Origin: an uncultured Sphingomonadaceae bacterium | GTDB lineage: Bacteria > Pseudomonadota > Alphaproteobacteria > Sphingomonadales > Sphingomonadaceae | Assembly (NCBI GenBank): GCA_964483275.1 | Contig: CAZACH010000001.1 | Location: 1-36,472, forward strand | DNA: 36,472 nucleotides | Direction of reading: 5' to 3' | In this document: positions 1-36,472 of the stretch, one piece after another | How the letters are laid out: the number at the start of each line of letters is the position of its first letter | How positions within the stretch are numbered: the first letter of the stretch is position 1 | Made by a program: the position numbers and the translations under genes | Notes under the pieces: generated by a model | Seen by the model: the letters and a program-made list of their open reading frames with translations, nothing else | Told to the model about the DNA's origin: nothing | Databases searched by the model: none

Positions 1-1097
1 CGGTGGTTGCCGTACCAGCCAAACGCGACATGATGCCGCGCGTCCTTGCGGGTGATGTCGAAGCGGTCCGGATCGGCGAAACGGGCCGGGTCGCGGTTCG
101 CCGCATCGAAGCGCAGCAATACCGGCGCGCCCTTCGGGATGGCGGTGCCGGCGAGTTCGGTGTCGCGGGTGGCGATGCGCCACATCGAGGTCGCCGGCGT
201 TTCATAGCGCAGCAACTCCTCGACCGCATTGGCGATCAGCGACGGATCGTTGCGCAGCATGTCCATCTGCTCGGGATGCCGCACCAACTGCACGAGACCG
301 CTCATCAGCGTGTTGCGCGTGGTCTCGTTGCCGGCCACGGCGATTTCGAGCGTCAGGGCGGTCGCCTCGTCGTCGGTCAGCGGCGGCACGCCGTCGACGC
401 CGACATGGACGAGGTTGGAAATCAGATCGTCCGCCGGCTCGGCGCGGCGCAGCGCCAGCCGCTCGCGAATGAAGCGGATGAACTGCACGACATTCTTCGC
501 CGCCTCGACCTCCTGCTCGGGCGTGCCCATACGGCTGACGAGCAGGATGGCGGAATCCGACCATTTACGCACCAGATGCCAATGATCGCGGTCCAGCCCC
601 AATATGTCGGCGATGACATAGGTGGGCAGCAGCACGGCGAATTCGTTGACGAAATCCGCCTCCGTCTTTTTCGCCATGTCGTCGAGCAACTGGGTGACGA
701 TGCGCTCGATCAGCGGTTGCAGATTGGCGATCCGGCCATGCGCGAACACCGCGTTGACCAGCGCGCGGGTGCGCTTGTGATCGGGATCGTCGGACACCAG
801 CAGCAGGCCCGAGCCTGCCGTGCCGACCTCGGCAAGGATCGCCAGCGCCTCGTGATTGTCCATGTTGGGGCGATTGGTGAGGTGCCCCATCTGCGACGAG
901 AAATCCTCGGTGCGCTTGGTCGCTTCCGACACCGCCGCAAAGCTGGTGACGAGATAGGCCTCCATGCCGCCGGGCACGGTCGCCTTCACCACCGGCCCGC
1001 TCTCCCGCAGCTCCGCGAGGAAGGCGTGGGGATAGGCCAGCACGGCGGGATCCGTGAATGCCGGCATCGCGTCGGCTTCCAGCACATCCGTGGTCAT
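1..1097 (-). CDS. Cytochrome P450 monooxygenase (partial; C-terminus lies beyond the left window edge)
   Basis: Absent from the ORF track because it has no stop inside the window. Hand translation of the minus strand from ATG (1097-1095; SD GGAGA about 7 nt upstream) gives an uninterrupted 365-codon frame: MTTDVLEADAMPAFTDPAVLAYPHAFLAELRESGPVVKATVPGG... P450 signatures present: AVAGNETT (I-helix), EELLRYETP (ExxR K-helix), FDAANRDPARFADPDRFD, and the start of the heme loop HVAFGWYGNH at the edge. The listed 3..1247(+) ORF is its antisense shadow. Confidence 0.9.
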   Translation of the reverse strand, partial: MTTDVLEADAMPAFTDPAVLAYPHAFLAELRESGPVVKATVPGGMEAYLVTSFAAVSEATKRTEDFSSQMGHLTNRPNMDNHEALAILAEVGTAGSGLLLVSDDPDHKRTRALVNAVFAHGRIANLQPLIERIVTQLLDDMAKKTEADFVNEFAVLLPTYVIADILGLDRDHWHLVRKWSDSAILLVSRMGTPEQEVEAAKNVVQFIRFIRERLALRRAEPADDLISNLVHVGVDGVPPLTDDEATALTLEIAVAGNETTRNTLMSGLVQLVRHPEQMDMLRNDPSLIANAVEELLRYETPATSMWRIATRDTELAGTAIPKGAPVLLRFDAANRDPARFADPDRFDITRKDARHHVAFGWYGNH

Positions 1098-1156
1098 CGC
1101 CCGTCTCCAGACCTGATCATTGAAATTCACCTCTCCGGCCTAGCCAGCCACTATAA

Positions 1157-1178
1157 ACATGCGTTACGTACCGAATGT
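1157..1178. promoter_or_regulatory. Imperfect 22-bp palindrome in the divergent P450/TetR control region; candidate TetR operator
   Basis: ACATGCGTTACGTACCGAATGT has 18 of 22 positions self-complementary (ACATnCGnTACGTAnCGnATGT). It sits in the 134-bp AT-richer spacer between the P450 start (1097) and the TetR start (1232). A tandem CTTATTG CTTATTG follows at 1185-1198. Confidence 0.35.
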
Positions 1179-1231
1179 AAGTTTCTTATTGCTTATTGTA
1201 AAGGGCCAGCCGGAAAGGCATTTTGCGGACA

Positions 1232-1876
1232 ATGGATATGCCAGTAACCAGCAAAAAGCCCGCAAAACTACGCCGTTCGCAGGGGGAGCGCAGCGAGGCC
1301 TCCCGCGCCAGCCTGATCGAAAGCGCGATTCGACACACCCGCGAACGGGGCCTCGCCGCCGTCAGCCTGGCGGACATCGCCGCCGATGCGAAGCTCAGTC
1401 GCGGTGCCATCCAGCATCATTTCAGCAGTCGGGCCGAACTGATCCTTGCCGCGATCAGCGAGCTGGATCGCCGCATCTGCGTGGCGCTGGAAGCCTATAC
1501 CGCCCCCGACGACGTGGCTGGCGTGGATCGTGTCGCGGTGATCTTCGACCATGTCATCGCACTGGCCGATTCATCGGATGTCGTCGCCGCCTATGATCTG
1601 TGGAGCGCCAGCCGCAGCGATCCGGCGCTCAGCCACCGGACGGCGGAACTGCAACGCCAGCTCACGGACCAGTTCCGCACCTTCTGGCGCCGCAACCTCG
1701 AAGGCCATATGCCGCCCGCCCTGGTGGAAATGAGCCTCGATATAACCTTGATGATCAATCAGGGCGCGGCCATGTCGCAATTGCTGCGCCATGCATCCGG
1801 GGACACGAAGCGCACGCTGCTCGAAGCGAAGGCGATGCTGCTGGAATTCATCGGCGGGCGCCTCGGCCAGGGATAG
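1232..1876 (+). CDS. TetR/AcrR-family transcriptional regulator
   Basis: ORF 1223..1876. N-terminal TetR helix-turn-helix: SRASLIESAIRHTRERGLAAVSLADIAADAKLSRGAIQHHFSSRAELILAAI. The ORF-track start is TTG 1223; I list ATG 1232 (ATG 1238 is also possible). Divergent from the P450 and 27 bp upstream of the next gene. Confidence 0.9.
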   Translation: MDMPVTSKKPAKLRRSQGERSEASRASLIESAIRHTRERGLAAVSLADIAADAKLSRGAIQHHFSSRAELILAAISELDRRICVALEAYTAPDDVAGVDRVAVIFDHVIALADSSDVVAAYDLWSASRSDPALSHRTAELQRQLTDQFRTFWRRNLEGHMPPALVEMSLDITLMINQGAAMSQLLRHASGDTKRTLLEAKAMLLEFIGGRLGQG

Positions 1877-1903
1877 GCCGGGTCCGCGAGGGGGAGGAAT
1901 GGA

Positions 1904-2959
1904 ATGGAATTGCTGAGGCGTCCGCTGGACGACTATATCAGGCACAGGTTCGGGCCGCAGGCGGAGCTGGTCAAGGAGGAGCGGTTTCCGCGCGGCTCGT
2001 CGCGCCTGACCTATTTCGTCGAATACCGCCCCGCGCCGGGCGCGGACGTCGTCCCCGTGGTGTTTCGCGGCGATTTCGCGGGCGGCGCGACCATCCACAC
2101 CTCGCTCGAACAGGAATATTACATGTATGAGCGGCTGGGCCACACCGATGTCCCCGTCGCCAGGGTGATCGCGTGGGAGGACGATCCCGACTGGACCGAC
2201 CGCCCCTTCTATATCCGCGAGCAGATCGACGGCAGCTGGATCGTCCCGCATGTCGACGATCCCGATCCCCGCTATGACGATCTGCGCATCGCGATCGCGA
2301 AGGAGCATCTGCGCAAGATCGCGATGGTCCACAAGGTCGACTGGAAGGCGCTGGGCCTCGACCAGCGCCTGCCCCCGCCGCCGGACAAGGCAGGCGCCGG
2401 CGCCTTCTTCATCGACCGGCTGGTCGCCACCTTGCGCGACTTTCAGCGCGAGCCGATGCCGGTCGTCAACGAGGCGCTCGCCGTCTTCCGCCGCGACATT
2501 CCGCCCGCCTCGGCCATCGTGCTGTGCAAGGGGACGAACGGGCGCGGCGAGGAGGTGTTCAGGGACGGCGAGATCGTCGCGATGAGCGACTGGGAGGAAG
2601 CCTCCATCGGCGATCCCGCCGCCGACTTCGCCAGCATGCAGGACATGTACCCCACGATCGTCCGCGACGGCGCGGAGATATGGAGCCTGCAACACGCCAT
2701 CGACTATTATAACCAGGTCTCCGGCCACGGCCTGACCATGGAGAACGTCCAGTTCTACCTGAAGCTGCGGACGCTCGGCGCGGTGCTGTACGGGCACAAG
2801 TCCGCCGTCATCATGCATGACGGCAATGCCGACATCCGCCAGGGCTGGACCGGCACCGAAGTCTTCTATCTGATGAAGCGCATGAACGGCGCGGTGGCCG
2901 GGATCTGCGATCCGGCCGACCCGCACTGGTTCGAGGAACTGAACGAGACCGTGGTATGA
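1904..2959 (+). CDS. Phosphotransferase (APH/choline-kinase fold) family protein with an atypical catalytic loop
   Basis: 351 aa, ATG with SD GGGGAGG 6 nt upstream. Family features: RGSSRLTYFVEY (nucleotide-loop region), VVFRGDFAGG, and the C-terminal SDWEEASIGDPAADFA block (DxE/GDP..D of APH-like kinases). The expected HxDxxxxN catalytic loop reads LCKGTNGRGEE instead (see findings). Confidence 0.8.
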   Translation: MELLRRPLDDYIRHRFGPQAELVKEERFPRGSSRLTYFVEYRPAPGADVVPVVFRGDFAGGATIHTSLEQEYYMYERLGHTDVPVARVIAWEDDPDWTDRPFYIREQIDGSWIVPHVDDPDPRYDDLRIAIAKEHLRKIAMVHKVDWKALGLDQRLPPPPDKAGAGAFFIDRLVATLRDFQREPMPVVNEALAVFRRDIPPASAIVLCKGTNGRGEEVFRDGEIVAMSDWEEASIGDPAADFASMQDMYPTIVRDGAEIWSLQHAIDYYNQVSGHGLTMENVQFYLKLRTLGAVLYGHKSAVIMHDGNADIRQGWTGTEVFYLMKRMNGAVAGICDPADPHWFEELNETVV

Positions 2960-3474
2960 AGCCCCTCCTGACGCCGACGGCCGGCGAAACGATCCGCAAC
3001 ATCCGCCAGGGGCTGGAGGACTGGATACGTCCGGCCACGCAAGGCTCCGCCGCCTATAGCTATGCGACGACCGCGATCGCGCTGTGCCATCATGTCGAGA
3101 GCCGGCTGGAGCTGGAAGGCCAGCAGCTGTTCGACGAGATTGCGCGGCTGCGTCCCCTGCTGGCGCGCGCCGCCGAAGTGATGGACGGGCACGACAAGGG
3201 CGCGGCGCTCGCCGCCGCCATCCGCCGCGCGCTGGCCGAGGAGCGCGACCCCGCCGTCTATCCCACGCTGTCCGCCACCGCCGAACAGGTCGCGCAACTG
3301 CGCCAGCTCGTCTGCGACATTCAGGACATCGTCATCCCGCAGGATGAGGCCGGGCAGGCGTCGGACGCGGTCAAGGCGCTGCGCGAGGACATCCGCAGCT
3401 ATATCGGCTGGCAGCTGGAGGAGCAGGGCAAGATCGTCGAGCCCGCCTTCCGGGGACGCGGCCCGCGCCGGTGA
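2956..3474 (+). CDS. Hypothetical helical protein, translationally coupled partner of the kinase-fold gene
   Basis: 172 aa. Its start ATG overlaps the upstream stop (ATGA at 2956-2959). The frame has strongly GC-rich third positions throughout, consistent with real coding. I recognise no family motif. It shows weak by-eye similarity to the N-terminal 140 aa of the second kinase-fold protein (29385..). Confidence 0.7.
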   Translation: MKPLLTPTAGETIRNIRQGLEDWIRPATQGSAAYSYATTAIALCHHVESRLELEGQQLFDEIARLRPLLARAAEVMDGHDKGAALAAAIRRALAEERDPAVYPTLSATAEQVAQLRQLVCDIQDIVIPQDEAGQASDAVKALREDIRSYIGWQLEEQGKIVEPAFRGRGPRR

Positions 3475-3499
3475 CGGCCATATCGACAGGAGAGGCAGG

Positions 3500-4276
3500 A
3501 TGACGGGATTTTTGCAGGGTCGGGTGGCGCTGGTCACGGGTGGCGGCAAGGGCATCGGGCGCGCGACCTGCGAGAAGCTGGCCGCCGAGGGCGCCAGCGT
3601 GCTGGTGGCAACGCGCGGCGCCGAGGCCGGGCAGGCCACGGTCGACGCCATCCGCGCGGCGGGCGGCACGGCCGAACTGGCGGCGATCGAAATCGGCGCG
3701 GACGGGTCGGCGGAACGGGTCGTGCAGGCGGCGCGGGATGCGTTCGGCGCGCTCGACATCCTGATCCACAATGCCGCCTATATCCCTTACGGGCCGATCG
3801 GCGACCTGCCCGACGCCGAATGGGCCAAGGCGATGGCGGTCGGGCCGGACAGCGCCTTTCGACTGCTCAAGGCGGCGCTGCCGCTGCTGCGGGAGAGCAA
3901 GCATGGCCGGGCGATCTTCGTCACCTCGCTCGCCGCCGGCCGCAGCATGTCGCGCAACCTCGTCGCCTATGGCGCGGCGAAGGGCGCGATCGAGGCCTTC
4001 GTCAAGGGCGCCGCGATGGAGCTGATCGCCGAGGGGATCACCGTCAACGCCGTCGCGCCGGGCGGCACCATGTCCGATGCGGTCAAGACCCAGATGAGCG
4101 CGGACGCCATCGCCGGGCTTGCCGCCATGCTGCCGGCCAAAAGGCTGGCCGAATGCGCGGAACTCGCCGACGTCATCGCCTTCGTCGCATCGGACGCGGC
4201 GCGCTTCGTCACCGGCCAGTCGATCTGTGTCGACGGCGGCCAGTCGCTGGGGCTGGACATCATCCTCGACAATTGA
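3500..4276 (+). CDS. Short-chain dehydrogenase/reductase (SDR) family oxidoreductase
   Basis: ORF 3344..4276 trimmed to ATG 3500 (SD AGGAGAGG just upstream). MTGFLQGRVALVTGGGKGIGRA (TGxxxGxG Rossmann), NAAY, catalytic YGAAKGA (YxxxK), and C-terminal FVTGQSICVDGG. Confidence 0.9.
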   Translation: MTGFLQGRVALVTGGGKGIGRATCEKLAAEGASVLVATRGAEAGQATVDAIRAAGGTAELAAIEIGADGSAERVVQAARDAFGALDILIHNAAYIPYGPIGDLPDAEWAKAMAVGPDSAFRLLKAALPLLRESKHGRAIFVTSLAAGRSMSRNLVAYGAAKGAIEAFVKGAAMELIAEGITVNAVAPGGTMSDAVKTQMSADAIAGLAAMLPAKRLAECAELADVIAFVASDAARFVTGQSICVDGGQSLGLDIILDN

Positions 4277-4314
4277 GCGGATAGCGGCGCTGCGCCGATG
4301 ACAGGAGAGAGAAC

Positions 4315-5328
4315 ATGGCCAAGCAATCCAACGACAAGCCCCGGATCGCCTTCTATGGCCTTGGCAATTACGGGCTGGAGGCGGCGCGCATCGCCGCCGC
4401 CAACCCGCATTGCACGATCGTCGCGGCCTATAACCGCGCCGGGCCGAAGGTCGGCCAGGACCTCGGCCGCCTCGCCGGCCTCGACCGCGATCTCGGCGTC
4501 GTCGTGCAGGATTGCGACACCGCCGATTTCGCCGCGGCCGGCGCCGATGTCGCGATCGTCGCCGTCACCGACCGGCTGGCGAAGAACCTGCCAATCTATG
4601 AAAAGCTGCTGGGTGCCGGCCTCAACGTGATCTGCCATGGCGCCGAGGCCTATTTCCCCTATGGCGCCGATGCCGCGCTGGCCGCCCGGATCGACGCGCT
4701 GGCCAAGGCCAATGAGGTCAGCTTCACCGGCACCGGCATCTGGGACTTTTCGCGCATCTGGGCCGGCATCCTCGCCTTGGGGCCGGCAACCGAGATCCGC
4801 TCGCTGTTCCATCGCAGCATCACCGACGCGCAGTCGGCGACGCTCGACCTTGCCAAGGTGTGCGGCGTCACGCTGACCCAGGCGGAGTTCGCCGAGCAGA
4901 ATCACGACCGCATCGGCGACCTCTACAAGCTGATCCCGCACCATGTGCTGCATGCGCTGGGCTATACCGTCACCAGCGTCACCGAACGGCGCGAGCCGGT
5001 GCTGTCCGACGCGCCGGTTCACAGCCATCTCGCCGGCCGCGACCTCGAACCCGGCATCGTGCTGGGCATCCGCATCGTCGCCGAGGTCGAAACCGCCGAG
5101 GGCGTCACCGCGACCTGCCATATGGAACTGCGCATCCTGCAGGAGGACGAGAGCGAGCACATGCTGTGGGCGGTGGACGGCAAGCCCGCCACGAAGGTGC
5201 GGGTGGATCGCACCGATTCCCTCCACACCTCCGCCGCCTGCCTCGTCAATCGCGTTCCCAACGTGGTCGCCGCCGCGCCCGGCATTCGTCTGGTGTCGGA
5301 ACTGGGTGTGCTCAGGCCCTGGCTGTAA
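4315..5328 (+). CDS. NAD(P)-binding oxidoreductase, DapB N-terminal-like / 2,4-diaminopentanoate (amine) dehydrogenase-like family
   Basis: 337 aa, SD AGGAGAG 5 nt upstream. N-terminal Rossmann RIAFYGLGNYGLEAARI. The C-terminal ...NRVPNVVAAAPGIRLVSELG resembles the tail I recall for DapB-like amine dehydrogenases. Functional assignment is tentative. Confidence 0.55.
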   Translation: MAKQSNDKPRIAFYGLGNYGLEAARIAAANPHCTIVAAYNRAGPKVGQDLGRLAGLDRDLGVVVQDCDTADFAAAGADVAIVAVTDRLAKNLPIYEKLLGAGLNVICHGAEAYFPYGADAALAARIDALAKANEVSFTGTGIWDFSRIWAGILALGPATEIRSLFHRSITDAQSATLDLAKVCGVTLTQAEFAEQNHDRIGDLYKLIPHHVLHALGYTVTSVTERREPVLSDAPVHSHLAGRDLEPGIVLGIRIVAEVETAEGVTATCHMELRILQEDESEHMLWAVDGKPATKVRVDRTDSLHTSAACLVNRVPNVVAAAPGIRLVSELGVLRPWL

Positions 5329-5355
5329 GGCGGACGGGTTCGGGAGAAACAGGCA

Positions 5356-6534
5356 ATGCCGGTACAATCTGACGTGGTGCTCTCCGTCGACGCCCTGATG
5401 GCCGCCGCGCGCGCGGAGACGGGCATCGAGATCGTCGATGTCGAGGCCGTCGAGCCGCTCGGCGCGCTGGTCGACTCGCTCAACGCGGAATCGGGGCTGC
5501 ACGCCGCCGGGCGCAAGGGCATGGCCGGCAAGATCATCCGCATGCTGAGCAACCGCCTGCGCATGCAGCGGGATTTCCGCGCCCATCCCGAGATCGCCGA
5601 TCAGGTCGTCAATGCGCCGATCTTCTTCTGCGGCATGGGCCGCACCGGATCGACCAAGGCGCAGAAGCTGCTGGCGATGTCGGGCGAGTTCAACTGGCTG
5701 AGCTATTGGCGGGCGCTCAATCCCAGCCTCATCACCGGCGACCGCACTGAATCGCCGCAGGCCCGGATCGACGACGCCGACGAGTTCACCCGCTGGTTCG
5801 ACCAGTCCAGCCCCGACCTCAAATATGCCCATTCCTTCGAGACGCACGAGCCGGAGGAGGAGAGCCTGATCCTGGAACACAGCTTGCGCAGCCCGACATG
5901 GCTGGGCTGGGCGCCGATCGACGGCTATCTGGCATGGCTGATGGGTCAGGACCAGACCGCGCAATTCCGCTATCTGCGCGACACGCTCAAATATCTGCAA
6001 TGGCAGGGCATCGCCGATCCCGACAAGCGCTGGGTGCTGAAAAGCCCGCTCTATACCGGCATGGAGCCGTCACTGCTGGACGTGTTTCCCGACGCCCGGC
6101 TGATCATGACGCATCGCGAGCCGGCCAGGACGATCCCGTCGGCGCTGCGGCTGATGGAGCTGTTCCACAAGCCCTTCACCGACCGGCTGAGCAGCACCGA
6201 AAACTATCTGCGCGGCCAGATCGCCGGGATCGACGCGCACCTCGCGCACCGTGCCCGGCCGGAGGGGCTGGACGTGCTCGACCTCGACTTCAGGGAGATC
6301 ACCGGCGCGCCCGAAAAGATGATCCGGCGCGTGTTCGATTATATCGGCAAGCCGCTCTCCAGCGAAGCGCTGGCGCGCATGATGCGGTGGAATGACGACA
6401 ATCCGCAGCACAAGCACGGCAAGAAGCATGTCTATGCGCTGGAAGATTACGGCCTCAGCGAAGCCCAGATCAACGAGATGTTCGCCGGCTATCGCCAGTT
6501 GATGAAGGATCGCCTCGCGACAGCGGACCGCTGA
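5356..6534 (+). CDS. Sulfotransferase family protein (PAPS-dependent type)
   Basis: 392 aa, SD GGGAGA 8 nt upstream. 5'-phosphosulfate-binding loop FFCGMGRTGSTKAQKLL (5632-5658). 3'-phosphate-binding-like segment LIMTHREPARTIPSALRL. Size and layout are typical of bacterial Sulfotransfer_3-type proteins. Confidence 0.75.
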   Translation: MPVQSDVVLSVDALMAAARAETGIEIVDVEAVEPLGALVDSLNAESGLHAAGRKGMAGKIIRMLSNRLRMQRDFRAHPEIADQVVNAPIFFCGMGRTGSTKAQKLLAMSGEFNWLSYWRALNPSLITGDRTESPQARIDDADEFTRWFDQSSPDLKYAHSFETHEPEEESLILEHSLRSPTWLGWAPIDGYLAWLMGQDQTAQFRYLRDTLKYLQWQGIADPDKRWVLKSPLYTGMEPSLLDVFPDARLIMTHREPARTIPSALRLMELFHKPFTDRLSSTENYLRGQIAGIDAHLAHRARPEGLDVLDLDFREITGAPEKMIRRVFDYIGKPLSSEALARMMRWNDDNPQHKHGKKHVYALEDYGLSEAQINEMFAGYRQLMKDRLATADR

Positions 6535-6581
6535 CCGCGCCACAGCACAGGCGTTAAACCCCCACCACCAATCTCCCCCCA

Positions 6582-6699
6582 CCTCCGTTCGTCCTGAGCC
6601 TGTCGAAGGACGACTGCGCCCCCTTGCGGGTCCGCGCCGGACCTTACGGGTGGGAAGGCCTGAGCAGACGTCCTTCGACAGGCTCAGGACGAACGGAGG
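6582..6699. repeat. REP/MITE-like element copy 1: perfect 31-bp inverted repeat with a 56-nt spacer
   Basis: Left arm CCTCCGTTCGTCCTGAGCCTGTCGAAGGACG (6582-6612) is the exact reverse complement of 6669-6699. It lies in the convergent gap between the sulfotransferase stop (6534) and the ACAD stop (6734). A second copy lies at 24211-24328. Confidence 0.85.
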
Positions 6700-6733
6700 C
6701 GGAAAGAACGATGCTGATTTATCGCCCGATGCC

Positions 6734-7900
6734 TTAATAGGATTTCGGCAACCCCAGCACCTTTTCGGCGATGAAGTTCATGATCATTTCCGGGCTGACA
6801 GGCGTAATGACCGGCAGGATCGAATCCCGGAACAGTCGTTCGACCTGATATTCCTTGGCATAGCCCATGCCGCCATGCGTCATGACCGCGCGGGTGCAGG
6901 CGTTGAAGCAGGCGCGGCCGGCGAGGAACTTGGCGGTATTGGCCTCGGCGCCGCAGGACTTGCCGGCATCATAGAGATAGGCGGCGCGCATCGCCATCCA
7001 GAAGGCGGATTCCAGCTCCATCCAGTTTTCGGCGAGCGGATGGGCGATGCCCTGGTTCTTGCCGATCGGCCGGCCGAAGACCACGCGCTCCCGCGCATAT
7101 TGCGCCGCGCGCGACAGGGCGTTCTGGCCGAAGCCGATCGCCTCCACCGCCACCAGGATGCGTTCGGGGTTGAGGCTGTGGAGGATGCACTTGAAGCCGT
7201 CCCCCTCCGCGCCGATGCGGTCTTCTTCCGGCACGAAATAATCGTCGATGAAAGTGATGTTCGAATCGACGGCGTTGCGCCCCATCTTGGGGATTTTCGT
7301 GACCTCGATCTGCGTCTTGTCGAGATCGGTGTAGAACAGCGTCATGCCGTCGGTCGGCTTCTTGCACGCCTCCTTGGGCGTCGTCCGCGTCAACAGCAGG
7401 ATCTTGTTCGCGACCTGCGCGGAGGAGGTCCATATCTTGCGCCCGGTGACGCGATAGCCGCCATCGACCTTCCTCGCGAAGGTGCTGATGCTGGTCGTGT
7501 CGAGGCCGGCGTCCGGCTCGGTGACGCCGAAACAGGCCTTGTCGGTGCCGGCGATCAGGCCGGGCAGCATGCGCTGCTTCTGCTCGGGCGTGCCATAGAC
7601 GACGACCGCATGCGGCCCGAACAGGTTGAGGTGCAGGGCGCCCGCCGCCGAATAGCCGCCGCTGCCGGAGGTGACGGTATGCATCATGATCGCCGCCTCG
7701 GTGACGCCGAGGCCCGCGCCGCCCAGCTCCTCCGGCATGGTGATGCCCAGCCAGCCGGCATCCGCCATGGCGCGGTGGAACTCGTGCGGAAAGCGCTGTT
7801 CCTCGCTCGCGGTGCTCCAATATTCATCGTCGAAGCGGGCGACGATCTTCTTCACCTCGTCGCGGATGATTTCATGATCCGCCGAAAGCTCGATTTCCAT
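6734..7900 (-). CDS. Acyl-CoA dehydrogenase family protein
   Basis: 388 aa, SD GAGGG 7 nt upstream. ACAD blocks: WLGITMPEELGGAGLG, CFGVTEPDAGLDTTSI, GRKIWTSSA, GAEGDGFKCILHSLNPERILVAVEAIG, and THGGMGYAKEYQVERLFRD. Confidence 0.9.
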   Translation of the reverse strand: MEIELSADHEIIRDEVKKIVARFDDEYWSTASEEQRFPHEFHRAMADAGWLGITMPEELGGAGLGVTEAAIMMHTVTSGSGGYSAAGALHLNLFGPHAVVVYGTPEQKQRMLPGLIAGTDKACFGVTEPDAGLDTTSISTFARKVDGGYRVTGRKIWTSSAQVANKILLLTRTTPKEACKKPTDGMTLFYTDLDKTQIEVTKIPKMGRNAVDSNITFIDDYFVPEEDRIGAEGDGFKCILHSLNPERILVAVEAIGFGQNALSRAAQYARERVVFGRPIGKNQGIAHPLAENWMELESAFWMAMRAAYLYDAGKSCGAEANTAKFLAGRACFNACTRAVMTHGGMGYAKEYQVERLFRDSILPVITPVSPEMIMNFIAEKVLGLPKSY

Positions 7901-8024
7901 CCACTGTCCCTCACATGCGCCGGCATCGGATATTCCGCGAGAGGCCGCGGAGCCGTGGCCCGCAGTCTTTATGCTCCGACGCCGGCGACGCCAACCCCGT
8001 GCGCGGGGCTGGCGCCGAACCGCC

Positions 8025-10421
8025 TCAGAACCGGACGGTGCCGCGCAGGATCACCTCACGGCCCCGGTTGATGGCCGACACCGAGTCGCCGAGCACCCCT
8101 GGCGTCACCCCCGGCGCGGTGCCGGTGAACGGCCGGTCGGAGGTGCGCGTCCAGAAATAATCCTCGGTCAGGTTGCGCCCGATCAGCGCCAGCTCATAGC
8201 GATCGTCCGTCGTCCCGATGCGCACCGAGGCGTTGAACAGCGTGTAGGAGGGGCTGCGTCCGCCGGGCGAGGATGTCGCATCGGTGAGGTAGCCGTCCGA
8301 ATAGACCATGTCGCCGGTGAAGCCGATCTTGAACGCATCGGAGACGTTGGTGTCATAGCCGAAGCCCAGGCTGCCGCTCCATTCCGGCATGCGGATCAGC
8401 TCGGTGCCCGACAGGTCCTGCGCCAGGATCGTCTCGCCGGTCTGGCGGCTGATCTGGTCGACGCACGGCACGGGCGAGCCGGCATTCTGCCCGCGATAGC
8501 ATTGCCCCTGATAGTCGGTGTAGCGGCCATGGCCATAGGCCAGCGCGCCGAACAGCCTGAAGCCCGCCAGCGCGCGCGGCGCATAGTCGAAGTCGAACTC
8601 AAGCCCCTTGGTGCGCACGCCGCCGGCGTTGGTCAGGCGCTGGACGATGCCGCTGACCGTCACCTGCACCTGCAGGTCGGTGACCTTGTAGGTATAGGCG
8701 GAGAGGCCGAGGCGCAGCTGGTTTTCGAGCAGATAGGCTTTGACCCCCGCCTCCCAGCCCTTCACGAGCTGCGGATCATAGGTGAGGTTCGTCGCGAAAT
8801 CGGTGGCGCCGGAGTTGAACCCGCCCGACAGGAAGCCCTCCTTGTACGATCCATAGACGGTGAGGTCGGCGCTTGGCCGCCAGCTCAGCGTCGCCTCGGG
8901 CGACAGATTGTTGAAGCTGACCCGATCGACGGGGGTATCGACATCGACGCGGCCATTGTCCCGCCCGGCCGGCGTGGCCGTGGTCGGATCGCTTTCGAGG
9001 AAGGCGAGGCGCTTCCTCTCATGCGAGTAGCGCGCGCCGACGGACAGTTCGAGCGTGTCGGTGAAGCGTATCATGGATTGCAGGAAGACCGAATAGGCCG
9101 TGCCCTTCTGCCGCAGCAGATAGTCGTTCACCTCCAGCGGATAGATGCCGCCCATCGCCGGCGTGCCGAGGAAGGTGTGCGAACCGTTGGTGACCTTGCT
9201 GTCCTGGTAATAGCCGCCGAGCGTGAAATCGACCGGACCGCCGAAATCGGTCGCGAGCCGCAATTCCTGTGAAATCTCCCTGATGTCGAGGACATTATAG
9301 CTCGGCAGCAGGATTTCCGGCGTATATCCGGCCGAATAATTGGCGAGATTGTCGAGCGAGACGTCGTAGATGCCGGACACCGATGTCAGCAAAACTGTCG
9401 GCGTGAGCTGGTAATTCATGACCAGCGAGCCGAGGAGCTGCTTCTGGTCGAGGAACGTCGTGCCGTCGCCCCAGCGCGCGTCATACTGGTCATAGCCGGG
9501 GCCGAGGTCGGAGACGCTGACCGTGTTGTTCGCCTTGCAGTCGTCGACCCCGCCGCCCTGCGGGCTGCCGGTCGGGCAGTTGACGAACTGGACATTGGCC
9601 GTCGACGAGGCGCCCGAGCGTTCGCCGTAGGTGAGCTTAAGGGTCGCGTCGAAACCGCTCAGATCGTCATATTTCAGTGTGCCGCGCACGCCCCAATTCT
9701 CCTGCTTGGGCGCGCGCTTGCGGGCCGGCTGGAGGGCGGCGTCGGCGGGAATCTGGCTCTTCAGCCAGCCGTCCATGTCCGAATAATAGCCGGCGACGCG
9801 AAAGCCGAGACTGTCGGTGAGCGGGCCGGACAGGAAGCCGTCCACCATATATTCCCGCCCCTCGAACTCATATCCGCCCGAGAGCTTGCCCTGCAATGTA
9901 TCGGTCGGATCGGCGGTGCGGATGGTGACGACGCCGCCGGGGCTGTTCTTGCCGAAGAACAGGGCTTGCGGGCCTTTCAGAACCTCGATCTGCGCGAGGT
10001 CGAACTCGCCCATCCGGCGCACCGAGGCGCGGGCGACGGCGACGCTGTCGATGTTGAACGACACCGCCTGATCGCCGAACGGGTTGGCGTCCGAGGCGCT
10101 GATGCCGCGCAGCGAGATCGAGCCGCCCTGCACCGTGCCGCCGCCTTCGCCGAGCACCAGCGCGGGGGTGATCGTGGCCAGGCTGTCGAGATTGTCGATA
10201 CCGCGTTTTTCCAGGTTTTCGCCGGTGAACGCCGTCACCGCGACCGGCACGGAGATCAGCGTTTCATTGCGTTTGCGCGCGGTCACGATGATCGCGGAAG
10301 ATCCCTGCGGATCGGCGATGCTGGCGGCCTGCTCGGCGCCGCTCTGCGCGAAGGCGGGCGCCGCCCCGCCCAGCATGGGCAGGACGAGCATCGAGCATGA
10401 CAGAAGCTTGAATCTCGGCAT
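8025..10421 (-). CDS. TonB-dependent outer-membrane receptor
   Basis: ORF 8025..10616 trimmed to ATG 10421 (SD GGAGAG 3-4 nt upstream). Signal peptide MPRFKLLSCSMLVLPMLGGAAPAFAQ. Plug motifs IIVTARKRNETLISVPVAVTAF and VLKGPQALFFGKNSPGGVVTI. Long beta-barrel ending in the terminal aromatic ...LRGTVRF. Confidence 0.92.
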   Translation of the reverse strand: MPRFKLLSCSMLVLPMLGGAAPAFAQSGAEQAASIADPQGSSAIIVTARKRNETLISVPVAVTAFTGENLEKRGIDNLDSLATITPALVLGEGGGTVQGGSISLRGISASDANPFGDQAVSFNIDSVAVARASVRRMGEFDLAQIEVLKGPQALFFGKNSPGGVVTIRTADPTDTLQGKLSGGYEFEGREYMVDGFLSGPLTDSLGFRVAGYYSDMDGWLKSQIPADAALQPARKRAPKQENWGVRGTLKYDDLSGFDATLKLTYGERSGASSTANVQFVNCPTGSPQGGGVDDCKANNTVSVSDLGPGYDQYDARWGDGTTFLDQKQLLGSLVMNYQLTPTVLLTSVSGIYDVSLDNLANYSAGYTPEILLPSYNVLDIREISQELRLATDFGGPVDFTLGGYYQDSKVTNGSHTFLGTPAMGGIYPLEVNDYLLRQKGTAYSVFLQSMIRFTDTLELSVGARYSHERKRLAFLESDPTTATPAGRDNGRVDVDTPVDRVSFNNLSPEATLSWRPSADLTVYGSYKEGFLSGGFNSGATDFATNLTYDPQLVKGWEAGVKAYLLENQLRLGLSAYTYKVTDLQVQVTVSGIVQRLTNAGGVRTKGLEFDFDYAPRALAGFRLFGALAYGHGRYTDYQGQCYRGQNAGSPVPCVDQISRQTGETILAQDLSGTELIRMPEWSGSLGFGYDTNVSDAFKIGFTGDMVYSDGYLTDATSSPGGRSPSYTLFNASVRIGTTDDRYELALIGRNLTEDYFWTRTSDRPFTGTAPGVTPGVLGDSVSAINRGREVILRGTVRF

Positions 10422-10724
10422 ATTCTCTCCCCTCGATGTGCCGGCCCGATGTTCATCATTTTTGGAGTGGACGGCCGGTCTGGTGGCGGAAGCAAAGGTG
10501 CCTGAAGTCGCGACGGCCGGATATCGCAGCACGTCCGAAAAGGCATACCGAAACGCCGAGGGTCGGACGAAGGGTTCAAGAATGCCGACCGATCTGAATA
10601 GATAGCCGGCGATCAAAAGTTAAGATTCGGACGCGGCCGGCATTCCGGGCGAAAGGCACCCTGTGTGCCGGACGATCCCGCAGTTTGTCCGGCCCTATAT
10701 AATGAATTGTTCGAGGAGAGAGAT

Positions 10725-10778
10725 GTGAACATCGCCCGGCGACCGCGTCCATCACATCATCATGGCAAGTTGTTTTGA
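10725..10778 (+). other. Candidate 17-codon leader ORF (or ATG-TGA start-stop) overlapping the MFS start
   Basis: Strong SD GAGGAGAGAG (10713-10722). It is followed by ATG-TGA (10723-10728) and, out of frame with that, by GTG 10725 opening (M)NIARRPRPSHHHGKLF-stop. The stop (TGA 10776-10778) overlaps the TTG start (10775-10777) of the MFS gene, which has no SD of its own. Confidence 0.2.
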
Positions 10779-12052
10779 GAAACTCTTCTTCGCTCGCACT
10801 GGCGCCGGCCACCGATCGCCGGCATCCCGCCTGGCGCATGCTGATGGTCGCGTTCCTTGCGCAGAACTGCGCGATCGGCATGAATTTCGGGATTTACGGC
10901 ACGATCGTCGGGGCGCTCGAGACGAGCTACGATACCAATCGGGCGCTGGCCGCGTCCGGGTTGGCGGTCATGGCCACGGTGATGGGCGTCCTGTCTCCCC
11001 TCGTCGGCAGCCTGATCCGGCGCCATTCGATCCGCACCCTGATGCTCGTCGGCACGCTCGTGAATGCCGTCGGCTATGTATTGCTGGCGGTGGCGCCGAC
11101 GATCGAGGCGGTTCTGGCGATCTATGGGCTGATTATCGGGCCGGGCGTCTGCCTGCTCGGCGTCATCCCGGCATCGACGCTGGTCAACAACTGGTTCCTG
11201 ACCGGGCGCGGCAAGGCGCTCGGCTTCGTCAACATGCCGGTCTTCGTGTGCATCTTCCCCCTGGCGACCGCGACCCTGTTGCCGCGCTTCGGCCTGCCCG
11301 GCGTGTTCGCCATGGCCGCGATCGTCTCGCTGGCGCTCGTCCCGCTTTTGCTGACGGTGGTTTCAGCGCCCGCGGAACGGGGACTGTTGCGCTATGGCGA
11401 AGGCGCGGCCGGCGCATCGGGAGCGGACAGCGGCCATGTTGCGGAGTCCGGCCCGATCCTGTCCAGTCGCGAGATCCATGCCAGCCGTGCCTTCCAGGTC
11501 ATCTGGCTCGGCATCGGCCTGCTGACGGCGGGCGGCGTCATGATGACGACCCACATCGTGCCGCTGGCGATGGAAAAGGGCCTCGCCCTCCAGCCGGCGT
11601 CGCTGCTGCTGTCCGCCTTCGGCATCTCGGCGGCGGCCGGCGCGCTGCTGTTCGGCTGGATCGCCGACCGCATCGGCGGCCGGCGCGCCATCGTCGCGCA
11701 GGCGTTGAGCTGGACCGTGCCATGGACCGCGATGCTGCTGATCGGCCCTGCCCTGCTGCCGCTCATCGCCGTCGCGGCCTCGCTCGGCCTGATCTCCGGC
11801 GCCATCGTCGGGCTGTGCGCCGTGATCGTCAGCGCCTGGCTGGGACCGCAGAATTTCGCGCCGGCAATGGGCAGTGTCTATTTCTATAAAGTCCCGTTCC
11901 TGTTCGGGGCCAGTCCACTCGCCGGATTCCTGTTCGATCGCACCGGCAGCTATGACGCCGCCCTCATCCTTCATATCGCGACATTCCTATTCGTCGGCGC
12001 GATGTTCGCCTTCTACCGGCCAAGGGCGGCCGGAGAGTCGGCATTATCTTAA
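10775..12052 (+). CDS. MFS transporter (paralog of 25873..27087)
   Basis: 425 aa, hydrophobic throughout with about 12 predicted TM stretches. Shares blocks with the second MFS: NFGIYGTIVGALE..., LIIGPGVCLLGVIPASTLVNNWFLTGRGKALGFVNMP. The start is uncertain: TTG 10775 is the first start codon in frame, and ATG 10838 would cut into TM1. Confidence 0.85.
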   Translation: MRNSSSLALAPATDRRHPAWRMLMVAFLAQNCAIGMNFGIYGTIVGALETSYDTNRALAASGLAVMATVMGVLSPLVGSLIRRHSIRTLMLVGTLVNAVGYVLLAVAPTIEAVLAIYGLIIGPGVCLLGVIPASTLVNNWFLTGRGKALGFVNMPVFVCIFPLATATLLPRFGLPGVFAMAAIVSLALVPLLLTVVSAPAERGLLRYGEGAAGASGADSGHVAESGPILSSREIHASRAFQVIWLGIGLLTAGGVMMTTHIVPLAMEKGLALQPASLLLSAFGISAAAGALLFGWIADRIGGRRAIVAQALSWTVPWTAMLLIGPALLPLIAVAASLGLISGAIVGLCAVIVSAWLGPQNFAPAMGSVYFYKVPFLFGASPLAGFLFDRTGSYDAALILHIATFLFVGAMFAFYRPRAAGESALS

Positions 12053-12143
12053 GGACGGACGGTATGGACTTGGGTGTTTCTTGCCCCGGATCCGTCTGAT
12101 ATTTCCATAATAAACCGATTAAAGATTCAGGAGCGGGCACAAC

Positions 12144-15100
12144 ATGGCCACGGAATTCAACCAGGATCATCTTATCAGGACAGCCGAAGCCCGGCTGCGG
12201 GACCTGTCGGTTTCCGATCCCGAACTGGCGGCGATCATGCCCGACCCAAAGGTGACGGAGACGATCCAGCGGCCCGACCTGTCCTATCGCCAGATCATCG
12301 CGGCGGCGCTTGAGGGCTATGCCGACCGTGCGGCGCTGGGCTCGCGCAGCTATGTGCTGGAACAGGACGCCAGCGGCCGCACGACCCGCCGCTACACCCG
12401 AAGCTTCGACACCATCAGCTATGCCGAGCTGCGCCGCCAGGTCGAAGGCATCGCCAATCTGTGGAAGCATCATCCCGACCACCGCGCCGCGCCCGGCGAC
12501 AAGATCGCGTTCATCGCCTTCACCGGCGCCGAGATGGCGGCGGTCGACCTCGCCTGCAACTATGCCGGGACCGTGTCGGTGCCATTGCAGGCGAACCTGC
12601 CGGCGCCCGACATGCGGGAAATCCTGTCCGATGTCGCGCCGACCGTGCTTGCTGCGTCGATCGACAATCTCGAACTGGCCGCCGGCTATGCGCTCGATCA
12701 AAAGACGATCGGCAGCCTGATCGTGCTCGACGCCGACGGGCAGGTCGATGACGACCGCGAGACAGTCGCCCGCGTCCGCGCGCAACTTGCCGAGGCGGGC
12801 AGCCATGTGTCCGTGATCGATTTCGACGACGCCGTGGATTATGGCAGCCGCTATCCGTTCGAGCCGCTGCCCGAAACCGACGCCGACCATGTCTCGATGA
12901 TCATGTACACGTCGGGCAGCACGGGCAAGCCGAAGGGCGCGATCATCCATGACGCGATCAGCTCGCAATTCTGGAACGAGACGATCCCGGCGTTCCGGCC
13001 GACCGTGCAGCTCGCCTATGCGCCGATGAACCACTTCATGGGCCGCAACATGGTGCATTCGACGCTGGCGCAGGGCGGCGTCGCGCTGTTCACGCTGAAA
13101 AGCGACATGTCAACGCTGTTCGACGATTTCCGCATCGCCCGGCCGACTTCGATCCTGTTCATCCCGCGCGTCTGCGAGTTGATCTACCAGCATTACCAGT
13201 CGGAAGTGCAGCGTCGCGTCGCGGGCGGCGAGGACGAGGCCGCCGCCGACGCCGCGGTGCGCGCCGAGATGCGCGCCGGCTATCTGGGCGACCGGCTGTG
13301 CGGCGGCGGCGTCGGCTCCTCCCCCACCGCCCCCGAGGTGCGGCGCTTCATCGCCGAATGTTTCGAGATGCCGCTGATCGAAGGCTATGGCCAGACCGAG
13401 GCCGGCGCTTCGGCGATGACCTCGCAAAACCGCCTGCTCGACAAGATGGTCACCGAGTTCAAGCTGGTCGACGTGCCCGAGCTTGGCTATTTCACCACCG
13501 ACAAGCCCTATCCGCGCGGCGAGCTTTATGTGAAGACCCGCAAGCTGTTCCAGGGCTATTACAAGCGCCCCGAGGCGACCGCCGCCGTCTTTTCGGAGGA
13601 CGGCTTCCTCAAGACCGGCGACATCATGGAACAGCGCGGGCCGGATCATCTGGTGTGGGTCGACCGGCGCGGCAATGTCATCAAGCTGAGCCAGGCCGAA
13701 TTCGTCGCCGTCGGTCCGCTTGAAACGACCTATCTGGGCAACAGCTCCCTGATCGAGCAGATGTTCATCCATGGCAGTTCCTATCGGTCCTACCTCCTGT
13801 CGGTGGTCGTCCCCGACATGGATGTCGCGCGCGCGACCTTGGGCCATGAGCCGAGCGATGCGGAACTGCGCGAACTCATCCTGTCCGAATTCAAGGTCGT
13901 CGCCCGCAAGGCCGAGCTGAAGAATTTCGAGATCCCGCGCGACGTGCTGGTCGAGCATGAGCGCTTCACCTATGAAAACGGCCTGCTGTCCAGCGCCCGC
14001 AAGCCGCTGCGCCCCAATATCAAGCGCAAATATGTCGACCGCCTCGAAGCCATGTATGAGGAGATGGACAAGCAGCAGCAGGTCGAACTCGCCCGCCTGC
14101 GCGCCAATGCCGCCGGCACCACCGAAGAGCGGGTCGCCGGCGCGTTCAAGGCCAATCTCGGCCTGCCGGAGGTGCGCGCCGACAATCCGCGCAGCTATGG
14201 CGACCTCGGCGGCGATTCACTCGGCGCCGTCGGCCTCTCGCTGCTGTTCGAGGAGATGTTCGACGTCTCGATCCCGGTCAGCGCGATCCTCCACCCCGCC
14301 GCCAACGTCAAATGGCTCGCCGGCCATGTCGAGCGGGCAATGGCGGGCGAGGGCGTCCGCATGGCCGACGTCCATCCCGACAAGGACGTGCTGCGCGCAA
14401 GCGACCTCAAGCTGCACAAGCTGATCGACGAGAAGACGCTGACCGATGCGTCCGATGCCGCGCCGCCAGCCGAAAGGACCAGGAACGTTCTCGTGACCGG
14501 CGCCAACGGTTTCCTCGGCCGCTTCCTGTGCCTCGAATGGCTGGACTATTGCGCGGAGCGGGACGGCACCGTCTTCTGCCTCGCGCGCGGCAAATCGGAG
14601 GTCGAGGCGCGGCAGCGGCTGGAGGCGGCGTTCGACAGGGGCGACCCCGCCCTGCTCGCGCGTTTCCGCAAGCTCGCGGACCGGCATCTGCGGGTGGTCT
14701 GCGGCGACCTCGCGGAATCACGGCTCGGCCTCGACGAGGAAACCTACGCCATGCTGGCGCGGGACGTCGACCAGATCGTCCACCCGGCGGCGCTGGTCAA
14801 TCACCGGCTGTCCTACGAGAATCTGTTCGCGCCCAATGTGCTGGGAACGGCGGAACTCATCCGGCTGGCGCTGACCACCCGGCTCAAGCGCTTCGACTAT
14901 ATCTCGACCATCGGCGTCCCCGCGATGCTGCCGTCCCTGACCGCCGCGCCCGAATCCACCGACGTGCGCGACGTGCCCGATCCCGTCCGGCTCAGCGACG
15001 ACTATGCCAACGGCTATGGCGCGAGCAAATGGGCGGGCGAGGTCCTGTTGCGCGAGGCCAATGCGCTGTTCAAATTGCCGGTCAATGTCTTCCGCCCCAA

Positions 15101-15689
15101 CATGATCATGCCGCATCGCGACTATGCGGGGCAGTATAACGAAACCGACATGGTGACGCGCCTGCTGTTCAGCATCGTCAAGAGCGGCCTTGCGCCCCGC
15201 TCCTTCTATGCGCTGGATGCCGGGGGCAAGCGCCCGCGCGCCCATTATGACGGGCTGCCGGTGGATTTCCTCGCGGCGACGATGGTGGAGATCGGCGCCG
15301 AGCCTTATACGGGCTTCCACAGCTATAACATGGTCAACGACCATGATGACGGCTGCTCGCTCGACTCCTTCGCCGACTGGGTGGAGAGCGCCGGCTACAA
15401 GGTGGTTCGGGTCGACGACCATGGTGCCTGGCACGAGCGTTTCGAAAGCAAGCTGCGCAACCTGTCGCAGGAGGATCGCCAGCACAGCTCGATCAACATC
15501 CTGGCGCATTTCGCCCGGCCGCACGACCCCGCTGTCACCGCGCATGACAGCCGCGACTATGCGGCGCGGGTCAGGGCGCTGAAGGTGGGGCCGGCCATGC
15601 CGCACCTCGATGAAGCCTATATCCACAAATATCTGGCGGACATGCGGGCGCGCGGCCTGATCGAAATGCCGGACCTCGTGGCGGTGTGA
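12144..15689 (+). CDS. car: Carboxylic acid reductase (ATP/NADPH-dependent; adenylation, carrier and thioester-reductase domains)
   Basis: 1181 aa, SD AGGAG 10 nt upstream. A domain: YTSGSTGKPKGA (TSGSTGKPKG at 12909-12938), GYGQTEAG, KTGDIME, VDRRGNVIKLSQAEFVAV, SARKPLRPNIKRKY. Carrier domain: YGDLGGDSLGAVGLS (Ser codon 14217-14219). R domain: VLVTGANGFLGRFLCLEWL (14487-), HPAALVNH, YANGYGASKWAGEVLLREA, AHYDGLPVDF. No C, KS or AT domains. Confidence 0.9.
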   Translation: MATEFNQDHLIRTAEARLRDLSVSDPELAAIMPDPKVTETIQRPDLSYRQIIAAALEGYADRAALGSRSYVLEQDASGRTTRRYTRSFDTISYAELRRQVEGIANLWKHHPDHRAAPGDKIAFIAFTGAEMAAVDLACNYAGTVSVPLQANLPAPDMREILSDVAPTVLAASIDNLELAAGYALDQKTIGSLIVLDADGQVDDDRETVARVRAQLAEAGSHVSVIDFDDAVDYGSRYPFEPLPETDADHVSMIMYTSGSTGKPKGAIIHDAISSQFWNETIPAFRPTVQLAYAPMNHFMGRNMVHSTLAQGGVALFTLKSDMSTLFDDFRIARPTSILFIPRVCELIYQHYQSEVQRRVAGGEDEAAADAAVRAEMRAGYLGDRLCGGGVGSSPTAPEVRRFIAECFEMPLIEGYGQTEAGASAMTSQNRLLDKMVTEFKLVDVPELGYFTTDKPYPRGELYVKTRKLFQGYYKRPEATAAVFSEDGFLKTGDIMEQRGPDHLVWVDRRGNVIKLSQAEFVAVGPLETTYLGNSSLIEQMFIHGSSYRSYLLSVVVPDMDVARATLGHEPSDAELRELILSEFKVVARKAELKNFEIPRDVLVEHERFTYENGLLSSARKPLRPNIKRKYVDRLEAMYEEMDKQQQVELARLRANAAGTTEERVAGAFKANLGLPEVRADNPRSYGDLGGDSLGAVGLSLLFEEMFDVSIPVSAILHPAANVKWLAGHVERAMAGEGVRMADVHPDKDVLRASDLKLHKLIDEKTLTDASDAAPPAERTRNVLVTGANGFLGRFLCLEWLDYCAERDGTVFCLARGKSEVEARQRLEAAFDRGDPALLARFRKLADRHLRVVCGDLAESRLGLDEETYAMLARDVDQIVHPAALVNHRLSYENLFAPNVLGTAELIRLALTTRLKRFDYISTIGVPAMLPSLTAAPESTDVRDVPDPVRLSDDYANGYGASKWAGEVLLREANALFKLPVNVFRPNMIMPHRDYAGQYNETDMVTRLLFSIVKSGLAPRSFYALDAGGKRPRAHYDGLPVDFLAATMVEIGAEPYTGFHSYNMVNDHDDGCSLDSFADWVESAGYKVVRVDDHGAWHERFESKLRNLSQEDRQHSSINILAHFARPHDPAVTAHDSRDYAARVRALKVGPAMPHLDEAYIHKYLADMRARGLIEMPDLVAV

Positions 15690-15698
15690 GGAAGGGCG

Positions 15699-15722
15699 GG
15701 GGCGGCCCGACACGGCCGCCCT
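15699..15722. terminator. Short GC hairpin between convergent CAR and AraC genes (possible bidirectional terminator)
   Basis: GGGCGGCC (15700-15707) pairs with GGCCGCCC (15714-15721) around a 6-nt loop CGACAC. It fills most of the 39-bp gap between stops at 15689 (+) and 15729 (-). There is no clear U-tract, so the call is weak. Confidence 0.35.
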
Positions 15723-15728
15723 CTCCCC

Positions 15729-16781
15729 TCAATTCACCCGGATATCGTCCTGCCCGCTGCGGCGCACGAACGCCTTCGGCGCGAAGCCCCAATGGCGCTT
15801 GAACGCCCGCGCGAAGGAGCTTTCGATCTCATAACCGACCCGCTTGCCGACCTCGTGCATCGACAGCGAATGGTCGAACAGCAGCTTGGCGGCGCGCTCC
15901 ATCCGCTCGCGCGTCAGGAAGCCGATCGGCGATTCCCCGACCAGCGCCTGGAACGCCGCCGCGAAGGCGGAGCGCGACAGGCCGACATGGCAGGCCATCT
16001 TGGCGACCGACCAGTCATATTCGGGCCGTGCGCGCAATTCGCGGATGATGGTGGCGATCCGGCGCGTATTGGGGTTGCGCGCATCGCGATAATCGCTGCC
16101 CCATGTCCTGATCGTCAGATAGCGCAATGCCTGGCAAAGCTGCATGTTGGCGAAGGAGAATGCCAGCGCCGAACCGCCTATGCTTGCAAGCTCCTTGCGC
16201 AAGACGGCGGCGTCATAGGGAAATACGGGAAACGTGATTTCAGGATCGGCGCCACCGCCCGTCTGCAACGCCAGCAGCCGCGGCGCGGCACGGTTGGACC
16301 GGGCGGTCTTGCCGAGATAGGTGAGCTGGACCACGCATTGCAGGATCACCGCCTGCACCGCCTCTCCCCCCGCTGCCACAGTCTCCGCCCTCTCGTGGGC
16401 GCGCAATGGAATGACCGCCGGCGGCAGGTCGCGATGCCGGCCGCCCGTCCCGAAGCTGTGCGCATCGCCATAAAAAACGATACCGACATCGCCCTGCTTC
16501 AACCGCACGGAGCGGCGCCCGGTCTCGAATGCGAGTTCCCCCTGAAGGACGGCGTACAGCGTCGGCCTCAGGCTGGCGGCGACATGGATCTTCTGGTCCA
16601 CGGGAACCTCGATGATGCGCGCCACCCCGTTCTCGACGCGCAGGTCCTGCATCAGCAGTTCGGAAAGCGAGCCACGCGCCGGCGGCGGCGGCGTGATGCC
16701 CGGCTTGGGGTTCGCCGGCCGGGGACGCGCATTATCCCGGTGGCTCGGTGCTTCGCCCTGGTGGGTGGCGGCTGCGATCAT
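15729..16781 (-). CDS. AraC/XylS-family transcriptional regulator with an N-terminal cupin-type sensor domain
   Basis: ORF 15729..16979 trimmed to ATG 16781 (SD AAGGAAG 5 nt upstream). C-terminal double HTH: WSVAKMACHVGLSRSAFAAAFQALVGESPIGFLTRERMERAAKLL...SMHEVGKRVGYEIESSFARAFKRHWGFAPKAF. Pro-rich N-terminal 40 aa. Confidence 0.88.
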   Translation of the reverse strand: MIAAATHQGEAPSHRDNARPRPANPKPGITPPPPARGSLSELLMQDLRVENGVARIIEVPVDQKIHVAASLRPTLYAVLQGELAFETGRRSVRLKQGDVGIVFYGDAHSFGTGGRHRDLPPAVIPLRAHERAETVAAGGEAVQAVILQCVVQLTYLGKTARSNRAAPRLLALQTGGGADPEITFPVFPYDAAVLRKELASIGGSALAFSFANMQLCQALRYLTIRTWGSDYRDARNPNTRRIATIIRELRARPEYDWSVAKMACHVGLSRSAFAAAFQALVGESPIGFLTRERMERAAKLLFDHSLSMHEVGKRVGYEIESSFARAFKRHWGFAPKAFVRRSGQDDIRVN

Positions 16782-16830
16782 GTTGCTTCCTTTCCCGCCT
16801 TGCACGCGGCCTTCCGTGGCAGGCGACCAA

Positions 16831-17613
16831 TCAGGCCTTTGTGCTGATCGGCGGACGAATGAAGACCTCGTGCAGGTTGATGTCGATCGGCTGTTCCAGA
16901 ATATAACGCACGATGTTCGCGACATGCTGCGGGTCGGCCACGGTCTTGCCGATATCGGGGCTGTCGGGCGCGATGCCAAGCCGATCGAGATTGTCGGCGA
17001 TATTGGACATGGAGCCGGCGCTGAAATCGCGCGCGAGATTGGTGGCGAAGCCGCCCAGCACCACCGTCGCGACCCGGATATCGTCGCGCTCGACTTCCTT
17101 GCGCAGGGTTTCGCCGATCATCTCGGCGGCCTTTTTGGAGATGCCATAGACGCCCGGCTCCTCGAACCGCCCCTGCACCGAGCCGATGTTGATGACATGG
17201 CCGGGCTTGCCGTGCGCCCGCATCGCCTTCACCGCCGCCTGGCTGCCCTCCAGCTGCGCCATGACGTTGATGTCGAGCATCGCCTGCCAGCGCTCGATGG
17301 TCCCTTCCATCAGCGGTTCGGGATACATCACCCCGGCATTGTTGATCACCGCGAAAAGGTGCGGATGGTCCTGCCCGATCTTCGCGATCAAATCCTGAAG
17401 CGGGCCGCGCTGCCGCAGGTCCATCGCCACGCTGACGGCCGGCGGACCGCCCGCCTCGGCGATCGACCGGGCGGTGCGGGCAAGCTCCTCATCCGATCGC
17501 CCGACCAGCCAGACATCGGCGCCGCACCTGCCGAGTTCGACCGCGATCGAACGGCCGATCCCGCTCGAAGCGCCCGTCACCACCGCCGCGCGGCCTTTGA
17601 AAAGCTCGCTCAT
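16831..17613 (-). CDS. SDR family oxidoreductase
   Basis: 260 aa, SD GGAGAGGG upstream. AAVVTGASSGIGRSIA (TGxxxGxG), NNAGV, and YGISKKA (YxxxK). Confidence 0.9.
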   Translation of the reverse strand: MSELFKGRAAVVTGASSGIGRSIAVELGRCGADVWLVGRSDEELARTARSIAEAGGPPAVSVAMDLRQRGPLQDLIAKIGQDHPHLFAVINNAGVMYPEPLMEGTIERWQAMLDINVMAQLEGSQAAVKAMRAHGKPGHVINIGSVQGRFEEPGVYGISKKAAEMIGETLRKEVERDDIRVATVVLGGFATNLARDFSAGSMSNIADNLDRLGIAPDSPDIGKTVADPQHVANIVRYILEQPIDINLHEVFIRPPISTKA

Positions 17614-17785
17614 CCGTGCATCCCTCTCCGTCGATGGAGGCTTCGCCCATCGCGCCGGCGTTCACCGGCGAGCCGTGGGCGTTCGTTCGATGCACGCATT
17701 CTGCGCGTTCGCCGGGCGGCGCGCTAGGACCGAAACTCCTGCAAACGCAACCGATCGTCCGACGCGGAAGATGCGGCGGACGGGA

Positions 17786-18202
17786 TCAGTCGCCGAAGAA
17801 ATTGAGTTCGAGCATCAGCTCGTTCGGGTCGGAAACGAACAGCTGGCGCAGCCCGGCGGCGGGCACGTCATTGGCCAGAAAAGCGGTGCCGCTGTCGCTC
17901 AGGCGACGGCGCATGTCGTCATAGCCGGTGCAGCGCATCGCGACATGGTGCACGCGCCCCGATCCCGGCGCGCTCGCTTTGACCGGCACGCCGTCAATCT
18001 CCCCCGGATAGGGCAGGGAGACATCGCCGACATGCACGGCGGCGCGCCCTTCGGCGTCGCATATCCACACGCTCTTGTCGGGATCGCTGGAGCCGGGCGA
18101 CGGCGTGATCGTCATGCCGAGCACATCCGCGAAGAAGCGCGCCGTGCCGGGCACGTCCGGCGTGCGGATATTGACGTGATCGAGGCCTTCGATGCGTGTC
18201 AT
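17786..18202 (-). CDS. VOC (glyoxalase/bleomycin-resistance/extradiol dioxygenase) family protein
   Basis: 138 aa, SD GGAGGA 10 nt upstream. LDHVNIRTPDVPGTARFFADVLGM, HHVAMRC and ELNFF are typical paired beta-alpha-beta-beta-beta module signatures. Confidence 0.8.
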   Translation of the reverse strand: MTRIEGLDHVNIRTPDVPGTARFFADVLGMTITPSPGSSDPDKSVWICDAEGRAAVHVGDVSLPYPGEIDGVPVKASAPGSGRVHHVAMRCTGYDDMRRRLSDSGTAFLANDVPAAGLRQLFVSDPNELMLELNFFGD

Positions 18203-18218
18203 GCGGCATATCCTCCGG

Positions 18219-18521
18219 TCAAAGCTCGATTTCGAGCGAATCCCCCTCCGCGCGGCAGGGCAGCAAGGCCAGCGGCTTGGTCGTCAGCGGCGACATCGAG
18301 CGGCCGTCCTCAAGGCTGAAGCGCGCGCCATGATGGGGGCAGATTATGCTTTCGCCGCGCACCCGGCCACCCTCCAGCGTCAGATTCTGGTGCGGACAAT
18401 TGTCGCGCACGACATAGACGCCCTTTTGCGAGCGGCAGACGACCAGCCTTTGGCCCTCGACCTCGACAATCGCGGAGCGGCCCGGCGCGATGTCCGGCAA
18501 TGGCAGCTTCACATTCGCCAT
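18219..18521 (-). CDS. Rieske [2Fe-2S] ferredoxin-like protein
   Basis: About 100 aa. The ORF-track start is TTG 18524; the adjacent ATG 18521 has SD GAGGAAG 8 nt upstream. Rieske motif CPHQ-x16-CPHHG (CxH...CxxH). Confidence 0.85.
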   Translation of the reverse strand: MANVKLPLPDIAPGRSAIVEVEGQRLVVCRSQKGVYVVRDNCPHQNLTLEGGRVRGESIICPHHGARFSLEDGRSMSPLTTKPLALLPCRAEGDSLEIEL

Positions 18522-18583
18522 CAATCAAACTTCCTCGTCTTTTCCGTTGTCGCCTCCAGCCGATCCTGCCGCAGACGGCGCTG

Positions 18584-18615
18584 CGCGGGCGCCCGCGACT
18601 CATGTCGGGCGCCCG
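18584..18615. promoter_or_regulatory. Twin GC palindromes in the GMC/Rieske intercistronic spacer
   Basis: CGCGGGCGCCCGCG (18584-18597, a perfect 14-bp palindrome) and CGGGCGCCCG (18606-18615). Centres are 20 bp apart. The two copies can also pair with each other as a 10-bp stem with a 10-nt loop. Confidence 0.3.
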
Positions 18616-18633
18616 CCGGGTTCGCATCGGATA

Positions 18634-20265
18634 CTAGGCCGCGTTACGCAACCGCGCATCCTCGATGATGAGATCGGAGGCACGCCAGCCCGTCGCCATC
18701 GCCGGGGCGTTGGTGTTTCCCGAAATCAGCCCCGGCATGACCGAGCAGTCGACCACCCGAAGCCCGTGCACGCCGCGCACGCGCAGCCGCTCGTCGACCA
18801 CCGACGCCGGGTCGCGGCCCATGCGGCAGCTGCGCACCGCATGCGTGCCGCACAGCGCCTGCGCGCGCACCGCCGCAAGGATCTCGTCGTCGCTCTGCAC
18901 GCTGGCCCCCGGCTGGCTTTCGCCGGCGATATAGGGCGCCAGCGCCGGCTGGCCGACGAAGTCGCGGACATAGCGGACGATGTCGATCGCCGCGCGGCGG
19001 TCATGCTCGCTGGCCAGCCAGTTCGGCATGATGTCGAGCGGCGCGTCGGGGTCCTTGCCGCTGATCGCCAGCGCGCCTTCGCTGTCCAGCCCGATCAGCT
19101 GCACGGTGACGGTCATGCCCGGCTCGCGCTCGACCGACTCCATTGGCGCGACGACGCTCTTGTCCTCGGGCACCTGCAAGGTCCAGCCGCTGATATAGAG
19201 CTGGGCATTGGGGCGCGGCTGGGCCGGGTCGGTCTTGACGAAGGCGCCGACCTCCATCGCGCCATTGGCGAGCGGGCCGGAACGGAACATCAGATATTTC
19301 ATGACGCTCGCCGCCAGTCCCAGGCCATGGAGCTGGTGGTTGACGCCCTTGTCGCCGCGCAGGCGATAGGTCAGCATCAGGCCCAGATGCTCCAGCACGC
19401 GGCGGCCGACATCGGGGCTGTCGTGCACGACCTCGATGCCCTTGTCGCGCAGCAGCGCGGCCGGCCCGATCCCCGACAATTGCAGCAGCTTGGGCGAGAC
19501 GATGGTCCCCGCCGACAGGATCACCTCGCCATGGCTGAGGTAGCGCACCGGCTGGCCATCGGCGCGGCCCTCGACACCCGCCGCGCGGCGGCCCTCGAAG
19601 ATCACGCGGTCGACATGCAGGCCGGTCACGATCTTCAGGTTCGGGCGATTGCGGATCGGGTCAAGGAAGGCCACCGCCGCGCTCTGCCGCCGGCCGTTCT
19701 TGATGTTGTAGGAATAATAGCCGATGCCTTCCTGATCCTCGCGGTTCAGGTCCTCATAATGGCGGGGAAGGCCCATCTCCTCGCCCGCCTTGATCGCGGC
19801 TTCGGCCAGCCGGTAACGGAACTTGTTGGTCGAGACATGGACCGGCCCGCCGGCGCCCCGGACGCCGTCGTCACCCAGTTCATGATCCTCGATGGAGCGG
19901 AACGCCTGCTTCATCGCCGCCCAGCCCCATTCCGGCCCGGCCTCGTTCTCCCAGATGTCATAGTCCTGCGGCTGGCCGCGCACATAGATCATGCCATTGA
20001 TCGCCGACGATCCGCCGAGGCCGCGGCCGCGCTGCCATGTCTCGCTGACCGCGCCGGCCTCGTCCTTGACCGGATAGCTCCAGCAATGCTTGGGATCGAG
20101 CACCAGCTTGCCGATGCCCTTGGGCATCTCGACCAGGAAATTCTTGTTCTCGCCGCCGGCCTCGATCAGCAGCACGCGCATGGCGGGATCGGCGGACAGG
20201 CGATTGGCCAGCACGCAGCCGGCGGAGCCGGCGCCGACGATGATATAATCGTAACTGTCTGCCAC
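18634..20265 (-). CDS. GMC-family FAD-dependent oxidoreductase (choline/alcohol dehydrogenase-like)
   Basis: 543 aa, GTG start with SD AGGAG 6 nt upstream. YDYIIVGAGSAGCVLANRLS (FAD GxGxxG), GGSSAINGMIY, C-terminal HAVRSCRMG and NTNAPAMA blocks. Confidence 0.92.
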   Translation of the reverse strand: MADSYDYIIVGAGSAGCVLANRLSADPAMRVLLIEAGGENKNFLVEMPKGIGKLVLDPKHCWSYPVKDEAGAVSETWQRGRGLGGSSAINGMIYVRGQPQDYDIWENEAGPEWGWAAMKQAFRSIEDHELGDDGVRGAGGPVHVSTNKFRYRLAEAAIKAGEEMGLPRHYEDLNREDQEGIGYYSYNIKNGRRQSAAVAFLDPIRNRPNLKIVTGLHVDRVIFEGRRAAGVEGRADGQPVRYLSHGEVILSAGTIVSPKLLQLSGIGPAALLRDKGIEVVHDSPDVGRRVLEHLGLMLTYRLRGDKGVNHQLHGLGLAASVMKYLMFRSGPLANGAMEVGAFVKTDPAQPRPNAQLYISGWTLQVPEDKSVVAPMESVEREPGMTVTVQLIGLDSEGALAISGKDPDAPLDIMPNWLASEHDRRAAIDIVRYVRDFVGQPALAPYIAGESQPGASVQSDDEILAAVRAQALCGTHAVRSCRMGRDPASVVDERLRVRGVHGLRVVDCSVMPGLISGNTNAPAMATGWRASDLIIEDARLRNAA

Positions 20266-20301
20266 GCTATTCTCCTTGTCTCATTGTCGGGCGGCCGCGA
20301 A

Positions 20302-20727
20302 TCATTGCGCGCCGTCGATCAGGATCACCGCCATCCGGCAGCGGCCCGGCCCGCGATTGACCCAGGCATGATCGGCTTGCCGCTGCACGAAGGTGTCGCC
20401 CACCTTGAGCACCGTCTCGGTGCCGTCGAGCAGCAGCGTCAACTCGCCCTCGATGATCACGCCATAGTCGATGGTCCGGGTGGCGTGGACGAACGGCTCC
20501 GCGCTGTCGTCCGGCGGGAACTCGGCGATCCGGAACACGCTGCCGCCGGCGGGCGGATCGAGGCTCCAGGCAACGCCCTCCGCTTCCTCGCCCGTCGGCA
20601 GGGGCGCGCGCCAGACCTCATAGACCCGCGCGCCGCCGCCCATTTCGACCACGGGCGCCGCGCCGTCCGACGCGATCGCATGCGCGCTGCCGGGCGGCGC
20701 GGTGACAACGCGTCTGATGCCGTTCAT
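20302..20727 (-). CDS. Cupin domain protein
   Basis: 141 aa, strong SD GAGGAGGGG. The H-x-T...IDYGVIIEGELTLLLDGTETVLKVGDTFVQ...HAW pattern is typical of small single-domain cupins. Confidence 0.7.
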   Translation of the reverse strand: MNGIRRVVTAPPGSAHAIASDGAAPVVEMGGGARVYEVWRAPLPTGEEAEGVAWSLDPPAGGSVFRIAEFPPDDSAEPFVHATRTIDYGVIIEGELTLLLDGTETVLKVGDTFVQRQADHAWVNRGPGRCRMAVILIDGAQ

Positions 20728-20845
20728 CCGTCATCCCCTCCTCGATCCCGTCATTGGCTGACGGCGGGTTTCATCCTGTCGCGGGGAATAATGACGGAGA
20801 TCGTATGATAGGCAACTATTTTTTGGGGCGGGCGGGCAACAGCCG

Positions 20846-21970
20846 TCAGCCCTGCCCGTCGAGCCGATCGATCGCCGCCGCGAAACGCTCGATATGGCTG
20901 TCATTATCCCCCAGCAGACGGGCGATGACGTACAGCCTCCGATAATGGTGGCTGATGTTCAGCTCCTCCGTGACGCCGATACCGCCATGCAGCTGGATCG
21001 CCTGCGCGGTCACGAACAGCCCGCCATGGCCGGCCTGGACCTTGGCCGCCGAGACGCCCGCCTGGCGCATGAGCGGATCATCCTCCGCCATCGCGCCGAA
21101 GGCATGGAACAGGGCGGAGCGGGCCAGCTCGACCTCAATCAGCATGTCCGCCATGCGATGCTGCAGCGCCTGGAAATTGTTGAGCGTCGTGCCGAACTGC
21201 TTGCGGACCCGCAGATAATCGCGGGTCGCCCACAGCGCCGCATCCATGATGCCCAGCGCCTCGCCGCACAGCGCGACCGTGCCGTGGTCGACGGCGCGGG
21301 TGATCGCCGCCTCGGCCTGCGGCCCAAGCGCCAGCTGCTCCGCCGCGACATCCGCGAACGTCAGGTCGGCGACGCGGTGATTGTCGAGCGTGCGATAATC
21401 GCGCCGGCTCAGTCCCGCGGCCTTCGCGTCGACGAGATAGAGGCCGACCTCACCATCCGCGCGCGCCGAGACGAGGAGCTTGTCCGCCATCGCCGCGCCA
21501 TCGACCAGCGACTTCGCGCCGTTGAGTCGCAGGCCGCCATCCGCTGCCTTTGCAACTATTGCCTCGATGAACGCCGCATCGCCCCGGCCATCGGCTTCGG
21601 TCAGCGCCGGGAAGATGCGCTGCTCGCCCATCACCGCGGCGGCAAGGAGCGTCGCCGCCTGCTCGCCGCCCAGCCCGGCGAGGAGCTGGGTCGCCATGAC
21701 GTGCGCGACGAACGGCTCGATCGCCAGCGCACGGCCGAACTCCTCGGCGATCAGGGCATTTTCGATGGCCCCGCCGCCGAAGCCGCCTTCTTCCTCGGAC
21801 AGGCCGGCGCCCAGCCAGCCCAGTTCCGCGAAGGTCGGCCAATGATCGGGCTGCGCGCCGGGTGCCGAGCGGATGATGTCGAACCGCGTCTCCCATCCAT
21901 ATTCACGCTCGGTGAACCGGCGCACGCTGTCGCGCAGCGCATCTTGCTCGGACGTGTAGCTGAAATCCAC
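20846..21970 (-). CDS. Acyl-CoA dehydrogenase family protein, probable non-catalytic (beta-type) partner
   Basis: 374 aa. GTG start 6 nt after the stop of the upstream ACAD. ACAD fold blocks: FAELGWLGAGLSEEEGGFGG, RKQFGTTLNNFQALQHRMADM, LHGGIGVTEE. By eye-alignment it lacks Glu at both known catalytic-base positions. Confidence 0.85.
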   Translation of the reverse strand: MDFSYTSEQDALRDSVRRFTEREYGWETRFDIIRSAPGAQPDHWPTFAELGWLGAGLSEEEGGFGGGAIENALIAEEFGRALAIEPFVAHVMATQLLAGLGGEQAATLLAAAVMGEQRIFPALTEADGRGDAAFIEAIVAKAADGGLRLNGAKSLVDGAAMADKLLVSARADGEVGLYLVDAKAAGLSRRDYRTLDNHRVADLTFADVAAEQLALGPQAEAAITRAVDHGTVALCGEALGIMDAALWATRDYLRVRKQFGTTLNNFQALQHRMADMLIEVELARSALFHAFGAMAEDDPLMRQAGVSAAKVQAGHGGLFVTAQAIQLHGGIGVTEELNISHHYRRLYVIARLLGDNDSHIERFAAAIDRLDGQG

Positions 21971-21976
21971 GGTTGT

Positions 21977-23179
21977 TCAGAGCCCCAATACAGTCTTGGC
22001 GATCAGCGTGCGCTGGATCTCGTTCGCGCCGCCATAGATGGTCGTCGCGCGCCGGAACATCGCCTTCGCGGCAATGCCCACGCCATAATCGGGCACCGGC
22101 GGGTCCCAGGGATCGTCCGACATGCTTTCCTCCGGCTCCGGGTTGCGCATCACCGCAAGCCCGTGGTCGCCCAGCGCCTCGGCGGCGAGGTCGGCGACCC
22201 GCTGGCGCAGTTCCGATCCGCGCACCTTGACCACCGACGCGACCGCGCCGCCATCATGCTGCGCCCCCGAGAGCGCCCGCAGCACCGCCGTTTCGAGCGC
22301 CATCGTGTCGATCTCGATGCGGGCGAGGCTGGCGCGGAAGCGCGGGTCCTCGATCAGCGGCTTGCCGTTGCGCCGTTCCCGTCGGGCGATGTCGCGCAGC
22401 TGGCGGATGTCCCGCTTGGTGTGCGGCACCTCCGCGCTGGTCGTGCGCTCATTGACCAGCAGGAACTTGGCATAGGTCCAGCCGGCGCCTTCCTCCCCGA
22501 CAAGGTTTTCCACCGGCACCCGGACGTCGTCGAAGAAGAATTCGTTGACGGTCAGCCCCTCGTCCATCGTCCAGATCGGCCGGCGGGTGATGCCGGGGCT
22601 GGAAAGGTCGATCAGCAGCGCGGAAATGCCCTGCTGGGGCTTCACCTCGGTATCGGTCCGCACCAGCATGAAGATCAGGTCGGCATGGTGGCCCTCGGTC
22701 GTCCAGGTCTTCTGGCCGTTGACGACATAATGATCGCCGTCGCGCACCGCGCGCGTCCTGAGCGACGACAGGTCCGACCCGGAACCGGGTTCCGAAAAAC
22801 CCTGCGCCCAGAAGGTGTCGCCGTTGCGGATGCCGGGCAGGTAGCGCTGCCGCATCTCCTCCGACGCGAAGGTATAGAGCACCGGCGCGACCAGTTCAGG
22901 GCCGATGCGATCCATCGTCGGCGCATAGGCGCGGCGCATTTCCTCCTCGAAGATGAAGCGCTGCACGCCCGTCCAGTCGGTGCCGCCATAGGCTTCGGGC
23001 CAATGCGGCACCGACCAGCCTTTTTCGGCAAGAATCTTGGCCCAGCGCGACTGGTCCTCGCGGCGGGCATGATAGTCCCGGCGCGCGCGGCGCTTCAGGT
23101 CCTCGGGCAGCTTCGCCTCGACGAAAGCCCGAACCTCCGCACGGAACGCCTTGTCGGCTTCGCTGAATGCTGGCTGCAT
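21977..23179 (-). CDS. Acyl-CoA dehydrogenase family protein (alpha-type partner)
   Basis: 400 aa. GWSVPHWPEAYGGTDW, AQGFSEPGSGSDLSSLRT, GQKTWTT, GEEGAGWTYAKFLLVNERTTSA, and the C-terminal TIYGGANEIQRTLIAKTVLGL. Confidence 0.9.
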   Translation of the reverse strand: MQPAFSEADKAFRAEVRAFVEAKLPEDLKRRARRDYHARREDQSRWAKILAEKGWSVPHWPEAYGGTDWTGVQRFIFEEEMRRAYAPTMDRIGPELVAPVLYTFASEEMRQRYLPGIRNGDTFWAQGFSEPGSGSDLSSLRTRAVRDGDHYVVNGQKTWTTEGHHADLIFMLVRTDTEVKPQQGISALLIDLSSPGITRRPIWTMDEGLTVNEFFFDDVRVPVENLVGEEGAGWTYAKFLLVNERTTSAEVPHTKRDIRQLRDIARRERRNGKPLIEDPRFRASLARIEIDTMALETAVLRALSGAQHDGGAVASVVKVRGSELRQRVADLAAEALGDHGLAVMRNPEPEESMSDDPWDPPVPDYGVGIAAKAMFRRATTIYGGANEIQRTLIAKTVLGL

Positions 23180-23286
23180 CTGTCCTCTTTTTCCGGCTCT
23201 CTGCGGCCGCCCGGCCCTTCACCTAGTTCGCTAGCATATGGGTTTGAGCTTTACTATAGCGCCCTTGCAGACCGACAAGGAAGATC

Positions 23287-24171
23287 ATGACCCGCTTTGA
23301 CGAGACCCCGATGGGCACCACGCCCGTCAGCATCGCGACGATGCTCGAAATGGACCGGATCGCGCCGGATCGCTTCCGCAATCGGTATAACCAGCCCAAT
23401 CTCTATCGCGCCCTGTTCGGCGGCCAGATCGTCGCCCAGGCGCTGGCGGCGGCGGACGCGACGATCGGCGACGACCGGCGGGTCCACTCGCTCCACGCCT
23501 ATTTCCTGCGCGCGGGCGAGAATGAAAATCCGGTCGAGTTCGCGGTCGAGCGCGTGCGCGACGGCAACCGCTTTTCGACACGCCGCGTCATCGCCCTCCA
23601 GCACGGCAAGACGCTGCTGTCCATGGACTGCTCCTATCGCGTGCCGCTGCCCGGCTTCAGCCATCAGCGCGACACCGCGCTGCCGCTCAGCCCGGACGAC
23701 GCCATGTCCGAGGAGGCGTTCATCGCCGCCGCGCCGGAGAAGCTGCAACAATTCCTGCCGGCCTTCCTCGCCCATTATCCGATCGAGATCCGCATCCCCT
23801 CCCCCGTCGCCTATTTCGAGACGGTGCCGGAGGCGAAGCGCCATTACTGGCTGCGCGCGCCGGGCACGAGCCATGTCGAGGACCCGATGGTGCATCGCCA
23901 GATCCTCGCCTTCCTGAGCGACTTCATGTTCGTCGGCGTGCCGCTGTCCCGCCACACCATGGCCCTGCCCGGCCCGCACGTCTTCGTCGCGAGCCTCGAT
24001 CATTCGCTCTGGTTTCACCGCCCGGTGCGCTGCGACGACTGGCTGCTGTTCGAGACCGAGGGGCCGTCCGCCGAAGCCGGCGTCAACATGGCGCGCGGCC
24101 TCGTCTATGACCGCGAAGGCCGGCTGGTCGCGAGCATGGCGCAGGAGGCCTTGCAGCTTCCCGCCGACTGA
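23287..24171 (+). CDS. tesB: Acyl-CoA thioesterase II (double hot-dog)
   Basis: 294 aa. LFGGQIVAQALAAADATIGDDRRVHSLHAYFLRAGENENPVEFAVERVRDGNRFSTRRVIALQHGK matches the TesB N-terminal hot-dog wording as I remember it. Second half: ...SLDHSLWFHRPVRCDDWLLF. Divergent from the ACAD pair. Confidence 0.85.
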   Translation: MTRFDETPMGTTPVSIATMLEMDRIAPDRFRNRYNQPNLYRALFGGQIVAQALAAADATIGDDRRVHSLHAYFLRAGENENPVEFAVERVRDGNRFSTRRVIALQHGKTLLSMDCSYRVPLPGFSHQRDTALPLSPDDAMSEEAFIAAAPEKLQQFLPAFLAHYPIEIRIPSPVAYFETVPEAKRHYWLRAPGTSHVEDPMVHRQILAFLSDFMFVGVPLSRHTMALPGPHVFVASLDHSLWFHRPVRCDDWLLFETEGPSAEAGVNMARGLVYDREGRLVASMAQEALQLPAD

Positions 24172-24210
24172 CGGGGGGCGACGCGCCTGAAGACAGCGCC
24201 GCCCCTCTCA

Positions 24211-24328
24211 CCTCCGTTCGTCCTGAGCCTGTCGAAGGACGACAGCGCAAGCCTTCACCCGCAAGCGGCAGGCGCGGATCCCATAGGTTGGTACGGTCGT
24301 CCTTCGACAGGCTCAGGACGAACGGCGG
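24211..24328. repeat. REP/MITE-like element copy 2 (inverted orientation relative to copy 1)
   Basis: Left arm 24211-24241 is identical to 6582-6612. The right arm 24298-24328 matches at 30 of 31 positions. The spacer aligns by eye with the reverse complement of the copy-1 spacer (GCCTTC..ACCCG..AAG..GGCGCGGA..). The flanking G-rich run GGTGGGTGGGGG mirrors CCCACCACCA upstream of copy 1. Confidence 0.85.
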
Positions 24329-24373
24329 TGGGTGGGGGCGATGATTGACGGCACCCCCGATCCCGCCCCTGTC

Positions 24374-24991
24374 CTACGCCGCCGCGACGCGGCCCGCCCG
24401 CTCCGGGATCGTGTTGAGATAGACCGGGTCCTGCCGGTCCCGGCGGCCCGGCAGGTTGAAGACCGCGACATGGCCTTCGTCCTTGATCCCCGTCGACGGG
24501 CGGATGTCGCCCCATTCATTGGTGATCTTGCGCCGCAGAACCCGCCAGACGCCGTCCCGCCGCTCGAACAGGTCGATATAGCGGCCGCCGCAATAATAAT
24601 CGTGCGGCGCGTCGATGGTGCCGTCCTTCACGCGCGCGTCGGCATAGGTTTCGCCGAAGAAGGCCTTGATCCGCTCATAACCGCCCAGCGACTGCTGATA
24701 GGCCCAGTAATAGGCCTCCGACGTGGCGAAATCGCCGTCGACGTCGATGGTGCAATGCGTCACCGTATGGATGCCGCCGGTGATGCTCTCCGCCATCGCC
24801 GGGATGATGTAGTCGGCGAATTCATGGGCATTGCCCGAGAAGGAGCCGTGGTCGTCGGTGGCGTCGGGATGGTAGATGCTCTTGAGCAGTTCCTTGTCGA
24901 GCCTGTCGATAGCCCGGCAATAGAGTTTGAGGACCTGTTCGATTTCCTGCCGGTCGAGAACCAGCCGGAGCTGTGCATTGAGATCGCCCAT
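24374..24991 (-). CDS. NTF2-like / SnoaL-like family protein
   Basis: ORF 24374..25009 trimmed to ATG 24991 (GGAGAGGAG upstream). LDRQEIEQVLKLYCRAIDRLDKELLKSIYHPDA...GRYIDLFERRDGVWRVLRRK is the typical SnoaL_4/NTF2 pattern. Confidence 0.65.
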   Translation of the reverse strand: MGDLNAQLRLVLDRQEIEQVLKLYCRAIDRLDKELLKSIYHPDATDDHGSFSGNAHEFADYIIPAMAESITGGIHTVTHCTIDVDGDFATSEAYYWAYQQSLGGYERIKAFFGETYADARVKDGTIDAPHDYYCGGRYIDLFERRDGVWRVLRRKITNEWGDIRPSTGIKDEGHVAVFNLPGRRDRQDPVYLNTIPERAGRVAAA

Positions 24992-25030
24992 CACGTTACT
25001 CCTCTCCATTTGCGGCGCGCGGCCTGCCGG

Positions 25031-25828
25031 TCATTTGCCGGTGAAGGTCGGCCGGCGCTTTTCAATCATGGCGCTGACGGCTTCCTTGAAGTCGTCAGTG
25101 TAGGTCGTCAGCCCCTCATAAGCCACCCCGGCCTCGAACACCGAGCTGAACAGCTGGCGCAGGGCGATGTTGGTCACCGACTTGGTGTAGCGGATCGCCG
25201 TCTGCGCACCGCGCGCCAGCTTCGTGGCATAATTGTCGACGAAGGCGTCCAGCTCGGCGGCCGGCTTCGCGAAGGTGATGAGGTTGCAGCGCTCGGCCTC
25301 GACCGCGCCGATCGCCTCGCCGGTCAGCAGATAATGCTTGGCCTTGGCGAAGCCGATGAGCTGCGGCCAGATCAGCGCGCCGCCATCGCCCGCGACCAGG
25401 CCGAGCTTGACGTGCGGATCGGCGAAGCGCGCATGATCGGCGGCGATCACCACGTCGCACAGCAGCGCCACCGAGGCGCCGAAGCCGAAGGCGTCGCCAT
25501 TGACCTTGGCGATGACCGGCTTGGGGCAGTCCAATATGCCCATGACGATCCGGCGCATGCTCTTGGCTTCGTTGACGAAGGGCGGGCGGATGCCCTTGAT
25601 CTGGTCGGACAACCACTGGAAGTCGCCGCCCGCCGAAAAGGCCTTGCCGGCGCCGGTCAGCACGACGACGTCGCTGTCGGGATCGTCGGCCGCCTCGAAG
25701 AAGACGCGCGCCATTTCCTCGTGCAGCGCATGGCTGACGGCGTTCAGCAGCTCGGGACGGTTCATGGTGATGGTCAGAACCCGACCCTCGCGGCTGATCG
25801 TCAGCAGTTCGTAATTCTTGAAGTCCAT
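25031..25828 (-). CDS. Enoyl-CoA hydratase/isomerase (crotonase) family protein
   Basis: ORF 25031..26230 trimmed to ATG 25828 (SD GGGGAAGGAG). LTITMNRPELLNAV, VVVLTGAGKAFSAGGD, PVIAKVNGDAFGFGASVALLCD, and C-terminal DFKEAVSAMIEKRRPTF. Confidence 0.9.
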   Translation of the reverse strand: MDFKNYELLTISREGRVLTITMNRPELLNAVSHALHEEMARVFFEAADDPDSDVVVLTGAGKAFSAGGDFQWLSDQIKGIRPPFVNEAKSMRRIVMGILDCPKPVIAKVNGDAFGFGASVALLCDVVIAADHARFADPHVKLGLVAGDGGALIWPQLIGFAKAKHYLLTGEAIGAVEAERCNLITFAKPAAELDAFVDNYATKLARGAQTAIRYTKSVTNIALRQLFSSVFEAGVAYEGLTTYTDDFKEAVSAMIEKRRPTFTGK

Positions 25829-25872
25829 GGTGTCTCCTTCCCCTCGGGCGGGGCTGACGTATCGGCTTGCAA

Positions 25873-27087
25873 TCAGGCCGGCAAGGAAGCCGCCGGCGAC
25901 GCGGCGCGCGGGCGATAGAACAGGAAGATCGCGCCCATCGCCGCGAACGTCGCGCAGTGCATCAGGATCGTCGCGGTATAGCCGCCGGTGGCGTCGAACA
26001 TCGCCCCCGCGAGCGGACCGGCGCCGAACATGAAGGGAATCTGGAGGAAATAGCTCAGCCCCATTCCCAGCCCGATATTCGCCTCGCCCAGCCATGCGCC
26101 CATCGTCAGGCCGAACAGGGTGAGCACCGCGTTCAGGCCCGCGCCCATCAGAAAGGCCAGGATGAGCAGCAGCGGCAGGCTGCCGCCGACGACGATCAGA
26201 CCCAGCCATGGCGGGATCAGCGCGAAGCAAAGGATGGCCAGCGCCCGCCCGCCACCGACACGGTCGGCCAGCCAGCCGAACGCCGGCGCGCCGGCGACAC
26301 CGGCGATCCCGAAGGCGCTGAGCAGCAGCGCGGCGGACGGCAGGTCGAGCCCGCGCCCCATGCCGAGCGGGACGAGATGCGTCACCAGCGTCAGGCCGCC
26401 GGCCGACAGGATGCTGACGCCGAGCGTCAGGATCAGGAAGGGCGGCGCGCGGAAAATCTGTCCGGCGCTCATCAGCGGGTCGCCCGCCGTGCCGGCCGGC
26501 GCATCCGCCGCGACCAGGGCAGGCGCGGAAGCCGGCCGGTCGCGGATCAGCAACAGCAGCGGCAGCAGCGCCAGCAGCAGCACCGCTTCACCGAGGAAGG
26601 TGGCGCGCAGGCCGACGGCGCCGAGCATCGCGGCGGCGGCGAGCGGCATCACCGTGTTGCCGATCGGCATGTTGATGATGCCGAGCGCCCGCCCGCGCCC
26701 CTCGGGGAACCAGTTGGCGATGATCGCGGTGCAGGGCACGACGCTGAACAGGCAGAAGCCCGGCCCGATCATCAGCCCATAGACGACCAGCAGCGCCTCG
26801 ATGCTGGCGACGCGGCTGGCGACGAAATAACCGGCGGCGTTCAGGGCGATCCCGGCCGCCATCAGCGCCCGGATCGGCACCCGCCGCATGGCGCCGCCGA
26901 CCAGCGGCGCCAGCAGGCCGAGCGCGAGGGTGAGCATGCTGAGACCGCCCGCCGCCAGCGCCCGCGTCGTGTCGAACTCCCGCTCGACCGCTTCGACCAG
27001 CGCGCCATAGGCCGCGAAATTCACGCCGAGCGCGACGTTCAGGATAACGAACGTCACCGCGACGACCAGCCAGTTACCGCCCTTCAC
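25873..27087 (-). CDS. MFS transporter (paralog of 10775..12052)
   Basis: ORF 25873..27609 trimmed to GTG 27087 (SD AAGGGGAAG 5 nt upstream). (M)KGGNWLVVAVTFVILNVALGVNFAAYGALVEAVE.... About half the residues are identical to the first MFS by eye over the N-terminal 150 aa. Confidence 0.88.
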   Translation of the reverse strand: MKGGNWLVVAVTFVILNVALGVNFAAYGALVEAVEREFDTTRALAAGGLSMLTLALGLLAPLVGGAMRRVPIRALMAAGIALNAAGYFVASRVASIEALLVVYGLMIGPGFCLFSVVPCTAIIANWFPEGRGRALGIINMPIGNTVMPLAAAAMLGAVGLRATFLGEAVLLLALLPLLLLIRDRPASAPALVAADAPAGTAGDPLMSAGQIFRAPPFLILTLGVSILSAGGLTLVTHLVPLGMGRGLDLPSAALLLSAFGIAGVAGAPAFGWLADRVGGGRALAILCFALIPPWLGLIVVGGSLPLLLILAFLMGAGLNAVLTLFGLTMGAWLGEANIGLGMGLSYFLQIPFMFGAGPLAGAMFDATGGYTATILMHCATFAAMGAIFLFYRPRAASPAASLPA

Positions 27088-27131
27088 TCGGCTTCCCCTT
27101 TTATCTTCTTCGTTGAGATCGGTTCGCCGAG

Positions 27132-27659
27132 CTATTCGACGGAGATGTCCTCCACCGCATTGATGGAGAGAATGGACGTGGCGTGGAGCATCAACTGCGT
27201 CAGCCGTTCGACATTGTCGCGGCCCAGCCGCTGCTCGATCTGCTGGGACTGCTCGCCGGCGGCGCGGGTGAGCGGCTCGCGCATCGCCCGGCCCTGCTCG
27301 GTCAGGTGGATCATGATGACGCGGCGGTCGCCGGGCAGGCGCCTGCGTTCGATCAGGCCGGCGCGTTCCAGCCGGCTGAGCGTCTGCCCGACCGTCGCCT
27401 TGCCGATGTCCAGCCGCCGCGCCAGTTCCACCTGCGACAACGGCTCGTTGAACCACAATTCGCCAAGCACATAGGATTGGGCGGGCGCGACGCCGGTGTC
27501 GCCGATGCGGGACAGATAATCGTTCTGCAACAGCCGGGCGAGGAACTGCGCCTGATAGGCCATGGACAGCTTGATGTTCGGGTGTTCGTCCGGCGATCCA
27601 TCGCCACAAGGCGCCTCCGGCACGATCCGTGCCGCGCTCGACGATCGACTGCTACCCAT
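27132..27659 (-). CDS. MarR-family transcriptional regulator
   Basis: ORF 27132..27701. Start placed at ATG 27659 (SD GGGGAAG 8 nt upstream); ATG 27563 is the alternative. Winged HTH: LSQVELARRLDIGKATVGQTLSRLERAGLIERRRLPGDRRVIMIHLTEQG. Confidence 0.85.
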   Translation of the reverse strand: MGSSRSSSAARIVPEAPCGDGSPDEHPNIKLSMAYQAQFLARLLQNDYLSRIGDTGVAPAQSYVLGELWFNEPLSQVELARRLDIGKATVGQTLSRLERAGLIERRRLPGDRRVIMIHLTEQGRAMREPLTRAAGEQSQQIEQRLGRDNVERLTQLMLHATSILSINAVEDISVE

Positions 27660-27747
27660 CGGCAAAACTTCCCCGTTGACTGTCTTTTTCGGACCTAACA
27701 CCGGCTATATGGCCTTGTCTCGCATGATCTGGCCAATCCCGCCTGGA

Positions 27748-27865
27748 GTTTGTCCGGTTTGGACGGCGCCAGCCCGCTCCCCCACCCGGCCACCCATAGA
27801 ATATAGCCGTTGGGTGGCCGGGTGGGGGAGCGGGCTGGCGCCGATTCCGCGCGAAGCGGACAAAC
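27748..27865. repeat. Large composite hairpin: perfect 33-bp inner stem plus 9-bp outer stem
   Basis: Inner arms CGGCGCCAGCCCGCTCCCCCACCCGGCCACCCA (27764-27796) and 27811-27843 are exact reverse complements, with a 14-nt AT-rich loop TAGAATATAGCCGT. Outer arms are GTTTGTCCG (27748-27756) and CGGACAAAC (27857-27865). The element starts 2 nt after the Rieske-oxygenase stop codon (27867-27869). Confidence 0.8.
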
Positions 27866-27866
27866 C

Positions 27867-29189
27867 CTAGGCCGCCGACCGCGCGCTGCGCGGCCGTGGG
27901 CGATAGCCGGCGATATAGCGGTCGATCATCGCATGATATTGCGCGATGCGGCGCTCCTGCCCGGCGAGCAGCGCCCCGCGATAGCCGCGCGAGTTCATCG
28001 CGAGCTGCTGGCCGGCCATCACCCAGGCATCGCCGTCCAGCACGACGCCCAGGCTTTTCTCGCCATAGTCGATCAGCTCGCGCTCGACGCGGTCGAGGGT
28101 CTCGTCGCCCTCCCTGGTGACAAGCTCGATATGCGAGCTTTTGCCGCCGAAATTATAATACCAGCTGTCGAAGATGCATTTCTGCGGATCGGTCGGATGC
28201 GGCATCGCGCGCAGGAACAACATGCCGTCGGCATTCAGCGACGTCGCGAAATTGGGGAAGACCGTATAGTGGAAGACGTCGGTCAGCTGATCGTCGCTCA
28301 GCCGGTCATAATGGGCAAAGCCCCGCTCCTTGCCGAGCCGCCGCTTCTGCTGCTGGACGGCGCGGCGCGCATCGCGTTCCCGGCCGGCGAAATCGTCGGG
28401 GTTCAAGTCCCAGCGCCGCAGGTCGGTGGCGATCGCCTCCGTCATCCGCGGCTTGTGCTCCGGCAGGCGATGCGCGGGCAGGCAGCACTGCGTCTGGCCC
28501 AGCGCATGGCCGTTGTCGTACAGCTCGATGCGCGTCTCCAGATAGCTGTCCTCGGCATATTCAATGCCTTCCGGGTGGGCGGTCGGCAGGTGATAGGTCT
28601 CGTGGAAATTGTCGAGAAGCAGCTTCCAGTTGCACGGCATGCGCACCGACAGCGCCTGCACCCGGGTCATGTTCTCCAGCGGATAGGCCATCCACTCGTC
28701 GCGAATGGGGCCGAGAAATTCGTCGAGCGGGACGCAGTCGGGGTCCATGTTGATCCACACGAACCCGGCGAAGACCTCGCAGCGCACCGGGACCAGCGAT
28801 GCCTGCGCGCAGACGTCGCCCGCAAAATCCTCCGGGTCCTGCGCATAGCTGCACCGGCCGTCCAGCTCGAACCGCCAGCTGTGATAGGGGCAGGTGAAGG
28901 ACGGCATGCTGCCCTCCGGCTCCAGCACCAGGCGGTTTCCGCGATGCTGGCAGACATTGTAGAAGGCCTTGATCGACCCGTCCTCCTGCCGGACGATCAG
29001 GATCGACTCGCGGCCGACCTCCTCCAGCAGATAGTCGCCGGCCTCGGGCAGATCATCGGCGCGCACGGTGATGAGCCAGCTGCTCGTCCAGACATTCTCC
29101 CATTCGGCTTCCATGAAGGCCGTGGACGTATAGCGCTCGCCGCCAAGCGGCCGATTGGCGTTGGCCGCCCGCTCGATCCCGTGGGTCAT
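27867..29189 (-). CDS. Rieske non-heme iron oxygenase, alpha (catalytic) subunit
   Basis: ORF 27867..29201. ATG 29189 is preferred (GGAGAG 4-6 nt upstream). Rieske centre CQHRGNRL...CPYHSWRF. Mononuclear iron site NWKLLLDNFHETYHLPTAHP. No beta-subunit gene is adjacent. Confidence 0.9.
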   Translation of the reverse strand: MTHGIERAANANRPLGGERYTSTAFMEAEWENVWTSSWLITVRADDLPEAGDYLLEEVGRESILIVRQEDGSIKAFYNVCQHRGNRLVLEPEGSMPSFTCPYHSWRFELDGRCSYAQDPEDFAGDVCAQASLVPVRCEVFAGFVWINMDPDCVPLDEFLGPIRDEWMAYPLENMTRVQALSVRMPCNWKLLLDNFHETYHLPTAHPEGIEYAEDSYLETRIELYDNGHALGQTQCCLPAHRLPEHKPRMTEAIATDLRRWDLNPDDFAGRERDARRAVQQQKRRLGKERGFAHYDRLSDDQLTDVFHYTVFPNFATSLNADGMLFLRAMPHPTDPQKCIFDSWYYNFGGKSSHIELVTREGDETLDRVERELIDYGEKSLGVVLDGDAWVMAGQQLAMNSRGYRGALLAGQERRIAQYHAMIDRYIAGYRPRPRSARSAA

Positions 29190-29221
29190 GTCACTCTCCA
29201 TCGCATTTGTCGTTCGTATCT

Positions 29222-29235
29222 GTATGTAGACATAC
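29222..29235. promoter_or_regulatory. Palindrome GTATGT-AG-ACATAC in the divergent oxygenase/kinase-fold intergenic region
   Basis: Perfect 6-2-6 inverted repeat, 33 bp upstream of the oxygenase start, in the only AT-rich patch of the 195-bp spacer. Candidate operator; the binding regulator is unknown. Confidence 0.3.
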
Positions 29236-29384
29236 TATCGAAGTTGGGCGCCGAGACAATCCCCGCCGCGCGAACAGCCACACGGCCGACCAAGGACTTG
29301 CGAGCCGCTGCCTGATCGACGATTGGAGGGGCAGCGGGGATCGGACGCCCCCGGTCTGGCAGTCAGGAAAGGCGGAACAATCGC

Positions 29385-30785
29385 ATGAGCATGGCCCAAT
29401 ATCTCTGGAGCGCGGCGACGGCGCTGCGGCTGCAAGTCCGACCGGCGGTCGAGGAAAACAGCGCGCGCGACGCGCTGGACAACAGCATCCGGGTCTTGAC
29501 GGCCGTCGCCAACGCGCTGGAGCCGGAAGCCGCCGCGCCGCCGCCGCCGGCGCTTGCCGGCCGGGCAGAGGCCGCCACCGACCATCTGGGCGGTCCGCCC
29601 GAAAATGCCGCCGCGCGCCGCGCCAGCGGCACGGCGATCGCCGAGGTCGCAGCCGGTTTCGAGAAGAACGGCGATATCGCATCGGACGAAGCGCGCGCCG
29701 CCATCGCCTGGGAAAAGGCGATGCTCGACGCGAGCGTCGCCGCCTTCGACGCCGTCGAACGCGCCCTGCCCGCCACCGAGGTCGATCCGGCGCAGAATAT
29801 TGATCCGGCGGCGCTTGAGCGGTTCCTGCGCGGCTGGAGCGGCAACCAGGCGCTGGCCGTCGAGGAGTTCAAGCTGGTCGTCGGCGGCCGTTCGCGCCAG
29901 ACGGCGCTGTTCAAGGTCGCCAATGCGCCCGATCTGCCCGCCGCCCTCGTCGTGCAGCGCGGTATCCCCGGCCTCGTCGGATTTGCCAGCGAGAGGTTGC
30001 AGTTCAACCTGCTGAGCACGCTTCGCGACGCCGGCATGCGGGTGCCCCGCCCGATTCTGGTGGAGGAGGCCAGCGAGCATCTGGGCGCGCCGTTCATGAT
30101 CGTCGAACGGTCGCCGGGCAGCCCGGTGCTGACCGATTACTGGGGCGGGCCGGATTCCGAGGGCGTCATCCTCGACCTCGCGCGCGAAATGGCGCTGCTC
30201 CATGCCCAGCCGCTGGGCGCGCTGGCGGACCAGCTGCCGCAGTCCCGGCAAAGCTATGACATCGAAGGCTGGAAGGCCGAGCTGGAGACGCTGGCCAATG
30301 ACTGGAACAGCCTCGCCCACTGGCCGTCGGTCACGATGTCGGCGGTGATCGCGTGGCTGCGCGCCAATGTCGATTGCCTCGACGACCGCCGCGGCATCGT
30401 CCACAACGACATGGTGTTCCACAACATCCTGGCGGAAGACGGCCGGATCTCCGCGATCCTCGACTGGGAACAGGTCAGCATCGGCCATCCGGGCGAAGAC
30501 CTCGGCTATTGCTATCCCTATGTCGCGCCCGCGATCGACTGGGACAAGTTCCTCGCCGCCTACCGCGCCGCCGGCGGCCCCGACATCCCGCAGCGGCAGA
30601 TCTCCTATTTCGCGCTGCGCGCCGGCCTGCGCCTGATGATCCTGGTCATGCAGGGCGGCCGCGATACGTTCGAGAAGGGCCAGAACGACAATGTGCTGGT
30701 CGCCAGCGCCGGCGCCCACTTCACGCAGCGGCTGCTGCATCGCGTCGCGGGCGTGCTGGCATCGGTGCTCGACCGCGCCGACTGA
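29385..30785 (+). CDS. Phosphotransferase (APH/choline-kinase fold) family protein with a roughly 140-aa N-terminal extension
   Basis: 466 aa. The kinase-fold region begins near aa 144: LERFLRGWSGNQALAVEEFKLVVGGRSRQTALFKV aligns with the N-terminus of the 1904..2959 product. Catalytic loop intact: IVHNDMVFHN (H340, D342, N347; D342 codon at 30408-30410) and ILDWEQVSIGHPGEDLG (D360). Confidence 0.85.
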   Translation: MSMAQYLWSAATALRLQVRPAVEENSARDALDNSIRVLTAVANALEPEAAAPPPPALAGRAEAATDHLGGPPENAAARRASGTAIAEVAAGFEKNGDIASDEARAAIAWEKAMLDASVAAFDAVERALPATEVDPAQNIDPAALERFLRGWSGNQALAVEEFKLVVGGRSRQTALFKVANAPDLPAALVVQRGIPGLVGFASERLQFNLLSTLRDAGMRVPRPILVEEASEHLGAPFMIVERSPGSPVLTDYWGGPDSEGVILDLAREMALLHAQPLGALADQLPQSRQSYDIEGWKAELETLANDWNSLAHWPSVTMSAVIAWLRANVDCLDDRRGIVHNDMVFHNILAEDGRISAILDWEQVSIGHPGEDLGYCYPYVAPAIDWDKFLAAYRAAGGPDIPQRQISYFALRAGLRLMILVMQGGRDTFEKGQNDNVLVASAGAHFTQRLLHRVAGVLASVLDRAD

Positions 30786-30795
30786 GTTCCGGGCG

Positions 30796-30830
30796 GGCCG
30801 GCGGGGCGCGACAGCCACCCCCCGCCGGCC
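30796..30830. terminator. GC hairpin between convergent genes (possible bidirectional terminator)
   Basis: GGCCGGCGGGG (30796-30806) pairs perfectly with CCCCGCCGGCC (30820-30830), with a 13-nt loop. It lies in the 58-bp gap between stops at 30785 (+) and 30844 (-). No U-tract. Confidence 0.45.
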
Positions 30831-30843
30831 GCTCAGGCGTGGA

Positions 30844-31224
30844 TCAGCCGAGCGCTTCCATCTGCGCCTGGAACTGCGCGGCGTCGAAATAGTCGCGCCA
30901 CCGGGCGATCTTGCCGTCGCGCAGCTCGAACGTGCCCATCACGGGTATTTCAAGCCAGCGCCCCTTGATCCGGAAGCGGTCGACGCGCTCGGTCAGCACG
31001 GCGCCGTCCGACGTTTCGGCGGCATGGCTGACGACCCACTCGATCTCCTCCGCGTCGCCCAGGAACACCGCGAGGCCCGCGCGGATTTCGGCATGGCCGT
31101 TCATCGGCGCCCACGGAATATTATGGTAGAAGCAATCCTCCGTCATCGCCGCGACGATCTTGTCGAGATCGCGCGTCTTCCAGAGCGCGATGAAGGCCAT
31201 GACATTATCCAGATTACGGCTCAT
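30844..31224 (-). CDS. Limonene-1,2-epoxide hydrolase-like (NTF2-fold) protein
   Basis: 126 aa, SD GGGAGAG. VMAFIALWKTRDLDKIVAAMTEDCFYHNIPWAPMNG...VLTERVDRFRIKGRWLEIPVMGTFELRDGKIARWRDYFD follows the LEH-family wording I recall (..YHN.P..., ERVD.F, WRDYFD). Confidence 0.7.
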   Translation of the reverse strand: MSRNLDNVMAFIALWKTRDLDKIVAAMTEDCFYHNIPWAPMNGHAEIRAGLAVFLGDAEEIEWVVSHAAETSDGAVLTERVDRFRIKGRWLEIPVMGTFELRDGKIARWRDYFDAAQFQAQMEALG

Positions 31225-31250
31225 TTCGACTCTCCCGTCTGTCGGACAAT

Positions 31251-31760
31251 TCAGGTTTTCTGGATGAGGGCGCGGATATTCGCCTTGACCCTCGCCAAAG
31301 TCTCCTCGGTGATGCGCTGTTCTTCGCGCGACACGCCGGCCAGGATCGAACGATTGAGCTTCGTGCCGACCTTCTGCATCTGGGCGATCACCTCGAAGCC
31401 CTTGTCGGTGATATAGACCCGGCGCGCGCGGCGATCGGCCGGGTCCATCCGGCGCTCGACATAGCCCTGCGCCTGCAGGCGGTCGATCAGGCCGCCGATC
31501 GTCACCTTGCCGAGGTCCATGAACCGCGAAATCTCGACCTGCATCATCCCTTCATGCTTCGAGCGCGACAGCACCGCCAGCACCGACCATTGCGAGCGCG
31601 TGATCCCCAGCGGGCGCATCGCGTCGTCGAACAGCGTGCGCCGCATGCGCGACACGTCATGGACAAGGAAGCCGAAACGGAAGGGCTTGGCGGCCGGCTT
31701 GGGACGGCGGGCGCCCGATGATCCGGCCTTGTCCGCCTGACCGGTCTTGCTTGAACTCAT
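31251..31760 (-). CDS. MarR-family transcriptional regulator
   Basis: ORF 31251..31853 trimmed to ATG 31760. ITRSQWSVLAVLSRSKHEGMMQVEISRFMDLGKVTIGGLIDRLQAQGYVERRMDPADRRARRVYITDKG. Lies 26 bp upstream of the LEH-like gene on the same strand. Confidence 0.85.
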   Translation of the reverse strand: MSSSKTGQADKAGSSGARRPKPAAKPFRFGFLVHDVSRMRRTLFDDAMRPLGITRSQWSVLAVLSRSKHEGMMQVEISRFMDLGKVTIGGLIDRLQAQGYVERRMDPADRRARRVYITDKGFEVIAQMQKVGTKLNRSILAGVSREEQRITEETLARVKANIRALIQKT

Positions 31761-31844
31761 GTCCCGAAACGGCTCCCCCGAGATTGCCCGGCCATGCTTA
31801 TCAGATCGTCGGGGGCGGGCAATGTCGCAAACGAAGGCTTGCCG

Positions 31845-31857
31845 GCATATCATATGC
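31845..31857. promoter_or_regulatory. Palindrome GCATAT-C-ATATGC in the divergent MarR/SDR-operon region
   Basis: Perfect 6-1-6 inverted repeat in the 153-bp spacer between the MarR start (31760) and the SDR start (31914). Candidate MarR operator. Confidence 0.3.
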
Positions 31858-31913
31858 TGCTACACGATTTCCGCCGGCGCGGAGACGCCGGCACGGCAGC
31901 GGAGGCGAAAAGC

Positions 31914-32693
31914 ATGGCAACCCAGGCATCGGCGCGCGAGCTTGAAGGCCGGGTCGCGATCGTCACCGGCGCGGGGCAGGGCATCGGCCAGGGCGCGGCG
32001 GTCGCGCTTGCACGGGCCGGCGCGCGCGTCGCGATCGCCAGCAAGACCGGCGCGAAGCTCGACGACACGCGCGCCCTCATCGAAGCGGCCGGCGGCCAGT
32101 GCCTCGCCATCGAAGGCGATGTCGGCAGCGAACGGGACATCGCCGCGATCGTCGAGCGGACGCTGGCGGCGTTCGACGGCATCGACATATTGGTCAACAA
32201 TGCGCAGCAGGCCGCGCTCGGCCCGCTGCTCGACCTCAGCGACGCGGAGTACCGGCTGACCTTCGACACCGGGCCGCTGGCGGTTTTCCGCATGATGAAG
32301 GCCTGCCACCCGGCGATGAAGGCGCGCGGCGGCGGCTCGGTCATCAACTTCGCCAGCTCCGCCGCCATTGCGTGGAACACCAGCGGCGCCGGCATCTATG
32401 GCTCGATGAAGCAGGCGATCCGCGCGCTCGGCCGCGCGGCGGCCTCCGAATGGGGGCCGGACGGCATCCGGGTCAACACCATCGCGCCGCTCGCCGCCTC
32501 GCCGTCCTTCAAGGGCTGGCTCGACGCCCTGCCGCAGGGGCCGGACGAGTATCTCGCGACCATTCCCCTGGGCCGCGTCGGCGATCCGGAAACCGACATC
32601 GGCGAAGCCATCGTCTTCCTTGCCGGCCCGCGCTCGCGCTACATCACCGGCGCGACCATTCCCGTCGACGGCGGCCAGGCCAATTTCGGCTGA
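31914..32693 (+). CDS. SDR family oxidoreductase
   Basis: ORF 31794..32693 trimmed to ATG 31914 (SD GGAGG 8 nt upstream). VAIVTGAGQGIGQGAA, NNAQ, YGSMKQA (YxxxK), YITGATIPVDGG. Confidence 0.9.
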   Translation: MATQASARELEGRVAIVTGAGQGIGQGAAVALARAGARVAIASKTGAKLDDTRALIEAAGGQCLAIEGDVGSERDIAAIVERTLAAFDGIDILVNNAQQAALGPLLDLSDAEYRLTFDTGPLAVFRMMKACHPAMKARGGGSVINFASSAAIAWNTSGAGIYGSMKQAIRALGRAAASEWGPDGIRVNTIAPLAASPSFKGWLDALPQGPDEYLATIPLGRVGDPETDIGEAIVFLAGPRSRYITGATIPVDGGQANFG

Positions 32694-32727
32694 GCCGCCA
32701 AGGACGATCCCACGGAGCGAGACCAGA

Positions 32728-33687
32728 ATGCTGCTGCACGAAGACCTTCCGCACACCATCCCCGCCCGCGCCTGGCTGCGCTGGAAGGAAAATTACTTCT
32801 GGGTCTTCATGGACCCGGAGCGCGACATCTGCTGCCTGGCCCATTGCACGGCCGAACCGACCTTCGAGCGCGCCTTCGCCTCGTTCACGGTGATGCACAA
32901 GGGCAAGAACATCGTCAGCGCCCGCGAGGTGCCGATGCCCTCGCCGTTCGAGGGGGCCAGCGAACTTCACTATGGCGGCCTGACGCTTCGCTTCCTTGAG
33001 CCGCAGAAAAGCTTCCAGGTCACTTACGAGGACGACGTGGTTTCGGCCCGGCTCGACTTTTCGGCGCGGCTGCATCTGTTCGACTTCATGGCCTGCACCG
33101 ACGTCAATCCCGACCAGTTCTCGGTTTCGGAGAATACCGCGCTCGAGCGCAATTCATTCCGTCACCAGGCCCAGTGCATGACGGCGACCGGCAACGTCAC
33201 CTTCAAGAGCGGGGAGTTCGCGGGCACCTCGGTCGACGTCGACGGCACCGGCTATCGCGACCATAGCTGGGGGATGCGCAACGACCAGATGACGCTGTCG
33301 CACAACTGGTCCTTCTTCAACTTCCCGAGCATGGGCTTCCACCTTTTCACCGTGCGCAACGTCGTGCGCCCGGAAAACAGCACGGCGGAAGGCTATGTCG
33401 CGGTGCCGGCCGGCAATCAGGTCATCAAGTCGCTGAAGATCGAGAATGTCGGCGAGGGGCCGGAGGGCATGCCGGACAAGGTGATCTATCGCGCCGTCGC
33501 CTATGACGGCACGCCCTATACGCTGGTCGCCGATGTCGGCAACGCCTTCGCCCGCCTGCCGCTTCAGGGGCAGAAGCCCGGCAGCAAGATCTATTATAAT
33601 GTCGAGAATATGTGCCGCGTCCATTGCGAGGAGACCGGCGAGCACGGCTTCGCGAACGTCGAAATCGGGCATCTGGCGGACGCATGA
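32728..33687 (+). CDS. Hypothetical protein (function unknown; possible beta-rich hydratase/lipocalin-like fold)
   Basis: ORF 32620..33687 trimmed to ATG 32728 (GGAG 10 nt upstream). 319 aa, soluble, rich in aromatic residues and beta-strand-like segments. Conspicuous GTGYRDHSWGMRND motif. I cannot assign a named family with confidence. Confidence 0.6.
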   Translation: MLLHEDLPHTIPARAWLRWKENYFWVFMDPERDICCLAHCTAEPTFERAFASFTVMHKGKNIVSAREVPMPSPFEGASELHYGGLTLRFLEPQKSFQVTYEDDVVSARLDFSARLHLFDFMACTDVNPDQFSVSENTALERNSFRHQAQCMTATGNVTFKSGEFAGTSVDVDGTGYRDHSWGMRNDQMTLSHNWSFFNFPSMGFHLFTVRNVVRPENSTAEGYVAVPAGNQVIKSLKIENVGEGPEGMPDKVIYRAVAYDGTPYTLVADVGNAFARLPLQGQKPGSKIYYNVENMCRVHCEETGEHGFANVEIGHLADA

Positions 33688-34649
33688 ACGGCACCGGCCT
33701 TCCCCAGCCGCTCGACCGGCTGCGACTGCCGGTGATCGGGGCGCCGATGTTCCTGATCTCGGGGCCGGAGCTGGTCATCGCCCAGTGCAAGGCGGGGATC
33801 GTCGGCGCGATGCCGGCGCTCAACGCGCGGCCGGCCGAACAGCTCGACGACTGGCTCCACCAGATCCGCGAGGAGCTGGCGGCCTGGGACCGCGCGCATC
33901 CCGACCGGCCCGCCGCGCCCTTCGCCATCAACCAGATCGTCTATCACACCAACGACCGGCTGGAGGCGGACATGGCCCTGTGCGAGAAGCACCGGGTGCC
34001 GATCATCATCTCCTCGCTGGGCGCGCGTGAGGACGTCAATGTCGCGGCGCATCGCTGGGGCGGCATCGTGCTGCACGACGTCATCAACGACCGCTTCGCG
34101 CGCAAGGCGATCGAAAAGGGCGCCGACGGGCTGGTGGCGGTGGCGAGCGGCGCGGGCGGCCATGCCGGCCGCACCTCGCCCTTCGCGCTGATCCAGGAAA
34201 TCCGCGCCTGGTTCGCCGGGCCGCTCGCCCTTTCCGGCGCGATCGCCACCGGCGGGGCGATCCTTGCCGCGCAGGCGATGGGCGCCGACCTCGCCTATGT
34301 CGGCTCGGCCTTCATCGCGACGGAGGAGGCGCGGGCAAGCGACATCTACAAGCAGGGCATCGTCAGCGGGCGCGCCGACGACATCCTCTACACCGACCTG
34401 TTCACCGGGGTTCACGGCAATTACCTGCGCGCCTCGATCGTCGCCGCCGGCCTCGATCCCGACAATCTTCCGCCACGGCTCGACGGGGGCACCAGCTTCG
34501 GCGGCGGCAGCAAGGCGTGGCGCGACATCTGGGGCGCCGGCCAGGGCATCGGCGCGATCGACCGGGTGGAGCCGGCGGCGGCGCGGATCGCCGCGTTCAG
34601 CGCCCAGTATGACGCGGCGCGGGCACGCCTTCTGAAAGGCGCCGCATGA
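33684..34649 (+). CDS. Nitronate monooxygenase / 2-nitropropane dioxygenase-family FMN oxidoreductase
   Basis: ORF 33612..34649 trimmed to ATG 33684, which overlaps the upstream stop (ATGA). LRLPVIGAPMFLISGPELVIAQCKAGIVGAMP, GADGLVAVASGAGGHAG, GADLAYVGSAFIAT: a TIM-barrel NMO-family pattern. Confidence 0.85.
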   Translation: MNGTGLPQPLDRLRLPVIGAPMFLISGPELVIAQCKAGIVGAMPALNARPAEQLDDWLHQIREELAAWDRAHPDRPAAPFAINQIVYHTNDRLEADMALCEKHRVPIIISSLGAREDVNVAAHRWGGIVLHDVINDRFARKAIEKGADGLVAVASGAGGHAGRTSPFALIQEIRAWFAGPLALSGAIATGGAILAAQAMGADLAYVGSAFIATEEARASDIYKQGIVSGRADDILYTDLFTGVHGNYLRASIVAAGLDPDNLPPRLDGGTSFGGGSKAWRDIWGAGQGIGAIDRVEPAAARIAAFSAQYDAARARLLKGAA

Positions 34650-35548
34650 CGGACACATCGAACCCGCCGGACTTTCGCTATGAGGTCGGCGATCATATCG
34701 CGGTGATCCGGTTCGACCGGCCCGACAAGCTCAACGCCTTCACCCGGACGATGGCGATGGACCTTGTCGGCCTGATCGACCGGGCCGACAATGACGACAC
34801 CGTCCGCGCCCTCATCCTGACCGGCGAGGGCCGCGCCTTCTGCGCCGGAGCGGACCTTTCCTCGGAAGGGTCGAGCCTGTCGGGCAAGGCCGCGCCGGCG
34901 CCCACCCCGCTGAAGGCGGACGGCTCGATCGACTGGTCCGATGAATCGACCCGCGACTTCGGCGGCTTCATCACGCTGCGCCTGTTCGACTGCCGCAAGC
35001 CGGTGATCGTCGCCTTCAACGGGGCCGCCGCCGGCATGGGCGTGACCATGGCGCTGGCGGCGGATTTCCGCATCGCCTCCACCTCCGCCAAGTTCGCCCT
35101 GCCTTTCGTGCGCCGGGGCATCGTGCCGGAATCGGCGTCGAGCTGGTTCCTGCCGCATATCGTCGGGATCACGCGCGCGCTCGACTGGACGCTGACCGGC
35201 CGCACCTTCGCCGCGCCCGAAGCGCTCGACGCCGGGCTGGTGAGCGCCCTGCACGAGCCTGACGCGCTGATGCCCGCCGCCCTCGCCATCGCGCGCGGCA
35301 TCGCGGACAACGCCGCGCCGGTGTCCGTCGCGCTGACCCGCCAGATGCTCTGGCGGATGATGAGCGCGGATCATCCGATGGCCGCGCATCGCATCGAAAG
35401 CCGCGGCATTTTCAGCCGCGCCCGCGCCCGCGACGTCAAGGAAGGCGTCGCCAGCTTCATCGAAAAGCGCGCACCCGATTTCGCCGACCGGGTGTCCACC
35501 GACATGCCCGATTTTTTCCCCTGGTGGGACGAACCCGGGTTTCGCTGA
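34646..35548 (+). CDS. Enoyl-CoA hydratase/isomerase (crotonase) family protein
   Basis: 300 aa. Start overlaps the upstream stop (ATGA). IAVIRFDRPDKLNAF, ALILTGEGRAFCAGADL, PVIVAFNGAAAGMGVTMALAADFRIA, DVKEGVASFIEKRAPDF. It has an unusual roughly 35-aa insert after the oxyanion-hole segment and a C-terminal extension ...DMPDFFPWWDEPGFR. Confidence 0.9.
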   Translation: MTDTSNPPDFRYEVGDHIAVIRFDRPDKLNAFTRTMAMDLVGLIDRADNDDTVRALILTGEGRAFCAGADLSSEGSSLSGKAAPAPTPLKADGSIDWSDESTRDFGGFITLRLFDCRKPVIVAFNGAAAGMGVTMALAADFRIASTSAKFALPFVRRGIVPESASSWFLPHIVGITRALDWTLTGRTFAAPEALDAGLVSALHEPDALMPAALAIARGIADNAAPVSVALTRQMLWRMMSADHPMAAHRIESRGIFSRARARDVKEGVASFIEKRAPDFADRVSTDMPDFFPWWDEPGFR

Positions 35549-35666
35549 ACATATCGCGGGCGCCTTTACTGTCCTCCGCCCCGTCAACGGTGCTGCAATT
35601 AGGCAACAGCATCGGCCAATTCAGCGGCCATACACCCATGAGCGCCGCCCGCTGCTTCCGAAATGC

Positions 35667-35694
35667 TTGACGCTTGCCTCGGGAAGAATATGGT
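35667..35694 (+). promoter_or_regulatory. Sigma-70-like promoter candidate upstream of the second TonB receptor
   Basis: TTGACG (35667-35672), a 16-bp spacer, then TATGGT (35689-35694). This would leave a leader of about 215 nt before ATG 35911. Pattern match only. Confidence 0.2.
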
Positions 35695-35910
35695 TTGCCG
35701 ACATACAGATATGGTGCCAGCCCATCATCGGGAAATGGGCAGCCGCGACGACAGGTCGAGGAGGGTGATGGCGAGGTAAAGTCTCGAAAAGACCACAAAA
35801 TCCAGTGCCGCCCATTATTCGTCCGCCATCTTTTCAGGCGGCGCCGCCTCCTATGGATATCGGCGAATGGCGGCGGCCAAAGCACATGAAGATCAATCAG
35901 GGAGATTGCC

Positions 35911-36472
35911 ATGACAGCGTTTATATTGCCCAGCAGCAAGTCAAAAACCGGACGCCGCTTCATGCTCGGCGCCAGCCTTGGCGGTGTTGCCCTGCTGGCG
36001 CTCACCGCCGCCACCGCGGCCCACGCCCAGACCGACCCCACGGACTCGCAGGCCACGGGCGCTTCCTCCGGCCTGCAGGAAATCGTCGTCACCGCGCAGA
36101 AGCGCGCCCAGAACGTGCAGGACACCCCGCTGTCGGTCACGGCCGTATCCGGCGAAACGCTCACCGCGCAGGGCATCACGACGGTTCAGGAATTGAACCG
36201 CGTCGATCCGGCGTTGCAGATCGGCATGGCGACCGGCACGGTCACGACCTTCATTCGCGGCATCGGCAACCCGGTCACCACGGCCGGTAACGAGGCGAGC
36301 GTTCCGGTCTATATCGACGATGTCTATTTCATCCGTGCGGCGGCGCCCTTTTTCGACCTCGCGAGCGTCGACCGGGTCGAGGTGCTGAAGGGCCCGCAGG
36401 GCACGCTGTTCGGCCGTAACGCATCTGGCGGCGTCATCTCGATCTACACGAAGGATCCGAGCCAGACGCCGG
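35911..36472 (+). CDS. TonB-dependent outer-membrane receptor (partial; N-terminal signal peptide and plug only)
   Basis: Not in the ORF track because it runs off the right edge. Hand translation from ATG 35911 (SD GGAGA 5 nt upstream): MTAFILPSSKSKTGRRFMLGASLGGVALLALTAATAAHAQ... LQEIVVTAQKRAQNVQDTPLSVTAVSGETL ... VEVLKGPQGTLFGRNASGGVISIYTKDP. These are the classic plug motifs. Confidence 0.9.
   Translation, partial: MTAFILPSSKSKTGRRFMLGASLGGVALLALTAATAAHAQTDPTDSQATGASSGLQEIVVTAQKRAQNVQDTPLSVTAVSGETLTAQGITTVQELNRVDPALQIGMATGTVTTFIRGIGNPVTTAGNEASVPVYIDDVYFIRAAAPFFDLASVDRVEVLKGPQGTLFGRNASGGVISIYTKDPSQTP

What the first reader, a model, noticed from the sequence alone, without database searches (positions are those of the whole stretch)
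1232..6534. TetR-led operon combining a kinase-fold protein, a PAPS-type sulfotransferase and two NAD(P) oxidoreductases, divergent from a P450
Six genes on one strand are separated by 25-38 bp gaps or a 4-bp overlap, so they look like one transcript. A P450 is transcribed divergently from the same 134-bp control region, which carries a 22-bp near-palindrome.

Both a kinase-fold protein and a sulfotransferase (GMGRTGSTK 5'-PSB loop at 5632-5658; HREPARTIPS 3'-PB-like) install leaving groups on hydroxyls. Known precedents for activation followed by elimination are phosphorylation of 4-hydroxyacyl-CoA by LvaAB and ACAD10/11, and sulfation by CurM/OLS-type sulfotransferase-thioesterases.

Hypothesis: hydroxylation by the P450, then redox steps, then O-sulfation or O-phosphorylation. 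I do not recognise this gene combination as a described pathway. Sulfotransferases are unusual in catabolic operons, and no PAPS-synthesis genes are in the window.
Basis: inference. Interest (0 to 1): 0.6.

Follow-up and report, generated by a model that had tools for sequence, protein, structure and literature searches.

The report
Mosaic lipid-catabolic cluster with reductase-sulfotransferase pair
The six genes are really there and are probably read as one transcript, but they are a patchwork of separately inherited modules; the notable one is a widely conserved, undescribed gene pair in which an NAD(P) reductase sits directly in front of a mycobacterial Stf1-type sulfotransferase whose substrate has never been found.

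Summary
Six co-directional genes lie divergent from a P450: TetR, APH-fold, a small protein, SDR, DapB-like and a sulfotransferase. Gaps are 25-38 bp, with one 4-bp overlap. The window is a contig of a landfill sphingomonad MAG.

Comparison with 42 genome loci and 80 metagenome loci resolves it into modules:

- **P450/TetR.** The pair recurs in the closest relative.
- **APH-fold + 172-aa helical partner (+SDR).** The partner follows the APH gene in 38 of 39 loci. The APH fold is closest to ACAD10/11 and LvaA kinases, but the catalytic HxDx4N is replaced by an invariant KGTNGxGE. Ordinary kinase chemistry is therefore doubtful.
- **DapB-like + sulfotransferase.** They are adjacent in 36 of 40 informative loci, with a median gap of about 12 bp, and the paired sulfotransferases form one clade.

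The sulfotransferase belongs to the Stf1/Stf9 family, with intact PAPS motifs. The DapB-like protein belongs to the native amine dehydrogenase family but lacks the catalytic Glu. Natural sulfotransferase-SDR fusion proteins also exist.

My best reading is that the reductase makes an alcohol, which the sulfotransferase then sulfates, on a lipid-like substrate. No paper describing this pair was found.

The parts
3..1130 (-). Cytochrome P450, with its C-terminal part cut off by the window start. The likely start is ATG 1097 or GTG 1130.
   Evidence: PF00067, 88 bits. The nearest solved structures are CYP107A1/EryF, CYP142 and CYP125, at E 1e-54 to 1e-51. An 87% identical orthologue lies beside a TetR in L092, and 60-68% orthologues lie near APH-small in L098, L099, L103 and L126.
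1098..1231 (.). Divergent control region carrying a 22-bp near-palindrome at 1157-1178.
   Evidence: Inverted repeat I1 has 14-nt overlapping arms, 86% complementary. The only sigma-70-like site lies here, on the minus strand. The outer ACAT/ATGT half-sites are only partly kept in L092.
1232..1876 (+). TetR-family regulator.
   Evidence: PF00440, 41 bits. A 59% identical orthologue lies next to the P450 orthologue in L092.
1904..2959 (+). APH/ACAD10-11-type kinase-fold protein with a non-canonical catalytic loop. KGTNGRGE (residues 209-216, about 2528-2551) replaces HxDx4N. The DWE metal-binding motif (residues 229-231) is kept.
   Evidence: PF01636, 36.9 bits. A family profile hits 3dxp at E 2e-15 and the ACAD11 kinase domain 8v3u at E 6e-14, which aligns HGDxxxDN against KGTNGLGE. 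K209, G210, T211, N212, G213, G215, E216 and E217 are invariant in 23 homologues. A paralogue at 29385-30785 keeps HNDxxxxN.
2956..3474 (+). 172-aa all-helical partner of the APH-fold protein, overlapping it by 4 bp. It belongs to an unannotated family.
   Evidence: It follows the APH gene in 38 of 39 loci where APH identity is at least 47%. The same holds for the own-genome paralogue pair on C21. The AlphaFold model has pLDDT 92 and five helices and has no PDB fold match. The link to DUF6285 is only faint.
3500..4276 (+). Classical SDR oxidoreductase. It travels with the APH-small module.
   Evidence: PF13561 178 bits and PF00106 154 bits. An 83% identical orthologue lies directly after APH-small in L091 and L092, where no DapB-like or sulfotransferase gene follows.
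4315..5328 (+). DapB-like NAD(P)-dependent oxidoreductase of the native amine dehydrogenase / 2,4-diaminopentanoate dehydrogenase superfamily, lacking the catalytic Glu. Ala110 sits at position P3, within the motif CHGAEA at about 4633-4650.
   Evidence: PF19328 and PF01113. NF040740 scores 98.7 bits, far below its cut-off of 400. It hits 6iaq MsmeAmDH at E 3e-34 and 6iau CfusAmDH at E 3e-24, and Cfus E108 aligns with A110. Orthologues read CHG[AGVS][EQ][AS]. It lies directly upstream of the sulfotransferase in 36 of 40 informative loci.
5356..6534 (+). Stf1/Stf9-family PAPS-type sulfotransferase. The 5'-PSB loop is at 5632-5658. The 3'-PB motif HREPARTIPS is at about 6112-6141.
   Evidence: PF13469, 88.9 bits. 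A family profile hits M. tuberculosis STF1 (2zq5) at E 3e-52 over positions 6-374, and 2z6v at E 3e-48. R96, T97, G98, S99, K101, H253, R254 and S262 are invariant in 22 homologues. All sulfotransferases preceded by a DapB-like gene form one clade.
6582..6699 (.). 118-bp REP-like hairpin directly after the sulfotransferase gene, in the gap where it converges with an ACAD gene. It probably marks the 3' end of the transcript.
   Evidence: The long inverted arms are visible in the sequence. Summed contig depth is up to about 620 here against about 8 in flanking bins of run X1, with weaker peaks in the other three runs, so the element is multi-copy.
6734..7900 (-). Conventional acyl-CoA dehydrogenase, convergent with the cluster. 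Context only.
   Evidence: Three ACAD Pfam domains. It has no HCMR motif of the LvaC/ACAD11 type.
8025..10616 (-). TonB-dependent receptor. Context only.
   Evidence: PF00593 and PF07715. TonB receptors also flank the pair in L008, L010 and L035, and flank APH-small in L092 and C21.

Best explanation
The region is a probably co-transcribed but evolutionarily mosaic accessory cluster. It sits in a lipid and acyl-CoA catabolic island of a landfill sphingomonad and is built from three separately conserved modules.

**Module A: P450 and its TetR.** They are divergent neighbours.

**Module B: kinase-fold protein, small partner and SDR.** The kinase-fold protein is of the ACAD10/11 and LvaA type, but its catalytic loop is rewritten to an invariant KGTNGxGE. 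It is tightly coupled to a 172-aa helical partner and, in close relatives, to the SDR. It probably binds an acyl-CoA-like or nucleotide ligand. It is unlikely to be an ordinary Asp-base kinase.

**Module C: the DapB-like oxidoreductase and the sulfotransferase.** The oxidoreductase belongs to the native amine dehydrogenase family but lacks the catalytic Glu. The sulfotransferase is of the Stf1 family and is PAPS-dependent.

For module C, I infer that the reductase uses NAD(P)H to turn a carbonyl on a lipophilic substrate (hydroxy/oxo fatty acid, isoprenoid or steroid-like) into a defined secondary alcohol. The sulfotransferase then O-sulfates that alcohol with PAPS made by the genome's APS kinase.

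What is shown: gene order, module conservation, motif states, fusion proteins and the clade structure. What is inferred: co-transcription, the order of the two reactions, the substrate class, and any link between modules B and C.
For: **Module structure**
- The DapB-like gene lies directly upstream on the same strand in 36 of 40 informative sulfotransferase loci. These span Steroidobacteraceae, Halieaceae, Porticoccaceae, Novosphingobium, and MAGs labelled Acidimicrobiia and Gemmatimonadaceae. The median gap is about 12 bp and the other neighbours vary.
- All 35 sulfotransferases preceded by a DapB-like gene fall on one side of a branch with 96% support. Paralogues from actinobacteria and sphingomonads lack the partner.
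- The small partner follows the APH gene in 38 of 39 loci.
- In the closest relatives, L091 and L092, APH-small-SDR is kept without module C, and P450/TetR lie 6 kb away.

**The sulfotransferase looks functional**
- It is homologous to solved STF1 over its full length and both PAPS-binding motifs are invariant.
- An APS-kinase gene is present in the genome.
- ErSULT, a sulfotransferase whose predicted structure matches STF1, sulfates 3- and 16-hydroxyhexadecanoate with PAPS (PMC13449962).

**Reductase-sulfotransferase coupling**
- Four protein clusters are natural fusions of an Stf1-family sulfotransferase with a C-terminal SDR.
- SDR-sulfotransferase adjacency occurs on own-genome contig C67 and in actinobacterial loci.
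- In M. tuberculosis, Rv3530c ('possible oxidoreductase') neighbours Rv3529c (Stf1), downstream of a KstR operator.

**The reductase is probably not an aminating enzyme**
- Position P3 is not Glu.

**Lipid context**
- Neighbours of the pair are acyl-CoA ligases, ACADs, enoyl-CoA hydratases, thiolases and SDRs.
- An ACAD and a TonB receptor follow in the window.
Against: - No expression or biochemical data exist, and no RNA run holds the locus.
- One complete genome, G844, has a 64% identical DapB-like orthologue but no Stf1-family sulfotransferase. The reductase can therefore work without it.
- Two in-clade sulfotransferases, L028 and L032, lack the partner within 10 kb.
- The order 'reduce, then sulfate' is inferred from chemistry, not tested. 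The enzyme could instead oxidise an alcohol.
- The conserved E/Q next to P3 might substitute for the missing Glu.
- Modules B and C are adjacent again in the distant locus L165. Stf1-family paralogues lie near APH-small in L106, L109 and L114. A functional link between the modules is therefore not excluded.
- The tree is the quick version, not the full search.
Confidence: 0.55

Rival explanations
1. One reading: all six genes plus the P450 form one dedicated pathway. The P450 hydroxylates, redox steps follow, and O-sulfation and/or O-phosphorylation then installs a leaving group for elimination. This would be a sulfate or phosphate analogue of LvaAB, ACAD10/11 or CurM.
For: - Tight co-directional spacing with no internal terminator-like sites.
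- Both modules are adjacent again in the distant metagenome locus L165, which reads SDR-APH-small-EcKL kinase-DapB-like-sulfotransferase.
- Stf1-family paralogues lie within about 10 kb of APH-small in L106, L109 and L114.
- Neighbours are acyl-CoA enzymes.
- The APH fold is closest to the ACAD11 kinase domain.
Against: - The set is not co-conserved. The closest relatives lack DapB-sulfotransferase after APH-small-SDR and have P450/TetR 6 kb away.
- P450 orthologues track APH-small, not the sulfotransferase.
- The kinase-fold protein lacks HxDx4N, which is essential in LvaA and ACAD10/11.
- No LvaC-type ACAD with an HCMR motif is in the window.
- No lyase or thioesterase candidate for sulfate elimination was identified.
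Confidence: 0.2
2. The DapB-like protein is a true amine dehydrogenase that makes an amine, and the sulfotransferase N-sulfonates it to give a sulfamate product.
For: - The best solved relatives are native amine dehydrogenases: 6iaq at E 3e-34 and 6iau.
- An aminotransferase gene lies within 8 kb of the pair in 3 loci.
Against: - The catalytic Glu at P3 is Ala here and A/G/V/S in all orthologues. In AmDH4 its loss nearly abolishes activity (PMC9325545).
- The family survey sets Glu-less enzymes apart as group G5 and chose enzymes for testing partly on the presence of the P3 Glu (PMC11164908).
- The Ord equivalog model scores 98.7 bits against a cut-off of 400.
Confidence: 0.07
3. The sulfotransferase-fold protein does not transfer sulfate. 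It might, for example, use its 3'-phosphoadenosine pocket to bind the CoA moiety of an acyl-CoA, or it might have a non-catalytic role.
For: - This is an inference only: CoA and PAPS share a 3'-phospho-ADP-like moiety.
- The neighbours are acyl-CoA enzymes.
- The substrate of Stf1 is still unknown (PMC13449962).
Against: - The 5'-PSB and 3'-PB motifs are invariant, together with a conserved acidic HEPEEES stretch.
- ErSULT, whose predicted structure matches STF1, is an active PAPS-dependent enzyme.
- I know of no precedent.
Confidence: 0.05
4. The adjacency has no functional meaning: unrelated accessory genes were packed together by rearrangement, and DapB-sulfotransferase synteny is mere hitch-hiking.
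For: - The cluster is mosaic in the closest relatives.
- A REP-like repeat flanks it.
- The genes are sporadic: the APH gene was found in 0 of 200 other sampled Sphingomonadales genomes, the DapB-like gene in 1 of 400 other sampled Pseudomonadota genomes, and the sulfotransferase family in 8 of 100 other sampled Sphingomonadales genomes.
Against: - DapB-sulfotransferase adjacency, with gaps of about 12 bp, persists across several classes while everything around it changes.
- APH-small is equally persistent.
- Sulfotransferase-SDR fusions exist.
Confidence: 0.1

Closest known systems
Mycobacterium tuberculosis Stf1 (Rv3529c, PDB 2ZQ5) and M. avium Stf9 (PDB 2Z6V)
   Same: - Same fold and family. 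A profile of the window's sulfotransferase clade hits 2zq5 at E 3e-52 over nearly the full length, including the N-terminal helices.
- Both PAPS-binding motifs are shared.
- Stf1 also sits next to an oxidoreductase gene (Rv3530c), in a lipid and cholesterol catabolic region under a TetR-type repressor, KstR.
   Different: - Identity to actinobacterial members is only about 25-32%.
- The window's clade is a separate branch, defined by a DapB-like partner rather than an SDR partner.
- The substrate of Stf1 is itself unknown, so no function can be transferred.
ErSULT of Eubacterium ramulus, a hydroxy-fatty-acid sulfotransferase (PMC13449962)
   Same: It is a Sulfotransfer_3 enzyme whose predicted structure matches STF1, and it is PAPS-dependent. 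It sulfates 3- and 16-hydroxyhexadecanoate, a substrate class that fits the lipid context seen here.
   Different: Its sequence relationship to the window protein was not tested, because no sequence was at hand. It comes from a gut Firmicute, and no reductase partner is reported.
Native amine dehydrogenases (MsmeAmDH 6IAQ, CfusAmDH 6IAU) and 2,4-diaminopentanoate dehydrogenase (Ord)
   Same: Same two-domain DapB_N/DAP_DH_C architecture, with clear homology at E 3e-34. The Rossmann GxGxxG motif is present.
   Different: - The catalytic Glu (P3; E108 in CfusAmDH) is Ala, Gly, Val or Ser here.
- This corresponds to the 'G5, mainly no catalytic glutamate' group, which the published screen did not favour because enzymes were chosen partly on the presence of the P3 Glu.
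- That paper's genomic-context analysis, reported for its G1 group, gave no clear metabolic role. A term search of the main text found no mention of a sulfotransferase.
LvaA/LvaB of Pseudomonas putida and the kinase domains of ACAD10/ACAD11 (4-hydroxyacyl-CoA kinases)
   Same: - The ACAD11 kinase domain is among the closest solved folds.
- A small partner gene follows directly, as lvaB follows lvaA.
- An SDR is in the same unit, as with lvaD.
- The context is acyl-CoA catabolism.
   Different: - HxDx4N is replaced by an invariant KGTNGxGE, with Thr for the catalytic Asp and Glu for the Asn.
- In ACAD10/11 the Asp-to-Ala mutant is kinase-dead.
- No LvaC-type ACAD is present.
- Elsewhere the commonest neighbour is a DUF7064/7065-like protein.
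- Homology of the small partner to LvaB was not tested.
cyp128-stf3 of M. tuberculosis (sulfomenaquinone) and the CurM/OLS sulfotransferase-thioesterase
   Same: Both are precedents, recalled from my own knowledge, for a P450 hydroxylation followed by sulfation and for sulfate acting as a leaving group. CurM sulfotransferase is a weak profile hit at E 0.0017.
   Different: - Here the P450 is not co-conserved with the sulfotransferase.
- There is no thioesterase or lyase partner.
- The CurM hit is marginal and partial.

Membership tests
PAPS-dependent sulfotransferase, Stf1/Stf9 subfamily (Pfam Sulfotransfer_3) | Match to PF13469 above the gathering score. | tested here: met
   88.9 bits against a cut-off of 27.
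PAPS-dependent sulfotransferase, Stf1/Stf9 subfamily (Pfam Sulfotransfer_3) | 5'-phosphosulfate-binding loop (P-loop-like xRTGST/K). | tested here: met
   GMGRTGSTK at residues 93-101. R96, T97, G98, S99 and K101 are invariant in 22 homologues and align with GLVRTGTT of 2zq5.
PAPS-dependent sulfotransferase, Stf1/Stf9 subfamily (Pfam Sulfotransfer_3) | 3'-phosphate-binding motif (R...S after a beta-strand). | tested here: met
   H253, R254 and S262 are invariant and align with THRP...S of 2zq5.
PAPS-dependent sulfotransferase, Stf1/Stf9 subfamily (Pfam Sulfotransfer_3) | Full-length homology to a solved Stf1/Stf9, including the N-terminal helical extension. | tested here: met
   Profile positions 6-374 align with 2zq5 residues 10-382 at E 3e-52.
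PAPS-dependent sulfotransferase, Stf1/Stf9 subfamily (Pfam Sulfotransfer_3) | PAPS-dependent sulfuryl transfer to an acceptor. | not testable with these tools
   This needs an enzyme assay. An APS-kinase gene is present in the genome, but it is near-universal in the order, at 98 of 101 genomes including this one.
Native amine dehydrogenase / 2,4-diaminopentanoate dehydrogenase | DapB_N plus DAP_DH_C two-domain fold, with homology to solved native amine dehydrogenases. | tested here: met
   PF19328 and PF01113. 6iaq at E 3e-34 and 6iau at E 3e-24.
Native amine dehydrogenase / 2,4-diaminopentanoate dehydrogenase | Catalytic glutamate at pocket position P3 (E108 in CfusAmDH, E102 in AmDH4). | tested here: not met
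   Cfus E108, the first E of EEAFYPW, aligns without gaps to Ala110 of HGAEAYFPY. Orthologues carry A, G, V or S at this position.
Native amine dehydrogenase / 2,4-diaminopentanoate dehydrogenase | NCBIfam Ord equivalog score. | tested here: not met
   NF040740 scores 98.7 bits against a cut-off of 400.
LvaA / ACAD10-11-type 4-hydroxyacyl-CoA kinase | APH3-type kinase fold. | tested here: met
   PF01636, 36.9 bits. Profile hits to 3dxp at E 2e-15 and to 8v3u at E 6e-14.
LvaA / ACAD10-11-type 4-hydroxyacyl-CoA kinase | Invariant catalytic motif HxDx4N. | tested here: not met
   The aligned residues are K209-G-T211-N-G-R-G-E216, which are invariant in the family. The motif and the kinase-dead Asp-to-Ala mutant are described in bioRxiv 10.1101/2024.01.09.574893.
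LvaA / ACAD10-11-type 4-hydroxyacyl-CoA kinase | Metal-binding Asp of the DxE/DFG-equivalent motif. | tested here: met
   D229-W-E is invariant and aligns with DWE of 3dxp and ACAD11.
LvaA / ACAD10-11-type 4-hydroxyacyl-CoA kinase | Partner ACAD of the LvaC type (HCMR motif, Asp base) that removes the phosphate. | tested here: not met
   None of the three ACADs in the window has an HCMR-like motif in a simple motif search.
LvaA / ACAD10-11-type 4-hydroxyacyl-CoA kinase | Small LvaB-like partner encoded directly downstream. | tested here: inconclusive
   The arrangement is met, in 38 of 39 loci. Homology to LvaB could not be tested because no LvaB sequence was available. Only a faint DUF6285 signal was seen.
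TetR-regulated divergent operon | TetR gene next to a palindromic operator in a divergent promoter region. | tested here: inconclusive
   The TetR_N domain and the 22-bp near-palindrome are present. The palindrome is only partly conserved in L092. Binding was not tested.

The most novel reading that the evidence does not exclude
Stf1-family sulfotransferases, each with its dedicated NAD(P) reductase, may form a 'reduce-then-sulfate' activation step in bacterial lipid catabolism. In this reading, sulfate serves as a leaving group to remove an otherwise unactivatable oxygen function. This would parallel the phospho-elimination of LvaAB and ACAD10/11. The HxDx4N-less kinase-fold protein and its helical partner, found beside the pair here and in L165, could then be the component that handles the sulfated or activated acyl-CoA intermediate rather than acting as a kinase.
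Probability: 0.1. Interest if true: 0.8.

Novelty: new variant of a known kind. Interest (0 to 1): 0.5.

Why it matters
**Two orphan families each gain a testable handle.**
- Stf1 of M. tuberculosis still has no known substrate (PMC13449962).
- For the native amine dehydrogenase family, the published genomic-context analysis (reported for group G1) gave no clear metabolic role, and the Glu-less G5-type members were not favoured for testing (PMC11164908).

**What this work adds.**
- One clade of Stf1-type sulfotransferases is almost always encoded directly behind a Glu-less member of that reductase family.
- Other Stf1-type enzymes are fused to, or adjacent to, SDRs.

**What follows from it.**
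- Co-express reductase and sulfotransferase, feed oxo- and hydroxy-lipids, and look for a +80 Da product.
- Cultured carriers of the cassette exist for genetics: Pseudomaricurvus alcaniphilus and Novosphingobium sp. JCM 18896.

The work also flags a large, conserved kinase-fold family with a rewritten catalytic loop and an obligate small partner. Current annotation calls this family 'aminoglycoside phosphotransferase'.

Tried and rejected
**Tools and searches that gave nothing**
- The first genome-contig scan, with the single sulfotransferase protein, found nothing. The scan with an alignment gave 42 loci.
- No RNA holder is listed for the locus, so there is no expression evidence either way. 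Only short DNA contigs could be laid.
- Full-text searches for 'native amine dehydrogenase' with sulfotransferase, and for DUF6285, DUF7064 and DUF7065, returned no paper.
- Earlier scan notes hold nothing on this pair from other DNA.

**Ideas tested and dropped**
- My initial guess of a mycobacterial origin, based on GC content and the gene set, was wrong. The genome is a sphingomonad MAG.
- I asked whether actinobacterial Stf1-like genes carry the DapB-like partner. None of about 29 loci does.
- I asked whether a DUF7064-like gene precedes SDR-sulfotransferase in two actinobacterial loci, as a possible Rv3531c analogue. None was found.
- I asked whether the long open frames spanning DapB-like and sulfotransferase in L026 and L037 are fusions. 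They are not, because the two genes are in different frames.

**The small partner**
- It has no Pfam family above threshold, no PDB sequence match and no PDB fold match.

**Uninformative or weak results**
- APS-kinase presence is not a discriminating clue, because it occurs in 98 of 101 Sphingomonadales genomes including this one.
- Operator conservation between the window and L092 is weak.

Full report
**1. What is there**

The window is contig C1 of a 2.3-Mb, 78.6%-complete MAG. Earlier notes and the nearest homologues place it in the sphingomonads. Near-identical DNA occurs in landfill, leachate, biofilm and wastewater metagenomes.

- P450, 3-1130, minus strand, cut by the window start
- TetR, 1232-1876
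- APH-fold protein, 1904-2959
- 172-aa ORF without a Pfam family, 2956-3474, overlapping the APH gene by 4 bp
- SDR, 3500-4276
- DapB_N/DAP_DH_C protein, 4315-5328
- Sulfotransfer_3 protein, 5356-6534

The gaps are 27, 25, 38 and 27 bp, and each start has a Shine-Dalgarno-like purine run. The 22-bp near-palindrome at 1157-1178 is real. No terminator-like hairpin was found inside the cluster, against 2.8 expected by chance. A 118-bp REP-like hairpin follows the sulfotransferase gene. Short contigs from four public runs bridge all the junctions, so the arrangement is not an assembly chimera. Downstream, on the minus strand and convergent with the cluster, lie a conventional ACAD (6734-7900) and a TonB-dependent receptor (8025-10616).

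**2. Is the six-gene set conserved? No; it resolves into modules**

I collected 42 loci around sulfotransferase homologues from species-representative genomes and searched them with all seven window proteins.

- Only the DapB-like gene travels with the sulfotransferase. It lies directly upstream on the same strand in 35 loci and is divergent in one (L030). That is 36 of the 40 loci whose upstream side is visible. The estimated median gap is 12 bp.
- Clustering of all neighbouring ORFs shows nothing else above the level of generic families: SDRs in 22 loci, P450s in 8, acyl-CoA ligases in 7, ACADs in 5, enoyl-CoA hydratases in 4, TonB receptors in 4 and thiolases in 3.
- A quick maximum-likelihood tree of 84 family members puts all 35 sulfotransferases preceded by a DapB-like gene on one side of a branch with 96% SH-aLRT support. 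Two members without the partner (L028, L032) fall on that side too. The other side holds 46 rows: actinobacterial Stf1-like genes, sphingomonad paralogues and the fusion proteins.
- One row of that tree, L063, comes from the unpublished genome G151.
- Actinobacterial homologues, at 25-32% identity, never have the DapB-like partner in the 29 loci read.

From the kinase side, 80 metagenome loci around APH homologues show a second module.

- The 172-aa gene follows the APH gene in 38 of 39 loci where APH identity is at least 47% and the downstream DNA is visible.
- The same holds for a paralogous pair on own-genome contig C21.
- The closest relatives, L091 and L092 (APH 82% identical), keep APH-small-SDR, with the SDR 83% identical. 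A TonB receptor gene follows there, not DapB-sulfotransferase.
- In L092 the P450 (87%) and TetR (59%) orthologues sit 6 kb upstream, separated from APH by an autotransporter gene and a TonB-receptor gene.
- P450 orthologues of 60-68% identity recur near APH-small in L098, L099, L103 and L126. The P450 therefore belongs with the kinase-fold module rather than with the sulfotransferase.
- Both modules are adjacent again in only one other locus, L165, which reads SDR-APH-small-EcKL-type kinase-DapB-like (68%)-sulfotransferase (56%).
- More distant Stf1-family paralogues lie within about 10 kb of APH-small in L106, L109 and L114.

All the genes are sporadic:
- The APH gene was not found in 200 other sampled Sphingomonadales genomes.
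- The DapB-like orthologue was found in 1 of 400 other sampled Pseudomonadota genomes.
- Stf1-family genes were found in 8 of 100 other sampled Sphingomonadales genomes.

**3. The sulfotransferase**

- A profile of 22 homologues hits the solved M. tuberculosis STF1 (2zq5, E 3e-52) and 2z6v (E 3e-48) over nearly the full length. I recall 2z6v as M. avium STF9; that identification is from memory.
- The literature confirms that 2ZQ5 is STF1, that Rv3529c is Stf1, and that its substrate is unknown.
- The 5'-phosphosulfate loop (GMGRTGSTK), the 3'-phosphate motif (H253, R254 ... S262) and an acidic HEPEEES stretch are conserved.
- The genome encodes an APS kinase, as do 98 of 101 Sphingomonadales genomes including this one. 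PAPS is therefore available, but this says little.
- ErSULT, an enzyme whose predicted structure matches STF1, sulfates 3- and 16-hydroxyhexadecanoate with PAPS.

I conclude that this is a genuine PAPS-type O-sulfotransferase and that a lipid acceptor is plausible.

**4. The DapB-like protein**

- Its best solved relatives are native amine dehydrogenases: MsmeAmDH 6iaq at E 3e-34 and CfusAmDH 6iau at E 3e-24.
- The catalytic Glu of that family is E108 in CfusAmDH, pocket position P3. In the PDB chain, which is offset by 4, it is the first E of EEAFYPW. This is verified by F140, F144 and W145 falling into place.
- That Glu aligns without gaps to Ala110 of HGAEAYFPY. The 37 orthologues read CHG[AGVS][EQ][AS].
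- The family survey sets such Glu-less enzymes apart as group G5. It chose enzymes for testing partly on the presence of the P3 Glu. Its genomic-context analysis, reported for group G1, gave no clear metabolic role.
- That paper also cites evidence that native amine dehydrogenases can reduce carbonyls to alcohols without ammonia (reference list).
- The protein is therefore an NAD(P)-dependent oxidoreductase of this fold, but it fails the defining test for an amine dehydrogenase.
- One complete genome, G844, has a 64% identical orthologue next to an Old Yellow Enzyme gene and an SDR gene, and has no Stf1-family gene at all. The reductase is therefore not strictly dependent on the sulfotransferase.

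**5. Independent support for reductase-sulfotransferase coupling**

- A search for longer relatives found four protein clusters of 721-770 aa. In each, an Stf1-family sulfotransferase domain, 34-35% identical to the window protein over 94% of its length, is fused to a C-terminal SDR.
- SDR-then-sulfotransferase adjacency occurs on own-genome contig C67 and in actinobacterial loci L077/L172 and L082/L173.
- In M. tuberculosis, the table of cholesterol-region genes lists Rv3531c, Rv3530c ('possible oxidoreductase') and Rv3529c in sequence, and a KstR operator lies in front of Rv3531c.

The recurring logic is 'NAD(P) oxidoreductase plus Stf1-type sulfotransferase'. The window's clade has recruited a DapB-like enzyme for the first role.

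**6. The kinase-fold protein and its partner**

- The family profile is closest to 3dxp and to the kinase domain of ACAD11 (8v3u).
- Where those proteins have HGDxxxxN, this family has an invariant K209-G-T211-N-G-x-G-E216, while the DWE metal-binding motif is kept.
- A second APH gene in the window (29385-30785) has the normal HNDxxxxN.
- In LvaA and ACAD10/11, HxDx4N is invariant and the Asp-to-Ala mutant is kinase-dead.
- The rewritten loop is conserved rather than decayed. The protein is therefore functional, but probably not as an Asp-base kinase.
- The partner is a confidently modelled five-helix protein with pLDDT 92. It has no fold or sequence match in the PDB and only a faint DUF6285 signal.
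- Elsewhere the commonest neighbour of APH-small is a roughly 400-aa DUF7064/7065-like protein, found in 39 of 80 loci. In this genome it lies on another contig, C63.
- No LvaC-type ACAD with an HCMR motif is in the window.

**7. Verdict**

The cluster is likely one transcript here. Evolutionarily it is a patchwork of three modules: P450/TetR, APH-small-SDR, and DapB-like-sulfotransferase.

The best-supported mechanism concerns the last pair. The reductase makes an alcohol on a lipid-like substrate and the sulfotransferase sulfates it with PAPS. The step order and the substrate are inferred. Whether the sulfate ester is an end product or a leaving group is open.

The pair is, as far as the searched literature and the scan's own notes show, undescribed. 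I class it as a new variant of a known kind and rate it of moderate interest. It gives two orphan families, Stf1 and the Glu-less native amine dehydrogenases, a concrete and testable partner.

No RNA data exist for the locus.

Noticed in passing
window 6582-6699: The REP/MITE-like 118-bp hairpin after the sulfotransferase gene has a summed contig depth of up to about 620, against about 8 in neighbouring bins of run X1, with weaker peaks in the other three runs. It is therefore a high-copy repeat in these communities.
   Followed up: partly
window 29385-30785: A second APH-fold gene of 466 aa has a canonical HNDxxxxN loop and a long N-terminal extension. It is only 19% identical to the first APH-fold protein.
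   Followed up: partly
L098, L105, L114, L120, L161 and others; own genome C63:2759-3970: A roughly 400-aa protein family starting MLTPYDE(F/Y)PVHQ has no Pfam hit of its own. The Atlas links it to DUF7064/7065. It lies near the APH-small pair in 39 of 80 metagenome loci, often directly upstream. The own-genome copy is not in the window.
   Followed up: partly
P0242-P0245 (database proteins): These are natural fusion proteins of 721-770 aa, with an Stf1-family sulfotransferase at the N-terminus and an SDR at the C-terminus.
   Followed up: partly
G002 (Novosphingobium sp. JCM 18896), loci L049-L058: One cultured Novosphingobium genome gave 15 matches to the Stf1-family profile, which I read as about a dozen genes. 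Only one of them has the DapB-like partner.
   Followed up: partly
L016 (JBBAFY010000074.1) and database protein P0209: A MAG labelled Tissierellales carries both the DapB-sulfotransferase cassette and an APH homologue of proteobacterial type. This is probably a binning or labelling artefact.
   Followed up: no
L092:4217-7357: In the closest relative, a 1046-aa autotransporter gene and a TonB receptor gene lie between the TetR and the APH-small-SDR unit. A Rieske oxygenase alpha subunit lies beyond the P450.
   Followed up: partly
L171 (G844:C12): A complete 6.8-Mb genome has a 64% identical Glu-less DapB-like orthologue. It is convergent with an Old Yellow Enzyme gene and near an SDR gene. 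The genome has no Stf1-family sulfotransferase.
   Followed up: yes
L165:2507-3682: In the only other locus that combines both modules, an EcKL/APH-type kinase gene lies between the small partner and the DapB-like gene. A DUF7064 protein follows the sulfotransferase.
   Followed up: partly
window 4304: Contigs from two independent runs, X3 and X7, carry a 2-nt GA insertion in the SDR/DapB-like intergenic gap. This is strain variation in the junction between modules.
   Followed up: no

What the first reader, a model, noticed from the sequence alone, without database searches (positions are those of the whole stretch)
12144..15689. Actinobacterial-type carboxylic acid reductase (A-PCP-R) embedded in a Gram-negative TonB-receptor/MFS/AraC module
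The 1181-aa product has an adenylation domain (TSGSTGKPKG, GYGQTEAG, VDRRGNVIKLSQAEFV, A10 Lys in SARKPLRPNIK). It also has a carrier domain (LGGDSLGAV, Ser codon 14217-14219) and a terminal thioester reductase (VTGANGFLGRFLCLEWL, HPAALVNH, YGASKWAGEVLLREA, HYDGLPVDF).

From memory these blocks are worded almost exactly as in Nocardia iowensis CAR and M. tuberculosis FadD9. No condensation, KS or AT domain is present, so this is a stand-alone CAR rather than an NRPS or PKS.

Characterised CARs come from Actinobacteria and fungi. Here the gene follows an MFS permease, diverges from a TonB-dependent receptor and converges on an AraC regulator.

An ATP- and NADPH-consuming acid-to-aldehyde reduction is counter-intuitive inside an otherwise oxidative, beta-oxidation-like cluster. 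No phosphopantetheinyl transferase gene is visible in the window.
Basis: partly seen in the sequence, partly recalled or inferred. Interest (0 to 1): 0.7.

Follow-up and report, generated by a model that had tools for sequence, protein, structure and literature searches.

The report
Sphingomonad carboxylic acid reductase uptake module
This is a genuine but ordinary carboxylic acid reductase gene: it belongs to a family branch found in several sphingomonad genera, always beside the same transport and regulator genes, so it is neither a foreign insertion nor a new kind of enzyme, though no member of this branch has been tested in the lab.

Summary
Window 12144-15689 (+) encodes an uninterrupted 1181-aa adenylation-carrier-reductase protein. 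It matches NCBIfam's carboxylic acid reductase (CAR) equivalog end to end (1323 bits, cutoff 1300) and the Nocardia, Segniliparus and Mycobacterium CAR structures (E about 1e-300). All five residues shown essential by mutagenesis are present. The stated neighbours are real, and no phosphopantetheinyl transferase is in the window.

The "actinobacterial gene embedded in a Gram-negative module" reading is not supported. The protein sits in a 100%-bootstrap Sphingomonadales clade (Novosphingobium, Croceicoccus, Sphingobium, Rhizorhabdus), sister to an Acidocella/Caulobacterales clade and separate from the actinobacterial branch (96%). GC3 and codon usage match its neighbours. The order ACAD-TBDR-MFS-CAR-AraC-SDR recurs in at least four loci, and reduced versions in others. 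NCBI already names these homologues "carboxylic acid reductase".

Most likely function: an AraC-controlled module that imports a carboxylic acid and reduces it, using ATP and NADPH, to an aldehyde, which the adjacent SDR probably processes further. The substrate is unknown.

Minor new points are a clade-wide Asn at the linker-loop Asp position and a candidate shared operator. Verdict: new member of a known kind, with modest interest.

The parts
12144..15689 (+). Carboxylic acid reductase (type I CAR), 1181 aa. A domain covers roughly aa 16-640, PCP aa 663-729, R domain aa 781-1172. An AGGAG ribosome-binding site lies at 12129-12133.
   Evidence: NF041592 scores 1323 bits over the full length. 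PDB 5msc, 5msp and 5mso match at E 5.5e-301 to 4.5e-286.
12399..13562 (+). Adenylation-domain core (Pfam AMP-binding, aa 86-473). Contains the A3 motif TSGSTGKPKG and the essential His297 (PxxH). Glu519 (A8) and Lys620 (A10, codon 14001-14003) lie just downstream.
   Evidence: His, Glu and Lys are invariant in 123 homologues. Their essential roles are from PMC5826065.
14130..14330 (+). Carrier (PCP) domain, aa 663-729. The phosphopantetheine attachment site is Ser692, codon 14217-14219 (LGGDSL).
14484..15659 (+). Thioester reductase domain (TIGR01746, aa 781-1172). It has Rossmann TGANGFLG and the catalytic residues Thr922, Tyr958 and Lys962. Asn986 (codon 15099-15101) occupies the position of the CAR linker-loop Asp (SrCAR D998).
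10775..12052 (+). MFS permease, 425 aa from TTG 10775 or 404 aa from ATG 10838. Its nearest named families are monocarboxylate-type transporters (L-lactate, oxalate/formate, bile-salt MFS). It lies 91 nt upstream of the CAR on the same strand.
   Evidence: Orthologues sit in the same position in L001, L008 and L018.
8025..10421 (-). TonB-dependent outer-membrane receptor, 798 aa from ATG 10421, with an RBS and a signal peptide. It is divergent from MFS-CAR.
   Evidence: Orthologues are adjacent to the CAR in L001, L003, L004, L006, L008, L018 and L019.
6734..7900 (-). Acyl-CoA dehydrogenase family protein. It is 82-90% identical in orthologous loci and downstream of the TBDR on the same strand.
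15729..16781 (-). AraC/XylS-type regulator, probable 350 aa from ATG 16781. HTH_18 is found here; a Cupin_6 N-terminal domain is on record for orthologues. It is convergent with the CAR and starts 49 nt after the SDR stop.
   Evidence: It is adjacent to the CAR in L001, L002, L005, L006, L011, L018 and L019.
16831..17613 (-). Classical short-chain dehydrogenase/reductase, 260 aa, probably co-transcribed with the AraC gene. It is the candidate aldehyde/alcohol oxidoreductase partner.
   Evidence: It is 62-81% identical and next to the CAR/AraC in L001, L002, L006, L008 and L018.
10499..10557 (.). Conserved non-coding block in the divergent TBDR/MFS promoter region. The core ACCGAAACGCC lies at 10547-10557, which reads GGCGTTTCGG on the TBDR strand about 125 nt before the TBDR ATG. 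It is a candidate operator.
   Evidence: The core is invariant in 4 loci, and a similar box lies about 120 nt upstream of the CAR ATG in L002, L003 and L006. No Rfam match.
15687..15731 (.). GC-rich hairpin between the convergent CAR and AraC stop codons. It is a likely bidirectional transcription stop, with no T-tract.
   Evidence: -32.2 kcal/mol, z = -3.3, and 0 of 200 shuffles fold as well.

Best explanation
The gene encodes a functional bacterial-type (type I) carboxylic acid reductase. It is the enzymatic core of a conserved sphingomonad module for taking up a carboxylic acid and reducing it.

Proposed sequence of events:
1. An AraC/XylS-type regulator, co-transcribed with an SDR, switches on the divergent TBDR and MFS-CAR promoters, possibly through the conserved GGCGTTTCGG box. 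This step is inferred.
2. The TonB-dependent receptor moves an exogenous carboxylic acid, probably bulky or scarce, across the outer membrane. A monocarboxylate-type MFS permease moves it across the inner membrane. This is inferred from homology and synteny.
3. The CAR must first be converted to its holo form at Ser692 by a PPTase encoded elsewhere (inferred). It then adenylates the acid with ATP (His297, Glu519, Lys620), transfers the acyl group to the phosphopantetheine thiol, and swings it into the R domain. There NADPH and Thr922/Tyr958/Lys962 release the aldehyde. The sequence features are shown here; the chemistry is taken from the Nocardia, Segniliparus and Mycobacterium enzymes.
4. The adjacent SDR most likely converts the aldehyde to the alcohol, or equilibrates the two, for the surrounding oxidative and CoA-dependent enzymes. 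This is inferred.

The gene is native to a Sphingomonadales CAR lineage. It is not a recent import from Actinobacteria.
For: Identity as a CAR:
- Full-length match to equivalog NF041592 above its cutoff, and to TIGR01746.
- A-PCP-R architecture and no other domains.
- End-to-end matches to the CAR structures 5msc, 5msp and 5mso, with a residue-level alignment of the PCP-R half.
- The five mutationally essential residues (PMC5826065) and the Rossmann glycines are invariant in 123 homologues, including the query.

Native lineage:
- NJ tree with 100 bootstraps: query clade 100%, sister grouping with Acidocella/Caulobacterales 99%, split from the actinobacterial groups 96%.
- GC3 is 0.857, against 0.82-0.92 for correctly framed neighbours. 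The RSCU distance of 0.70 lies inside the neighbours' range of 0.50-0.80.

Module:
- ACAD(-)/TBDR(-)/MFS(+)/CAR(+)/AraC(-)/SDR(-) occurs in the same order in the window, L001 and L018. L008 has the same order but no AraC match.
- L002 and L006 keep CAR-AraC-ACAD-SDR, although the ACAD in L006 is only a 47-aa remnant. L019 keeps TBDR-CAR-AraC.
- An independent CAR lineage in Sphingobium 'Tom' replicons (45% identity) again has TBDR(-)...CAR-ADH-MFS.
- A fungal homologue sits beside SDR, MFS and an FMO-like gene.
- The MFS's best family hits are monocarboxylate transporters.
- A conserved promoter-region box is shared by the TBDR and CAR upstream regions.
Against: - There is no biochemical or genetic evidence for any member of this clade. 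The held literature has no proteobacterial CAR.
- The substrate is unknown, and neighbour annotations are generic, with none above an equivalog cutoff.
- The NF041592 score exceeds the cutoff by only 23 bits.
- The linker-loop Asp proposed to enforce strict two-electron reduction is Asn here.
- The conserved ACAD implies CoA- or carrier-thioester chemistry that the simple acid-to-aldehyde-to-alcohol scheme does not explain, and the core has no CoA ligase.
- The operator evidence rests on a short motif in 7 sequences.
- No PPTase was located.
- Co-transcription of MFS and CAR is not shown. The 91-nt gap contains an AT-rich stretch that could be a separate promoter.
Confidence: 0.7

Rival explanations
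1. The gene is a recent horizontal acquisition from Actinobacteria that landed by chance in a Gram-negative catabolic cluster.
For: The CAR literature treats type I CARs as actinobacterial (PMC5396282; PMC5826065). The clade is sparse within Sphingomonadales (24 clusters; few species genomes). One orthologue is on a 1.06-Mb plasmid. A different Sphingobium CAR lineage does group with the actinobacterial references (100% bootstrap).
Against: The query clade is separate from the actinobacterial groups (96%). It is sister to other alphaproteobacterial CARs (99%) inside a large non-actinobacterial radiation. Identity to actinobacterial CARs is only 39-48%. Composition and codon usage match the neighbours. 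The gene context is conserved across at least four genera.
Confidence: 0.04
2. The module is biosynthetic rather than catabolic. An NRPS-like A-PCP-R enzyme would make an aldehyde building block for a secreted metabolite such as a siderophore. The MFS would act as exporter, the TBDR as re-uptake receptor and the AraC protein as a PchR/YbtA-type regulator.
For: The combination of AraC regulator, TBDR, MFS and an NRPS-like enzyme is typical of siderophore loci (general knowledge). The TBDR's weak NCBIfam hits are to siderophore and heme receptor subfamilies. MxcG-type reductive release shares the PCP-R fold.
Against: The TBDR hits are far below their cutoffs and cover mainly the plug. There are no condensation, IucA/IucC, hydroxylase or other assembly genes in the conserved core. 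The protein matches the CAR equivalog over its whole length, including the CAR-specific A domain. The surrounding genes are ACADs, enoyl-CoA hydratases, a thioesterase and oxygenases, which is a catabolic signature. Sphingomonad TBDRs are known to import carbon substrates (cited).
Confidence: 0.07
3. Because the linker-loop Asp is replaced by Asn throughout the clade, these enzymes are not strict aldehyde producers. They would carry the reduction on to the alcohol (four electrons), acting as carboxylate-to-alcohol reductases.
For: Asn986 replaces the Asp in all 24 clade members. That Asp was proposed to switch off the R domain after the first hydride transfer (PMC8024701 citing Gahloth 2017). 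From memory, and not checked because the paper is not held, a D998G variant of SrCAR reduced aldehydes.
Against: Asp-bearing CARs (MmCAR) and the fungal NcCAR already reduce aldehydes appreciably in vitro (PMC10168641). NRPS R domains with Gly at this position include aldehyde producers. Tsukamurella tyrosinosolvens 'car' has Asn and Streptomyces sp. Mut1 'car' has Gly, so the position varies within accepted CARs. Asp to Asn is conservative. A dedicated SDR or ADH is conserved next to the gene, which argues that aldehyde is released.
Confidence: 0.1
4. The protein works only as an acyl-AMP or acyl-CoA ligase (the 'FadD9' label), with a vestigial reductase domain.
For: JGI and some GenBank records label homologues 'fatty acid CoA ligase FadD9' or 'putative fatty-acid-CoA ligase FadD'.
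Against: The PCP Ser, the Rossmann motif, Thr/Tyr/Lys and the NADPH-contact regions are intact and invariant. The R half aligns with the SrCAR R domain along its whole length at E 1.8e-151. Such conservation is not expected for a vestigial domain.
Confidence: 0.03

Closest known systems
Type I (bacterial) carboxylic acid reductases, EC 1.2.1.30: Nocardia iowensis CAR (PDB 5msc/5msd), Segniliparus rugosus CAR (5msp and related entries), Mycobacterium marinum CAR (5mso), M. tuberculosis FadD9
   Same: Same length (about 1170-1190 aa) and same A-PCP-R order, alignable end to end. The same essential His, Glu, Ser, Tyr and Lys residues and Rossmann motif are present. Like them it is stand-alone, with no adjacent PPTase. 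It is expected to use the same ATP/NADPH, phosphopantetheine-swinging mechanism.
   Different: Identity to actinobacterial CARs is only about 39-48%, and the host is alphaproteobacterial. It belongs to a separate, well-supported clade. Asn replaces the linker-loop Asp, and Pro replaces Ala three to four residues later. It is embedded in a conserved TBDR/MFS/AraC/SDR/ACAD module that actinobacterial loci lack. It is uncharacterised biochemically.
Sphingomonadales proteins already named 'carboxylic acid reductase' by NCBI (Sphingobium sp. SJ10-10 plasmid, Sphingobium sp., Rhizorhabdus argentea, Novosphingobium MAG; also Novosphingobium marinum and Croceicoccus mobilis loci)
   Same: They are 68-77% identical over the full length, fall in the same clade, carry the same Asn, and have the same or a reduced gene neighbourhood.
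   Different: The window's protein is a distinct species-level variant. Its best named relatives are about 76-77% identical, and its best metagenomic relative is 82%. Some relatives lack the MFS or ACAD, or have the TBDR on the same strand as the CAR.
Terminal reductase (R) domains of NRPS/PKS: MxaA (4u7w), M. tuberculosis Nrp R domain (4dqv), myxochelin MxcG
   Same: Same extended-SDR thioester-reductase fold family and the same Tyr/Lys chemistry acting on a phosphopantetheine thioester.
   Different: Those R domains end multi-module assembly lines and carry Gly at the linker-loop position (PMC8024701). Here there is no condensation or KS/AT domain, and the A domain is of the CAR type.
Fungal CARs (types II-IV, e.g. 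Neurospora crassa NcCAR) and fungal alpha-aminoadipate reductase Lys2
   Same: A-T-R organisation and overall chemistry. TIGR03443 gives a partial hit.
   Different: Type I and fungal CARs share only about 20% identity (PMC5826065). The catalytic triad has Ser rather than Thr, and there is no A10 Lys. The query is clearly of the bacterial type.

Membership tests
Type I carboxylic acid reductase (NCBIfam NF041592, EC 1.2.1.30) | Full-length match to the curated equivalog model above its trusted cutoff | tested here: met
   1323.3 bits against a cutoff of 1300, over model positions 2-1160 of 1160. The margin is small.
Type I carboxylic acid reductase (NCBIfam NF041592, EC 1.2.1.30) | Single polypeptide with adenylation, carrier and thioester-reductase domains in that order and no condensation, KS or AT domain | tested here: met
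   Pfam AMP-binding 86-473, PP-binding 663-729, NAD_binding_4 784-1047, and nothing else. TIGR01746 covers 781-1172.
Type I carboxylic acid reductase (NCBIfam NF041592, EC 1.2.1.30) | Residues shown essential by mutagenesis: A-domain His (PxxH) and Glu (A8), carrier Ser, R-domain Tyr and Lys | tested here: met
   His297, Glu519, Ser692, Tyr958 and Lys962 are present and invariant in 123 homologues. The residue list is from PMC5826065.
Type I carboxylic acid reductase (NCBIfam NF041592, EC 1.2.1.30) | Bacterial-type hallmarks: A10 Lys, catalytic-triad Thr, TGxxGxxG Rossmann motif | tested here: met
   Lys620, Thr922 and T785-G786-G789-G792 are present. Their status as bacterial hallmarks is from PMC5826065.
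Type I carboxylic acid reductase (NCBIfam NF041592, EC 1.2.1.30) | Linker-loop Asp (SrCAR D998) proposed to restrict the reaction to a two-electron reduction | tested here: not met
   Asn986 is found in the query and in all 24 clade members. The position also varies in annotated actinobacterial CARs, with Tsukamurella Asn and Streptomyces Gly, so it is not a strict family-defining feature. Its proposed role is described in PMC8024701. The residue number comes from my own count in the alignment and from memory of Gahloth 2017.
Type I carboxylic acid reductase (NCBIfam NF041592, EC 1.2.1.30) | ATP- and NADPH-dependent reduction of free carboxylic acids to aldehydes by the holo-enzyme | not testable with these tools
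   Needs enzyme assays. No member of this clade is characterised in the held literature.
Type I carboxylic acid reductase (NCBIfam NF041592, EC 1.2.1.30) | Post-translational phosphopantetheinylation by an Sfp-type PPTase | not testable with these tools
   The acceptor Ser is present. No PPTase domain is in the 36-kb window, and the rest of the genome is not available.
Conserved sphingomonad CAR module (defined here) | CAR flanked by a TonB-dependent receptor and an AraC/Cupin_6 regulator, usually with an SDR, an MFS and an ACAD | tested here: met
   The window shares the full gene order with L001 and L018. L008 has the same order but no AraC match. Reduced versions occur in L002, L003, L006 and L019.
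NRPS/PKS assembly line or siderophore synthetase | Condensation, KS/AT or NIS-synthetase domains in the protein or in conserved neighbours | tested here: not met
   None in the protein. None in the window ORFs or the conserved neighbours.

The most novel reading that the evidence does not exclude
The conserved TBDR-MFS-CAR-SDR(-ACAD) module could be an obligatory reductive entry step of a catabolic pathway. A carboxylic acid that cannot enter beta-oxidation (for example a branched, alicyclic or terpenoid/steroid-like acid) would be imported and reduced to the aldehyde, so that downstream oxygenases or dehydrogenases can attack it. BVMO-type genes sit nearby in the Sphingobium 'Tom' and fungal loci. 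Possibly the 90%-conserved ACAD acts on the PCP-tethered acyl intermediate. This would give the first defined physiological role for a bacterial CAR and the first characterised Gram-negative CAR, and the clade-wide Asn986 might tune the aldehyde/alcohol outcome.
Probability: 0.12. Interest if true: 0.6.

Novelty: new member of a known kind. Interest (0 to 1): 0.3.

Why it matters
CARs are valued biocatalysts, yet every characterised bacterial example in the literature held here is actinobacterial, and their natural substrates and roles are essentially unknown.

This locus shows that a sizeable, uncharacterised proteobacterial branch exists. In sphingomonads the CAR is locked into a conserved, regulator-controlled uptake module. 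That gives a practical handle for finding a native CAR substrate: inducer screening through the AraC regulator, and TBDR or MFS knockouts. It also offers a source of Gram-negative-native CARs that may express better in proteobacterial hosts.

The significance is incremental. The enzyme class, mechanism and annotation are already established.

Tried and rejected
1. Asn986 as a mechanistic anomaly. I followed it through the alignment of 121-123 homologues and the literature. I downgraded it for three reasons: Tsukamurella and Streptomyces 'car' genes also lack the Asp, NRPS aldehyde-forming R domains have Gly, and Asp-bearing CARs over-reduce in vitro. I could not read Gahloth 2017 (not held). 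A search on D998 returned only irrelevant papers.
2. A8 'SQAEFV', with Ala in place of the signature Gly. Ala is common across the family, including the actinobacterial branch, so it is not notable.
3. A second copy of the promoter box upstream of the SDR (window 17729-17739, and in L006). It shares no extended similarity, and 19 of 100 shuffles give at least 2 hits. I treat it as chance.
4. A known RNA element in the MFS/CAR leader regions. Rfam gave no match at E <= 1.
5. An intrinsic terminator between MFS and CAR. The terminator-like count equals the shuffle expectation.
6. Specific naming of neighbours through NCBIfam. Only generic hits came back, all below cutoffs.
7. A link to the sphingomonad bile-salt degradation clusters. 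The Chol11 proteome paper mentions no CAR-like gene.
8. Naming the unlabelled metagenomic clades with the listing of cluster members. No names were returned.
9. The mycobacterial AcasR-FadD9 paper as a source on physiological role. It contains nothing on mechanism.
10. A PPTase in the window. None was found.
11. Structure prediction and the representative-library search were not run, because end-to-end matches to solved CAR structures made them unnecessary.

Full report
**1. The observation**

Window 12144-15689 (+) is an uninterrupted ORF of 1181 codons. Ser692 of LGGDSL is encoded at 14217-14219, exactly as stated.

Pfam finds AMP-binding (residues 86-473), PP-binding (663-729) and NAD_binding_4 (784-1047). 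The only other hit is an overlapping Epimerase match, so there is no condensation, KS or AT domain. NCBIfam's equivalog model for carboxylic acid reductase, NF041592, aligns over positions 2-1160 of 1160 at 1323.3 bits against a cutoff of 1300. The thioester-reductase model TIGR01746 scores 253 bits against 213.

The full-length sequences behind the CAR crystal structures all match end to end: Nocardia iowensis (5msc), Segniliparus rugosus (5msp) and Mycobacterium marinum (5mso), at E 5.5e-301 to 4.5e-286.

**2. Functional integrity**

Stolterfoht et al. showed that a CAR loses all activity when the A-domain His of PxxH, the A8 Glu, the carrier Ser, or the R-domain Tyr or Lys is replaced (PMC5826065). 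The query has His297, Glu519, Ser692, Tyr958 and Lys962. In my alignment of 123 homologues these five positions are invariant. So are the A10 Lys620, the A5 Glu, the A7 Asp and the three Rossmann glycines. The A5 Thr and the Thr of TGxxGxxG each differ in a single sequence.

There is one deviation. The residue aligned with SrCAR position 998, the Asp of VFRSDMIL by my count in the alignment, is Asn986 (VFRPNMIM). That aspartate lies in the linker loop and was proposed to inactivate the R domain after the first hydride transfer, which would ensure a strict two-electron reduction (PMC8024701 summarising Gahloth 2017).

Asn is found in all 24 members of the query's clade, whereas most other homologues have Asp. 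I do not regard this as disqualifying, or even very informative, for these reasons:
- An annotated Tsukamurella 'car' also has Asn, and a Streptomyces 'car' has Gly.
- Purified Asp-bearing MmCAR and the fungal NcCAR reduce aldehydes appreciably anyway (PMC10168641).

It is a clade marker worth one mutagenesis experiment.

**3. The surroundings**

GC3 separates the real genes (about 0.82-0.92) from the shadow ORFs. Around the CAR lie, in order:
- an acyl-CoA dehydrogenase (6734-7900, -);
- a TonB-dependent receptor (8025-10421, -), whose start has an RBS and a signal peptide;
- an MFS permease (10775/10838-12052, +), whose nearest named families are lactate, oxalate/formate and bile-salt monocarboxylate carriers;
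- the CAR itself, with an AGGAG ribosome-binding site;
- a strong hairpin at 15687-15731 (-32.2 kcal/mol, z = -3.3);
- a convergent AraC-type regulator (15729-16781, -), which starts 49 nt after the stop of an SDR (16831-17613, -), suggesting an SDR-AraC operon.

Further out are a GMC oxidoreductase, a cupin, a pimC/pimD-like ACAD pair, a thioesterase II, a SnoaL-like protein, enoyl-CoA hydratases, a second MFS, MarR regulators, a Rieske oxygenase alpha subunit, APH-family kinases, a P450, a TetR regulator, a nitronate monooxygenase-like protein and the start of another TBDR. No ORF carries a phosphopantetheinyl transferase domain.

**4. Origin**

The large protein collection holds 3479 proteins with E <= 1e-50 among the 8000 candidates that were scored. 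An identical protein occurs on an ENA metagenome contig.

The closest named relatives are already called 'carboxylic acid reductase' by NCBI: Sphingobium sp. SJ10-10 (on a 1.06-Mb plasmid, 70%), Sphingobium sp. (69%), a Novosphingobium MAG (69%), Rhizorhabdus argentea (69%), a Caulobacterales MAG (62%) and Acidocella (61-62%). Croceicoccus mobilis (76%) is labelled otherwise. The first named actinobacterial hit (Aldersonia) is at 48%, and plasmid-borne actinobacterial CARs are at 39-43%.

I built a neighbour-joining tree of 123 sequences over 1178 columns with 100 bootstraps:
- the query clade (query plus the full-length members of P0001-P0024) has 100% support;
- the Acidocella/Caulobacterales clade has 99%, and the sister grouping of the two clades has 99%;
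- the split between these plus many unnamed environmental clades and the actinobacterial groups has 96%.

The CAR's GC (0.654), GC3 (0.857) and RSCU distance to the pooled neighbours (0.70, against a range of 0.50-0.80 for correctly framed genes) are unremarkable. So there is no evidence for a recent actinobacterial import. The gene belongs to an alphaproteobacterial CAR lineage that the biocatalysis literature has not sampled. [quoted passage not shown]

**5. Conserved context**

A scan of one genome per GTDB species returned 11 full-length or partial alphaproteobacterial and other Pseudomonadota loci. Running the window's proteins against them by tblastn, together with gene tables for two further contigs, gives the following:
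- ACAD(-), TBDR(-), MFS(+), CAR(+), AraC(-), SDR(-) occur in identical order in Novosphingobium marinum (L001) and a 52-kb metagenomic contig (L018). Croceicoccus mobilis (L008) has the same order, but no AraC match was detected. In L001 and L008 the identities are ACAD 90%, TBDR 73-74%, MFS 58-73%, CAR 76-77% and SDR about 80%.
- Sphingobium lactosutens (L002) and a Sphingobium MAG (L006) keep CAR-AraC-ACAD-SDR. The ACAD in L006 is only a 47-aa remnant.
- L003 and L006 have the TBDR divergent from the CAR, with no MFS between them.
- Rhizorhabdus argentea (L019) has SDR...TBDR(+)-CAR(+)-AraC(-).
- The two Acidocella loci keep only the AraC neighbour.
- L018 also repeats the window's accessory set: APH, P450, Rieske, SnoaL_4 and TetR.

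A second, independent Sphingobium CAR lineage (45% identity) groups with the actinobacterial references. It sits on about 1-Mb replicons of nine 'Tom' strains, next to a TBDR homologue (-), an alcohol dehydrogenase (+) and a homologous MFS (+), with a cyclohexanone monooxygenase nearby.

The caveat is that the clade is sparse and one copy is plasmid-borne, so lateral spread within the order is likely.

**6. A candidate operator**

Aligning the divergent TBDR/MFS intergenic regions of the window, L001, L008 and L018 shows a conserved block in otherwise diverged DNA. Its invariant core is ACCGAAACGCC, at window 10547-10557.

Read on the TBDR strand, the core is GGCGTTTCGG, about 125 nt upstream of the TBDR ATG. 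In the loci without an MFS gene (L002, L003, L006), a similar box, GG[CA]GTT[TCA]C[GA]GCAT, lies about 120 nt upstream of the CAR ATG on the CAR strand. This fits one regulator, presumably the adjacent AraC protein, controlling both receptor and reductase.

The evidence is thin: a short motif in seven sequences. A one-mismatch copy upstream of the SDR is at chance level. No Rfam family matches the region.

**7. Mechanism**

Shown here: the sequence features of a complete, intact CAR, its lineage, and its conserved partners.

Taken from the characterised family: ATP-dependent adenylation, thioesterification to the Ser692-linked phosphopantetheine, and NADPH-dependent reductive release of the aldehyde.

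Inferred:
- The TBDR and the monocarboxylate-type MFS deliver the acid.
- The AraC protein senses it or its product.
- The neighbouring SDR (an ADH in the 'Tom' lineage, an SDR in the fungal locus) handles the aldehyde.
- A PPTase encoded elsewhere activates the enzyme. This is also the case for Nocardia CAR, from my own knowledge.

The substrate cannot be named. The accessory genes suggest an aliphatic, alicyclic or terpenoid/steroid-like acid rather than a simple aromatic one. They include paired pimCD-like ACADs, hydratases, a thioesterase, P450 and Rieske oxygenases and a SnoaL-like protein, with no ring-cleavage pathway. This is a weak inference. The Chol11 bile-salt study shows no CAR-like component.

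The apparent paradox of a reductive step in an oxidative cluster is best read as a way of converting an unreactive carboxylate into a reactive carbonyl. It is not evidence of misplacement.

**8. Comparison and novelty**

The protein passes every testable membership criterion for type I CARs except the linker-loop Asp, which is not universal in the family. It is a new member of a known kind.

What is modestly new:
- a documented, well-supported sphingomonad/alphaproteobacterial CAR clade with a conserved uptake-and-regulation module;
- the clade-wide Asn;
- the candidate operator.

The held literature describes no proteobacterial CAR, so experimental characterisation would fill a gap. But public annotation already names these genes correctly.

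I score interest at 0.3. The most novel reading not excluded is an obligatory reductive entry route that defines a physiological CAR role, possibly with the ACAD acting on the tethered intermediate. I give that about 0.12 probability.

Noticed in passing
P0082 / L020 8001-11546 (Phialemonium atrogriseum scaffold MU839033.1); also P0108 (Sporothrix bragantina): Bacterial-type (type I) CARs about 50% identical to the query occur in Sordariomycete fungi. They form a 100%-bootstrap clade with metagenomic sequences inside the non-actinobacterial radiation. The Phialemonium gene is intronless (3546 nt for 1181 aa) on a 264-kb scaffold among fungal genes whose spans imply introns (for example 2282 nt for 568 aa), next to an SDR, an FMO-like gene and an MFS. 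This suggests bacterium-to-fungus transfer of a CAR module.
   Followed up: partly
L013 (Sphingobium sp. TomMM7A plasmid AP027312.1, CAR at 8926-12468) and eight sister replicons: A second, independent CAR lineage in Sphingobium is 45% identical to the query and groups with the actinobacterial reference CARs (100% bootstrap). It is annotated only as 'oxidoreductase' or 'putative fatty-acid-CoA ligase FadD'. It is flanked by a TBDR homologue, an alcohol dehydrogenase, an MFS and a nitronate monooxygenase, with a cyclohexanone monooxygenase nearby. This lineage, not the query's, is the better candidate for an actinobacterial origin.
   Followed up: partly
window 10499-10557: A conserved non-coding block (core ACCGAAACGCC, or GGCGTTTCGG on the TBDR strand) lies in the divergent TBDR/MFS promoter region. 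A related box sits about 120 nt upstream of the CAR in loci lacking the MFS. It is a candidate AraC operator.
   Followed up: partly
window 1904-3474, and L002 1-1471: An APH-family phosphotransferase (351 aa) is followed, with a 4-nt overlap, by a 172-aa protein with no Pfam hit. The pair is conserved (47% and 35% identity) near the CAR in Sphingobium lactosutens. A second APH-family gene (29385-30785) and several ACADs are also in the window. APH plus ACAD pairs recall the phosphorylation-elimination chemistry of 4-hydroxyacyl-CoA catabolism (LvaA/LvaC, ACAD10/11). That resemblance is from memory and was not tested.
   Followed up: no
window 20846-24171, and L009 3294-6540: The pimD/pimC-like ACAD pair and the acyl-CoA thioesterase II of the window have orthologues (61%, 78% and 58% identity), in the same order, immediately upstream of the CAR in a Pseudomonadota MAG. 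So these genes are linked to CARs in a more distant lineage as well.
   Followed up: no
window 6734-7900: The ACAD next to the TBDR is 90% identical between the window, Novosphingobium marinum and Croceicoccus mobilis, which is much more conserved than the CAR (77%) or the TBDR (73%). Its sub-threshold NCBIfam hits include carrier-protein-dependent dehydrogenases (prolyl-PCP dehydrogenase, PigA, MbtN) as well as acyl-CoA dehydrogenases.
   Followed up: no
L008 (Croceicoccus mobilis LYWZ01000017.1) 10001-13120: The Croceicoccus orthologue is recorded as a 1073-aa 'SDR family oxidoreductase / fatty-acid-CoA ligase FadD', and matches only query residues 1-1040. No AraC match was found between it and the SDR. 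It may be C-terminally truncated or mis-assembled or mis-called.
   Followed up: no
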